NCBI RefSeq assembly: GCF_963921235.1
Contig: NC_086108.1
Span: 84,942,001 to 85,006,000 of the forward strand
Length of the DNA: 64,000 nucleotides
Direction of reading: 5' to 3'
DNA from: Mobula hypostoma
Taxonomy: Eukaryota
The notes below the pieces were generated by a model. That model worked only from the letters and a program-made list of their open reading frames with translations, was not told the DNA's origin and did no database searches. Position numbers and translations under genes: made by a program. Shown here piece after piece: positions 1 through 64,000 of the stretch. The stretch's first letter is position 1; each line of letters begins with the position of its first letter.

Positions 1-258
1 GCTAAATTTCTGGAAATAAGATAGGGAAGTACATCAGCTATGATCATAATGAGAGGCTAAGTGACTTATTCTTTCTTGCCTTCTTGGAATTCAATATTCA
101 TTTTCAACTTTAACCAAAAAAAAAGGATGGAATGGAGTTGATGAAAATCTAGAGACAATGAAGCCCAAAATTACTTTGGAATTCATGATCATAGATCATC
201 AAAATGCTTAAAATAGTACAACGAATAATTAAAATTACTATTGAAACACTTAGTTTGC

Positions 259-2520
259 CAGTGCCTTGAAAAAGTATCCAGTACCCACAACAATTTTCAC
301 AGTTCACTGTCTCATTTTCTAAATTCAAAAATATTTTGAAGTAGGATTTTTTGAGCTAATTCACAAAACACTGTGCACCATGTCAAGTCAAAAGAAAAAT
401 ATCCAACACCTATCAACAAATTACTAAAAATTTAAAACAAAAATTGTGAGGCTTAAAAAGAATTCATCCTCTTTGTAATTTCCTCAGGTGCAATACACTG
501 GTATTCCCTTACCAACTCACCAAATTTGTTGATGTAGAAAATTGAAGGATCACCTGTTTCCAATGAGTTGATAAGAATAAATCACCCTCTCTCTGAGTTC
601 CAACAGTGCGGTAGATTTTCAACAGACCAAACCAAGATGAAGACAAAAGAGCATTCAAGACTGGTCAGGGAAATGATAATAGAGAAGCACAAATCTAGGG
701 AAGGGCACAAGACCACCTCATAGGCATTGAACATACCTCAGAGTTCAAAGCAGTTCACTGGGAAAAAATATGAAACCACAGCCACACTGTCTAGGTTAGG
801 CCACCTCTCTACACTTAGTCTCCAGAGAAGAATGGCACTTTTAAAAGAGGCCACTGTGATGCCAACAGTCATTCTTATGAGCTGCAGAAGTCAGTCGCTA
901 CAACTGGCGATAAAGTTCATGGCTCCACAATCTCCAAGGCCTTGCACAAAGAGTATTTTTTTAATTAAATACAATCATGAACAATAGCCAGATCAGAAAT
1001 GCTGATCAAGTCAACTAGTTCAATCAGATGGTTCACTGCTGCTCAGTGATAGAACACAAAAAAATCCTATGTACAATTAAGAAACATTTAAGAATAGTAG
1101 AAATACTGGAGTCATGATGATCATGATGAAGTCTGCTGGCGAGAGACATTTATACACGTGCTGTCCTCCATAATATAAAAAGATTATGGATAAAGGATAA
1201 AGTTGCAGGGTGACAAAACGTGGCAGGAGCACTTGGAATTGAAAACTAATCCCTACTGGGAGAAAACAGCACCTGTTCTTTCCGCACTGTTCTCCAGCAG
1301 TTTAAGGAATAAGTCCAGTATGTATGGAAGAGTGGCAAGGAAGAATCCCTGGCAAAAAAAATACATCCTTGCCCATAAAGACTTTGCAAAGCATCACTTA
1401 GAAGATACTCTGAAGATGTGGAAGGAGATCTAGAGGTCGGATGAGAGTAAAGTGTAAATTTTTGGCCTGAACACAAAACGCTATGTGGCGTAAATACAAT
1501 ACGAGGGGTGATTGATAACTTCGTGGCCTAAGGTAGAAGGAGTCAATTTCAGAAAACCTAGCACATTTATTTTTCAACATAGTTCCCTCCCACATGTACA
1601 CACTTAGTCCAGCGGTCGTGGAGCATATGATCCCTTCTTTGTAGAAGTGGTTCACAGTAGGGTTGATTGATAATTTCGTGGCCTAAGGTAGAAGAAGATG
1701 AGTTATACAGCTCTTGTTACATGCACGTGCAGCTCAACTCCTTGAATGAAAATGCAGAAAGTTTGAAGTTTCTCCTCATTTCCTTCTACTTTAGGTCACA
1801 AACTTATCAATCACCCTTGTTGTGGTCCACTTTCTGGAGTTCCAAGACGCCGACTTCTACAAAGAAGAGATCCGTATGCTCCACGACCGCTGGACTAAGT
1901 GTGTAAATGTAGGAAAAATAAATGTGCGAGGTTTTCTCAGATCGACTCCTTCTACCTTAGGCCATGAACTTATCAATGACCCCTCGTACTATGCATCTAC
2001 CAGGTAACATCATCCCTGCTGTAAAGTATGGTGGAGGAAGCATCAAGCTATGGGGATGGTTATCAGCAACAGGGACTGGCTATTTGGTCAGGATTGATGG
2101 GAAGGTGAATGCTGCTAGATAGTGAGAGATTCCGGATAAAAATCTGCTAGCGTCCCCCAGAAACCTTAAACGGGGGAGAAAGTTTTCTTTCAGTAGGACA
2201 ACTACCCAAAATACACTGCTACAGCAATCATGGATTGGTTTCAGATGAAGAAAACTGATGTCCTTGAGTGGCTAGTCAGAGTCCTGACCATAACCCAATC
2301 GAACACCTCTGGCACCACCACTCCCCAACTATTTTGCAAGGAAGCGTCTTCAAATTGTGCTAAGCTAATAGGGACTTATCCAAAAAGACTCTGGCTGTAA
2401 TAGCTGTGAGAGGTGGTTCAATCAAGTGCTGAGCAAAGGGAGATGAAAATACTGATATGTCAGTTTTTGAATTTTAGCTTTTCACACTTTACAACTTTCC
2501 CTTTTTGGGGGCTCTACTGT
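259..2520 (+). mobile_element. Degenerate Tc1 DNA transposon (transposase pseudogene ~637-2432) interrupted by two insertions
   Basis: Left end CAGTGCCTTGAAAAAGTAT. Reading MKTKEHSRLVREMIIEKHKS..., YGRVARKNP...FAKHHL, VKYGGGSIKLWG, SPDHNPIEHLW, with stops and frameshifts. Right end not clearly resolved. Confidence 0.85.
1502..1986. mobile_element. Mariner-derived palindromic MITE with TA target duplication, inserted in Tc1
   Basis: TA|CGAGGGGTGATTGATAAC...TTATCAATGACCCCTCG|TA. Arms encode the mariner transposase C-terminus (FYKEEIRMLHDRWTKCVNVG). Internal second TIR pair. Confidence 0.88.
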
Positions 2521-2585
2521 GGGGGGGGGGAGAGAAAGGAGCATGTGATTCATAAATAAAAATTTCCAGTTGTAATATTAATGTA

Positions 2586-5033
2586 TTGTGCCTATTAAAA
2601 GTATTCACCCTCTTCCCTTGGAAGTTCTCATGTCTTATTGTTTTACAACATTGAATGACAGTGCATTTAATTAGGTGTTTTTGATACTGATCAATAGAAA
2701 AAGACTCTTTCGTGTCAAAGTGAAAACAATTTCTACAAAGTGATCTAAATTAATTACAAATATATTAAAAAATACAAAATGATTGTTTGCATAGGTATTC
2801 ACCCCCTTCCAGTCAGTATTTAGTAGATCCACCTTTGGTGGCAATTACAGCCTTCAGTCTGTGTGGATAGTTGTCTGTCAGCTTTGATCATCTGGACACT
2901 GCAATTCTTCCCCATTCTTTACAAAACCACTCAAGCTCTGTCAGATTGCATGGGGATCATGAGGGAACACCCATTTTCAAGTCCAGTCACAAATTCTCAA
3001 TTGGATTGAGGTCTGGACTCTAACTTGGCCACTCCAAGACATTAACTTTGTTGTTTTTAAGCCATTCCTCTGTAGCTTTGGCTTCATGCTTGGGGTCATT
3101 GTCTTGCTGGTGAACAAATCTTCTCCCAAGTCACAGTTCTCTTGCAAACATCTCCAGGTTTGCCTCCAGTATTTCCTTGTATTTTGCTGCATTCATTTTA
3201 CCCTCTGCCTTCCAGGGCCTGCTGCAGTGAAGCATCCCCACAGCATGACGCATACACCACCATGGTTCACGGTAGAGATGATGTGTTTTTAATGTTGTGT
3301 GGTGTTTGGCTTACAGAAAACATAGCGTTTAGTCTGATCACCAAAAAGCTCAATTTTGGTTTCATCAGACCACAGAACCTTCTTCCAGCTGACTTCAGAG
3401 TCTCCGACATGCCTTCTGGCAAACTCTAGCTGTGATTTCATGTGAGTTTTTCTTCCCCACAGTGGCTTTCTCTTTGTCACTGTCCCAGAAAGCTGTGACT
3501 GGTGAAGCACCCAGGCAACAGTTTTTGTATGCACAGTCTCTCCCATCTCAGCCACTGAAGCTTGTAACTCCTCCAGAGTTGCCACAGGTCTCTTGGTGGC
3601 CACCCTCACTTGTCTCCTTCTTGCAAGGTCACTCAGTTTTTGAGGATGGGCTGCTGTAGGCAGATTTATAGCTGTGCCATATTCTTTCCATTTCCTGATG
3701 ATTGACTTAACTGTACTCCAAGGGATATTCAGTGACCTGGAAATTTCCTTATATCCATCTCCTGACTTGTGCTTTTCAATAATCTTTTCAAAAAGTTGCC
3801 TGGGCTGTTCTTTTAAAAACGCAAACATGAGGAAATCTGCAGATGCTGGAAATTCAAGCAACACACACAAAATGCTCGTGGAACGCAGCAGGCCAGGCAG
3901 CATTTATTGGAAGAGGTACACTCCACGTTTCGGGCCAAGACCCTTCGTCAGGACTAACTGAAAGAAGAGATAGTAAGAGATTTGAAAGTGGGAGGGGGAG
4001 GGGGAGAGGGAGATCCGAAATGATAGGAGAAGGCAGGAGGGGGAGGGATGGAGCTAAGAGCTGGAAAGTTGATTGGCAAAAGGGATACAAGGCTGGAGAA
4101 GGGAGAGGATCATGGGACAGGAAGCCTAAGGCCTCCTCTACTTTCAAGATGAAGCCACACTCAGGTTGGAGGAACACCACCTAATATTCCATCTGGGTAG
4201 CCTCCAGTCTGATGGCATGGACACTGACTTCTCGAACTTCCGTTAATGCCCCTCCTCCCCTTCTTACCGGATCCCTTATTCATTCATTCATTTATTTATT
4301 TATTATTTTCCCCTTTTTTTCTCTCTCTTTTTTCTCCCTCTGTCCCTCTTACTATAACTCCTTGCCTGCTCTCCATCTTCCTCCGGGCTCCACCCCCCCC
4401 CACTTTCTTTCCCCCTAAGCTTCCCGTCCCATGATCCTCTCCCTTCTCCAGCCTTGTATCGCTTTTGCCAATCAACTTTCCAGCTCTTAGCTCCATCCCT
4501 CCCTCTCCTGTTTTCTCCTATCATTTTCGATCTCCCCCTCCCCCTCTCAAATCTCTTATTATCTCTTCTTTCAGTTAGTCTTGACGAAGGGTCTTGGCTC
4601 GAAATATCGACTGTACCTCTTCCAATAGATGCTGCCTGGCCTGCAGAGTTCCACCAGCATTTTGTGTGGGGTGTTCTTTTGTCTCCATGGTGTAGTTTTT
4701 GCCAGGATATTGACTGAGTAGCTGTTGGGCCTTCCTGATACAGGTGTATTTTTACTACAATCAATTGAAACACCTTGACTGCTCACGGGTGATCTCCATT
4801 TACCGAATTGTGTGACTTCGGAAACCAATTGGCTGCACCAGTGATGATCTGGTGTGTCATATTAAAGGGAGTAAATACTTATGCAATCAATTATTTAGTT
4901 GTTATTATTTGTAAATATTTTAGGTCAGTTTGTAGAGATCTGTTTTCACTTTGACACAAAAATAGCCAAATTAAATCCACTGTGATTCAATGTTGTAAAA
5001 TAATTCAAAGTTTTCATGTTTTAATAGGCACTG
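2586..5033 (-). mobile_element. Tc1 transposon with long TIRs; transposase pseudogene 4688-2813, split by a Penelope insertion
   Basis: TA|ttGTGCCTATTAAAA ... TTTTAATAGGCACTG|TA. ORF 3289-3903 contains IIEKHKSGDGYKEISRSLNIPWSTV and WKKVLWSDETKIELFG. C-terminus resembles KGGSTKY*. Confidence 0.92.
3815..4667. mobile_element. Penelope-like 3' fragment with inverted pseudo-LTR, ~13-14 bp target duplication
   Basis: Minus arm 3815-~4128 and plus arm ~4130-4667 (GIY-YIG C-terminus plus 3' UTR). Flanks tgggctgttctttt and tggggtgttctttt. Confidence 0.85.
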
Positions 5034-5415
5034 TATGTGAACAAAGCAGAGATAGTGAACAAAAATAAGCAATGACCTTGCCAGACCACACAGAGTACAA
5101 GCAGCTCAATGGACTGCAACATTGTTTTACCAGAATGATACCCAAATTCAAGGAGATTAATTATAAATCAAGATTACAGAGAATCTCTGGACTGTTGAAT
5201 GTTAGTTGTTAATTTGCTTGAACCTTTCAAGCTATAATAAAAACTAGAGTGCAAGGAAAGAGAAACCCCACTGTTTTACAGTATGTGCAATTAGAGAATT
5301 ATGGCCAAAATTGGACAAGGAAAAAAAATGGATGCATTTCTTTAAACATTAGGTTGTAAATATTTGGAATTCTCTACTGTGAAGGGTTCTGGAAGCATGA
5401 ATATATCCATTACTT

Positions 5416-6102
5416 CAGGGGTCCCCAACCTTTTGTGCACCACGGACCGGTTTAATATTGACAATATTCTTGCAGACCAGCCGACCTGGGGCGGTGGGGG
5501 GGTGTTCAAGTAAGGTTAAACTCACCTCAACATGTCTTTTACAGTTAGGGTTGCCAATTTTCTCACTCCCAAATAAGGGACAAATGTCAAATCCTGGGAC
5601 ATTTGTGTTTACTCCATAAAGACTACCATGACCATGAAGCCTTGCGTGGTCACCTGTATGCACATGCATGACGTGCGCATGCGTGTATGTGCCGATTCTT
5701 TTCCCACAAATCGGTTTTAGCTTAATCTTCCCGACTATACAGTACATACATTATTTCTACTTTATATAGGCTGTGTATTTATCATATCATTCCTGCTCTT
5801 ACCATATGTTAGTGTTATTTTAGGTTTTGTGTGTTATTTGGTATGATTTGGTAGGTTATTTTTTGGCTCAAAACTTTTTCGCATATAAATTAATGGTAAT
5901 TGCTTCTTCGCTTTACGCCATTTCGGCACGAAAGGTTTCATAGGAACGCTCTACCTTAGCGGGGGAAATACGAGACAGTTGGCAACCCTATGTTCAAGTT
6001 TAACAATGCAGGACAGGGAATGAGGAAAGGTGCAGCTGACTCATATCGTTTCCTCGTGGCCCGGTAGCACATGCTTTGCGGCCCAGTGGTTGGGGACCTC
6101 TG
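5416..6102. mobile_element. Non-autonomous hAT (Charlie-like) element with perfect 8 bp TSD, containing a nested hAT
   Basis: TSD cattactt at 5408-5415 and 6103-6110. TIRs CAGGGGTCCCCAACC and GGTTGGGGACCTCTG. Confidence 0.88.
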
Positions 6103-7159
6103 CATTACTTGACCATTAGATTTTTGGATTACAAGTGAGTGTAGGGAATAGGTCAAAAAGGATGAGGAAGATGAAAGTCATTATCTCACTGATTTTCTGA
6201 GTTTCCTCTGCAAGTTTCAGGACCAATTCCTCCTACTTTTCTTACGCTACGTTCCAGGAAAAAAAATGTACTTCGTAGATGTGTAATAGTCAGAAACTTT
6301 CTACCAGAAATATTAATTGATGAATGCTCATCCCTCAATTTTAAATCTGAAAATGACAGATTATTTTCAAATAAAGGTATTAGGAATTTAATAAGTACAG
6401 CTGTACAAAATTAGGTCTCAGTGATAGAACTCATAAATATAAATTCAAGGTGAAAGAGGTACAAAATCCTACTTCACTTATTCTGTTTTCCTTCCTCTGA
6501 TGTCGTGGACTCTTAATTATACTGACATCATTTCAAGCACCTTTGCAGTGTGTTCTTCAAGCTAGAATTGCAAGTAATTCTCCAAGCTGCTGTTTTTTCC
6601 TTGTCTTCCATCCCTGTAGCTTCATATTCAATGAAGTAACATCCTCCTTTACTAGCAGAGTCAAACATGTTTCTTGTCCAATTCATTTTAGCATTCCAAA
6701 GGTATCACTGCTTTTTCAACTCCCCTTTGTATCTTTGTCCCTTCTTTAATCACCTCAATACCTGGTCTTACCTTTCTTAAGAACTAACATGTTCACTGCA
6801 CAAGTCTTTTCCTGTCCTATCTTCCCACTATTCCAAATTCTCAGATATAATTGCTCAAGACTATTTTTCAATAGAAGTTTATGAAGAAGAAATGAAGATT
6901 ATTTGTAACATTCAGCACAGAAATTAGAGCATATAAATCTTCGTTATTTTCCATTGTTTTCATTATAATTCCTGTTCTTAAAAGCTCCTGTATTTTTTTT
7001 CTTATAACACAGAATTTTTTAAAAAATCACTAAATATGCACATCCCTTTATAGGTTGACAACTATACTCACCAACACATTGACTGATACCAAAATAAGAT
7101 TTGATATTGCATCTATTAACAAAGTGCTACATAAAAGGAGAAAAAAACAAGTTGATTAC

Positions 7160-7301
7160 CTGATAGCACTGTTAACTTGGCACTTGTTGTTATCTCCCCA
7201 ATACTATTTGTAGCTGTACATTCATAAATTGCTTCATCTCGTGGTGCCCTTAATGGTTGAATTCTTAGCACTGAACCAGTGCCATCATCGAATTCTATAA
7301 C
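7160..7301 (-). CDS. PTPRF: Coding exon (142 nt, phase 0 to phase 1) of the same phosphatase, second half of Ig domain 1
   Basis: [47 protein letters not shown]. Acceptor tttttcag|GTT, donor TCAG|gtaatc. Joins the previous exon in frame across a 692 nt GT-AG intron (7302-7993). Confidence 0.93.
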
Positions 7302-7993
7302 CTGAAAAATCAATTAAAGAAGATATAATTGAATGCTGAAGTTATGGAAGAGGTAAAGAATGAGAGTCCTAAAGATTTTTCTCCACTATTAATAATTCTT
7401 CACAACACCAAGTAATCAGCAAAGATCGGCTTATTTGCTTTGTATGAGGAGCTACTCAGCAAATATTTCTCTCGGTCATTACACAAAGCTATAAAAGTTA
7501 GTTTCTCCCATTAGTGGATATACAGTTCTATAAAGGACAACTGGGAAAGGTGGTGTTCAATACAATACTGTGCCATAAGGAACTGAGAGTGCCTGACTTT
7601 ACCAGCATCAGCCACAGCTCAGGTATCAATGAGATATAAAACTTAAAAGTATTAATTAGGTAAAAGGCAGTTTTCAAATTAATTGCTCTACAAGCAGTCC
7701 CAAGTTATGTAATTTCTCAATAAACCAGAACATGCATTTTCTATAATAACCATTCTCGTATCACTTCATATACTCTTCCCATAATTCTTTGACCTCATTG
7801 AATAATCAGCCTAACATCATCTATAATTGGACTACATACCGTACCCAGTCATTAATAGTGAAAAAACATTATTACTAATATAAAATTGAAAATGCTTTAA
7901 AATGTATGGGAGAATTTGTGTAAAATTAGATTTCTGGAAATCAGGTCATTCATAACCCAGGGAGCCTCTGTACTTGAATTGTAAATTTTTTAC

Positions 7994-8139
7994 CTCAAAG
8001 CGCTGGGAACTGACTTTCTTCCCTTTCTTCATCCACGTGATACGTGGTTTAGGCTCTGCCGCAGCTTGGCACACAAATGAAGCCACTCCTCCAGATATTC
8101 CAATCTGATCCACAGGGATTCGGGTAAAAGTTGGCATAC
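7994..8139 (-). CDS. PTPRF: Coding exon (146 nt, phase 1 to phase 0) of a LAR-family receptor tyrosine phosphatase, first half of Ig domain 1
   Basis: Translation [48 protein letters not shown]. The motif [21 protein letters not shown] fits PTPRF better than PTPRD ([21 protein letters not shown]). Acceptor ttttgcag|GT (AG at 8141-8140), donor GAG|gtaaaa (GT at 7993-7992). Confidence 0.92.
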
Positions 8140-8219
8140 CTGCAAAATGTCAAGGTGTTGCAGATTAGTTCAACAACCTAAATTTCACTTTCAAACATGC
8201 AAAGTTTAAATGCAATTAA

Positions 8220-8898
8220 ATCTTGCGGAATTAGAATGACCATGGATAGTGTATTCGGTGATGGGCAGGAGGCAAAGAGTATAAATAAAGGGCACCTTCC
8301 TGACTGGCTTGCCAGTGATTTACTCGGTGTTCCACAGGGGTTGGTGTTGGGGCCACTTCTTTTTAGGTTGTACATCAATGATTTGGATGTCAGAATTGAT
8401 GACTTTGTGACCAGGTCTGTGGACTATACGAAGATAGGTGGATAGGCTGAGAAACCAGAGAGGCTGCAGAAGTACTTAAACGGATTAGGAGAATGGGCAA
8501 AGTGGTAGATGAAATACCGTGCGAGGAAGTATACAGTCATGCACTTTGATAGAAGGAATAAACGCACAGACCATTTTCTAAATGAGGGAAAATTCAAAAC
8601 TCTAAGGTACAAAAGGACTTGGGAGTCCTCGTGTAGTATTCCTTAAAGTTTAATTTGCAGGTTAAGTTGATGGTGAGGAAGACAAATGAAATGTTAGCAT
8701 TCATTTTGAGAGGAGTAGAATATATACAGCAATGTTGAGACCTTATAAGGCACTGGTGAGGCCTCACTTATATTGGGAGTATTGTGGGTAGTGTTGGGCC
8801 CCTTTCTTATAAAAGGATGTGCTGACATTTCAGAGGGAGCAGAGGAGGTTCACGAGAATGATTCCGCAAATGAAATACTGATTGTATGAGGAGCAATT
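8220..8898 (+). mobile_element. Old CR1 LINE RT fragment, continues at 13077-13515 after a younger CR1 insertion
   Basis: GVPQGLVLGPLLFRLYINDLD...DYTKIGG, decayed. Confidence 0.85.
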
Positions 8899-11800
8899 TT
8901 TTTTCTTTTCTTCATTTTTCTTTTTTTTTAAAAAACACTGCTTGGGGAGAAGGGCCTGCACTGCGCAGGCGCGTGACGTAGCGCGCCAAGGTTTAAAAAC
9001 AGACCACCATATACAGTGGGCAGCGGAGTGAGAGGGAGCACAGTGGGACAGCTTTGGCTCAACAGGCTTCGGCGAGAAAAGGCAGAGGCCAGGGTAGGTT
9101 CTGGTAAGTTTTTTGTTCAGTTTGTTTAGAGTAGAGAGAATGACAGGCAGGATGTTGGAATGCTCCTCTTGCAGGATGTGGGAAGTCAGGGAGCCCTACG
9201 GTGTCCCTGACAACAACACCTGCAAGAAGTGCATCCAGCTGCAGCTCCTAACAAACCGCGTTCGGGAACTGGAGCAGGAGCTGGATAACCTCCGGATCAT
9301 TCAGGAGAATGAGGAGATTATAGATAGTAGCTACAGGGAGGTAGTTACGCCACAGGAGCAGAGCACAGGAAATTGGGCCACTTTCAGGCGAGGGAAGAGG
9401 AAAGGGCAGGCAGAGCAGGGTTCCCCTGTGGCCATTCTCCTCAACAAGTATACCGCATTGGATACCGTTGGGGGGGATGACTTACAAGCTGCAGCAGCCA
9501 AATCTCTGGCGCTGAGTCTGGTTCTACAGTGCAGAAGGGAGGGTGGAAAAAGAGGACAGCAGTAGTGATAGGGGACTCGATAGTTAGAGGTGCAGATAGG
9601 AGGTTCTGTGGTCGTGACAGAGAATCCAGGATGGTTTGTTGCCTCCTGGGTGCCAGGGTCAAGGATGTCTCTGATTGCTTGCATGACATTCTCAAGTGGG
9701 AGGGTGATCAGCCAGATGTCATGGTGCACATCGGTACCAATGACATAGCAAGGAAGAGTGAGGAGGTCCTGGAGAGTGAGTACAGAGAGTTTGGTAGGAA
9801 GTTGAAAAGCAGGACCTCGAGGGTGGTAATCTCAGGATTGCTACCTGTGCTAGGTGCCAGTGAGGGTAGGAATAGGATGCACTGGAGGATGAACAAGTGG
9901 CTGAGGAACTGGTATAGGGGGCAGGGTTTCAGATTTCAGGATCATTGGGACCTCTTCTGGGGCAGGTGGGACCTGTACAAGAGAGACGGGTTACACTTGA
10001 ACTACAAGGGGACCAATATCCTTTCAGGGAGGTTTGTTAGTGCTATCAGGGAGGGTTTAAAGTAGATTTGCAGGGGGATGGGAACCAGAGTGCCAGAGCT
10101 GACAGTGGGGCTGGGGTGAAAATAAATGATGTCAAAAGTTCAAGCAAAGCCGCAAATAGAACGGTTGTGAGTGGTGGTAATAATCTTCTGAGGTGTATAT
10201 ATTTCAATGCTAGGAGTATTGCGGGGAAGGCAGACGAGTTGAGGGCGTGGATTGACACGTGGAATTATGACGTTATAGCAATTAGTGAAACTTGGCTACA
10301 GGAGGGGCAGGATTGGCAGCTTAATATTCCAGGGTTCCGATGTTTCAGATGTGATAGAGGCAGAAGAATGAAAGGTGGGGGGGAGGGGGTAGCATTGCTT
10401 GTCAGGGAAAATGTTACAGCAGTGCTCAGGTAGGACAGATTAGAGGGCTTGTCTACTGAGTCCTTATGGGTGGAGCTGAGAAACAGGAAAGGTATGGCCA
10501 CATTAGTGGGGTTGTATTATAGACCACCCAATAGTCAGTGAGAATTGGAGGAGCAAATCTGCAGAGAGAGAGCAGTCAACTGCAGGAAACAAAGTTGTGG
10601 TGGTAGGGGATTTTAATTTTCCACATATTGATTGGGACCCCCATACTGTTAGGGGTCTAGATGGGTTAGAGTTTGTAAAATGTGTTCAGGAAAGTTTTCT
10701 AAATCAATATATAGAGGTACCAACTAGAGGGGATGCAATATTAGATCTCCTATTAGTAAATGAGTTAGGACAAGTGACAGAAGTATGTGTAGGGGAGCAC
10801 TTTGGTTCCAGTGATCATAACACCATTAGTTTCAACTTGATCATGGATAACGATAGATCTGGTCCTCGGGTTGAGGTTCTAAACTGGAAGGTGGCCAAAT
10901 TTGAAGAAATGAGAAAGGATCTAAAAAGCGTGGATTGGGACAGGTTGTTCTCTGGCAAGGATGTGATCGGTAAGTGGGAAGCCTTCAAAGGAGAAATTTT
11001 GAGAGTGCAGAGCTTGTATGTTCCTGTCAGGATTAATGGCAAAGTGAATAGGAATAAGGAACCTTGGTTCTCAAGGGATATTGCAACTCTGATAAAGAAG
11101 AGAGAGTTGTATGACACATATAGGAAACAGGGAGTAAATCAGGTGCTTGAGGAGTATAAAAAGTGCAAGAAAATACTTAAGAAGGAAATCAGGAGGGCTA
11201 AAAGAAGACATGAGGTTGCCTTGGCAGTCAATGTGAAGGATAATCCAAAGAGCTTTTACAGATATATTAAGAGTAAAAGGATTGTAAGGGATAAAGTTGG
11301 TCCTCTTGAAGATCAGAGTGGTTGGCTATGTGCGGAACCAAAAGAAGTGGGGGAGATCCTAAATGGGTTTTTTGCGTCTGTATTTACTAAGGAAACTAGC
11401 ATGAAGTCTATGGAATTAAGGGAAACAAGTAGTGAGATAATGGAAACTGTACAGATTGAAAAGGAGGAGGTGCTTGCTATCTTGAGGAAAATTAAAGTGG
11501 ATAAATCCCCAGGATCTGACAGGGTATTCCCTCGGACCTTGAAGGAGACTAGTGTTGAAATCGCAGGGGCCCTGACAAATATATTTAAAATGTCGGTGTC
11601 TACGGGTGAGGTGCCGGAGGATTGGAGAATGGCTCATGTTGTTCCGTTGTTTAAAAAAGGATAGAAAAGTAATCCGGGAAATTATAGGCTGTTAAGTTTG
11701 ACGTCGGTAGTAGGTAAGTTATTGGAGGGAGTACTAAGAGACAGAATCTACAAGCATTTGGATAGACAGGGACTTATTAGGGAGAGTCAACATGGCTTTG

Positions 11801-13076
11801 TGCGTGGCAGGTCATGTTTGACCAATCTATTGGAGTTTTTCGAGGAGGTTACCAGGATGAAGGGTAGGCAGTGGATGTTGTCTACATGGACTTCAGTAAG
11901 GCCTTTGACAAGGTCCCGCATGGGAGGTTAGTTAGGAAAATTCAGTCGCTAGGTATACATGGAGAGGTGGTAAATTAGATTAGACATTGGCTTAATGGAA
12001 GAAGCCAAAGAGTGGTAGTAGAGGATTGCTTCTCAGGGTGGAGGCCTGTGACTAGTGGTGTGCCACAGGGATCAGTGCTGGGTCCATTGTTATTTGTCAT
12101 CTATATTAATGATCTGGATGATAATGTGGTAAACCGGATCAGCGAATTTGCTGATGATACAAAGATTGGAGGTGTAGTGGACAGTGAGGAAGGTTTTCAA
12201 AGCTGGCAGAGGGACTTGGACCAGCTGAAAAACTGGGCTGAAAAATGGCAGATGGAGTTTAATACTGACAAGTGTGAGGTATTGCACTTTGGAAGGACAA
12301 ACCAAGGTAGAACATACAGGGTAAATGGTAAGGTACTGAGGAGTGCAGTAGAATAGAGGGATCTGGGAATACAGATACAAAATTCCCTAAAAGTGGCGTC
12401 ACAGGTAGATAGGGTCGTAAAGAGAGCTTTTGGTACATTGGCTATTATTAATCAAGGTATTGAGTATAAGAGCTGGATTGTTACGATGAGGTTGTAAAAG
12501 GCATTGGTGAGGCCGAATCTGGAGCATTATGTTCAGTTTTGGTCACCAAATTACAGGAAGGATATAAATAAGATTGAAAGAGTACAGAGAAGGTTTACAA
12601 GGATGTTGCCGGGACTTGAAAAACTCAGTTACAGAGAAAGGTTGAATAGGTTAGGACTTTATTCCCTGGAGCGTAGAAGAATAGGGGAGATTTGATAGAG
12701 GTATATAAAATCATGATGGGTATAGATAGAGTGAATGCAAGCAGGCTTTTTCCACGGAGGCAAGGGGAGAGAAAAACCAGAGGACATGGGTTAAGGGTGA
12801 AAGGGGAAAAGTTCAAAGGGAACATTAGGGGGGGCTTCTTCACACAGAGAGTGGTGGGAGTGTGGAATGAGCTGCCAGACAAGGTGGTTAATGCGGGTTC
12901 TTTTTTTTTTTAACATTTAAGAATAAATTGGACAGATACATGGATGGGAGGTGTATGGAGGGATATGGTCCGTGTGCAGGTCAGTGGGACTAGGCAGAAA
13001 ATGGTTCGGCACAGCCAAGAAGGGCCAAAAGGCCTGTTTCTGTGCTGTAGTTTTTCTATGGTTTTCTATGGTTTCT
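8899..13076 (+). mobile_element. Near full-length CR1 LINE: 5' UTR, ORF1 (Zn finger plus SGNH esterase, ~9140-10065), ORF2 (APE endonuclease plus RT, ~10068-12920), microsatellite tail
   Basis: ORF1 CSSC..CKKC, GDSIVR, HIGTND, DGLHLN. ORF2 FNARS, SETW, GDFN, SDH, QHGF, GVPQGSVLGP, FADDTK. Tail (ttttctatgg)n. Flanked by aatt on both sides. Several stops and frameshifts. Confidence 0.95.
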
Positions 13077-13515
13077 AATTGATGTCTCTGGGCCTTTACT
13101 TGCTGGAATTTAGGAGAATGAAGTGGGAGGGAGGGGATCTCATTGAAAGCTGTCAAATGTTGAAAGGCCTAGATATGTTGGATGTGGAGAGGATGCTTCT
13201 TATGGTGAGGGAGTCTAGAACCCAGGGCACAGCCTCAGAATAGAGAAAATCCATTTAGAACCGAGATCAGGAGGAATTTCTTTAGCCAGAGGGTGGTGAA
13301 GCTGTGGAATTCTTTGCCATATGTGGTTGTGAAGGCCAGGTTATTGGGCGTATTTAAGGCAAGTTGATAGGTTCTTGATTAGTCAGGGTATGAAAGGTTA
13401 CAGGGACAAGACAGGAGAATGGGTCTGAGAAGGAACTAGATCAGCCATGATGAAATGACGGAGCAGACATGATGGGCCAAATGGTCTAATTCTGCTCCCA
13501 TGTCTTATAGTCTAT
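13077..13515 (+). mobile_element. 3' end of the older CR1 that hosts the 8899-13076 insertion
   Basis: RRNFFSQRVVKLWNSLP-type coding remnant and CR1 3' UTR ending ctaattctgctcccatgtcttat. Confidence 0.8.
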
Positions 13516-13799
13516 TTTATCATATTTCAAGTAGAATGAGCACCTTCAAAATAACACAATAAAAGATGTGTATACTCAGATTGTGACATACAAATTAAGC
13601 AAGGTTAGGGCATAGCTTTTTAGATTTGGTGTAAATGGTACTACCCTTGCTGCGTCAGGGCTGACTGCAGGGACCAAGTTCAACATAGCTAATGTGGTAA
13701 ACTCTGTTACAAGAGTGGTTGTACCATCCTTGCAGGTTAGAAAGTTGTGGGTTCTGGAATTTTACCTCATAATCTATAATCAAAATTCAATTCAATAAT

Positions 13800-14475
13800 G
13801 CTCCTTTTCCGCGTTCTACCTTTTGGACGAGACATCAAATTAAGGGCCTATCTATTCTCTCAGAGGAGCTCATAAAAAGATTTGACGACATTAATCCAAA
13901 AAGCAAGGTCAGCACAATTCAAATATATAAAGTTAAGCAAACACAGTTTCTTTAACTTCGTCCTAAACTGCTAAAATGCAGCCACTAACTTCAAGAATTA
14001 ACCCAAAGTCAATTTTAAAATTCAAAGTACATTAAACACACATATTCTTGGGCTTGTGAGATTTGTCATGCCCATAGCACTTCCAGCAGCTCTTTACAGT
14101 AGCTTCCACTTCTATTTTTATGACAAATTTAGTATAAATCTAACCGTTCACAATTTCAGGGTTAATTATATGTTGATTATTATGCTGAAAGCTCTGATGG
14201 GCCGACTCAGTGTCAATTTTACCAAATACCAGTTGGTTCATGCAAGGTTTTCATGATGAAATAAAAATATACATCTCATTAAGTATGTAATTTAATCCCA
14301 ACTGCAAAATTTGTTAATTACATAGCAATTTACACTACGCTGCATTCAGAGTATACAAGAAAATAAGAGAAAAGTCCCCTTTCAAGTTCCACCATTTGGA
14401 TGAGACATTAAATTGAGGCCCTGTTTATTCTCTTACAAGATTTAATGAAATAAAGCCCTAATCCAAAAAGCAAAA
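13800..14475 (+). repeat. Two diverged ~100 bp copies (13805-13905 and 14380-14473) resembling the Deu-SINE core domain
   Basis: ttggacgagacatcaaattaagggcctatctattctct and ttggatgagacattaaattgaggccctgtttattctct, both ending taatccaaaaagcaa. Confidence 0.5.
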
Positions 14476-17239
14476 CAATAATTTTGGAAACTATTACTGT
14501 TAATAGGACTTTCTAATATCTTGTGCTCCTGCAAATTATTTAAAAAGTTTCTTCATGAACACAGCAGTTCGAGACTCTAGGCATATACAGTATTCTGTTG
14601 TGTCTTGTCAAATCATCTTTTTTCACAAAAAATTGATATGCTTTAAAGTTATAACACAGAAGGAAGAAACCAGATTGTGTCAACCTTTCAACCTGTATCC
14701 AAGCAAATACCTCTTGTGATTTTTTGATCTATATTTTTCCAGATCATTTTAGCCTCTTACCCAATGCAATGTACTGTACATCTGAGTCCAGATTCATAGG
14801 GCAGCACAATAGCTATAAGGAAAAGATTAGATGGACTAACCTTCCTGTTTAATATTTCAGCTACTTAGCAATTTGAGAAAATAGAATTGTTTCTTGCTCA
14901 AAACTATTAACCCCAGGAAATGAATTTAACAGCCTTACAGTTCTATGCTGAATCTCTAACTCCTAAATCTTGATCCAAGCAACAATAGAAACACCTGGTC
15001 CTCTCTCTTCAGTTCATGGCTAAATTGTTGAAAATATCTTACACTTTTCTGTAATATCTGGTGCAAAATTTCCAATGTTTTCATGTCTTTCGTGAATCTG
15101 TAGTTCCTCATACCACTTGACTGTAGCTGGAATTCCACAATTAATGGTTACAGGTCTCCCTTCACTTATGAAGGAAAATATTTTAGTCTGTGAAAACTCA
15201 TAAATTAATGTTAATTTATGTGTTTCCCATCAGTTTCACCATAAAAGCTGTTTGTATTCCAGAGCTCTTTTGCAAAAGTCCCTTAAAGTACACCAACACA
15301 AGTATCTCAAATAACCATACTTGTAAGGAAATAATATTATCGCCTCATCAGATGAGACATGTCGTCGTTCTCTATTCTTGCCCTTCCACCATTTATAAGA
15401 GCATGTCAAACACTCTCCAAACACTTGCTTTCTCCGTCAGCCCACATCTACCCCTTCAAATAGGCCTTTGACCCCCAACCTCACCACATCCCCAGCTCTT
15501 CCAAACTCTTTCGGCTTCTTGCTGTCCACAATTCCACGCTCCCACAAGATTAATTATTTTGGCCACTGCTGAGACCATACTGTTGCCGCATAACAAATCT
15601 CACGCTGTACAAGACAGCGATAATAAACCGGACTCTGATTCTACACCTGGAACACTGCGTACAATATGGGTTTCCCTGTTTAAGAAAGGAAGGATATTAA
15701 TGTTTTGGAAACAGTTCAGAAAGGTTTATCAACGGACATCTGAAACAGATGACTTTATCTCAAGAGAAAAGAGAGGGTAGAGTGAGCTTTTGCTGGGATT
15801 TAGAAAAGTGAACAACAATTTGATTGAAACTTCTAAGATATTGACAGGATGCATGTTTTGGTATTTGTCTTGTGGAAGATTCAGGATGGCACTGGAAATA
15901 TTCTGCTGGCTGCTCACAAAACTGCCAGCTTTTCCACTAAGTATACTTTTTCTGCACTGCAATCACTGCAATCCACAGTCTGTAATTTCCCCTTTAAGAG
16001 GGTCGCTTTTGAACCATCTAAACAATCTAGTGATTTTGCAGTCTCCTAAGGGACTCAGCTAACTGAACTATCGAGAATGCTGCTGCTACTTCCATTGCTG
16101 GAGTGGATTGAAGTGGATTGAAGCGGCGGGGCCAAGCCCCAAGAGCAAAAACTGAACTGATGTTTAGCCGATTTAAGCAATAAGCCAGATGAAAGAGGGC
16201 AGAGGACCAACTGGTACTCAGTTCACTTCTATGTGTCAGCCAAACCCCCCTCAATAAGCCTGTCCCATCTGCCTGGGTTTGACCTGTCTCCATCTCTTCT
16301 CGCTGCTGCTGTGGGACAGGTGGCAGAGGAATCTTGGGTTCCACACAGCTAGGTTCGGGAGCAGATGTTATCTTGTAGCTGTCAGGCTACTGGACAGGCT
16401 TCACACACCTCTGCGTTGACCTGACTCTGCAGCTGTGGCCTGCACCGTCACGTCCAGAAGACACCCTCAGCTTGTTTCCAGGAGGAAAACTAATATGACC
16501 TTTGGTTACCATGAAGCCAAGAAATGTTCTTTCGTGCCTCGAGATTAATATGCTTGAAGGAATTCTATTTTGAAAGATGTTGTTTAGGGGGTCAGATCTT
16601 TGGAAAATTTTATGCCACCATGGTACTTGGACCTGCTGTCTCACCTGCTTGATGGATTTTAAGCAGGCTTGCATACCTCTTGACATGCTCAACCTGGCTC
16701 TGGACGGCCATCAATTTATAACTTATCAACATTTCCAGAAAACCATCACTCACCAAATTAATCACACTTTCCCCTGAATCATCATCTAAGGCAGGGTCAC
16801 ATGCCACTGATCTCAACACATACTTACTTTCTATTCTATGACAATACCCCATTGTTCTTTGTAGCACATGATGAATTGCCACTGATAATACATCACTACA
16901 ATCAATAGAAGTTTTTCTTCCATTTGACATTAGTTTCCACAGCCAATTACTGTATATCAGTTAACTGCTATTTCTTATATAAACAGCAATACATTTCAGA
17001 GCACGTGTTGGAGGAATAGACGACAATCTGTATTGACAAAGATTTTCATGCCTGGTTCAACTGCTGCTTATTGGTATATTAAGGAGTATTCACTGTAATG
17101 CAAAAACGTTTTGTAAATTAGGTTAACATGTACTCTAAAGAATCAAAAGCAACATAGCAAAAGTATGTCTGATCTTAAGTTGCTAATTTGAAGAAGATCT
17201 GCATTTAAACAAATGGTCACCTGCAACTAATGAATATTG

Positions 17240-17570
17240 AAAGCCTTAGATAGAGTGAATGTGGAGAAGATGTTCCCTTTGGTGTCTAGGACTACAGGGT
17301 ACAACTTCAGAATGCAAGGATATCCCTTTAGAAGAGATGAGGAGGAATTTCTTTAGTCATAGGGTAGTGAATCTGTGGAATTCAGTGGCCAAATCATTGG
17401 GTATATTTAAAGCAGAAGTTGATACGTTCTTGATTAATCAGGGCATCAAAGGTTACAGGAAGAGGGCAGTAGAATAGAGTAAAAGGGGATAATAAATTAG
17501 TCATGATGGAACGGTGGAGCAGACTCAATGGGCCAAATGGCCTAATTCTGCTCCTATGTCTTTTGTTCTT
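17240..17570 (+). mobile_element. CR1 3' end fragment
   Basis: EMRRNFFSHRVVNLWNS...LGIFKAEVD plus CR1 3' UTR. Confidence 0.8.
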
Positions 17571-18369
17571 ATACCCTACCCCTTTAATGTCACAAATCCA
17601 TTCAAGAATTAGCACTGAGCATCAAGAACTTCGGCTGATGTTACCTAGGACCTCACAGGGCATATTGCAGCATCTCTACTGTTCCTCTGCCTGAAATGAG
17701 CCACTCACATCTCCGATCAACACACAAAAGTGCTGGAGGACTTTACAGTTCAGGCAGCATCGACAGAAGGTAATAAACAACCCATGGATCAGGCAAAGAT
17801 CCTTCATCAGAACTATCCATTTTGTGAGTTGCTCAAGATTTACAACATCAACTGAATCACAGATCAAATATGTGTTTTTGATGAACTATATTAAATTTCA
17901 TTGTTCTTTGAATTTCTGCAAATGGAAGTGAGTGATTAAATCAGCATCCCTGCTAGGAATTATCCAGAAAAGAAATATGGTAATTCAACATCTCTTTCTG
18001 GCTTGAAAAAGGCATTCCGCCAGTGCCTTTTGGCATAGATGGATTGATTACCAGCATTTTTTTCCCCAGGGTGCCAAAGGCCAATACCAGAAAACATCCA
18101 TTTAAGTTAAAAGAAGGTAAGTATAGGGAAGATGTCAGAGGAAGTTTTAAACAGAGTTGTAAGTGCCCGGAATGTACTGCTAGGAATGGTGGTAGAGGCC
18201 AATACATTAGGGACATTTAAGAGACTTTTAGATAGGTACATGGATGTACGGTAAATGGGGGGTTATGGGCTGTGGAGGAAGGAAGGGTTAGATTAGAATC
18301 AGGTTTATTATCACTGACATGTGAGGTGAAATTTGTTAACTTAGCAGCAGTTCAATGCAATACATAATC

Positions 18370-18372
<3 letters not shown>

Positions 18373-18400
<28 letters not shown>
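18373..18400. repeat. (GA)n microsatellite inside a LINE tail
   Basis: Perfect GA run. Confidence 0.9.
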
Positions 18401-18404
<4 letters not shown>

Positions 18405-19019
18405 AATAATAAAATAAAACATAAATAAACAAGTAAAACAATTACGTATATTGATTATTTAAAAATGTGCAAAAACAGAAATACTGTATATTAAAAAGGT
18501 GAGGTTGAGTAGGTTATATAGGTTGGCACAACACTGTGGGCTAAAGGGCCGGCACTGTGCCGTACTATTCTACTTAACCAGTCGAGTGCACAAAAGAATG
18601 GAATACATTAATGCATGTTCCACACAGCACAAGTTCTAAATACAAAATCATGGCAATGCTTTGCAAGTCAGTGTATGTTCTAAACAAGGTCTTCAATCTT
18701 AAATATTCGCACCATTTCTCTTTCCATGGATGCTGCTATATTATAGCTGTATCAAGAGCAAAGGGATGGCTAGGAAGAGAGTCCTTCTCCTCAGAGGTCA
18801 GCAGGGCTGCCTGGGTCTCAAGTCACACAAGAGATGGTGGGAATTTTCATGAGCATTTCTTCTCAGTAAACTGAGACTAAGTTAGTTATTGATGCATATG
18901 ACGCATTTCACTGTATGTTTCAACATTTCAATGTATGTGTGACAAGTAAAGCTAATCTTTATCTTTAAATCTAAATGTTATTCTGGAGGTTATCTGTATT
19001 ACCAGGGAAAAGGTAGTTG

Positions 19020-20150
19020 AAGCCTTACTTTAATCCCCAGGGCTGACCAAATGTAGCCTTGGATTGTGTGGGATACCAGAGAAGAAATTGCAGGGGCCCT
19101 TGTGGAAGTTAATTGCTTCATCATGAGCCATGGGTGAGGCTCCTGAAGACGTGAAGGTGACAAATGTTGTTCTATTGTTTAAGGTTAGCAATAACAAGCC
19201 AGGGTACTACAGCACTGTCAACCTGACAACACCAACCCATGCAACTCATCATTCCGAGAAACAATTTTCAACTACAAGGGAAGTCAACTGGAGGCAATTC
19301 TGAAGGAAAGGATCTGCCAGCATTTGGATAGTCAAGAGTATGATTTGGGGGGCGGGGGGGAGGGGGGGCAGTGGATGTTGTCTATTTGGACTTTAACAAG
19401 GCTTTAGATATGCTAGGCTGGTCTAGAAGGTGAGGTCCCATGGAAACCAGGGAGAGCTAGTAAGGTAAATTCAAAATTGGCTTGGAGAAAGGAAGCATAA
19501 GGTTGTGGTTGAAACTTGTTTTTCGGAATGATGAGTTGCATGGGTTGGTATTGGGACCCTTGTAATTTGTTATTTATAAAACTGATTTGGATGTGAAGAC
19601 ACAAGACTAGATCAGCAAGTTTGCAGATGACAGGGGGATCTTATAATCAGGGCATCAAAGGTTACAGGAAGAGGGCAGTAGAATAGAGTAAAAGGGGATA
19701 ATAAATTAGTCATGATGGAACGGTGGAGCAGACTCAATGGGCCATTTTGTTGAAGTTGGAGAAGTCATCATTGAGGCCACACTTGGAGCACTGTGTACAA
19801 TTTTGGTCATCCTGTAATTGGAATAATACATTTAAGAGCACAGAAGGCTTACAAGGATATTGCCAGGACTAGAAAGTCTGAGTTACAGAGAGAGGTTGAC
19901 CAGGCTGGGTAGATATTCCTTGGAACGCATGAGATTGAGGGGCAAACTTACAGAAATGTTTAAAAATATCAGAGGCATAGATAAGGCGAATGGTAACAGG
20001 TTTCTCCCCAGTGCAAGGTAGTTGAAATATAGGAAGCACAGATATAGGGTGAGAGCAAGAATATTTAAAAAGGACCTGAGGAGCAAGTTTTTCATAGTCT
20101 GCATGGACTCAACTGGCCGAAGGCCTGTACCTGTGTTGCACTGCTCTATG
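19020..20150 (+). mobile_element. Old, internally deleted CR1 RT fragment
   Basis: Remnants of ANVVPLFK, VDVVYLDFNKA, SKFADD and RPHLEHCVQFWS. Confidence 0.75.
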
Positions 20151-20564
20151 ACTGCCGTTCTATGTGCTATAAATGATGAACTACGGGCCCTGCACCAATC
20201 CCCTGTGGCACTTCGCTAGTCTCAGGCTACCAGTCCAAAAAACAATCTTCTACCATCACTCTCTGCTTCCCAATAGCAAGCTAATTTTTTAATGCAGTTA
20301 GCTATCTCTCCCTGGAACCCATGTGATTCAGACCTTATAGACTAGCTTTTTCCTTTTCATTTTAGGTTTTCATCATCTGCAGTTTTTCAACATACATGCT
20401 TGCAGACTATTAATCTTACAGCTCTTTCTCTGCCAGGACAAATGTGTTGCATTGATTCTTTGTATCTGTATTTTTCAAAGTCTACTTAAATCCTTTAAGA
20501 TGGATGCACAACCGTGAATAAATTTACTCATAGAGAGTACCATAAATCAGATTAAAGTAAAATA

Positions 20565-23102
20565 TCTGTCCTCAGTAAGGGCCTCACGTTTGTCCCCCTT
20601 CGCCCACACCTCAGCGAGTTCCGTGTTCGCCACGATGCGGAACTTTTCTTCCGCCGTCTCCGTCTCCGAGCCTACTTCTTCGGCAAGGACTCTTCCACCC
20701 CCACCGATGACCGCTTCTCCCGTCTTCATCCCTCCTCTTCTTCATGGACACCCCGCTCTGGTCTTCTGCCTGCTCTGGATCTCTTTATTGCCAACTGCCG
20801 ACGGGACATCAACCGTCTCGACTTCACCGCACCTTGTCCCCATTCCAACCTCACTCCTTCGGAACGCTCTGCTCTCCACTCCCTCCGCACTAATCCTAAC
20901 ATTATTATTAAACCCGCTGATAAGGGGGGTGCTGTTGTAGTCTGGCGTACTGACCTCTACCTTGCCGAGGCACAGCGACAACTCGCGGATACCTCCTCTT
21001 ATTTACCCCTCGATCGTGACCCCACTAAGGAGCACCAGGCCATTGTCTCCCACACTATCAATGACTTTATCCGCTCAGGGGATCTCCCATCCACTGCTAC
21101 CAACCTTATAGTTCCCACACCCCGCACTTCCCGTTTCTACCTCCTACCCAAGATCCACAAACCTGCCTGTCCTGGCCGACCTATTGTCTCAGCTTGCTCC
21201 TGCCCCACCGAACTCGTTTCTGCATACCTCGACACTGTTTTATCACCCCTTGTTCAATCCCTTCCGACCTATGTTCGTGACACTTCTCACGCTCTTAAAC
21301 TTTTCGATGATTTTAAGTTCCCTGGCCCCCACCGCTTTATTTTCACCTTGGATGTCCAGTCCCTATATACTTCCATCCCCCATCAGGAAGGTCTCAAAGC
21401 TCTACGCTTCTTTTTGGATTCCAGACCTAATCAGTTCCCCTCTACCACCACTCTGCTCCGTCTAGCAGAATTAGTCCTTACTCTTAATAATTTCTCCTTT
21501 TGCTCCTCCCATTTCCTCCAAACTAAAGGTGTAGCTATGGGCACCCGTATGGGTCCTAGCTATGCGTGCCTTTTTGTTGGGTTTGTGGAACAATCTATGT
21601 TCCGTGCCTATTCTGGTATCTGTCCCCCACTTTTCCTTCGCTACATCGACGACTGCATTGGCGCTGCTTCCTGCACGCATGCAGAACTCGTTGACTTTAT
21701 TAACTTTGCCTCCAACTTTCACCCTGCCCTCAAGTTTACCTGGTCCATTTCTGACACCTCCCTCCCCTTTCTAGATCTTTCTGTCTCTGTCTCTGGAGAC
21801 AGCTTATCCACTGATGTCTACTATAAGCCTACTGACTCTCACAACTATCTGGACTATTCCTCTTCTCACCCTGTCTCTTGCAAAAACGCCATCCCCTTCT
21901 CGCAATTCCTCCGTCTCCGCCGCATCTGCTCTCAGGATGAGGCTTTTCATTCTAGGACGAGGGAGATGTCTTCATTTTTTAAAGAAAGGGGCTTCCCTTC
22001 CTCCACTATCAACTCTGCTCTTAAACGCATCTCCCCCATTTCACGTACATCTGCTCTCACTCCATTCTCCCACCACCCCACTAGGAATAGGGTTCCCCTG
22101 GTCCTCACCTACCACCCCACCAGCCTCCGGGTCCAACATATTATTCTCCGTAACTTCCGCCACCTCCAACGGGATCCCACCACTAAGCATATCTTTCCCT
22201 CCCCGCCTCTCTCTGCATTCCGCAGGGATCGCTCCCTACACAACTCCCTTGTCCATTCGTCCCCCCCCATCCCTCCCCACTGATCTCCCTCCTGGCACTT
22301 ATCCGTGTAAGCGGAACATGTGCTACACATGCCCTTACACTTCCTCCTTTACCACCATTCAGGGCCCCAAACAGTCCTTCCAGGTGAGGCATCACTTCAC
22401 CTGTGAGTCGACTGGGGTGATATACTGCGTCCGGTGCTCCCGATGTGGCCTTTTATATATTGGTGAGACCCGACGCAGACTGGGAGACCGCTTTGCTGAA
22501 CATCTACGCTCTGTCCGCCAGAGAAAGCAGGATCTCCCAGTGGCCACACATTTTAATTCCACATCCCATTCCCATTCTGACATGTCAGACACGGCCTCCT
22601 CTACTGTAAAGATGAAGCCACACTCAGGTTGGAGGAACAACACCTTATATTCCGTATGGGTAGCCTCCAACCTGATGGCATGAACATTGACTTCTCTAAC
22701 TTCCGCTAGGCCCCACCTCCCCCTCGTACCCCATCTGTTACTCTTTTTAATGCACACATTCTTTCTCTCACTCTCCTTTTTCTCCCTCTGTCCCTCTGAA
22801 TATACCTCTTGCCCATCCTCTGGGTCACCCCCCCCCCCGTCTTTCTTCACGGACCTCCTGTCCCATGATCCTCTCGTATCCCCTTCTGCCTATCACCTGT
22901 CCAGCTCTCGGCTCCATCCCTCCCCCTCCTGTCCTCTCCTATCATTTTGCATCTCCCCCTCCCCCTCCAGCTTTCAAATCCCTTACTCACTCCTCCTTCA
23001 GTTAGTCCTGACGAAGGGTCTCGGCCTGAAACGTCGACTGCGCCTCTTCCTATAGATGCTGCCTGGCCTGCTGCGTTCACCAGCAACTTTGATGTATGTT
23101 GG
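20565..23102 (+). mobile_element. Penelope-like retroelement (Neptune-type): RT, Cys linker, GIY-YIG endonuclease and 3' pseudo-LTR; 5'-truncated and young
   Basis: Stop-free frame from ~20556 to 22283 (LSKGLTF, KPADKGGAVVVW, FYLLPKIHK, GRPIVS, DVQSLYTSIP, GVAMG, RYIDD, FLDL, YYKPT). After a frameshift: CKRNMCYTC and VIYCVRCSRCGLLYIGET. Ends NIDFSNFR* at 22709. Confidence 0.95.
22999..23040 (+). ncRNA. Minimal type I hammerhead ribozyme, intact core
   Basis: cagttagtc-CTGACGA-agggtctcggcct-GAAA-C-GTC-gactg: CUGANGA and GAAA boxes, GUC cleavage triplet, stem I gtc/gac, palindromic ACGU stem III. Confidence 0.85.
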
Positions 23103-24269
23103 TTGTATTATTAGGAGTAACATTTTGAAGTTGAAACAAGGTTAGACTGAATCAACACAATTAAGTTATCATTAAATTACTTCCACAAAGCTAACAATGG
23201 AGGCTTTCAAATACTGTACAAAGAATAAACCAAGAGGAAGCATACACTAAGAAAATAGAAACTCTTTATTCCAGAGACACAAGTGACTGCAGAGTCTCTA
23301 GTCTGGATCAAAAATAAATTGGTGTAGGAACTCAGCAGGTCAAGCAGCATCCTCTCCACATCCATTTTATCAAGGCTTTTCACTATTCTATAGGTTTCAA
23401 TGAGGTCACCTTCTTCTCCAGAATTCTAGTGAATATACCCAGAGCCATGAAAGGCTCTCATTATTTAGCGGCATAGCGTCCCAAATAAACGAAGGGAATT
23501 CCACCTATTTTCTCAATCAGCTTTAAGGGTTGTCCCAAATAAGCAGCTGTGCTGATTAACCAATGGCTCAAATAATGTGGGTGAGAAAGTGGAAACAATT
23601 GTTAAAAAAGGAGGAGAAAATACAGATATGCAGCCACTCTGTATATTTAGGTATGAAAGCACAAATGTACGGCTAGCTTAAATCTGTTCTAATGTAACTC
23701 AAGCCACTACTTGCTAAAGTAAATAGCAAAACACCTCAAACATGAACCTTTGTTTTACAAATTTAATACAAGAACAGGTTTAATTATCAGATGGTAAACT
23801 TTAAAGCATGTTTTGCCCTTTTTAAGAAACCCTTTAACACATGAAAGACATCAGATTAAAAGGCTTTGAAACATAAGAACCACACCAATAAACAGAAATA
23901 AGTAAATTAAAAGGTTCCTAAAATATTACAATTCATTCTGAAAAAGTTGTGGAATGTTTGGATAACATTGCATGTCTATGGGACTACATAAAGTAATTAA
24001 AGTAAGGTACATTCTCATTTTAACATGTCCATTCTGCCTGAAACCAGATAATTCTTCTCTTAAAAAAATCTTCTCTAAAGCAACACTAGAACTTGAAGAC
24101 TTTGATGATAGTTTATAAATGAAAGGCCTGATACCTGTCTCCAGGAATTGCTGCCCATGGTATCTCCAGTTTCATACCTACTCGTTTAAATTTGCTGACA
24201 CAAAACATCCAAGACACTCATATTTCCTTACAACATATAAGGACAACCATTTTAGGCCACTGACTCCAT

Positions 24270-24450
24270 GCCAGTCCACAAAATAATTCCAAGGCTATTT
24301 GCAGTTAACTAACCAATCCATATTCCTTCGGAATGTGTGGAGGAGAACCTGGGAGAAAGCCATGTAATCAAGGAAAGAATGTGCAACCTCCAACAAACAG
24401 CTGTGGAAGTAACAGTGAATCCAGGTTGCTGAAAAACCGTGATGCTTACT
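24270..24450 (-). mobile_element. Degenerate V-SINE (HE1-like) fragment
   Basis: Reverse complement resembles the V-domain ...gcacattctttccttgattacatggctttctcccaggttctcctccacacattcc. Confidence 0.55.
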
Positions 24451-25859
24451 AGAGGTAATGGGTCTGAATTGTGACAGCGACTTTAGCAAAGAGGAAGCTT
24501 TGACAAGTCAGTAAAGCATCAGTCCCAGCTCTGTCCTCCGTGCAATTTATTGGCTATTGTCTCTGACATTTATAAATAATTAAAATGTGAATAAATTGAA
24601 AATTTACAATATTAAAATTTTAAAAAGTAAATTGTTCTGTTCCTCACCTTGCTGTTTTGAAAACAAGTAGATAAATTTGGAAGAAAATACATGCCACAGC
24701 AATAATTTCAGTCAACGTTTGAATTGGATAGGCATTTATTATGTGGGTAAAACTGCTTTATTTAACTCAAACTGTAATTATAGGACAAAAAGAATGCAAG
24801 TGTAAAGCTAAAGCAAGATTACATAGAAATACTCTCCATGCAATGCTGACATTACCATTATTCTTTAAAAATATTCAGATGCAAACACACACACTGAAAT
24901 CATTGAAGATGGATAAAAAAAAATTGTAGTTGAAAAGCCACTGATGTAATGTCTGAATTAATAAGAACATAATGACAATATAATAGCAGGTGAAGACCAT
25001 TAACTGCCTCATGCTTCCTCTGCCATTCAATAGCATTATGGCTTATCTTCCACCTCAGTGCCACTATCTTGCATTAACCCCATATCTTTTTAATTCATTT
25101 AATATCTAAAAATGCATTGATCTCTTCCTTGGTTTGAACCTAAGGTTTCATCAAGTCCAGTATTTCAAATGTGCCCTTCAGTGGAGTTCCTTTCATGCCC
25201 AGGAGTGGGGGTGGGGGGGGGGAGGGAGGGAAAGAGATAAGAACATTAACTGTTTATACAATATCTGGTAATGAAGGATCCAGAATTATCTTTAATTAAA
25301 CAATAGTAATGCTAAAACCATTAATCTCAGCCATGTCACAAATTGCTACAGAATCCATCTCCCTCCTTTGCCACTTTTTAAAACCTTAGTATCTTAATTT
25401 ACCAAGCTGAATAACTGATTTCAAATTTCTGCGCGACAAAAAAAAACTGCCTATTTCCACCTTATCATCTGTCTCAGCCATCTGCTGTCAAAACCCTCAT
25501 TCATAGATATGTCACTGTATTAAAGTGCAGTAGTCCTCTGGCAGGCTTTCTATTTTCCTCTTTCAATATTTTTTTTATTCAAGTGATTTTTATTCAAGAT
25601 TGTTTAATGTCATTTCCAGTACACAAGGGTAAAGGAGAACAAAATAATTGTTACTCCAGATCCTATACAGCACAAAAATAACTCAGTAAGATAAAGAACA
25701 CTTTAATAATAACACCACAACAGATACAAATGCATAGGATAGCTTCTATAGACTGATTGTATGTCCATAAAGTGACGTGAGACTGAGAAGTGTCTGTAGA
25801 TGCAGTGTGTAGTGAGACTACGAAGAGGACGGGCAGATGAAAGGACAAAATTCCACTTT

Positions 25860-26838
25860 ATTAGGATTTTCAGAAGACCACTGACAAGTTGATGCACATG
25901 AGGCTGCTTAACAAGACAACCCATAGTATGACATGAAAGATGGATAGACAATTTGCTGACTAGCAGGGGGCAAAGAGTGGGAACACAAGGGTCCTTTCCG
26001 AGTTGGCTACCAGTGACCACTGTGTTCCTCAGGGATCGGTGTTGGGACTGCTTTTTTTCACATTATATGTCAATGATTTGCATAATGGATTTGATGGCTT
26101 TGTGGCCAAGTTTGTGGATGACACGAAGATGGGGGAGGGGAAGGCAGAGTTGAGGAAGCAGAGAGTCTGCAGAAGAATTTAGACACATTGGAAGAACGGG
26201 CAAAGAAGTGGCAGATGGAATATAGTGTAGGGAAGTGTATGGTAATACACTTTTGTACACTATTTTCTAAACGGAAAAAATTCAAAAATCAGAGCTGCAA
26301 AGGGACTTGGGAGCCCTTGTGCAGGATTCACTAAAGGTTAACCTGCAGGTTGAGTTTGTGGTAAGGAAGGCAAATGAAATGTTAGCTATTCAGTTCGAGA
26401 GGACTAGAATATGAAAAAGGATGTAATGCTGATGCTTTATAAGCAATGGTCAGACCACACTTGGGAGTATTGTGAGCAGTTTTGAAGAGGGCCAGAGGAA
26501 GTTTACGAGAATGATTCTGGGAATGAAAGGGTTAACTTATCAGTAGCATTTATTAGTTCTGGGCCTGTACTGGCTGGAGTTCAGAAGAATGGGAGGGGGT
26601 GGGGGGGGGGAAGAGATCTCATTGAAACCTAATGAATACTGAAAGGCATAGATAGAGTGGATGTGGAGAGGATGTTTCTTATAGTGGGTGAGTTTAGGAC
26701 CAGAGTGTAGGTTTCTGATGAGTCATGGTGTCAAAGGTTACAGGGAAAAGGCTGGAGAATGGGATCAAGGAGGAGAATAATCCAGCTATGATGGAATGGC
26801 AGAGTAGAATTCATGGTCCAAATTCTGCTCCTGTGTCT
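25860..26838 (+). mobile_element. CR1 RT 3' fragment
   Basis: VPQGSVLG, YVNDL, AKFVDDTK, WQMEYSVGKC remnants and CR1 3' UTR. Confidence 0.85.
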
Positions 26839-26839
26839 T

Positions 26840-27495
26840 ACAGTTTTACATATGGTGACTGACAGGAAATGATAAAGTAGTGATGTGAAAGGGTGGCTTT
26901 GTGGGTGGGGGTTTTGATCAACCTTATTTCTTGGGGAATGTAGCTGTTTTGGAGTCTGGTGGTTCTAGTGTGGATGCTACATAGCCTCCTCCCTGCTGGG
27001 AGTGAGACAAACAATCTATGAGCAGGGTAAGTGGGATCCTTCATGATGTTACTGGCCCTTCTCCAGCACCCTTAAGTTTACATTTTCTTGATGGTGGGTA
27101 GGCTGGTGCCGGTGATGCATTGGACAGTTTTCACTGCCCATTGTAAAGCCTTCCTGCCTGCTATAGTGCAGCTTCCATACCATGCAGTGATGTAGCTTGT
27201 TAGGATGCTCTCTACTGCACATCATGACATGAGTATAGATGTGCATAGTCCAGCTGTCTGTAACCTCCTCGGAAAGCAGAGCGTTGGTGAGCTGTCCTGA
27301 GTGTGTTGAATATGTTCTGTGACTATTAGAGGTTGTGCAACAAGTGTACTCCCAGGAGTTTGAAACTCCTTGTAGTTCCCCATCATGCCACCAATGAAAA
27401 GAGGGGCATGAGTGACGCCAGTTTTCCTGAAGTCAACAACCATCTTGTCTTTTTGACATCAAGGAAGAAGTTAATTGCCTGGCACCAGGCCATCT
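26840..27495 (-). mobile_element. Rex1/Babar LINE 3' fragment
   Basis: MVVDFRK, KDPTYPAHRLFVSLPAGRRLCSIHTRTTRLQNSY. Confidence 0.8.
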
Positions 27496-28437
27496 ACAAC
27501 ATCTCAAATTCTACAGTTAAATATCCCAAAAAGCAGTCCATCACGTCAATGTTCTCTGGGCCATTATTCAGTTGCTAAAATTTTCATCTAATGTTCCCTT
27601 TTCCCAGCAAATATTTCCTCAATTCTTTTGCCTCAACAGTGTATACTTATACATGGCTACAAACATTCAAGAACTCTATTCTTCCAGCTTTAACCACTCA
27701 CGCATTCCCCACTTCTTTTGCCCCTCTATTTACAGTCAAGCCATAGCCTGGAATTTTCAATATCCCCATCTCCACTGAATAAAACAGACGAAGGAGCCAA
27801 GCAAGTGTGAAACCCCTGCAGGATGAGCAGAGGAACTGATAACAGGAACAAGGAAATGGCAGATAAATTAGGAAGTAAAAGCTAGTCATTAAGAAAAGCT
27901 TAATGTGACCAAATCAAGTCAAAATGGTATCATCACACCGGCCAAATATAATAGAGTTCTTCAAAGAGATAACAAGTAGAGTCAACAGAAGGCATTTGAT
28001 GGGTGCTACATGTAAGGCTGATACATACAGATGTTGGCACAGACTGAATGGGCCGAAGGGCATGTTTCTGTGCTACAGTGTTCTGTGCAATAAGAGGTCA
28101 AGATATGAGAGGAAATGTCTTAGCATGGTCTGAAAACTAGCTATTGCATTAGAGTCAGAATATACTCATTGGCCGCTTTATAAGGTACCTCCTGTACCTG
28201 ATCAATTGGCTACTGCGTGTGTGTTTATGGTCTTCTGCTACTATATTGCCCTCTGACCTCATTCATTTTCAAGGCATTTTCACTCACAGAACTGCTGCTC
28301 ATTGGATTTTTTTTTGCTGTTTCTCACAAGTTTTTCTGTAAGCCTTAGAGAGTGTTGTGCATGAAAATCCCAGAAATCAGCAGTTTCTGCGATACTCAAT
28401 GGTCCCCATCTGGTACCAACAGTCATTCTATGGTCAA

Positions 28438-28670
28438 CAAACAAGAGAAAATCTGCAGATGCAGAAAATCCAAGCAACACACACAAAGTGCTGGAGGAAC
28501 TCAGCAGCTGGGCAGCATCTATCGAAAAGAGTACAGTCGACATTTCAAGCCAAGACCTTTCACAAGTCCAAATGTAGGGTCTCGGCCTGAAATATCAACT
28601 GTTTACAGGTACTCTTTCCCCTAGATGCTGCCCGGCCTGCTGAGTTCCTCCAGCATTTTTGTGTGTATTG
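28438..28670. mobile_element. 233 bp Penelope-derived hairpin element with perfect 13 bp TSD
   Basis: TSD attctatggtcaa at 28425-28437 and 28671-28683. Two inverted pseudo-LTR ends joined at a degenerate hammerhead. Confidence 0.85.
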
Positions 28671-28808
28671 ATTCTATGGTCAAAGTCACTTGGACCACAT
28701 TTCTTCCCCATCCTGATGTCTGGTCTGAACAACTGAACCTCTTGATCATATCTTCATATCTTTATGCATTGAATTGCTACCACGATTTGCAGATTAGATA
28801 TTGCATTA

Positions 28809-28945
28809 CAGACAAGAGAAAATCTGTAGATGCTGGAAATCAAAGTAATATACACAAAATGATGGAGGAAACCAGCAGGCCAGGCAGCAGCTATGGAAAA
28901 GAGTAAGCAGCCAACATTTCGGGCCCAGACCCTTGATCAGGATTC
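28809..28945 (-). mobile_element. Short Penelope pseudo-LTR tail insertion with ~12 bp TSD
   Basis: Flanks gatattgcatta and gatatttgcatta. Body runs from the hammerhead 5' stem to the full tail. Confidence 0.7.
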
Positions 28946-30394
28946 GATATTTGCATTAACAAGCAGGTGTAAAAGTGTACCTAATAAAATGGTCACTGAG
29001 TGTATACAGCACAGGATTCTGGTCATGTTAATAGTGGAGAAGGTAATCATGGGCAATGGCAGAAGGAACCTTCGAATGTGTTGGTGATGCATTTTGAGAA
29101 GACTAAAATTGGTGGAATATATGCAGGTAATGAAAGGACATAGAAATAGCATAGAGACCTTGGTGTACTAATTCAAGGATCTTTGAAGATGACAGTTTTG
29201 GTAAATAAGGTGATTTGCCTTCCTACTTGTTGTACTTAACTTGTGAGTCATGCACAAGAACATGACGATCCAACTGTACTGCACTGATTTGCAATTTCTC
29301 CGCATTTAAATAATAATCTCCCTTTAGATTCCTTTTGCTGCAGAGCATGACCTCACACTTTCTCACATTAAACTCTGCTTGCCAAGTTTTCACCCACTCG
29401 CTCATTCTATCCATATCCTGTTGCAGAGTTCAAATATGCTCATTGAAATATGCCCTCCCAATTATTTGTGTGACATAGGCAGATTTGGATACTTTATACT
29501 CTGTCCCCACATCCAGGTCATGAATATAAATAGCAAAATAATTGAAAGCCAAGAGCTTTTATTTGAGAGCTCCACAGGTCAGATCCTTTCTTCCTGCAAA
29601 TGACCCCTTTACACAGTGGCTATTTTATTAGGTACACCTGCTTTTAATACAAATATTTAATCAGCCAATCATGTGGCAGCAACTCAATGCACAAAATCAT
29701 GCAGACATGGTCAAGAGGTTCAGTTGCTGCTCAGACCAAAAATCAGATTGGGGAGGAAATATGATCTAAGTGAATTTGACCATGGAATGATTGATGATGC
29801 CAGGTGGGGTGGCTTTGACTATCTGAGAAACTAATGATCTCTGGTGATTTTCACTCACTACAGTCTCTAGTTTATAGAGAATGGCATGGAAAAGCAAAAA
29901 AAAATCCAGCAAGCAGTAGTTCTGTGGCTTTGTTAATGAGTGGGGTCAGAGGAGAATGGACAGACTGAGAAATGCCACATTTGGATCATAGTTCATTTAC
30001 AATACTGACCAAGGCCTGGATATGATTATAATGAAAAAATGAAATTATGCAATCAAACATCTTGAATGAATATGCTTTGAAGATATCAAATGTAGTCTAT
30101 CCCTGATAATTTGAAGCCTCTGATAATCTTAGTAACATAACTCAAAATGAGAGCCTGAGTATGAATTGTTCAGCATTCACTTATCTGATAAATTCACTTC
30201 ATTATAAATGAATAAAAAGAATGGGGATTAGGCCTTATGTGACCCAGGTTTCTGGCTAGCATGATCACAAGTGAAGAGTCTGAAATTTTCTTTCTTCTTC
30301 TTTGCAGCTTGAGTTTTAGCTTAACATATGTTTTTCCAAGGGAAAATCAAAAAATTCCCTAGAAAAATCTGTTTCCCATACACCAAGTTACTCT

Positions 30395-33200
30395 AAGAAA
30401 TAGGAGCAGAATTAGGCCATTAGACCCAACCAATCTTCTTCAACATTCCATCATGACAGATGCATTGTTCCCCTCAAACCTATTCTCATGCCTTCTCCCC
30501 GTACTCTTTAACAGCCTAGTTTATCAGGAACCTATCAAACTCTGTCTGAAACATGCACAATGACTTGCACTGCACAGCTATCAGTGGCAAGAAATGCCAC
30601 AGATCCACCACCCTCTGGCTAAAGAATTTTTTTTCCTCATCCCTGTTCTAAATGGACATCCCTCTATTCTGAGGCTCTGCTCTTTGGCCCTAGACTCCCC
30701 CTTTAAAGAAAACATCCTCTCCACATCCACTATGGTTAGGCTTTCAATATTCAATAGATTTCAATGACATCCCTTCTCATTCTTCCAAACTCCAGCAAGT
30801 ACAGGCCCAGAGGCAAATGCTCCTCATATGTTGGCCCTTTCATTCCTAAAATTGCTCTTGTGAACCTTCTCTGGACCCTCTCCAATGCCAACACATCGTT
30901 TCTGAGATAAGGTGCCCAAAACTGATCAGAATACTCCAAGTGCAGTCTGGCTAATTCCTTATAAATCTGCAGCATGACATCCTTGCTTTTGCATTATAGT
31001 CTTCTCAAAATGAACGCTGACATTACATTTGCCTTCCTCACCACAGACTCGAGCTCCAAGTCAACCTTTACAGAGTCCTGCATGAGGATTCCCAAATCCC
31101 CTTGGAAATCAGCACAGGTGCACCACAAGACTATGTTCTTAGCCCCCTGCTCTACTTGCTTTACATTTATAACTGTGTGGCTAAGCACAGACTCAATGCT
31201 ATATTCAAGTTTGTTGAGGAGAACACTGTTGGATGACGAATCAAAGGTGGTGACATATCAGTATATATGATGGAGATTGAAAATTTGGACGAATGGTGCC
31301 ATAACAACAGCCTTTTACTCAATGTCAGCAAGACCAAGGAGCTGACTACTGACTTCAAGAAGAAGAAACCAGATGTCCATGAGCCCGTCCTAATTGGAGG
31401 AGCAGAGGTGGAGAATGTCAGCAACTTTAAATTCCTCAGTGTTGTTATTTCAGGGAACCTGTCCCTGACTCAGCACACAAGGATGATTACGAAGAAAGCA
31501 TAGCAGTGCCTCTACTTCCTTAGGAGTTTGTGAAGATTCAGCATGACTTCTAAAACCTTGGCAAACCTATAGATGTGTGGAGAGTATAATGACTGTCTAC
31601 ATCACAGCCTGGTATGGAAACAACAATGCTCTTCAACAGAAAATCCTAAAAAAGTAGTGGATATGGCCCAGTCCATCATAGGTAAAGCCCTCCCACCACT
31701 GAGCACATCTACAAGAAGTGGTGTTGCAGGAAAGCAGCATCCATCATCTGGGAACACCACTACCCAGGACCTGCTCTCTTCTTGCTGCTACCATCAGGAA
31801 GGTATAGGAGCATCAGGACTCAATCACCAGGTTAAGGAACAGTTATTAACCCTCAACCATTAGGCCCTGGTACCAAAGGGGATAACTTCACTTGCCCCAT
31901 CATCATAAAGATCCCACAACCTATGGATTCACTTTCAAGGACTCTTCATCTCATGTTCCATTTTTTAATGCTTATTTATTTATTATTATTTCTTTCTTTT
32001 TGTATTTGCAGTTTGTTGTCTTTTGTACACTAGATGAACAAAAGACAAATGGTCTTTCATTATGGTAATTATATTATGGATTTATTGAGAATGCCCACAA
32101 GAAAATGAATCTCAGAGTTGTGTATGGTGACATATATGTACTTAGATAATAAATTTACTTCGAACATCTGGATTTTGAATATTTTCCCGCCATTTAGAAA
32201 ATAGTCCATGTCTTTATTCCTTCTACCAAAGTGCATGACCACGCACTTTCCTGCACTACATTCCATCTGCCACTTCTTTGCCCATTCTCCCAATCTGGCT
32301 AAGTCCTGAAGGTCCTGCTTTTCAGCTTTCTAACCTAACTCCCTATTTTCTCTCTTTAGGACATTCTCCCTCTTCCTACCTATATCATTTGTATCAATAT
32401 GTACCATGACTTCTGGCTGCTCACCGTCCCTATTTAGAATGCTGTGGACCTGACCTGAGACATCCCTGACCTCGGCACCTAGGAGACACCATGCTATCTG
32501 GGTGGCTCTGTCATGTCCACAGAATCTCCTGTCTGCTGCTCTAACCACAGAATCTCCTATCACTACTGCATTCTCTTCTCCCCAACTTCCTTTCTGAGCC
32601 ACAGAGCGAGACCTGGTGCCAGAAAGCTGGTTGCTGTGGCTTTCCCTGCTAGGTTGTTCTCCAGCCCACTTCACAGCATACAAAACGGTATATGTATTGA
32701 AGGGAATAGCCACAGGGGTACTCTTCACTGGTTGCCTACCCCCCTAATTGATCCTGACTATCACACAGGTACCTGCCTCCTGCAACTTAGGGGTGATTAC
32801 CTCTCTGTAGCTCCGATCTATCACCTCCTCATTTTCTATATGAGCCGAAGGTCATCCAGCTGCAGCTCCAGTTCCTTAAGACGGTCTCTAAAGAGTTCCA
32901 ATTCGGTGCACTTCATACAGATGAAGTTATCAGGGAGACTGGGGTCTCCCAAAGTTCCCACATCTCACACAAGGAATATAACACAAATTCTGGACTCATT
33001 CTCAGCGCACTAGCTACGTACTAACAGAAAAAAGCAGCTTACTAGAAACGTACTTAGAAACTTCACCCTGCTTGCCCAAGCCTGTTGAGCCGTAGCCTGG
33101 CCAGTCTAACACTGTCTGTTCCCACAATGGCTTCTCTACTTACACGTTGGTTCTTTTCATTGGCCCCTGCCATGTGCCCAATGGATCACTGCATCCTGCT
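30395..33200 (-). mobile_element. Internally deleted CR1 (ORF1 esterase remnant ~32320-33010 fused to RT 3' part), interrupted by Rex1
   Basis: VVIGDSVVRAADRRFCG, VHIDTNDIG, WQMECSAGKC, LARLHLEYSDQFWAP. Confidence 0.85.
31104..32165 (+). mobile_element. Rex1/Babar LINE 3' fragment nested in CR1
   Basis: WCHNNSLLLNVSKTKELTTDFKK, VSNFKFL; tail gataataaatttactt. Confidence 0.85.
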
Positions 33201-34499
33201 CTTTAACTATCTTCAATCTATTAAGACTTAGGTACTTAATCAATATTACAGGATTATCTGGAGCACCTCAACTGCAAAACAGATTCATTCAGTGAACAAT
33301 TAAGTCATGCAGATCAGGTGAAAATCAGATTCAAAGTATATTACCAGATTAAACAGCCACTGCTTCTTTGCCACACCCATAACTGGGCAAGTAGCTTAAA
33401 TTTATTTTGAGATTACCTAACTATATAAGGCTAATCGAAGAAACCAGTAGGATTGCTACAGGAGTAAGTAAATAAACAGCAAGGGATCACCACTGTAACT
33501 GTAACTCAGAGACCCCACAACAAGTGTGCTTATATTGAGCTAAGATAGAAATGGAAGTTTATCCATCATGTCACCCTGGATCCAAAGGCAGCTCATGCAC
33601 GACATAGGATTGAGATTTCTACCACAAATCCACATTATGTATTGCCACTGGTTCAGGTTAATCAGGGTTAATTATTTTGTTAAACTGTATTTTCCCTAAC
33701 CTCTCCTGGACATTCCCCATAATGTTTCCATTTTCTACCTTTCTTACCTAAAAGCCAGGTTTCTTTCAATACCCTATGTGACATACAGAAATAAACAGGA
33801 GCCTATAGAGAAAGGAAAAGAGGGAAGCAAGAGAGAGGAGGGTGAAGCAGGAAAGAGCCCAAGGAAAACAAAAAAAATAGCAGAGTATAGCAGAGATCAG
33901 AGCAATGAAGGAAGACAGAACAGTTAGAGGAGGAAACCCAGACAAAATAGCATAGAAACTACATAAAATGCTGCACCAGAAAATAAAATCCAGAGAAGAG
34001 AATTAACTTGAGACAGAGATGTGCATGCACGTACATTTAAATGTACGTCTATGATTATATTGATTAGGTGGTGGGGGGAAGCACAGGGGAGGGGAAAACC
34101 ATGAATCATCTATAGAAGGCAATAAAATGGAAGAATGACAGATCACAAGGAGTTACAGATAACAAAGGCAAGAAATCAAGAGAAACACACTAGGGGAAAA
34201 TAAAAGGATGCAAGTTGAGTTAGAGACATAGAAGTGGGAGTAAATGAATGCATATTTTGGAGAGAAACATTTGTAACAGAACAACAGCAGAGAGTCAGAA
34301 CAAATAAAAGAACATAAAAAATATGAAATGCAAGAGGCTGGGTGGCCTTTCATGCTTACTCTGCAATTCAGTAAAGCAAAAGCTCAACAATGAACTTAAT
34401 ACCAATAACCTGTATTACCCCGTACATCACAACCCCCTTTAATATCTAAATCAGTTACTGAGTTTCACAACTAGGTTCTGAAATTTCATTTCTGTCATA

Positions 34500-35632
34500 A
34501 ATGCCTGGCAGGAGGCAAAGAGTCAAAATAAAGAGGGCCAATTCTAGTTGGCTGCCAGTGACAAATGGTGTTCCGAAGGGGTCAGTATCAGAAGTGCTTT
34601 TCACATATACGGCAACAATTTGGATAGCTTTGTGGCCAAGTTTTCAGGCCATACAAAAATAGGTGGAGGGCAGGTAGTGTTGAAGAAGCAGCGAGTGGAC
34701 TTGGACATTGGGAGAATGGGGAAAGAAGCAGCAGGTGGAATATAGAGTAGGGCAAACACGAGGAAATCTGCAGATGCTGGAATTTCAAGCAACACACATA
34801 AAGGTTGCTGGTGTAGTGTAGGGAACTGTTTGGCCATGCACTTTGGTAGAAGGAATGAAGGCACTGAATATTTTCTAAATAGGGAGAAAATTCAAAACTC
34901 AGAGGTGCAAAGGGTCTTAGGAGTCCTCATGCAGGATACCCTGAAGGTTAACTTGCAGGTTGAGTCAGTGGTAAGGAAGGCAAATGCAATGTTAGCATAT
35001 ATTTTGAGAGGGCAAGAATACAAGAGCAAGGATGGAATGCTGAAGCTTTTTAAGGCATCAATCAGACCGCACAGAGTATTGTGAGCAGTTTTGGGCCCCT
35101 GATGTAAGAAAAGATGTGCTGGCATTAGAGAGGATCCAGAGGATGTTCATGAGAATGATTCTGGGAATGAAAGGTTTGATATGTCTTTTATAGCTCTAGG
35201 CCTGTATTCACCAGTTTATAAGAATTGGGGGGGGGGGGCGCAGGGAGAGGAGGGAAACCTCATTGAAACCCACCAAATACTGAAAGGCCTAGACAGAGTG
35301 AATATGGAGAGGATGTTTGCTATAGTGGGTGAGTCTAGAATCAGAGGACACAGCCTCAGAAGAGGTCCATTTAGAACAGAGATAAGGAGGAATTTCTTTA
35401 GCCAAAGGGTGTTGAATCTGTGGAATTCGCTGCCACAGACGGCTGTGGAGGCCAAGTCATTGATGCCGTGACTAACCAAGAACGTGTCAAACTCCGTTTT
35501 AAATATACTCAAAGGTTATGGGCAGAAGGCAGGAGAATGGGGTTGAGACAGTAATAAATTAGCCATGACAGAATGGCAGAGCAAACTCAATGGGCTGAGT
35601 GGCCTAATTCTGCTCCTATGCCTTACTGTCTA
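34500..35632 (+). mobile_element. CR1 3' fragment with a 61 bp Penelope-tail insertion (34753-34813, ~10 bp TSD)
   Basis: MHFGRRN...LGVLMQDTLKV, RRNFFSQRVLNLWNSLP. TSD tagagtaggg and tagtgtaggg. Confidence 0.85.
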
Positions 35633-36299
35633 AATTGAATACAGGAGTAAAGATTGTAAATGACATTGTAACACTTCAATAGAGCATTTTGAGGAATGAT
35701 GGGTTTGTCTTATGAGGAAATTTAGAATAGAGCAGGCCTCTATTCTCTAGGATTAAAAGAAGTTCTCTATGAAGCTTTAATAAATTTGACAGAGTGATAA
35801 TGAGAAGTCCTGGACCAGGGGATACAGTCTCAGAATAGGGGTTGAATAGAAAGAAATTGCTTCATGTAATAGTCTGGAACCTCTGGATTTCTGTGTCTCC
35901 AGATACTATAGAGGCTCAATCATTGAGTTCATTCAAAAGAGATTAACAGATTGCTGGATATTGAAGAAATTTTGGGATATAGGCTTTATAATAGCTTTAT
36001 TGAGTCATAGAGAGGGGAAACAGGCATATTAACTTTCAGTGATGTGTGTGTAAGGATTCCCTCCCCAATCAATGGTATAATCTCTCACCATTTAAAAAAG
36101 TGGAGACACAAGTGATTGCAGCTGTAGGACTGCACTGAAAGAAATTGATTAAAAAACTTTCTACTTTTTGTGATCAAAATGTACGACGTTACTGAAGGGC
36201 TAGGCAGAATAAGTTACTATCTTCCCCGACCACCCCATCACCACCAACCTCCCATTTTAAAAACATTGTTGGGAGATGATGGAAAACTAATATTCACAA

Positions 36300-38922
36300 A
36301 ATATATTGGCGAGATCCAACGCAGGCTGGGAGACTGTTTCACTGAATACCTACGCTCTGTCTGCCAGAGAAAGCAGGATCTCCCAGTGGCCACACATTTT
36401 AATTCCATGTCCCATTCCCATTCTGATAATGTGTATCCACGGCCTCCTCTACTGTCAAGATGAAGCCGCACTTCATCTTAGCAAGGGCCTCACTTCTCTC
36501 CCCCTCTGTCCACACCTCAGTGTGTTCCATTTCCACCATGACGCTGAACTCTTCTTCTGTTGCCTATGTTTCCGAGCCTACTTCTTTGGCAAGGATTCCC
36601 CTCCCCCTACTGATGACCTCTTCTCCGGTCTTCAACCCTCCTCCTCCTCCTGGACACCCTGCCCAGGCCTTCTACCTGCACTCGATCTTTTTATCTCCAA
36701 CTGTTGCCGAGACATCAACCGTCTCAACTTCACCATTCCTCTCTCCTGTTCCAAACTCACTCCCTTTGAACACACTGCCCTCCACTCTCTCCGCACTAAT
36801 CGCAACATCACCATCAAACCCGCTGACAAAGGTGGTGCTGTAGTAGTCTGGCAGACGGACCTCTACCTCACTGAGGCCAAATGGCAGCTCTATGACACCT
36901 CCTCTTACTTACCCCTGGAACAGGATCCCACCAAAAAACATCAAACCATTGTCTCCCGTACCATCACCACCCTTATCAACTCCGGAGACCTTCCATCCTC
37001 AGCCACTAAACTCATAATTCCCACACCCCGTACCGCTGGGTTTTACCTCCTCCCCAAGATCCACAAGCCTGACTGTCCCGGTAGACTCATAGTTTCTGCC
37101 TGCTCCTGTCCCACCAAACTTGTATCTGCCTACGTGGACTCCATTTGTCACCCATAGTTCAGTCCCTCCCCACCTACATCCGGGATACACCCCATGCCTT
37201 CCACCTCTTCAATAACTTCCAGTTCCCCGGTCCCAACCGCTTCATTTTCACTATGATGTCCAATCCCTATACACCTCCATTCCCCATCAAGAAGGCCTCA
37301 AAGCCCTCCGCTACTTTCTGGATAATAGACCTCACCAGTTCCCCACCACCATTACCTTCCTCCAGTTGGCGGAACTGGTTCTCACACTCAATAACTTCTC
37401 TTTTGGCTCTTCCCACTTTCTTCAGGCTAAGGGTGTAGCTATGGGAACTTGCATGGGCCCTAGCTATGCCTGCCTCTTCGTTGGTTACGTGGAACAGTCT
37501 GTGCTCCAAACCTATTCTGGTACTGCTCCCCAACTTTTCCTTCAGTACATTGACGACTACATCGGAGCTGCTTCCTGCACCCATGCTGAGCTCATCAATT
37601 TCATCGACTTTACTTCAAACTCCACCCAGCCCTCAAATTCACTTGGTCTATCTCGGACACTTCTCTCCCTTTTCTCGATGTCTCGGTCTCCATCTCTGGA
37701 GACAGACTGTCCACTGACATCTTCTACAAGCCCACTGACTCTCATAACTACCTCGACTATACCTCTTCCCACCCCGCCACATGCAAAAATGCCATTCCCT
37801 ATTCCCAGTTCCTCCGTCTCCGCCGCATCTGCTCCCAGGACGAGGTTTTCCATTCCAGGTTATCTCAAATGTCCTCTTTAAGGATCGTGGTTTCCCTTCT
37901 GCTGTCATCAATGATGCCCTCACCTGCATCTCCTCCATTTCCCGCACTTCAGCCCTCACTCCATCCTCCCGCCACCACAACAGGGACAGAGTTCCCCTTG
38001 TCCTCACCTACCAACCCCGCCAGCCTCCGGATCCAGCACGTTATCCTCCGCAACTTCCGCCACCTTCAACAGGACCCCACCACCAAGCACATCTTTCCCT
38101 CTCCACCCCTCTCCACTTTCCACAGGGATCGGTCCCTCCCCACGGATCTCCCACCTGGCACTTATCCCTGTAAGCGGAAGTGCTACACCTGTCCCTACAC
38201 CTCCTCTCTTGCCACCATTCAGGGCCCCAAACAGTCCTTCCAGGTGAGGCAACACTTCACTTCTGAGTCTGTTGGGGTCATCTATTGCATCCGGTGCTCC
38301 CAGTGCAGCCTCCTCTACATCGGTGAAACCCGACGCAGATTGGGGGACCGCTTCGTTGAGCACCTCCACTCCATCCACCACAATAAACAGGATCTCCCGG
38401 TAGCCACCCAATTCAACTCTGCTTCCCATTCCCATTCAGATATGTCCATACATGGCCTCCTCTACTGCAATAATGAGGCTAAACTCAGGTTGGAGGAGCA
38501 ACACCTCATATACCGTCTAGGTAGTCTCCAGCCCCTTGGTATGAACATAGAATTCTCCAACTTCCAGTAATTCCCTCCCCCTCCCTTCCTTTATCCCTAT
38601 CTCACTCTGCCCCCTCCCCCAGCTGCCTATCACCTCCCTTATATTTCCGCCACTTTCTACTACCCATTGTGTTTTCCCCTATTCCTTCTTCACCTTTCCT
38701 GCCTATCACCTCCCTGCTTCCCCTCCCCCACCCCTTTATCTTTCCCCTTACTGGTTTTTTCACCTGGAACCTACCAGCCTTCTCCTTCCCACTCTCCCCC
38801 CACTTTCTTTATAAGCCTCTGCCCCTTCCCTCTACAGTCCTGACGAAGGGCTCCAGCCCAAAACGTCGACTGATCGTTTCAACGGATGCTGCCTGACCTG
38901 CTGAGTTCCTCCAGCATGTTGT
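36300..38922 (+). mobile_element. Second-subfamily Penelope-like element (RT plus GIY-YIG, decayed), preceded by a GIY-YIG fragment at 36300-36475
   Basis: LSKGL, KPADKGGAVVVW, FYLLPKIHK, GVAMG, QYIDD, CKRKCYTC, VIYCIRC..LYIGET. Degenerate hammerhead at 38835-38872. Confidence 0.93.
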
Positions 38923-38925
38923 GAG

Positions 38926-39440
38926 CGAAGCCACACTCAGGTTGGAGGAACAACACCTTATATCCCGTCTGGGTAGCCTCCAACCTGATGGCATGAACAT
39001 TGGCTTCTCAAACTTCCATTAATGCCCCACCTCCGCTTCGTACCCCATCCGTTATTTATTATTATATATTTTTTTTCTCTCTCTTTTTCTCCCTCTGCCC
39101 CTCTCATTATACTCCTTGCCCATCCTCTGGGATTCCACTCTCCCCCTTTCTTTCTCCCTAGGCCTCCCGTCCCATGATCCTTTCATATCCCTTTTGCCAA
39201 TCAACTTTCCAGCTCTTAGCTTCATCCCTCCCCCTCCTGCCTTCTTCTATCATTTTGGATCTCCCCCTCCCACTTTCAAATCTCTTACTATCTCTTCTTT
39301 CAGTTAGCCCTGACAAAGCATCTCGGCCCAAAACGTCGACTGTACTCTTCCTATAGATGCTGCTTGGCCTGCTGCATTCACCAGCAATTTTCATGTGTGT
39401 TGCTTGAAATCCAGCATCTGCAGATTTCCTCGTGTTTGCG
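38926..39440 (+). mobile_element. Penelope 3' fragment (endonuclease C-terminus, pseudo-LTR, full tail)
   Basis: EATLRLEEQHLISRLGSLQPDGMNI. Degenerate hammerhead 39301-39342. Confidence 0.85.
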
Positions 39441-39530
39441 CATTCACAAAAGGAAGGTATGAGTTTAAGCAACACACATCAAAGTTGCTGGTGAACACAG
39501 CAGGCCAGGCAGCATCTCCAGGAAGAGGTA

Positions 39531-39572
39531 CAGTCGACATTTCAGGCCGAGACCCTTCGTCAGGACTAACTG
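39531..39572 (-). ncRNA. Minimal hammerhead ribozyme with stem III ACGU changed to AUGU
   Basis: Reverse complement cagttagtcCTGACGAagggtctcggcctGAAATGTCgactg. Confidence 0.7.
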
Positions 39573-41479
39573 AAGGAAGAGTGAGTGAGGGATTTGAAAG
39601 TTGGAGGGAGAGGGGGAGGGGGAGATCCAAAATGATAGGAGAAGACAGGAGGGGGAGGGATAGAGCCGAGAGCTGGACAGGTGATAGGCAAAAGGGGATA
39701 CGAGAGGATCATGGGACAGGAGGTCTGCTGGGAAGAAAGATAAGGTGGGGGGGACCCAGAGGATGGGCAAGAGGTATATTCAGAGGGACAGAGGGAGAAA
39801 AAGGAGAGTGAGAGAAAGAATGTGTGCATAATTATAAGTAACAGATGGGGTACGAGGGGGAGGTGGGGCCTTAGCGGAAGTTAGAGAAGTCGATGTTCAT
39901 GCCATCAGGTTGGAGCCTACCCAGACGGAATATAAGGTGTCGTTCCTCCAACCTGAGTGTGGCTTCATCTTTACAGTAGAGGAGACCATGGATAGACATG
40001 TCAGAATGGGAATGGGATGTGGAATTAAAATGTGTGGCCACTGGGAGATCCTGCTTTCTCTGGCGGACAGAGCGTAGATGTTCCGTGCCTATTCTGGTAT
40101 CTGTCCCCCACTTTTCCTTCGCTACATCGACGACTGCATTGGCGCTGCTTCCTGCACGCATGCAGAACTCGTTGACTTTATTAACTTTGCCTCCAACTTT
40201 CACCCTGCCCTCAAGTTTACCTGGTCCATTTCCGACACCTCCCTTCCCTTTCTAGATCTTTCTGTCTCTGTCTCTGGAGACAGCTTATCCACTGATGTCT
40301 ACTATAAGCCTACTGACTCTCACAGCTATCTGGACTATTCCTCTTCTCACCCTGTCTCTTGCAAAAACGCCATCCCCTTCTCACAATTCCTCCGTCTCCG
40401 CCGCATCTGCTCTCAGGATGAGGCTTTTCATTCTAGGACAAGGGAGATGTCTTCCTTTTTTAAAGGAAGGGGCTTCCCTTCCTCCACTATCAACTCTGCT
40501 CTTAAACGCATCTCCCCCATTTCACGTACATCTGCTCTCACTCCATCCTCCCGCCACCCCTCTAGGAATAGGGTTCCCCTGGTTCTCACCTACCACCCCA
40601 CCAGCCTCCGGGTCCAACATATTATTCTCCGTAACTTCCGCCACCTCCAACGGGATCCCACCACTAAGCACATCTTTCCCTCCCCTCCGCTCTCTCTGCA
40701 TTCCACAGGGATCGCTCCCTACGCAACTCCCTTGTCCATTCATCCCCCCCATCCCTCCCCACTGATCTCCCTCCGGGCACTTATCCGTGTAAGCAGAACA
40801 AGTGCTACACATGCCCTTACACTTCCTCCCTTACCACCATTCAGGGCCCCAAACAGTCCTTCCAGGTGAGGCAACACTTCACCTGTGAGTCGACTGGGGT
40901 GATATACTGCGTCCGGTGCTCCCGATGTGGCCTTTTATATATTGGCGAGACCCGACGCAGACTGGGAGACCGCTTTGCTGAACATCTACGCTCTGTCCGC
41001 CAGAGAAAGCAGGATCTCCCAGTGGCCACACATTTTAATTCCACATCCCATTCTCATTCTGACATGTCTATCCACGGCCTCCTCTACTGTCAAGATGAAG
41101 CCACACTCAGGTTGGAGGAACAACACCTTATATTCCGTCTGGGTAGCCTCCAACCTGATGGCATGAACATCAACTTCTCTAACTTCTGCTAAGGCCCCAC
41201 CTCCCCCTCGTACCCCATCTGTTACTTATTTTTTATGCACACATTCTTTCTCTCACTCCTTTTTCTCCCTCTGTCCCTCTGAATATACCTCTTGCCCATC
41301 CTCTGGGTTCCCCCCACTTATCTTTCTTCCCAGACCTCCTGTCCCATGATCCTCTCGTATCCCCTTTTGCCTATCACCTGTCCAGCTCTTGGCTCTATCC
41401 CTCCCCCTCCTGTCTTCTCCTATCATTTTGCATCTCCCCCTCCCCCTCCAACTTTCAAATCCCTTACTCACTCTTCCTT

Positions 41480-41521
41480 CAGTTAGTCCTGACGAAGGGT
41501 CTCGGCCTGAAACGTCGACTG
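41480..41521 (+). ncRNA. Minimal type I hammerhead ribozyme, intact core
   Basis: cagttagtcCTGACGAagggtctcggcctGAAACGTCgactg. Confidence 0.85.
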
Positions 41522-42713
41522 TACCTCTTCCTAGAGATGCTGCCTGGCCTGCTGCGTTCACCAGCAACTTTGATGTGTGTTGCTTGAATTTCCAGCATCT
41601 GCAGAATTCCTGTTGTATGAGTTTAAGGACTGGACTAAATTAGTGGACTAATTAAGGACTGGACCCAATTACAAAGGGCTTGCAATTGCAACTTATTTTG
41701 TCCCTTCCCTACGTCAGGAAACACAGGTGTGCTACTTTTACTCAGGATGCATTAAAACAGAACACAATAAGCATTTATGTAAATAGGTGGAAACATGCAG
41801 ATATTCTCACAACACAGCAAGACCTGTATGCAAAAATACGAAGAACAATTAAAAATGTTTCTTTCATATTCAGATTTGGAAAGTAAATATTTGGGACGTC
41901 TTTCCCTTTCTATAGATCATAATGCAGGTTGAACCATACATTCACAATGATTTTCAAATTTGAAATGAGATTCTCCAAGTCTTGACATACTTCCAAGATT
42001 TTCATTTCTGAAATACTTCTTCTGAACAAAAAGATAAAATGTTAGTTATGGTGTATCTTTATTTTGCTATAATATTCAACAAGCCAATATTCACAGAAAA
42101 TGATAAACATGTTGAGATTGCCCATGGCCAACAATAACAAAGTAATTTGAATTTTCAGAGCTGAATGTGGACTCACAGAGGAATCAGAAGTGGAGAGAGT
42201 GAGCAGCTTCAAGTTCCTGGGTGTCAAGATCTCTGAGGATCTAACATGGTTCCAACATATCAATGTAGTTATAAAGAAGGCAAGACAGCGGCTATACTTC
42301 ATTAGGAGTTTGAAAAGATTTGGAACAGTAACAAATACACTCAAAAACTTCAATAGTTGTACCGAGGAGAGCATTCTGACAGGCTGCATCACAGTCTGGT
42401 ATGGAGGGGCTACTGCACAGGACCAAAAGAAGCTGCAGAAGGTTGTAAATCTAGTCAGCACCATCTTGGGTACTAGCCTACAAAGTACCCAGGACATCTT
42501 TAGGGAGCGGTGTCTCAGAAAGGTAGCGTCCATTATTAAGGATCTCCAGCACCCAGGGCATGCCCTTTTCTCACTGTCACCATTGGGTACAGAAGCTTGA
42601 AGGCACACACTCAGCGATTCAGGAACAGCTTCTTCCCCTCTGCCATCCAATTCCTAAATGGACACTGAATCTTTGGACACTACCTCACATTTTTGAAAAA
42701 AAATATAGAACAC

Positions 42714-43660
42714 TGATCTGGATGATGATGTGGTAAATTGGATCAGCAAATTTGCTGGTGATACAAAGACTGGAGGTGTAGTGGACAGTGAGGAAGGTTT
42801 TCAAAGCTTGCAGAGGGATTTAGACCAGCTGGAAAAATGGGCTGAGAAATGGCAGATGGTGTTTAATACAGACAAGTGTAAGGTATTGCACTTTGGAAGG
42901 ACGAGCCAAGGTAGAACATACAAGGTAAATGGTAGGGCACTGAGGAGTGCAATAGAACAGAGGGATCTGGAAATACAGTTACAAAATTCCCTAAAAGTGG
43001 CATCACAGGTAGATAGGGTCGTAAAGAGAGCTTTTGGTACATTGGCCTTTATAAGTCAAATTATTGAGTATAAGAGTTGGAATGTTATGGTGAGGCTGTA
43101 TAAGGCATGGGTGAGGCCAAATTTGGAGTATTGTGTACAGTTTTGGTCACCAAATTACAGGAAGGATATTAATAAGATTGAAAGAGTGCAGAGTAGGTTT
43201 ACAAGGATGTTGCCGGGACTTGAGAAACTCAGTTACAGAGAAAGGTTGAATAGGTTAGGACTTTATTCCCTGGAGCGTAGAATGAGGGGAGATTTGACAG
43301 AGGTATATAAAATTATGATGGGTATAGATACAGTGAATGCAAGCAGGCTTCTTCCACTGAGGCTGGGGGAGAAAAAAAAACCAGAAGACATGGGTTAAGG
43401 GTGAAGGGGGAGAAGTTTAAAGGGAACATTGGAGGGGCTTCTTCGCACAGAGAGTGGTGAGAGTGTGGAATGAGCTGCCAGAGCAAGTGGTAAATGTGGG
43501 CTTACTTTTAGCATTTAAGAAAAACTTGGACAGGTACATGGGTGAGACGTGTATAGAGGGATATGGTCCAGGTGCAGGTCAGTGGGACTAGGCAGAAAAA
43601 TGGTTTGGCACAGACAAGAAGGACCAAAAGGCCTGTTTCTGTGCTGTAATGTTCTATTGT
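42714..43660 (+). mobile_element. Young CR1 3' fragment, same subfamily as 8899-13076
   Basis: ORF 42730-43398 is nearly identical to the RT C-terminus at 12110-12900. Confidence 0.92.
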
Positions 43661-43737
43661 TCGTTGGTTCAAAACAAATATACAGTATTTCTGTTTTTGC
43701 ATTTTTAAAAATCTATTTAATACATGTAATTGATTTA

Positions 43738-44908
43738 AGCAACACACACAAAATGCTGGTGGAACGCAGCAGGCCAGGCAGCATCTATCGGAAGAAGTGC
43801 AGTCGAGGTTTTGGGCCAAGACCCTTCGTCAAGACCAACTGAACGATGAGATAGTAAGAGATTTGAAAGTGGGAGGGGCAGGTCTGAAATGATAGGAGAA
43901 GACAGGAGGAGGAAGGATGAAGCTAAGAGCTGGAAAGTTGATTGGCGAAAGGGATACAGAGCTGCAGAAGGGGGAGGATCATGGGATGGGAGCCCTAGGG
44001 AGAAAGAAAGGGGGAGGGGAGCCCAGAGGATGGAAAGCAGGTAAGGAGTGATTGTGAGAGAGACAGAGAAGAGAAAAAAAAGGGGGGGAATAAAAATAAA
44101 TAAGGGATGGGGTAAGAAGGGGGAAGAGGGGCATTAACGTAAGTTAGAGAAATCAGTGTTCATTCCATCAGGTTGGAGGCTACCCAGATGGAATATAAGG
44201 TGTTGTTCCTCCAACCTGAGTGTGGCTTCATCTTGACAGTAGAGGAGGCCGTGGATAGACATATCAGAATGGGAATGGGACGTGGAATTAAAATGTGTGG
44301 CCACTGGGAGATCCTGTTTTCTCTGGCGGACGGAGCGTAGGTGTTCAGCGAAACGGTCTCCCAGTCTGTGTCGGGTGTCACCAATATATAGAAGGCCACA
44401 CCGGGAGCACCGGACACAGTATACCACCCCAGCCGACTCACAGATGAAGTGTTGCCTCACCTGGAGGAACTGTCTGGGGCCCTGAATGGTGGTGGGGGAG
44501 GAAGTGTAAGGGCAGGTGTAGCACCTGTTCTACTTACAAGGATAAGTGCCGGGAGGGAGATCAGTGAGAAGGGATGAGGGGGAACGAATGGACAAGGGAG
44601 TCACGTAGGGAGCGATCCCTACGGAAAGCAGAAGGGGGAGGGAAGGAAAGATGTGCTTGGTGGTGGGATCCCATTGGAGGTGGCGGAAGTTACAGAGAAT
44701 TATATGTTGGATCCGGAGGCTGGTGGGGTGGTAGGTGGGGTGGTAGGTGAGGACAAGGGGAACCCTATCCCTAGTGGGGTGGCAGAAGGAAGGGGTGAGA
44801 GCAGATGTGCGTGAAATGGGAGAGATGCATTTGAAAGCAGAGTTGATGGTGGAGGAAGGGAAGCCCCTTTCTTTAAAAAAGGAAGACACCTCCTTCGTCC
44901 TGGAATGA
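43738..44908 (-). mobile_element. Penelope 3' fragment (RT C-terminus, GIY-YIG, pseudo-LTR)
   Basis: ORFs 44134-44460 and 44530-44889. Approximate TSD taattgattta and taatttattta. Confidence 0.9.
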
Positions 44909-45254
44909 TAATTTATTTATTTATTTATTTATTTTTCTCTGCTGGATTATGTATTGCATTGAACTGTGGCTGCTAAGTTAACAAATTTCATATCACATGC
45001 TGGTGATAATAAACCTGATTCTGATTCCTGTCAGTATCTTGAAGCTTCAGTACAAATGGTAGAGACAATGATTGCAACTGGTATTTTTTGTGACTTCAAC
45101 AATTCAGTTTTCTGCGCAAAGGAGCTTCAGTTGTGAGGCAAGACTAAAGTGAGAACCATTGCTGTTGGTATAAACTTATTGTGTCACATGTAGCAGTATA
45201 CAGTGAAAAGCATGCCTTGCCTATGTGCAACTTGCACATCCTTCAGCAGACTCA

Positions 45255-45538
45255 CGGGGCACCACAGAAGCGTAATGGTTAGCACGCTTTACAGTAGCAA
45301 TGACCCTGAGTCATTTCCCACTGCTGCCTGTAATGAATTTGTACGTTCTCCCCGTGACCGCGTGGGTTTCCTCCGGGTGCTCTGGTTTCTCTCGACAGTC
45401 TAAAGACATACCAACTAGTAGGATAATTGGCCATTGTAAATTGTCCAGTGATTAGGCTAGAATTAAATCAGGGGATTGCTGGGGAGCTTGGCTCGAAGGG
45501 CCGGAAGGCTTATTCCACAATAAATAAATCAATCAATG
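45255..45538 (+). mobile_element. tRNA-derived V-SINE (HE1-like)
   Basis: A-box-like gcgtaatggttagc. V-domain gtacgttctccccgtgaccgcgtgggtttcctccgggtgctctggtttc. (AATA/AATC)n tail. Confidence 0.8.
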
Positions 45539-45829
45539 ATATTTCACAAGTTAAATGTCAAAACCTTATTTTTCTCTTCATGGATGTTGTTCATACAATT
45601 CAGAATTCCAGTAATAACAAGAAAAATATTTAGCTTAATTATAATTGTGTTTGAATTGTCAAACTCACTAATAACAAGAGTTGTCTTGTCAGATTCACAT
45701 GTTATGACCCCAGACAACCTTATTTTATGTTTTAAAAGGGCTTAAATTCTTCAGTGGACAGTATTTTTGAGTTGTAACCAGTCACACAAGCTCACACTTT
45801 CTAAGTCCAGAGCACTGACACTTTCTGTG

Positions 45830-46405
45830 TGTCGGGTCTCTCAGTAAGGCTAACTGCTAAGGCTAATGTAATGGCTTCTCTGTAATGTTAACTGCTGAAG
45901 TAATGGATTTTCTGTAGCAGCGATGTTTGGGTTATAACTACAGATAACGTGTGGCTAGCCAATGGGAGAGATCTTATTCTTTTTTGTATGTCTGGGAGCC
46001 AGGGTTTTTCGGTTGAAGAGAGTGAAGAGGAAGGATGAGTGCGGAGAGCGCTTGGTGATCACCGGACAGCGTATACGGGAATTCGAGGGTCCGGAGGTCA
46101 GCAATGTTTCGGTGGAGTTCATTTATGAAGGAATACCTGAGGCGTGAGCTCCAACGATTTTTGTGCATGAACTATTTAATAAAAGTGGTGCCTTTTTCTT
46201 TTATATTTTGTTTTTCTACTAACCACATAGCAAAGAGATATAAAGTGTAATCATTTAATCGCATATTGTGTACTTCGGATATTTTGCATTGTGGATTTGT
46301 ACTAGGGTTCATTACACAGCATCCACCCAAACTTGAATGCCCTGTTTGACAGGGCCGAAAGCTGATTCCCCTAGATGAACACGAGGACAAGCCTAGTGGG
46401 CTACA
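45830..46405 (+). mobile_element. Probable solo LTR (576 bp, Gypsy-like)
   Basis: TGT...ACA termini, 4 bp TSD tgtg at 45826-45829 and 46406-46409, AATAAA at ~46178, internal short tandem repeats, CpG-rich middle. Confidence 0.55.
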
Positions 46406-49400
46406 TGTGCAAGAGTGAAAATGAATACATCAGCTTTCCAATGCAAACAATTTTCAGAAGTGAAGCTATAGAACAAAAGGAGTGATATAGTATTTAAAAT
46501 TCAGCTGTAGAAGATTCTGACCACCCTGATAATCAATTACTTCGAATGGGATTAGGACATATGCCACCAAAGTGTGGATAATGGTAGAAATCCAAGTGAT
46601 CAGAGTCTCAGAGGAAATTTGGATCCTCGGAAGATAGCAACATTTACAATCTGATTATTTTGAGTGCTGAAGATTAGCATAACAAAGAAAAATTGCCCAG
46701 CAATTGAAAATATAATTTCTTTGAGTAAACACAGTTGGCTAGTGAAGTGGGGTTTTTAAAAGGCACAGCTGGAACTGATCACATTTAATGTTTTTAAAGG
46801 AAATTGCACATTTAGCTGCAGAAGAGAAAATAGTGCTGAACCATTTCAGCAAATAGATTTACATCTTAACTTACACCTTTGCCATTTTCAGTCAATTTAT
46901 GCTCAGTAACTCTGGAGTAAAAATTCACTACCCTTTGGGTGAAATGTTTTCTCACCTCTGTTCTGAAGGGCTGGCCCACTAACTAAACGTGCTTCTTTAG
47001 ACGCCATCTCCTCATCTACCCCATCACAACCCATTCGAATATTTGTACATTTCAATGAGAACACCTCAAATTCACCTGAACACCTGAGAAAATAAACTCA
47101 ATTCGCTTAACAGGATTTACTCTCTGACTCCAGGAATCATTACTGTGAACTTCTGTTGCATTCCATCGACTGCAATAACCAGTGCAGACTCACCAGGTAC
47201 AATATGGCCTTCTCATTCCTTATAGAATAGCCTTTTACTACCACTCCAAAGATTGCAAGAGATTTTCTAATGCTTCCTTTCTCCCAGTACTGTGATACAG
47301 CTAATCTGAGAATAGTAAATTATAAGGCTTCAAACTCAACATTTAAAATCTTACTTAAAGACTGATTTGGTGAAAGAGCAAAGGGAATAAATAGTGTCAC
47401 AGTCAGAACACTTCAGCATAGAAAGAGGTTCTTCAGCCTATCTAGTCTATGCTAGTCTGGCAAGTCCAATCTACATGCACCAGGACCACAGCCCTCCATA
47501 CCTCTCTCATCCACGTACCTATCCAAATTTCTCTTCAATATTACAATTGAACCTGCATCTACCACTTCAATGGCATCTCATTCCACACTCAAATCACCCT
47601 CTCAGTGAGGGGGTTTCCGCTCAGATTCTCCTTAAATATGTCAGCTTTCATCCTAAACCAATGACCTCTACTTCTAGTCTCACCCTCTCTGCGAGGAAAT
47701 AAACCTACATGCATTCACCCTGACTACCCCTTTGTATACATTTATCAACATCTCCCCTCATTCTCTGCACTCCAGGGAAAAAAGTCCAAACCCTTTTCAA
47801 CCTATGTCGGAACTAGGTATTTTTTTTAAATGCCAAGACCCAAGACCGGAGTCCAGTAAAAACAATAAACAAACAAAATAAAATACTGAAGGTCTGAAAG
47901 GCAGAGAACTCAATGTTGCAAAATAACATACTGAAATTTGAATCTTCACCTGCTTATTGTGATTGAAAAGATGGTAGAAATCATGTTTCACAGAAATATA
48001 TTCAATCCAAAACAAAACATTCAATCATGGTCATCATAATTTAACAATATTTAGGAAAACAAAAAAAAAAATCTGATGAGGCTTTGCCTATGCTCTGTTT
48101 TAATTACCGAGTTTATTTATTTTTGGCTCCTATCATTTCAATTCCTTATCCTTATTCTGAAAACTCATCCGCTGAAATTTCTCACAATTAGGTCCTAGCA
48201 AAGGTATTGCTATTGTCTACCAATAAACTAACTTGAATATTGTGGCAATGTCATGGGACCCTTTATCAAGATGGGGTAGCTGGGTAAAAATCACTGAAAG
48301 AAATTGCCTCTTCCTTACCTGCTTTCAGTGGTGATTTTACCCACTGCGGTTAGGGATAGGGAGGTGGTGCAGTAAACTGACCTCCATGGCCCCTTGATCC
48401 CCTGTAGCCTGAATAACTCCTAATCTGGGTTTTCAGACAGTACATTACTAAGGAAGTACTACAGTGCTCGCAATATCTTTTTACAGATAGCAATCACAGG
48501 GGATTATTCAATAAGGAAGGGCTAATCCAGTACTATTTTGCACAACATCAAGCAAAATAGTCTACCTAATTATTTAATTGCTCTTTTGCTAAGACTCACA
48601 TTCCACAACCTTGGTGGAGGGTTCACTTGAACAGAAAGCAAATTCAACTGTGTCATTTCTGGCAGTTATCAAGCACTCTCACCTCTAAATAGGAATGCCC
48701 CTGCTTTATTCTGTAGCTCAGGCACATACACAACAATCTAAACTGGCACTCTAGTGCAACACTGCATTGTCAGTAGCGATGGCCTCAATCTCTTTTTGGC
48801 AAATTAAAAGCACATAAGATTGCATACAATATCATGCATTAAAAAAACTGGTTCACTGCCAGGAAACAGAAAGGGCTACAGTTTTTCATAATGTTGTACC
48901 TCAGATTTGAATGAGGGAACCTAGTGTAACGTTTGCTGACAACAAAAATACAGGTGAGATTGCAAGTTGTAAGGAGCATACAAAGAGACTTGATGGTAAT
49001 TTGGAGAAGCTGAGCAAGTGAATACAAGGCCAATGCAGTAAAATATGGATCGGTATAGTATTACATTATTGATAAACTTAGAAATGCTGAAGCACAGAGG
49101 GCGTTTTTTTTTTCAGATGCAGTAAGCAATTAATAAGCCAGGCAATGCATTAGCCTTCATTGCAAGACGTGCCATTAGAAACACGGATATCTTTCTTCAA
49201 GTTTACAGGTTCTTTGTGAGATCAATCCTACAGAACTCAAGCTACACACACATAATGCTGAAAGAACTCAGCAGGCCAGACAGCATCTATGGAAAAGAGT
49301 ACAGTCAACACTTCAGGCCGAGACCTTTGGGTCAACAAGACTGAAAAGCTGACTGTCGACTTCAGAAAGGGTAAGATGAGTGAAAACAAGCCATTCCTCA

Positions 49401-49579
49401 GGTCTCAGCCTGAAACGGCAATTGTGCTTGTATGTCTTGCTAGAGAACTCAGTTTTGGTCTGTCAAAGAGGATAAACCTGTTGCAAAACCAGTCCAACGA
49501 AACTTCTCCAATGGATTCCTAGAATTCATTCATATCAACATTATCAACTCCTGCCTGAGAAACGACATAGATCTGCTCC

Positions 49580-50850
49580 ATTGTGCAACAAGTCCACCAC
49601 TGGATCCTTGACTCCCTAACAGGCAGACCACAATCTATGCGGATTGGAAATAACACCTCCACCTCGCTGACAATCAACACTGGTGCACCACAGGGATGTG
49701 AGCTTAGACCTCAGGTCTACTCTCTCTGCACCCATAACAGTGTAGCTAAACACAGCTCAAATACCACCTATATATTTGCTGATGACACAACTATTGGCAG
49801 AATTTCAGATGGTTATGAAAGGATGTACAGGAGTGAGATTTACTAGTTAGTTGAGTTGTGTCACAACAACTACCTTGCACTCAATGTCAGCAGGACCAAA
49901 AAGCTGATTATGGATTTCAGTGAGGGTAAGATGAGGGAAGACAAACCGATCCTCATAGAGGGATCAGAAGTGGAGAGAGTGAGCAATTTTAAATTCTTGG
50001 GTGTCAATATCGCTGAGGACCTAACCTCGACTCAACATATTGATGCAGCTATAAAGAAGGCAAGATAGCAGCTGTATTTCATTGGGAGATGGCAGAGAGG
50101 AAGAAGCTGTTCCTAAATCCCTGAGAGTGTGGCTTCAGGCTTCTGTACCTCCTTCCCAACAGTAAGAAGAGGGTATGTCCTGGGTGGTGAGGGTCCTTAA
50201 TAATGGATGCTCCTTGAAGTTGTCTTTTGCACACTGGCTGAATGCAGTCTTTCATTGATTCTGCTATAGTTATTATTCTATGGATTTATTGAGTATGCTC
50301 ACAAGAAAATGAATCTCATTTTTGAACTTGGTGACATATATATGGTGATAATAAATTTATGAGGGGTGACTAATAAGTTCATGGCCTAAGGGTAGGAGGA
50401 GTCAATTTTAGAAAACCTAACACATTTATTTTTCAACATAGTCCCCTCCTGCATTTACACACTTAGTCCAGCGGTCGTGGAGCATACAGATCTTGGACCT
50501 CCAGAAAGTGTCCACCGCAGGAGTGGTTGATAAGTTTGTGGCCTAAGGTAGAAAGAGGAGAGTTATTAACTTCAAACTTTCTGCATAATCACTCAGAGTT
50601 GAACTGCATTTACATGTAATGAGAGCCATATAACTCATCTCCTTCTACCTTAGGCCATGAACTTATCAATCACCCCTGCTGTGGACCACTTTCTAGAGGC
50701 CCAAGATCTGTATGCTCCACGGCCGCTGGACTAAGTGTGTAAATGTAGGAGGGGACTATGTTGAAAAATAAATGTGCTAGGTTTTCTAAAAGTGACTCCT
50801 TCTACCTTAGGCCACGAACTTATCAATCACCCCTTGTACTTTGAACTTTC
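49580..50850 (+). mobile_element. Rex1/Babar RT 3' fragment with a mariner MITE inserted in its tail
   Basis: [33 protein letters not shown]. Confidence 0.85.
50360..50836. mobile_element. Second copy of the four-TIR mariner MITE, centre in opposite orientation to 1502-1986
   Basis: TA|TGAGGGGTGACTAATAAG...TTATCAATCACCCCTTG|TA. Removal restores the Rex1 tail ataataaattTActttgaact. Confidence 0.88.
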
Positions 50851-51974
50851 AATAGCAAGACCATTCAATGTGGAAAGATTGACAAAAATAAAGTTAAGAG
50901 AAGAGGTCTCATTGAAATACAAACTTCATACAGGCTCAGGCAAGTGGGTTGCAGGGAGGATATTTCCCTTCGCTGAGTTTCTAGAACAAGGGTCATAGAC
51001 TTGGAATATGGGGTAATACATTATTCTTCACTCAAAGGCTGGTGGTGGAATTCTCTACACAAAAAACTGCGGAGTCAGAGTAGCTAAAAATGTTGAAGAG
51101 GAAGAAAGATAAATTATTAAATAAAAACAAAGGGAATGAGCAGGGTAGGTATACTGTAGAAAATCAGCCATGATCAGATTGCACAGTGGAGCAGGCTCAA
51201 AGGGCTGAACTACCCAATTTTTTATATTTCATATTTTATTTAAGATATTAATCTACGGCCCCACATATTCTCCACATGGACCCAAAAGACCGTTTGGCAG
51301 TATTTTGAAGAATATCTGTGGAATTATGCCTGATCTTCTGAATAATATACATTTTAAAGGAAACATTATTATAACATGGATTATCTAATCATGGAAATGT
51401 TTCTTTTGGAGAAAGTATGCTATGAAACTGGCTGCTATGTTGCCTATATTTCATGAGCACTTCATTGAACGTAGAACAATGCAGCATAGTGCTGGCCCTT
51501 TGGCTCACAGATGTTGTGCCAACCCTTCCTTCCCTCAAAGCCCTCCATTTTACTTTCATCCATGTGGCCATTTGAAGAACCTTGTGAAGTCCTAAAAGAT
51601 GTACAAGAAACTCAGTACAAACATAACCAGTTCCTTTCCTTTGACTTTGAAGAGGTTGATTATACTCTGAAATTGCTATCTAGGAACATTCTGCTAATTA
51701 CAAGATTTTATGTAAATGTGAGCTTCTGCTGTTGTGGAAGGCATAATAAGACAGGAAACAAGCAAACTGAGTTTGAGTGCTTCTGGGATCCAGACTACTG
51801 ACAGCAGGTAACTCAAAGCAATGGAACAAACCACTAACAGTATCTCTGGATAAGGAAACAAACTCAGAATGATCCACCAGGCAAACATCTTCAATACTGA
51901 AATTCTAGTTACACTCAATCAGCCACATCAGCATCATTCAATACTTGACAACAGATTCCAGAAACAAACACTAC

Positions 51975-52900
51975 ACTCCGTAACTTCTGCCATCTCAACG
52001 GGATCCCACCACCAAGCACCTTTCCCACCCCAACCCCAACATTTTGCTTTCCGCAAGGACCATTCCCTACGTGACTCCTGTCCACTCGTCCCTCCCCACT
52101 GATCTGCCTCTTACACCTGCCCCTACACCTCCTCCCTCACTACCATTCAGGGCCCCAAACAGTCCTTCCAGGTGAGGCAACACTTCACCTGTGAATCTCG
52201 AGGTCATATACTGTGTCTGGTGCTCCCGCTGTGGCCTCCTGTATACCGGTGAGACCAGATGTAGATTAGAGGACTGCTTTGTTGAGCACCTATGCTCTGT
52301 CCACCAGAAGAAGTGGGATCTCATTTTAATTCTACTTCCCATTCCTATTCCATTATGTCAATCCATGGCCTCCCCTATTGTCGAGATAACACCACACTCA
52401 GGTTGGGGGAACACCACCTTACATTCTGTCTGGGTTGCCTCCAACCTGATTACATGAAGATAGATTTCTCCATTCCTTCCCTCCACCCCCTTTCACCATT
52501 CCACATCCCCTTTTCCTCCCTCACCTTATTTCCTTGTCTATCCATCACCTCCCTCTGGTGCTCCTCCCCCCCTTTTTTCTTTCTTCCATGGCCTTGTCTT
52601 CTCTTATTAGATTCCCCCTTTTCCACCCCCCGTATCTCTTTCACCAATCAACTTCCCAGTTCTTTACTTCAGCCCTTCCCCACCCAATTTCACTTATCAC
52701 CTCGGGTTTCTCTCTTCCTTCCCCCGCTCCCCACCTTTCAACTATTCCTCAACGTTTTTTCTCCAGTCCTGCTGAAGGGTCTCAGCCCAAAATGTCAGCT
52801 GTACTCTTTTCCATAGATACTCCCTGGCCTGCTGAGTTTCTCCAGCATTTTATGTGCGTTGCTTGGATTTCCAGCATCTGCAGATTTTGTCTTGTTTGTG
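51975..52900 (+). mobile_element. Older Penelope 3' fragment
   Basis: VIYCVWCSRCGLLYTGETR. Degenerate hammerhead at 52764-52801. Confidence 0.85.
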
Positions 52901-53219
52901 ATTGGGTTACTCCATTCCAAGGTCTGATATGACTACCAGGCAGTCACAGAGAGATAAAAAAAAATCAAAGACTCGGTCAAAGCCTCCTTAAAGCTATGCA
53001 AAAGCCCCATTTACTGCTGGGAATTTCTGGACAATGCAGGGAACAGCAAATGTGGATATCCAGTACACCGAGAAAGCAAATGATAATACTGTTCCTCTCT
53101 CAATGTATCAGGAGAATTAAAGGCGATGTCTTTATGCCAGGGCCAGATCAGTCACAGTCATATGACTTTGGTGACATGTCACTGTCTTTTGACACAGTCA
53201 CAAGACATTAGAGGCGTAA

Positions 53220-53745
53220 TTTAGAGTATTGTGTGCAGATCTAGTCATCTACATTTTTTCAAACTCACAGATACAAGGATGCTACCAGAACTGGAGTACA
53301 TAAGTTGAATAGGGGAAAAGTTGAATAGGTTAGAACTTCATTCCCTAGAGCATGGGAGAATGAGGGGAGATTTGATAGAGGTACACCAAATTATAAGAGG
53401 CATAGAGAGGGTAAATGCAAGCAGGCTTTTTCCACTGACATTAGGCAAGACTAGAACTACAGGTCATGGGTTAAGGGTGAGAGGTGAAATGTTTAAGGGA
53501 ACCTGAGGGAGAACTTCTTCACTTCAAGGGTGGTGAAAGTGTGGAACGAGCTGCCAGAAATGATGGCCGCAGGTTTGATTTCAATATTTGAGATAAATTT
53601 TAATAGTTACATGGACAGAAGGGTGTGGAGAGGTATGGTCTGTCCGGGTGCAAGTTGATGGGACTAGGCAGAATAGTTTGTCATGGACTAGATGATTCAA
53701 ATGGCTTGCATCTGTGCTGTAGTGTCCTATAATTCTATGACTCTA
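53220..53745 (+). mobile_element. CR1 3' fragment
   Basis: LEHGRMRGDLIEV...TRTTGHGLRVRG and CR1 3' UTR. Confidence 0.82.
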
Positions 53746-56607
53746 TTTGGAATGGCAAGGCAGGCCGTAGGGTCCATTTAACCTACTTGTTTCTCTTATT
53801 TTCTCTTGAAGCAATGCATAACACTGTTTTCTAACAGAGATATTGTGTGTGTGGGGGGGGGAAGAGAAATAAGTGTAGAGACTGATATGTCAAATGGCTC
53901 ACAGTGTTAGTAAATTTGGCTGCAATTTCAGATGAGGCTACATAATGAAACAATGACAATTTGCAATTGTTATCCAAGTGAGATCCTCAAGGGCTTGTCA
54001 ATAGTAAGAGCTGTTGGTCATGAAGTTATTCATCATTTGAAATTAATTCAATTTGCAGCAGGTGTTAAACTTTTGAACAGTGAACATAGTCTAGAGACAA
54101 CGAAGCTCTTCCATTTTAAAGACTGCTTTGAAGTAGTACAAGATCAGACTGGAAATGCAGAGTCTGAATTCAGGAAGACTGGCTTCAATGTAGGATCCTC
54201 ACTTTTATCCAAATATCCTGCAGGAACATCCATTCAGACTGTGCTTCCAAAAGTTGCAAAGAAGGTAGGGTAGGGATGGTAAGACAAAAATATCTCAGAT
54301 AGGATGCAGCCAGGATTGCTGAAGTTATTCATTCTCCCTCACCCTTGCTGCCACCTGTTTTCGTATGAAAGGATTCTCTCTGAAATGTTATCACTTTCTC
54401 TTGCCACAGTTGCTGACTGATCTACTGAGAATTTGCAAAGTTTACTTTGGAATTATTGGAACAAATATTCCAATATTTTTTGTCAGCAGCATTCCATCAG
54501 AACTGAAATTATACTTTGTTCTTCTGCCTCCACAAACGCTGGTGATTTGCTATCCAACATCTACTGAATTCTACTTCTGTTTTCCAACTAACAGTTTTCC
54601 TTGATATTGGGAACATTTGAATCAAATTACCACTTACTTCCAGAGAATATAATCTCAATGCGTGTTATCTCATTATCTTAACAGATAGTGATAAAAGAAT
54701 TGAACTGACAAATCAAACGTCCACTCCAAGGTCAATATATGCTTGACAGTATTATGACTACAACTGATCATAAAAATTTACATGCAGTCAGATTTTAACT
54801 TCTATTCCCTTATTTTTACCTTCTAAATATAAAGATAAGTGTTCCAATATCGTACTTGACTGTTTTCTCCATGAAGTGGTGGTCCAGTGAGAGCTCCAAG
54901 TACATACTTTGGTTTTCAACATTTAAAGAAAAGACTAGCATTTTGGACAGGCGCCTTTCAAACCTTTTTGAAAGTAATTTGTAGCCAATGATGTACTCTT
55001 CAAGTACAATTACTGATGTTAGGAATAAAACTTGGTAGTCTTCTGAACACAGCATCATTGTGGGGAAAAAAATCAGTGCAAATGGAGAAAAGAGAGATAC
55101 AAGTGACCTGAATATGCCAATGATTGCTCATGATATCCAAAAAGAAACCCCTACTGTTATTTTGTGGGATTAGCAGCGAATGTAATAAAATTATCTGATA
55201 ATGGTCAATATGGGGCAAGTAAAAATTGGGCATGTGGGAAAAAGCTAAAAATGGAGGAACACTAAAGTTTCAGGGTTACAGAACTGAACTCTGTTACAGA
55301 GGTAAGGCAGACTCACATGTGCATTTGAATATGATGAGCATTTTCAGTCTACTAAGTTATTAATGTAAATAATTTTATATATCTTTATAAAATTAAAGGC
55401 AAAGAGTTCTCCCTCTAACAATTCAAAAATATTGCCATTATATTCAGTGTTATTAGAAGTATGATTGACTCAATATTTTTAAAAGTCACCTAATTGATTT
55501 TAAACAGTTGTACAACAACCCTTGTTCATATCCTGCAGCAGCTCTTCTAGCTACCTTTACATTAATTCATGTTTCCACACTGATTTCATTGGGTTTCAGG
55601 CACTGGTTCACAATGTAGATCCTACAATTAACCACTTCTCATTTCTTCTATTTAAGAACTGGAAACCTATTGACTTACTTTCATTTCATCAAAAGTGAAT
55701 GCTCTATTTCTGGAATCATAGCAATGTATTCAGGAAAATACAACTAAATTCATTGTTATGGTTGCAGTTTAAAAATAAGCGGCACAATCTCACAAACCAT
55801 CTTATTCAAGGCTTGATGAATTATGACAATTTTGTCGACCCAAGTTCTTTTGTATGAACATTTCAGTTCACCATTAGTTATTAGTACATATTCAGATTTT
55901 TTCATATTTCCAAATTAACTGGAAATTTCAGCTTTGTATGGTAACTTACTTCCGAGTAGAACTATTGCTTCTGCCTGCTCGTTCCACAGACCTTCTCTTC
56001 ATTTCTTGGCTCCATCCTCTCTTCCCCGGTCCTTTTCCATTTAATGGCTACATTATTTCAGCCTACTGCAGACATACCCTTTTTTTTACCACTGGCCTTG
56101 CCCCCCATTACATACCCTCAGCTTCTCTGCTCCTCAGACTAATTTGCTTCCTCTCTTTCTCAGCTGAAGGGACTCAGATGCTGCCTTAGCTGCTGAGTTT
56201 TTCCAGTATTGCCTGTTTTTTTAATATGCAAATTTTTGTTTGGGATGATACTTGTGTTGCAATGAGTTAATATGAAATCTGCCACCTTTCAAAAATCAAA
56301 GTTCAAAGTAAATTTATTATCAAAATCCATATATGTCAAATACTATCCAGGGATTCATTTCCTTGCAGGCAATCGCAGTAAAACAAAGAAGTACAATAGA
56401 ATCAATGAAAAACTACAAAAAAACTCACAAATAGTGCAAATACAAACATGTAATAATACTAATATTAATTAATTAATAAATAAATAAAACAGAGAACATA
56501 AGTTGTAGATTCCTTTAAAGTGAGTCCAGAAGTTGTGTTCAATGATCAATTCGGTGCTGTGGTGAATGATGATGTCCACACTGGTTCAGAAGCCTGACGG
56601 TTAAAGG

Positions 56608-57040
56608 ACATACACAGAATGCAAGAGGTTGCAGCTGCTCTTTGAGTTCCTCGGAGAGCTACTTCTGCAGTTCTGGTTACACTTTAGTCCCGCACTCCTC
56701 ATCTATGGGCATCCAGTTCGAAAGGGGGCAGGGCGAGAGGAGGGTCTCCTGGTGGGCTTGGTTTGGGCTAGGCCAAGATGGCCATCCATTGGTCTAGGTG
56801 GTGGAAGGTGGAGGACACTGCCCGGGCCAACTCCCTGCCCCTTTTCGGAGGACATGTCCGTGCCAGGCTGTCCTTGGAGAAGGAGAACATGGTCGTGGCA
56901 GGCACACTGGGGGATTTCCATGAGTAGTGTGGACTGTTTAATAGACAGTAGCGGCTATATAGGAATTTAAATGCAACTACCGTCTTGTAAATATTGAATG
57001 TCTTGGAAACAAACTTTTATCATTTTGATAAAAAAAAGAA
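56608..57040 (+). mobile_element. Tx1 (L1-clade) non-LTR retrotransposon 3' end with poly(A)
   Basis: ECKRLQLLFEFLGELLLQFWLHFSPALLIYGHP, then after a frameshift GLAKMAIHWSR...LPLFGGHVRARLSLEKE, resembling Tx1 ORF2 C-termini. A-run at ~57029-57037. Confidence 0.7.
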
Positions 57041-58250
57041 CAATAACTGCTTCTGAAGACCCAAGGCTCCTGTACCTTCTTCCTAATGGTAACAAGAATA
57101 ACTTCAGTTTATTTTTTTCATATTTCAAATGGCTTTAAATTTTTACAACATATTCATGCTGAGAGATTTGAGGGAATTTTAACTGTCATGCCAGTAAGAA
57201 ATTATCTTTTTTGCAGTTTCTACAGGCTTTCTGTCACTTTAGTTGACACAAATAAGATCGTGTATGTGTTTATATAACATTATTGTGTCACAATGGAATC
57301 ATGGTGACATGTCCTTTGTGATGTTAAATATCCATTTATATGTGGTATTCAAGTGTAGACTAACATTTCAGTTATGTGAGCCAAATAATCTTCAATAAAT
57401 TTCAGAGAACAATATTTACTTTGTGAGTGGTTGTATAGCAAATCTGGCCAATTGCCAAATTAAATTAAAATATAAAGTCATTTCAATTTCACACTGAATT
57501 TTTCCACCTTATAGGACAGTGCACAGAAACATCAATCAGTCTGGAAGGAAAAACAAATGTCTCCAATTCATTGCTGACACTAATTCTGCATTGGAGCTAC
57601 ATGAATGAAATGTTTTTACGGTGACATGATACTAAAACCATACAATTTTACAAGCTATTACTGAAAGAAACAGCAGCCAGCAAGAGACTGAGGTGCAAAC
57701 TACATAATGACCTAATGACTTAACACACTTAAATCAATTTATCAGACAAAATATACAAATAAGGGATCATTTTCCTTAAACTGATACTGTTGTCTCCACT
57801 CTTGGCTCCAACCCATGACACTGAAAAAAAAGAGCTGGAAAATGCCAACTGAATGAATAAAAAGAACAGAGGTAATGCAAACTATGGGGAATTGAGGGAT
57901 AACCTGTGACATTTTCATCAGTATTGCTTCCAGGTTTAGCAGAATAATCAACAAATTTAGTTTTTAAAAACGCCTCCAATGCAGCCTGTATTTTCTTTTA
58001 AACAAATTGCAAATATAAAATTGCACCTGAATGAGCCCTCCGGTTTTTTTGAACTATAAGCTCTGATAGTAAAAGATCTAATTCAGAGAAGTGAAATCAA
58101 TACATCTACAGTCCATGCTAATAAAAAGGTACCTTAAATCTCAGATTAATACTTTTGCTGCATCCCATAAGAACAAAAATCTATCAAAACAACCAATCAT
58201 CAATTTCATAACATTGTTAGCTACAGAGAAAATAAAGTTATTAACTTTGA

Positions 58251-58482
58251 GTAACACACAAACAAAATGCTGGTGGAACGCAGCATCCATAGGAAGAAGT
58301 ACAGTCAACATTTCAGGCTGAGACCCTTTGACAAGAAGGGTCTTTCATCCTGACGAAGGGTCTCGGCCTGAAACGTCGACTGTACTTCTTCCTATGGATG
58401 CTGCCTGGCCTGCTGCGTTCCACCAGCATTTTGTGTGTGTTGCTTGAATTTCCAGCATCTGAAGATTTCCTCGTGTTTGCAC
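58251..58482. mobile_element. 232 bp Penelope-derived hairpin element with perfect 12 bp TSD and an intact hammerhead core (58350-58377, plus strand)
   Basis: TSD tattaactttga at 58239-58250 and 58483-58494. CTGACGAagggtctcggcctGAAACGTC. Confidence 0.88.
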
Positions 58483-59887
58483 TATTAACTTTGACTTTGG
58501 TTCAATAATATCTCATTAACTGCAAAAACATCACAACTTTTAGTCTACTTTGTACTTGTCCTATATTTTAATATTTGACTCTCCCTATTTTCATTCCCAA
58601 ATTTCAGAATCAGAATCACTTCGTTGTCAGTCTTTGATATATAATAGAATTTATTGTGGTTTGTTACTAAGCATAAAAACAAGTTGATAACGTAACAGAC
58701 AACACAATAGCAACCAATAATTTACAAGACAATAGTGTAAACAGCCATGAACAATCAACAATTAGCAGAATGGTCATATATGCAAAGGTCAATAATAAAA
58801 CTTAAATAAATGTGAACATATGAACAGACACAGCAAAACAAAGAGAGCAGGAAAGACTATTTAAGTGATGTTGTACGGAACAATTAGGGTATTACACCCG
58901 AGTGAGTTTTCTTGAGAAGCTTGGAAGCTACACGAAAGAAGCTTCAGAGATGACATGCAGTCCTGGTGGTGATGGATTCGAGGTATCTTCCTGATGGCAA
59001 TTTTGAGAATAGGTGACTGCCTGGGCGGGTGGAGTCAGTAGTAAACTTTTTCCAGTTCTTTTCTTCACGCTAGCAATGATGACTTTCCACCTCGATTCCC
59101 AAACCCGCACTAAACAAGAAGTTTGTTCCATCCCGTTCAAAGACAACAACTAGCTCCAATTCTCCACAAACCAAAAATATTTCCTCCTGCACTAATTCTG
59201 TATTCAATCATTAAGATAGTTAATTTCAATGTTCTAGCACAAGGCATCAATAGCAATTCAGAAAATATATTTCAGATACTGAATTATAAAAGTGGCAATT
59301 CCTCCACCACTGTCTTCTGTTTCATCTCAGTTTATTCTTTCCCTTCTATAGCACTCTTGCCTTTTTGTGCAAAGCAATACCCACCCCTATTACACCAAAA
59401 TATTGTATCTATGCAAAGGGGGATCCATTTGAGCTGCACTCCAAACATAAGTAAACAACTGTGGTAAAATTTGCTTAGACTTCTTTTGTTCTGTGAAATA
59501 TCAACAGGAGAACATTTATCCCACTTTAGTAAAACATTTTCAGGCCGATATCATCATCTTAGTGATTCACCTGTAAACTGGTTATATTAGTGTTTCTGAT
59601 GTCAATAGTTTCCTTCAAGAGTATATATCTCATAAATAATTAAGCAACTCTTTCACTCATTAATGCAAGTTGCACTCAGTTAAAATCAATACAGGATGTC
59701 CCAATTCCCTATTCTGCTTGAGTTAGTAAGGCATGAAGTTATTTAAAACTGGCCTTTAGTCTTATGGACTAGATCTTAATGGTTAATTGCATTAAGACTT
59801 GTAGTACCTCAAGATCTTCAGTTTCCCATTTAGCCTTTTCTCACATTTGCTGACAATAGCTGGCATTGTTCACATTATTTTATATCA

Positions 59888-62390
59888 TAAGGCCATAAGA
59901 CATAGGAGCAGAATTAGGTTATTCAGCCCATCAAATCTGCTCCACCATTCCATCATGACTGATCCTGGATCCCATTCAATCCATAAGCCTGCCTTCTCGC
60001 CATATCCTTTGATACCCTGACCAATCAGTAAAAGATCAACTTCCACCTTAAATATACCCACGGACTTGGCCTCCACTGCAGTCTGTGGCAGGGCATTCCA
60101 CAGACTTACTCAGCTCGAGCTAAAAAAACTGCCCCTCATTGCCTCTCAATTTTGTACTCTGCCCTCTAGTTCTCCACCATACCCTATCTAGTTCTTTCAA
60201 CATTCGGGAGGTTTCAAGGTTTCAATGAGATTTCCCCCACATTCTTCTAAATTCCAGTGACTACAGGTGCAAAGCTGCCAAATGATCCTCATATGTTAAC
60301 CCCGTCATACCCAGAATCATCCTCATGAACCTCCTCTGGACTCTCTCCAATGACAACACATCCTTTCGGAGATATGGGGCCCCAAACTGTTGACAGTACT
60401 CCAAGGGCGGCCTGACTAGTGTCTTATAAGGCTCAACATTATTGCCTTGCTTTTATGTTCTATTCCCCTTAAAATAAATAAGAACATTGCATTTGCAATG
60501 ATTATATTATTATTAATCATTACCACTGACTCAACCTGTAAATTAATCTTCTGGGAGTCTTGCACAAGGACTCCTAAAGCTCTCTGCAACTCTGATGTTT
60601 GAACCTTCTCCCTATTTAGATAATACTCTGCACTATTGTTCCTTTTACCAAACTGCATTAACATATATTTCCCAACACTGTTTTCCATCTGTCACTTTTT
60701 TGCCCATTCTTCCAATTTGACCAAGTCCTGCTGCAATCACACTGCTTCCTCAGCACTATCCACGGCTCCACCTATCTTCATGTCATCCGCAAACTTTGCC
60801 ACACAGCCATCAATTCCATTTTCTAAATCATTGCCAAACAATGTGAAAAGCAGCAGTCCTAATACTAACCCGAGGAATACCGTCCCAACCGTTCAACAGA
60901 CGACGCCATTGATATCACCATCCACCTGGCCCTAACCCACCTGGACAAAAAAAACACATATGTTCGAACGCTGTTCATAGACTTCAGTTCAGTATTCAGC
61001 ACAATCATTCCTCAGAAACTGACTGGAAAGCTGAGCCCACTGGACCTGAACACCTCCCTCTGCAACTGGACCCTAGACCTCCTGACTGGGAGACCTCAGT
61101 CAGTCTGGATTAGAAGCAGCATCTCCAACACCATCACACTGAGTACAGGGGCCCCCCAGGGCTGTGTGCTCAGTCCACTGCTGTTCACTCTGCTGACCCA
61201 CGACTGTGCTGCAACACACAATGTGGTGGGTCTCATCAGCAATAATGATGAGTCAGCATACAGAAAGGAGGTGCAGCGGCTAATGGACTGGTGCAGAGCC
61301 AACAACCTGTCTCTGAATGTGAACAAAACAAAAGAGATGGTTGTTGACTTCAGGAGGACACAGAACAACCACTCTCCGCTGAACATCGACGACTCCTCAC
61401 AGAGATCATTAAGAGTACATTTCTTGGTGTTCACCTGGCGGAGAATCTCACCTGGTCCCTCAACACCAGCTCCATAGCAAAGAAGGCCAGGCAGTGCCTC
61501 TACTTTCTGCGAAGGCTGAGAAAAGTCCATCTTCCACCCCCCATCCTCACCACATTCTACAGAGGTTGTATTGAGAGCATCCTGAGCAGCTGCATCACTG
61601 CCTGGTTCAGAAATTGCACCCGTCTCAGATCTCAAGATCCTGCAGCGGATAGTAAGGTCAGCTGAGAAGATGATCAGGGTGTCTCTTCCCGCCATTAGAG
61701 ACATTTACACCACACGCTGCATCCGTAAAGCAAACAGCATTATGAAGGACCCCACGCACCCCTCATGCAAACTCTTCTCCCTCCTGCCATTTGTGAAAAG
61801 GCACCGAAGTATTCGGGCTCTCACGACCAGACTATGTAACAGTTTCTTCCCCCAAGTCATCAGACTCCTCAATACCCAGAGCCTGGACTGACACCAACCT
61901 ACTGCCTTCTACTGTGCCTATTGGCTTGTTTATTATTTATTGTAATGCCTGCACTGTTTTGTGCACTTTATGCAGTCCTGGGTAGGTCTGTAGTCTAGTG
62001 CAGTTTTGTGTTTTTTTTTACATAGTTCAGTGTAGTTTTTGTATTGTTCATGTAGCACCATGGTCCTGAAAAACATTGTCTCGTTTTTAGTGTGTACTGT
62101 ACCAGCAGTTATGGTCGAAATGACAATAAAAGTGACCTGACTTGACTAGTCACTGGCAGCCAACCAGAAAAGGCCCCTTTTATTCCCACTCACTGCCTTC
62201 TGCCTGTCAGACATTCCGCTATCCATGCCAGTAACCTTATTGTAACACCATAGGATTTTATCTTGTTAAGCAGACTCATGTGTGGCACCTTATCATAAGC
62301 CTTCTGAAAATCCACTTCTCCTTTGTCCACCTTGATTGTTACTTCCTTGAAGAACTCTTAAACAGCTTTGTCAGACAAGATTTTGCTGCT
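59888..62390 (-). mobile_element. CR1 RT fragment interrupted by Rex1/Babar
   Basis: AKFADD, FGKRN, EAKSVGIFKVEVD. Continues at ~62148-62390. Confidence 0.82.
60882..62148 (+). mobile_element. Rex1/Babar RT 3' fragment with (TGACT)n-like tail
   Basis: [61 protein letters not shown]. Confidence 0.9.
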
Positions 62391-62486
62391 GTTAGACAAG
62401 TAACTAGCCAAAACCTTTTTGGACCAAACATGAATTTTAAAACCTTTTGACATACAGATTAAGCAAAGCCATCACCTGAGAAATAA

Positions 62487-62805
62487 GTGGCACAATAGCA
62501 CAGATGGTACAGCTGCTGTTTTACAGCTCAAGTGATCCAGGATCAATCCTGATTTCTGGTACTGTGTGGAAAGTGCCTCTTCTCCCTATGACTACATGAG
62601 ATTTTTCTGGATGCTCCAAGTTTCCTCCCACATTTTAAAACATGCAGGTTGTTAGATAAATTGGCTCAGTGTGTGTTTAAGTGGTAGAATTTGATGGGAG
62701 TGGGAGATTAAATGATATTGTGCATGAATTGTGTAAGTGGGTGCTTGATTGTCAGCATGCACTTGGTGGATCACAGGATGTTTCTGTGCTATATGATACC
62801 ATGAC
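62487..62805 (+). mobile_element. Old V-SINE with CR1-like tail
   Basis: ccaggatcaatcctg B-box-like motif; cttctccctatgactacatgagatttttctggatgctccaagtttcctcccacat V-domain remnant. Confidence 0.6.
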
Positions 62806-64000
62806 TCGTTGCAATACATGATTTAAAAGAGCAGTTTTGTACAGATTGCTTAAATAAATGAATCAGAAATACCTATTGACCTTTTATAAGATGGCTCCAC
62901 AAACTTCAAAGTTATTATTCACACCAATTATCCTTTCTCTACACCTCCAAAATAAATCAAACTTCGGAGAATTCAAATTCACATTCTGTCTGCCTTTGGC
63001 ATTAGCCACAGAATAATTCTGAAGCTGAAACTCAGACTATCTACATGCAATCTAACACCACTGATGTGAAAGCTGTGAGGTATTACTATTATCCATTAAT
63101 ATTGTTTTAGTCACACCAATATGTTCTGCATGTAGTATAGTCACACTTCTCCTTATTTTCATACAACGGCTTGTTTATTGATAGATGATAAAATAAATGG
63201 ATTTCCAAGTGGCCAAGATCTCCAGCCATGTTTATTCCATATGCATTATAATCCAGCTGAGGAAAACAAAAATCTTGAATGAAAATTTAAAAATGTTGAT
63301 ACTTTTCTGCATTGGCGACTGAAAAATGAAAATGAATTATATATGCAATATGACAAAGTATTTTAAAGGTTTTGCAACATACAAAAACAAGTAGATGCTG
63401 GATTTCCTTTTACTAATGGTTAACTAATAAAAAAAACCTCATCTATTTGCTATCTTTAACCTAATAAAAAAACATCCCAGGCTTTCACAGAAACAGGAAC
63501 AAACAAAAGCTGCAGCAAGCCCTGAGGAGATAAAAGGACCATATGCTTTATTAAAATTCAATGATTTTAAGGAGCACCTTAAAGAAGAAGAGAAGTGGAA
63601 TTAAGGGAATAATTTTGAATCTTTGATGACATAGCAACCAATTTAACTGGGGGTGGTCAAGAATCCAGAAATGTGGAGATAAAGCAGGCAACATAATGGA
63701 GGTGATCACTAAAATAAACGTAGGTTTACTTAACTCAGAAACACTGTAGGTCAGGAAGCAAATGAGATGACAGGTCAAAGAGATCTAAATGTGAGATAAG
63801 ATGGTTTATAGTTAGAATAAAAGGAAAGATGACAAAAATTGTGCTGGAATACTGAATAACTGAGTTCAGAGATAATAGCCTTAGTAACAGATGATCAGAG
63901 GAGAGGCTACAATCAAATTGGGTTGTGGAAATGGAAGACTTTAAAGCGGGGTTCCCAGGAGTCCATGGACTCCTCAATTAATGGTAGGGGTCCAAGACAT

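Follow-up and report, generated by a model that had tools for sequence, protein, structure and literature searches.

Hammerheads of Penelope-like elements

Minimal hammerhead ribozymes of Penelope-like elements (PLEs) are a described kind (Cervera and De la Pena 2014, PMC4209133). They are of type I, lie in the pLTR and have a helix I of 4-5 bp, an unpaired base between positions 9 and 10.1 that is a hallmark of the class, and a palindromic stem III (15.2-16.2) without loop 3; they have been reported for fish Xena, Poseidon and Neptune elements, and occur mostly as dispersed single motifs of truncated copies, with opposite-strand pairs 100-700 bp apart. The one PLE tested together with its protein, according to Frangieh et al. 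(2024, PMC11167929), is the Anolis Poseidon element PAc, where the hammerhead is near the pLTR end and two internal reverse transcription (RT) start sites past the cut define an optional tail of 30-40 bp, both target strands being extended. As reported there, this hammerhead cuts only with the protein present, its mutants still insert in vitro, and RNA ends at the hammerhead site were not found. According to Arkhipova et al. (2013, PMC3846280) and Craig et al. (2021, PMC8557442), EN+ PLEs insert as head-to-head inverted arms with a tail on one arm only, and PMC3846280 favours self-priming on an antisense template for such inversions. Type I hammerheads derived from PLE pLTRs are also present in non-LTR retrozymes, whose survey included one chondrichthyan genome (bioRxiv 10.64898/2026.07.22.740005). 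The in vivo role of PLE hammerheads is a question raised in PMC8557442 and PMC11167929.

The motif described here, from a ray, is known in kind since 2014 (PMC4209133), has all the class features listed above, and is in itself ordinary. Cartilaginous fish are not among the hosts named in PMC4209133, whose supplements may list them, and a search for literature combining ribozyme, Penelope and elasmobranch found none. The ray motif has a stem II of 4 bp, versus 7-8 in Schistosoma, and its youngest subfamily has G10.1-U11.1 where the PLE hammerheads of PMC4209133 have G10.1-C11.1. The ray element shares with PAc the position of the hammerhead, two putative start sites and the optional tail; however, PAc is of the Poseidon clade and its ORF starts inside stem II, whereas the nearest AUG of the ray element is 21 nt after the cut, and the RT start region is AC-rich in PAc and UG-rich in the ray (PMC11167929). 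The inverted arms and the single tail are as in EN+ PLEs, but TSDs are 9-13 bp in the ray as against 8-10 bp, and two ray insertions comprise the hammerhead and tail only (PMC3846280, PMC8557442). Retrozymes are head-to-tail tandem repeats (bioRxiv 10.64898/2026.07.22.740005), while the ray copies are dispersed or inverted, and a head-to-tail tandem array of hammerhead units was not found in the window, i.e. the whole stretch of 64,000 nt analysed. For a vertebrate Neptune-type family that is both young and very abundant, the positions of 5' and 3' ends with respect to the cut can be counted over thousands of insertions, and these counts test cleaved versus uncleaved templates, as well as twin priming, without bench work.

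A probable Neptune-type element of a ray

The reference copy of the motif lies at the end of a Penelope-like element, whose parts upstream of the hammerhead are as follows.

20565-22709 (+): 5'-truncated Penelope-like ORF with RT to about 22253, CX4CX2C linker, GIY-YIG with CCHH, and two frameshifts (Pfam, motifs)
22710-23002 (+): pyrimidine-rich 3' UTR of the pLTR, subfamily-specific (subfamily comparison)

The ORF stop is at 22707-22709 (+), and the hammerhead follows about 300 nt downstream on the same strand; this position behind an RT/GIY-YIG frame bears out the earlier note, in which the hammerhead had been assigned to a Penelope pLTR. The element frame shows the RT motif DKG and then the C-terminal GIY-YIG with CCHH in copies that are truncated and frameshifted. 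The RVT_1 match of the 20565-22709 frame has an E value of 1.5e-5, below the gathering score, and the sister copy at 40.8 kb has a GIY-YIG match with E 4.9e-5 (Pfam). The ORF of the 22999 copy lacks everything before residue 179 when compared with a homologue of 889 aa, and it carries two frameshifts, so that this copy of the element is dead. Among the best 120 of 2203 RT protein matches, the closest is from Mobula (92% over 70% of the query), followed by Hypanus (88%) and Chiloscyllium (71%), the remainder being at 44-58% and, where named, from invertebrates, so that the best matches are elasmobranch proteins and agree with the elasmobranch host proposed earlier from the letters alone.

The linker reads CX4CX2C in the copies at 22.3 and 40.8 kb and CX3CX2C at 38.2 kb, and the linker motif is also found in 60 of 84 homologues that have an endonuclease end. 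A CX2-5CXXC linker between RT and C-terminal EN marks Neptune and Nematis in PMC8557442, where Neptune is paraphyletic. The previous designation as Neptune-type is thus supported by a feature that Neptune shares with Nematis, and the element is probably an abundant Neptune-type Penelope-like retrotransposon of a ray. At least three element subfamilies are present in the window. That at 36.5-38.9 kb has an ORF 76% identical and an unrelated 3' UTR, with 78% identity in the hammerhead and the stretch downstream of it; the putative ribozyme block is shown by this comparison to be conserved across subfamilies with unrelated 3' UTRs.

From the AUG 21 nt past the cut site, older copies have a frame that stays open through the tail (3919, 58341 and 52760, with AUA in the last), and this frame is shifted in 22999, 39301, 39531 and 41480, the youngest copies included. 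It may be the start of the ORF (41537-41615 and homologous stretches); no homologue beginning like this frame is present among the best 120 of 2203 matches. In rotifers, the initial 12-22 codons lie within the pLTR and tail (PMC3846280).

The motif and its copies in the window

The 42-mer at 22999-23040 (+) matches on inspection the description given in the earlier note, with the order stem I, CUGAnGA, unpaired A, stem II, GAAA-CG-UC.

23003-23007 (+): stem I 5' strand, pairs with 23036-23040
23008-23014 (+): core CUGACGA, C3 to A9 (core-pattern match)
23015 (+): unpaired A between 9 and 10.1 (predicted fold)
23016-23027 (+): stem II of 4 bp with a 4-nt loop, G10.1-U11.1 wobble in the youngest subfamily (fold prediction)
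23028-23035 (+): GAAA, palindromic stem III ACGU (23031-23034, zero loop) and C17 (core pattern, fold prediction)
23035/23036 (+): predicted cut
23036-23040 (+): stem I 3' strand (fold prediction, covariance-model comparison)
23041-23109 (+): conserved stretch from the cut site to the short-class 3' end, with AUG at +21 (copy comparison)

Stem I has 5 bp, one of them U-G, in the 22999 copy, and 5 bp in the 41480 copy. The palindromic ACGU claimed for stem III is indeed present and loopless. In copies with U11.1, an alternative A-U register without the bulge is possible in place of the unpaired A. An ungapped scan of the 64-kb window with the 42-mer as query, allowing up to 14 mismatches, gives 16 motif copies, eight on each strand: 3919-, 4572+, 17778-, 22999+, 28534-, 28560+, 28908-, 38831+, 39301+, 39531-, 41480+, 43800-, 49302-, 52760+, 58302- and 58341+. 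The motif is present at all 11 places listed previously, although the place given as ~28530-28600 holds two inverted copies (28534- and 28560+) rather than one; the copies at 17778, 28908, 49302 and 58302 are additional. The exact core pattern has three matches, at 23008, 41489 and 58350, a number reached in none of 100 shuffles (mean 0.00). These are the three copies said before to keep the core, which they do; however, stem I of the 58341 copy is damaged, being reduced to three of five pairs, and only 22999 and 41480 are whole, with core, palindrome, cleavable 17 and stem I.

With CUGANGA ... GAAA ... UH retained in three of 16, the copies in the window are mostly decaying remnants without a trace of cutting. 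Differences number 11 at nine CpG sites, compared to eight at about 32 other sites, and this concentration at CpG is as for neutral relics. In all three core-intact copies the canonical C at 11.1 is replaced by U, giving a G10.1-U11.1 pair. C is found at this position in seven of the 16 copies, and U11.1>C, which reaches 26-77% of depth at the homologous 41508 in four sequencing runs, is the only hammerhead position varying among 40 of 192 variant rows. The replacement of G-C by G10.1-U11.1 in the youngest subfamily hints that activity is not tightly required.

A covariance-model search, suggested before as a check, gave no match in the window at E≤1 with the curated Rfam hammerhead models. 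Two Rfam miRNA matches far below the gathering score were traced to an inverted repeat in tail-to-tail arrangement at 39.3-39.55 kb. A covariance model built from 56 metagenome motifs, none from the window, places six window copies at the top (E 6e-5 to 0.014), a ranking that is partly by construction. A further match of the covariance-model search, at 45702-45764 (E 0.028), lacks stem II and GAAAC on inspection, and is regarded as chance.

Conservation and covariation in relatives

The relaxed core pattern finds at least 121 loci in metagenomes. In 15 of the 121 listed, a PLE C-terminal match ends no more than 250 nt upstream on the same strand, and six more have PLE matches placed otherwise, many loci being short. 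The exact 33-nt pattern has no match in metagenomes, and the relaxed pattern none in viral contigs. Since the metagenome core is fixed by the search pattern, its conservation carries no weight. For the four positions of stem I, 260 of 368 cells are paired (92 distinct motifs among the matches listed), as against 166.7±8.4, and at most 193, in 5000 shuffles, with neighbouring registers lower; the pairing count is inflated by kinship among the motifs, which come from 124 usable matches among those listed, chance matches included. Pair counts in alignment A1 are biased, as 53 of its 56 rows were chosen for stem I pairing (three chosen rows were dropped and three others added), and the 260 of 368 is the unselected test. 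Position 17 is free in the pattern and is non-G in 78 of the 92 motifs among the matches listed. The identification of the motif as a minimal type I hammerhead, made in the earlier note, is therefore borne out by the core and stems in the window and by stem I covariation in the metagenome relatives, and on these sequence features the repeated 42-base motif is taken to be a putative ribozyme of this type belonging to a Penelope-like element.

Seven metagenome loci (L031, L035, L037, L055, L078, L095 and L120) have motifs with a longer stem II and two extra stem III bases, which would move the cut by two; no PLE link is seen at these loci. Three others (L054, L062 and L108) each contain one motif on either strand, an arrangement that resembles the inverted pairs in the window.

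Contigs from four runs of four organisms, not on record as RNA, were aligned to 40900-41680. Among the best 24 of 2035 loose-end rows, loose contig ends lie immediately ahead of the first A of stem I (41485) in all four runs (122, 78, 13 and 440 records), and behind 41522, just past stem I, in three of the four. Similarity to other subfamilies thus sets in at the start of stem I in each run and is lost directly after stem I in three. In run X22, many contigs join 41605-41610 (the tail end) to 41528-41536 (the post-cut start), and possibly represent tail units that this organism carries as short tandem or inverted repeats.

Insertion structure and the template RNA

The copies other than the reference element are arranged as follows, with the arms of inverted pairs given in brackets.

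3806-4680 (unstranded): head-to-head pair in a Tc1-type relic, 9-bp TSD 3806-3814 / 4672-4680 (tailed arm with hammerhead 3919-, G at 17; short arm with 4572+)
28425-28683 (unstranded): head-to-head stub pair, 13-bp TSD 28425-28437 / 28671-28683 (28534- tailed, 28560+ short)
28809-28949 (-): solo stub of hammerhead and tail (alignment); more stubs at 17778- and 49302-
36477-38926 (+): older subfamily copy with 76% identical ORF and unrelated 3' UTR (alignment); hammerhead 38831-38872 has G12>A, and C-G in place of U-G in stem II
38927-39438 (+): pLTR fragment with tail, hammerhead 39301 decayed (alignment)
39458-41627 (unstranded): one insertion of an inverted short-ended arm and a direct tailed arm, TSD 39458-39469 / 41616-41627 (short arm 40083-39467 with 39531-; tailed arm 40078-41615 with 41480+, core intact)
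43733-44911 (-): 5'-truncated copy, hammerhead 43800 decayed, short end (alignment)
51976-52898 (+): copy of a third, older subfamily, hammerhead 52760 decayed, tailed (alignment)
58239-58494 (unstranded): head-to-head stub pair, 12-bp TSD 58239-58250 / 58483-58494 (short arm with 58302-; tailed arm with 58341+, whose core is intact and stem I damaged)

In the region 36301-41627, four to five Penelope pieces from two subfamilies are clustered, nested or adjoining. TSDs were sought for the solo copies 20565-23109 and 43733-44911 and none were found.

All 16 copies run across the cut site, with no copy starting or stopping at it. Past the cut, 3' ends are at +63 to +74 in eight of the 16, at +99 to +108 in seven and at +50 in one, where the copy is interrupted by another fragment; the 3' end of the 41480 copy is defined by its TSD. 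Two extra fragments start past the cut, at about +17 and +43, which leaves 0 of 18 beginning or ending at it. The copies of the window thus point away from a cleaved linear template. As they span the site and none ends at it, we infer that they came from RNA continuous across the cut site, either uncleaved or re-ligated, and primed once per target strand. All four inverted pairs are single insertions, with TSDs of 9, 13, 12-13 and 12 bp, and in each a short arm is joined to a tailed one; under independent draws, a single tail in every one of the four would still arise with a chance of about 6%. For two pairs it is proved by the TSDs that nothing but hammerhead and tail was inserted. Seven stub copies start 22-33 nt (one perhaps 40) upstream of the cut in local alignments; three of the seven start at -30, the base after YAG, an ambiguous placement, as 58341 can also be read as having a 5-nt deletion. 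The pattern of ends fits internal RT initiation of the kind described in PMC11167929.

We consider it fairly probable, taken as a whole, that the motif is the minimal hammerhead of a Neptune-type PLE of a ray and that the copies derive from site-spanning RNA by internal twin priming. The motif would be kept by selection on master elements, and the cut after GUC would depend on pairing of two motifs by way of ACGU and/or on refolding of the RNA by the protein of the element, with cutting slow or late. Target-primed reverse transcription would have two internal starts, at about +65-70 and +100 counted from the cut, on a template presumed continuous across the site, and one priming per target strand would yield a short arm and a tailed one. 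As to the window, its copies would be passive relics, and the two that are whole are oriented antisense to the host gene.

Continuous templates could also arise through a circle, as in the model of PMC4209133, where tandem hammerheads cleave, the unit RNA is circularised, and RT on the circle restores the site. This likewise predicts that copies span the site, as 16 of 16 do, accounts for partial tandems, and agrees with core and palindrome being kept across subfamilies; it does not predict seven stubs stopping 22-40 nt upstream of the cut, and the anole hammerhead is reported to be dispensable in vitro with RNA ends not seen (PMC11167929). On balance we regard the circle as unlikely. It comes closest to the earlier view that a catalytic RNA processes the transcript of the element, of which the motif and its context stand, while the evidence from the window leans towards an uncut template. 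Judged from motif and context, hammerhead processing of the transcript is plausible.

Predicted folding and alternative roles of the motif

The best predicted fold of the monomer is a rod in which G5-A6-C7-G8 pair with C15.2-G16.2-U16.1-C17 (P 0.98, -11.0 kcal/mol), and which is predicted to be inactive. The computed energy of the double hammerhead is -11.5 kcal/mol, versus -22.0 for two rods and -30.3 for a rod dimer, in a model that omits core contacts; because the double hammerhead is far less stable than the rods, unaided cleavage of dimers may be negligible. The rod lock is a lead offered by modelling, and would fit the low in vitro activity reported in PMC4209133 and PMC6765202. Among 68 related motifs, 39 form it at P≥0.7, and none of the 18 that have A7 and U17 does.

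In an alternative reading, the motif would be a nearly silent catalyst kept as a structured signal for the RNA of the element, i.e. a protein-binding rod or a mark of the 5' end or splice acceptor. U11.1 in the youngest subfamily and stubs that begin in the 5' half of the motif are in keeping with this, as are the P of 0.98 and the 39 of 68 relatives; however, 29 of the 68 are without the lock, including all 18 with A7 and U17, and the full catalytic core is kept with non-G at 17 in the 78 of 92 motifs among the matches listed. A YAG follows a pyrimidine run in the stem I 5' strand of three subfamilies (23003-23005, 38835-38837 and 52764-52766), where it could be a splice acceptor or initiator, and the Drosophila Penelope intron ends at this place (PMC4209133). 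Against this, a GT..AG joint into the stem I site is absent among the best 15 of 149 joints in four sequencing runs, and the whole UTR is pyrimidine-rich, so that an acceptor-like look comes cheaply. A role purely as structured signal seems to us quite improbable.

In a further reading, doubtful but possible, the hammerhead would be an auto-inhibited switch as well as the 5' boundary mark of the element RNA. The core strand of the monomer would pair with its own cleavage-site strand, so that the RNA stays whole while RT primes twice (+65-70 and +100), once per target strand, and priming on the 5' copy of these sites would end in run-off where stem I begins (a transcription start or splice acceptor), giving the many 100-135 nt stubs of hammerhead and tail. 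If true, the genomic copies would document on a very large scale at which sites PLEs prime and run off, and also how rarely the ribozyme fires.

In the stretch 41537-41601, one 5' strand has two alternative partners, one before each end class, and short and tailed RNAs could by this prediction form different hairpins. Folding z-scores of motif and tail are -1.5 to +1.2, and not significant.

The host gene and other contents of the window

A Pfam scan of 392 frames gives I-set matches in two that lie outside repeats, and these identify the host gene.

8139-7994 and 7301-7160 (-): host exons, first Ig domain of a LAR-family receptor tyrosine phosphatase (Pfam I-set, AG/GT ends)

The best matches of the exons are PTPRS, PTPRD and PTPRF (E 2e-29 to 2e-27). 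No further host exons are seen among the 392 frames, a scan that short or non-Pfam exons would escape. The earlier note had placed all copies in one intron, and this is corrected here to at least two. As the phosphatase gene is on the minus strand, the three core-intact copies are antisense to it. That the intronic copies act on the phosphatase pre-mRNA is very improbable indeed: eight copies do lie in the host sense direction, but core, stem III and cleavable 17 are together kept in none of these eight, versus three of eight antisense (Fisher p=0.2), and the CpG-concentrated decay described above (11 differences at nine sites, eight at about 32) is like that of neutral relics. The copies show no sign of an effect on the host gene.

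Relics of other transposable elements are scattered through the window. LINE relics with esterase ORF1 (GDSL), APE and RT pieces, which we take to be CR1/L2-type, are at 9098-12356 (+), 42709-43398 (-) and 32330-32743 (-), and another RT-bearing LINE is present in fragments at 60869-61891, 42151-42600 and 49571-49843. Tc1/Sleeping Beauty-type transposase relics are found at 3292-3810 (-) and 819-965 (+), the former being split by the Penelope insertion at 3806-4680.

Follow-up and report, generated by a model that had tools for sequence, protein, structure and literature searches.

Short Penelope-like hairpins in Mobula hypostoma are minimal head-to-head insertions with an apparent preferred stop beside the hammerhead

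Complex insertions of EN+ Penelope-like elements (PLEs), in which an inverted 5′-truncated copy, a one-sided tail and a target-site duplication (TSD) occur together, are already on record (PMC8557442, PMC3846280, PMC2377424; statements about published systems refer throughout to those parts of the cited sources that were covered), and the suggestion in an earlier note that the locus treated here represents an undescribed system was thereby not upheld. The origin of inverted and tailed PLE insertions is nevertheless still called undefined (PMC8557442, PMC11167929). With the Anolis element PAc in vitro, both target strands are cut and extended, ribozyme cleavage is dispensable, reverse transcription is initiated from two internal positions of the RNA, one on either side of the tail, and a dimeric protein is predicted (PMC11167929). 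In the Penelope element of Drosophila virilis, the intron terminates at the 5′ border of hammerhead helix I (PMC4209133), 46 nt plus 75 nt downstream of the transcription start (PMC2377424).

The window analyzed here is a stretch of 64 000 nucleotides from Mobula hypostoma (NC_086108.1, positions 84,942,001 to 85,006,000), and all coordinates below count from its first letter. It holds two short hairpins, each of which consists of two head-to-head 3′ ends of the window's own Penelope-like element and lies at the short end of an already described size series. As a system they are not new, being minimal head-to-head Penelope-like insertions that are ordinary in kind; the unusual part is what appears to be a precise stop at an acceptor- or initiator-like edge of hammerhead stem I.

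The hairpins span 58251-58482 (232 bp; the 58-kb element) and 28438-28670 (233 bp; the 28-kb element), confirming the coordinates and lengths first assigned to them. Each also has its own TSD, as had been claimed, with exact repeats of 12 bp (58239-58250/58483-58494) and 13 bp (28425-28437/28671-28683), while in a control with 3000 random position pairs spaced 233 bp apart the boundary repeat never exceeded 10 bp. The parts of the two elements are the following, where reference positions are those of the copy at 39457-41627 described further below.

58239-58250, unstranded: left TSD of the 58-kb element, 12 bp, exact repeat of 58483-58494
58251-58336, minus strand: tail-less inverted arm of the 58-kb element, beginning at reference 41487, with a 12-bp deletion, a broken hammerhead core and four of four scorable CpGs lost
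58337-58347, unstranded: 11-nt junction filler of the 58-kb element, its last 7 nt matching the upstream tract of the subfamily (4561-4590), with the next 5 nt missing
58348-58482, plus strand: tailed arm of the 58-kb element, with a hammerhead (core from 58350, predicted cleavage after 58377), an ATG with 28 open codons and a tail of about 35 nt
58483-58494, unstranded: right TSD of the 58-kb element, exact repeat of 58239-58250
28425-28437, unstranded: left TSD of the 28-kb element, 13 bp, exact repeat of 28671-28683
28438-28566, minus strand: tailed arm of the 28-kb element, of a different, older subfamily, with a decayed core and its inner end at about reference 41488 (±3)
28567-28670, plus strand: tail-less arm of the 28-kb element, with an 8-bp insertion, a decayed core and its inner end at about reference 41485-41487
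28671-28683, unstranded: right TSD of the 28-kb element, exact repeat of 28425-28437

Both elements fold into strong hairpins (-139.9 and -144.1 kcal/mol; z -17 and -18; none of 200 shuffles equally stable), so that their description as palindromes stands with the refinement that the arms are unequal, a tail of about 35 nt being present on one arm only. Their ends had also been called ribozyme-bearing, which is correct for one arm of the four, 58348-58482, where the hammerhead core CUGAnGA is kept, the core being broken in the other three. Stem I of that arm is weakened, and a minimal-hammerhead descriptor matched none of the four named arms; within the hairpin, the hammerhead conformer of 58348-58482 was calculated at -106.7 as compared with -139.9 kcal/mol, a cost of about 33 kcal/mol. 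The inversion centre, placed by the earlier note at or just 5′ of the core, is indeed on the 5′ side: it falls at the 5′ strand of stem I, some 30 nt upstream of where cleavage is predicted. That the elements lack coding sequence was nearly right, except that the ATG in arm 58348-58482 opens 28 codons running through the tail, a frame that is likely the start of the parent ORF.

The filler together with the tailed arm at 58341-58352 equals the subfamily sequence minus exactly 5 nt (GT at the start and AG at the end), a single case that could reflect a chance template jump or a splice from a donor in one tandem repeat to an acceptor in the next. An Rfam search of the window gave no match to any hammerhead family at E ≤ 1, and its only matches were two sub-threshold microRNA models on the back-to-back arms at 39321-39552. 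At that site two neighbouring insertions make up a tail-to-tail hairpin, scoring 71.7 bits against a gathering threshold of 230 for the microRNA precursor model. We rejected a microRNA identity, these being generic hairpin matches below threshold, and the tail-to-tail hairpin is likely a source of false microRNA calls.

All four hairpin arms match the 3′ end of a many-copy repeat in the window, a long copy of which has the following structure.

20556-23109, plus strand: long parent copy, with a 575-aa RT frame (20556-22280), a GIY-YIG region, a pyrimidine tract, an intact minimal hammerhead and a tail-less end

The parent RT matched RVT_1 at E 1.5e-5, below the Pfam cut-off, and the endonuclease matched GIY-YIG at E 1.2e-4, just above the cut-off; a DKG motif and an internal cysteine pair could also be read, as in EN+ Penelope-like elements. 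The linker between RT and endonuclease contains C-x4-C-x2-C (frame 40668-41189), fitting the CX2-5CxxC motif that marks the Neptune and Nematis clades (PMC8557442). Because a survey found vertebrate PLEs to be Neptune and Poseidon only (bioRxiv 10.64898/2026.07.22.740005), Neptune is the likelier clade of the parent over Nematis, as judged from linker motif and survey. The parent protein had 2223 homologues, with best identities of 88–92% in rays and 67–71% in sharks. After the ORF come about 300 nt of pyrimidine-rich sequence, the minimal hammerhead, an ATG with a short frame and the end of the element, and the minimal-hammerhead descriptor identified predicted ribozymes in three intact parent copies in the window, compared with a mean of 0.06 in 50 shuffles.

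Further features were seen in the same window. Hammerhead-type terminal repeats at 23307-23352, 54366-54429 and 56175-56210 are older and more diverged, and probably come from other Penelope families. Two long copies of different subfamilies (76% identical), at 20556-20571 and 36477, are 5′-truncated within about 15 bp of one point at an LSKGL motif, possibly a second preferred stop. Penelope copies are nested at 36301-39441: the inner one (36477-38926) is long and belongs to another subfamily, the outer one is shorter, and roughly 12 bp are duplicated. The outer, host copy has a duplication of 10 bp, and 28 bp further downstream follows a third insertion (39470-41614). The segments 17435-17535 and 19644-19744 (101 bp, 100% identical, 2.2 kb apart) reflect either a recent duplication or an assembly feature.

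The layout of the two hairpins recurs in the window at other sizes, together with single arms.

39457-41627, unstranded: 2.1-kb fold-back serving as the reference copy, with a 13-bp TSD, a tail-less inverted arm (39470-40083), a tailed direct arm (40078-41614) and a 6-bp junction overlap
3817-4671, unstranded: fold-back of about 0.85 kb with the same layout, inserted in a Tc1-type transposase, its duplication degenerate
49228-49451, unstranded: old disrupted fold-back, with a 12-bp TSD having one mismatch, a tail-less arm (49240-49331, minus strand), a 70-bp LINE-like filler (49331-49400) and a remnant arm (49401-49439, plus strand)
28809-28942, minus strand: single tailed stub starting exactly at reference 41487, with an 8-bp exact flanking repeat
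17712-17812, minus strand: old tail-less arm starting at reference 41485-41487 (nhmmer E 1.2e-9, no hits on the reversed control)

Of the two-armed insertions that are intact, four in number (232 bp, 233 bp, some 0.85 kb and 2.1 kb), every one has a tailed and a tail-less arm, and three have an exact TSD of 12–13 bp; the 3′ ends of the element copies in the window fall into two classes about 35 nt apart. A head-to-head inverted 5′-truncated copy accompanying a direct copy, as in EN+ Penelope-like insertions, is present. The disrupted relative that had been suspected at about 49240-49425 is real and spans 49240-49439, having a recognisable arm and a remnant inside its 12-bp duplication with one mismatch; its 70-bp filler is 79% identical to a LINE-like stretch at 49886-49955, some 500 bp downstream, and may have been copied from DNA close by or from a different RNA when the ends were joined. 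Arm 17712-17812 is followed by sequence resembling a decayed tailed end. The 0.85-kb fold-back splits a Tc1/Sleeping Beauty-type transposase fragment (3289-3816, minus strand); by chance the Penelope ATG and tail read in frame into this fragment, which creates a chimeric frame of 204 codons.

We compared the two hairpins with each other and with the other arms. They were 82% identical (175/213 aligned bases) with differing private indels, and their centres were unlike, with an 11-nt filler in the 58-kb element versus decayed arms directly abutting in the 28-kb element. In a tree of 15 arms built without CpG columns, they fell on opposite sides of a split supported at 95/92, each with different parent copies. 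Owing to this identity, the different subfamilies and the different centres, the two were likely made separately and are not copies of one MITE, as far as their sequences tell, and a self-propagating non-autonomous family, which the earlier note had offered, was not borne out. Its remark that the elements look like MITEs while their TSDs suggest retrotransposition is right in the second half, with retrotransposition rather than DNA transposition and a Penelope derivation, whereas the hallmarks of MITEs were absent: instead of homogeneous copies with a shared interior, the two copies compared had the low identity and the unlike centres and subfamilies just given, and instead of terminal inverted repeats shared with a DNA transposon, the arms match a Penelope 3′ end and have ends about 35 nt apart. 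Retrozyme-like head-to-tail tandem units with complete hammerheads were likewise not seen, each element being a single head-to-head pair and one core of the four being intact.

It is accordingly quite unlikely, in our estimate, that the hairpins form a non-autonomous MITE-like or retrozyme-like family that is transcribed whole and re-inserted by a Penelope enzyme recognising the pLTR ends. Two, perhaps three, copies that share one layout and are almost equal in length would agree with such a family, as would the mobilisation of unrelated sequence in trans by pLTRs in a rotifer (PMC3846280) and the existence of non-autonomous PLE derivatives (PMC8557442; bioRxiv 10.64898/2026.07.22.740005). The differing subfamilies, centres and private indels speak against it, together with the core being broken in three of four arms and buried by the hairpin in the fourth, the absence of tandem units and, weakly, the lack of a dominant shared junction among the 15 of 1606 read-contig joints listed.

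Within the insertions, the arms of the long ones are each other's closest copies (17/535 and 12/217 non-CpG differences). For the short ones, where some 80 sites could be scored, the partner was not clearly nearest: the 58-kb arms had 3/68 differences to the partner versus 3/79 to another copy, and the 28-kb arms 13/78 versus 10/79. The choice between one and two templates for the paired arms concerned 3, 1 and 2 informative sites only. In the 58-kb element the nearly pristine tailed arm keeps five of five CpGs and the tail-less arm none of four (Fisher p 0.008), an asymmetry that insertion at the same time does not predict and that could be due to later gene conversion or to a diverged second template.

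The inner ends of the arms were then placed on the reference copy, where they cluster at one boundary.

41465-41521, plus strand: recurrent boundary on the reference copy, with a pyrimidine tract and YAG, followed by stem I and the hammerhead, whose core is at 41489 and whose predicted scissile bond lies after 41516

Seven of 19 arms in the window start within the 8-nt span 41484-41491, at the 5′ edge of stem I. Leaving out the four named arms, 3 of 15 start there (28942, 17812 and 49331), giving p 0.012 to 0.0002 under exponential truncation with means of 150–1000 nt, and a more cautious count, with a wider span and the 49-kb element taken once, gave p 0.008–0.09; these values apply to the one window analyzed and to a span chosen after the data were seen, with the inner ends at 28.5, 49.3 and 17.8 kb being decayed (±3 nt). 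Excluded from the 19 arms were nhmmer hits at E 0.64 and E 0.025, both weak, together with the diverged copy at 56 kb, and 38927-39441 was counted jointly with 36301-36472, the two being taken for a single copy with an interruption. The base that follows the AG at the end of the tract, 41487, is the starting point of both 58-kb arms and of the single stub 28809-28942. This AG precedes 41487 directly in eight of nine tract-retaining copies, with a pyrimidine fraction of 0.73–0.82, and we take the tract with its YAG at 41487 to read as a splice acceptor or an initiator.

It is likely that copying tends to end at a single place immediately ahead of the ribozyme, and the length of the hairpins would be set in this way: with 3′ ends at about 41582 and about 41619, such a stop gives arms of 96 and 133 bp, together 229 bp, and the matching lengths of the two elements then need no common ancestor. 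Truncation at the ribozyme cleavage site was rejected, none of the 19 arms ending within about 4 nt of 41516/41517. With regards to the proposed stalling and template switching at the hammerhead, a recurrent breakpoint does adjoin the hammerhead, but stalling at the structure itself is doubtful, since an RT copying RNA from 3′ to 5′ meets the fold at its 3′ edge (about 41521), whereas the arms extend through the entire ribozyme before they end.

Contigs from four of 24 sequencing runs were also placed on 40731-41630, and they revealed the repeat to be abundant in three organisms. Summed contig depth, which does not translate into copy number, rose across 41481 from 4.9e6 to 14.5e6 in run X1 and from 2.9e6 to 8.1e6 in X7, the best ORF bin being 9.2e6. 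Loose contig ends before 41485 numbered 847 and 760, and comparable counts of contigs (664 and 567 in X1) part from the reference at 41186-41192. The consensus of the loose ends is pyrimidine-rich, and divergent upstream tracts of other subfamilies could give both the depth step and the loose ends. Of the joints, 15 of 1606 and 12 of 482 rows were listed; no splice joint from the ORF end to 41487 was among the 15 of 1606, and the deepest one listed from the DNA run of the species itself had a depth of 314, as compared with a summed depth of about 1e7 over the hammerhead, some joints being uncounted. Run X12 comes from an organism that is less closely related; in it, 41605-41610 and 41528-41538 are connected by several well-supported joints, which could be short tandem (retrozyme-like) units or inverted joins. 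A scan with a 23-nt pattern gave no matches in viral, metagenome and prokaryote-genome collections, and one with a 19-nt pattern gave 119 metagenome loci, none of them homologous to the element.

Taken together, we consider it probable that each hairpin is one independent insertion in which both nicked strands primed reverse transcription and both copies ended just before the hammerhead. One cDNA would be primed at each nick, one from each of the two start sites, yielding a tailed and a tail-less arm, with the two-nick priming being borrowed by analogy from a Poseidon-clade element. Each cDNA would then stop at YAG|TCC: the template may start at this edge, as an initiator or splice acceptor, or the RT may drop off upon entering the pyrimidine tract. 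The two cDNA ends would afterwards be joined via microhomology or short templated filler (as in the 6-bp overlap 40078-40083 and the filler 58337-58347, the latter presumably arising by template jumps). The single-armed stub 28809-28942 starts at the same base, so that the stop needs no fold-back. In the 58-kb element, 7 nt of the filler match the upstream tract, and this suggests a template that ran past the boundary, which counts against a strict RNA 5′ end. The hairpin products themselves are likely dead ends.

For the origin of the second arm, the main alternative is that a single cDNA turned on a small palindrome near the 5′ edge of the hammerhead and copied itself; the insertions would still be independent and ordinary. 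Self-priming has been favoured for PLEs with palindromes at inverted junctions (PMC3846280, Arkhipova et al. 2013), and it would be in keeping with a 4-bp inverted repeat around 41479-41492 on the reference copy, with the self-complementary stem I, with the arms of long insertions being sisters and with a joint between 41521 and 41485 (run X1, depth 146), which would agree with a turn at stem I provided that it changes strand. The 58-kb centre, however, fits no simple turn at either palindrome and holds its 11-nt filler, the arms of the long insertions are very unequal in length and joined by a short overlap, and the single-armed stub ends at the same base; we thus regard self-priming as unlikely. 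Very improbable is that the hairpins took shape after insertion, either by cruciform- or hairpin-driven collapse of longer inverted-repeat insertions or by the later arrival of the second arm at a solo pLTR already in place. The unequal CpG loss of the two 58-kb arms, the Penelope-into-Penelope nesting at 36477-38926 and the cutting within its own pLTR noted for PAc (PMC11167929) are compatible with such events, but one TSD brackets both arms, and deletion leaves the repeated ends at one base and the single-armed stub unexplained.

Priming from both nicks being the preferred reading, a bolder version of it, which we put forward only tentatively and with some doubt, holds that the YAG|TCC stop is a real RNA boundary, a splice acceptor or a transcription start at stem I. 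On this view each hairpin would represent the element's whole mRNA leader, copied by priming at the two tail sites from both nicks, and in the boldest form of the reading some hairpins would be re-transcribed and re-mobilised. If true, ray and shark genomes would hold a very large record of where vertebrate Penelope RNA starts, how it is spliced and how it is used by a dimeric RT.

Stubs of this kind represent the minimal product of the insertion process, and a precise preferred stop would separate two-nick priming from self-priming and locate the 5′ boundary of the RNA. In practical terms, annotation can confuse hairpins of this type with MITEs or with microRNA precursors. Neither PLE hairpins of about 230 bp nor a preferred stop at stem I were found in the literature searched by title or listing, with most subscription papers, Repbase/Dfam entries and supplements being outside that scope.

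Compared with known systems, the closest are the complex EN+ Penelope-like insertions, which share the head-to-head inverted copy, the one-sided tail of 30–40 bp, the TSD, a hammerhead in the terminal repeat and an ORF start inside the repeat (PMC8557442, PMC3846280, PMC2377424). The present hairpins differ from the insertions in the covered parts of those accounts in that both copies are only about 100–135 bp and without RT or endonuclease sequence, in the TSD of 12–13 bp as compared with 8–10 bp in the rotifer examples, and in that both inner ends coincide at one site. PAc, the Poseidon element of Anolis, similarly has two classes of 3′ ends about 35 nt apart, AT-rich TSDs and no ends at the ribozyme cleavage site (PMC11167929), whereas the element studied here has the CX2-5CxxC linker of Neptune/Nematis, and the inverted pairs and preferred 5′ stop treated here are absent from the portions of the PAc account that were covered.

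The core CUGAnGA...GAAA-CG-UC without stem III is that of the minimal hammerheads of metazoan PLEs (PMC4209133), a source that also noted close hammerhead pairs (100–700 bp) on opposite strands in Schistosoma, and the end of the D. virilis intron given there, at the 5′ end of helix I, is the position of the boundary found here; TSD-bounded hairpins and truncation tied to the stem I edge are not described in its covered parts. Non-LTR retrozymes resemble the hairpins in being short, non-coding and related to PLE pLTRs, with a type I hammerhead and an occurrence in a cartilaginous fish (bioRxiv 10.64898/2026.07.22.740005; PMC7229834), but they are head-to-tail tandem units with working ribozymes, as opposed to single head-to-head pairs with mostly broken cores. 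MITEs, finally, are likewise short and non-coding with long inverted repeats and TSDs (PMC8969392), whereas the arms of the present hairpins are unequal 3′ ends of a retrotransposon instead of transposase-binding repeats, and the copies do not make up one homogeneous family.
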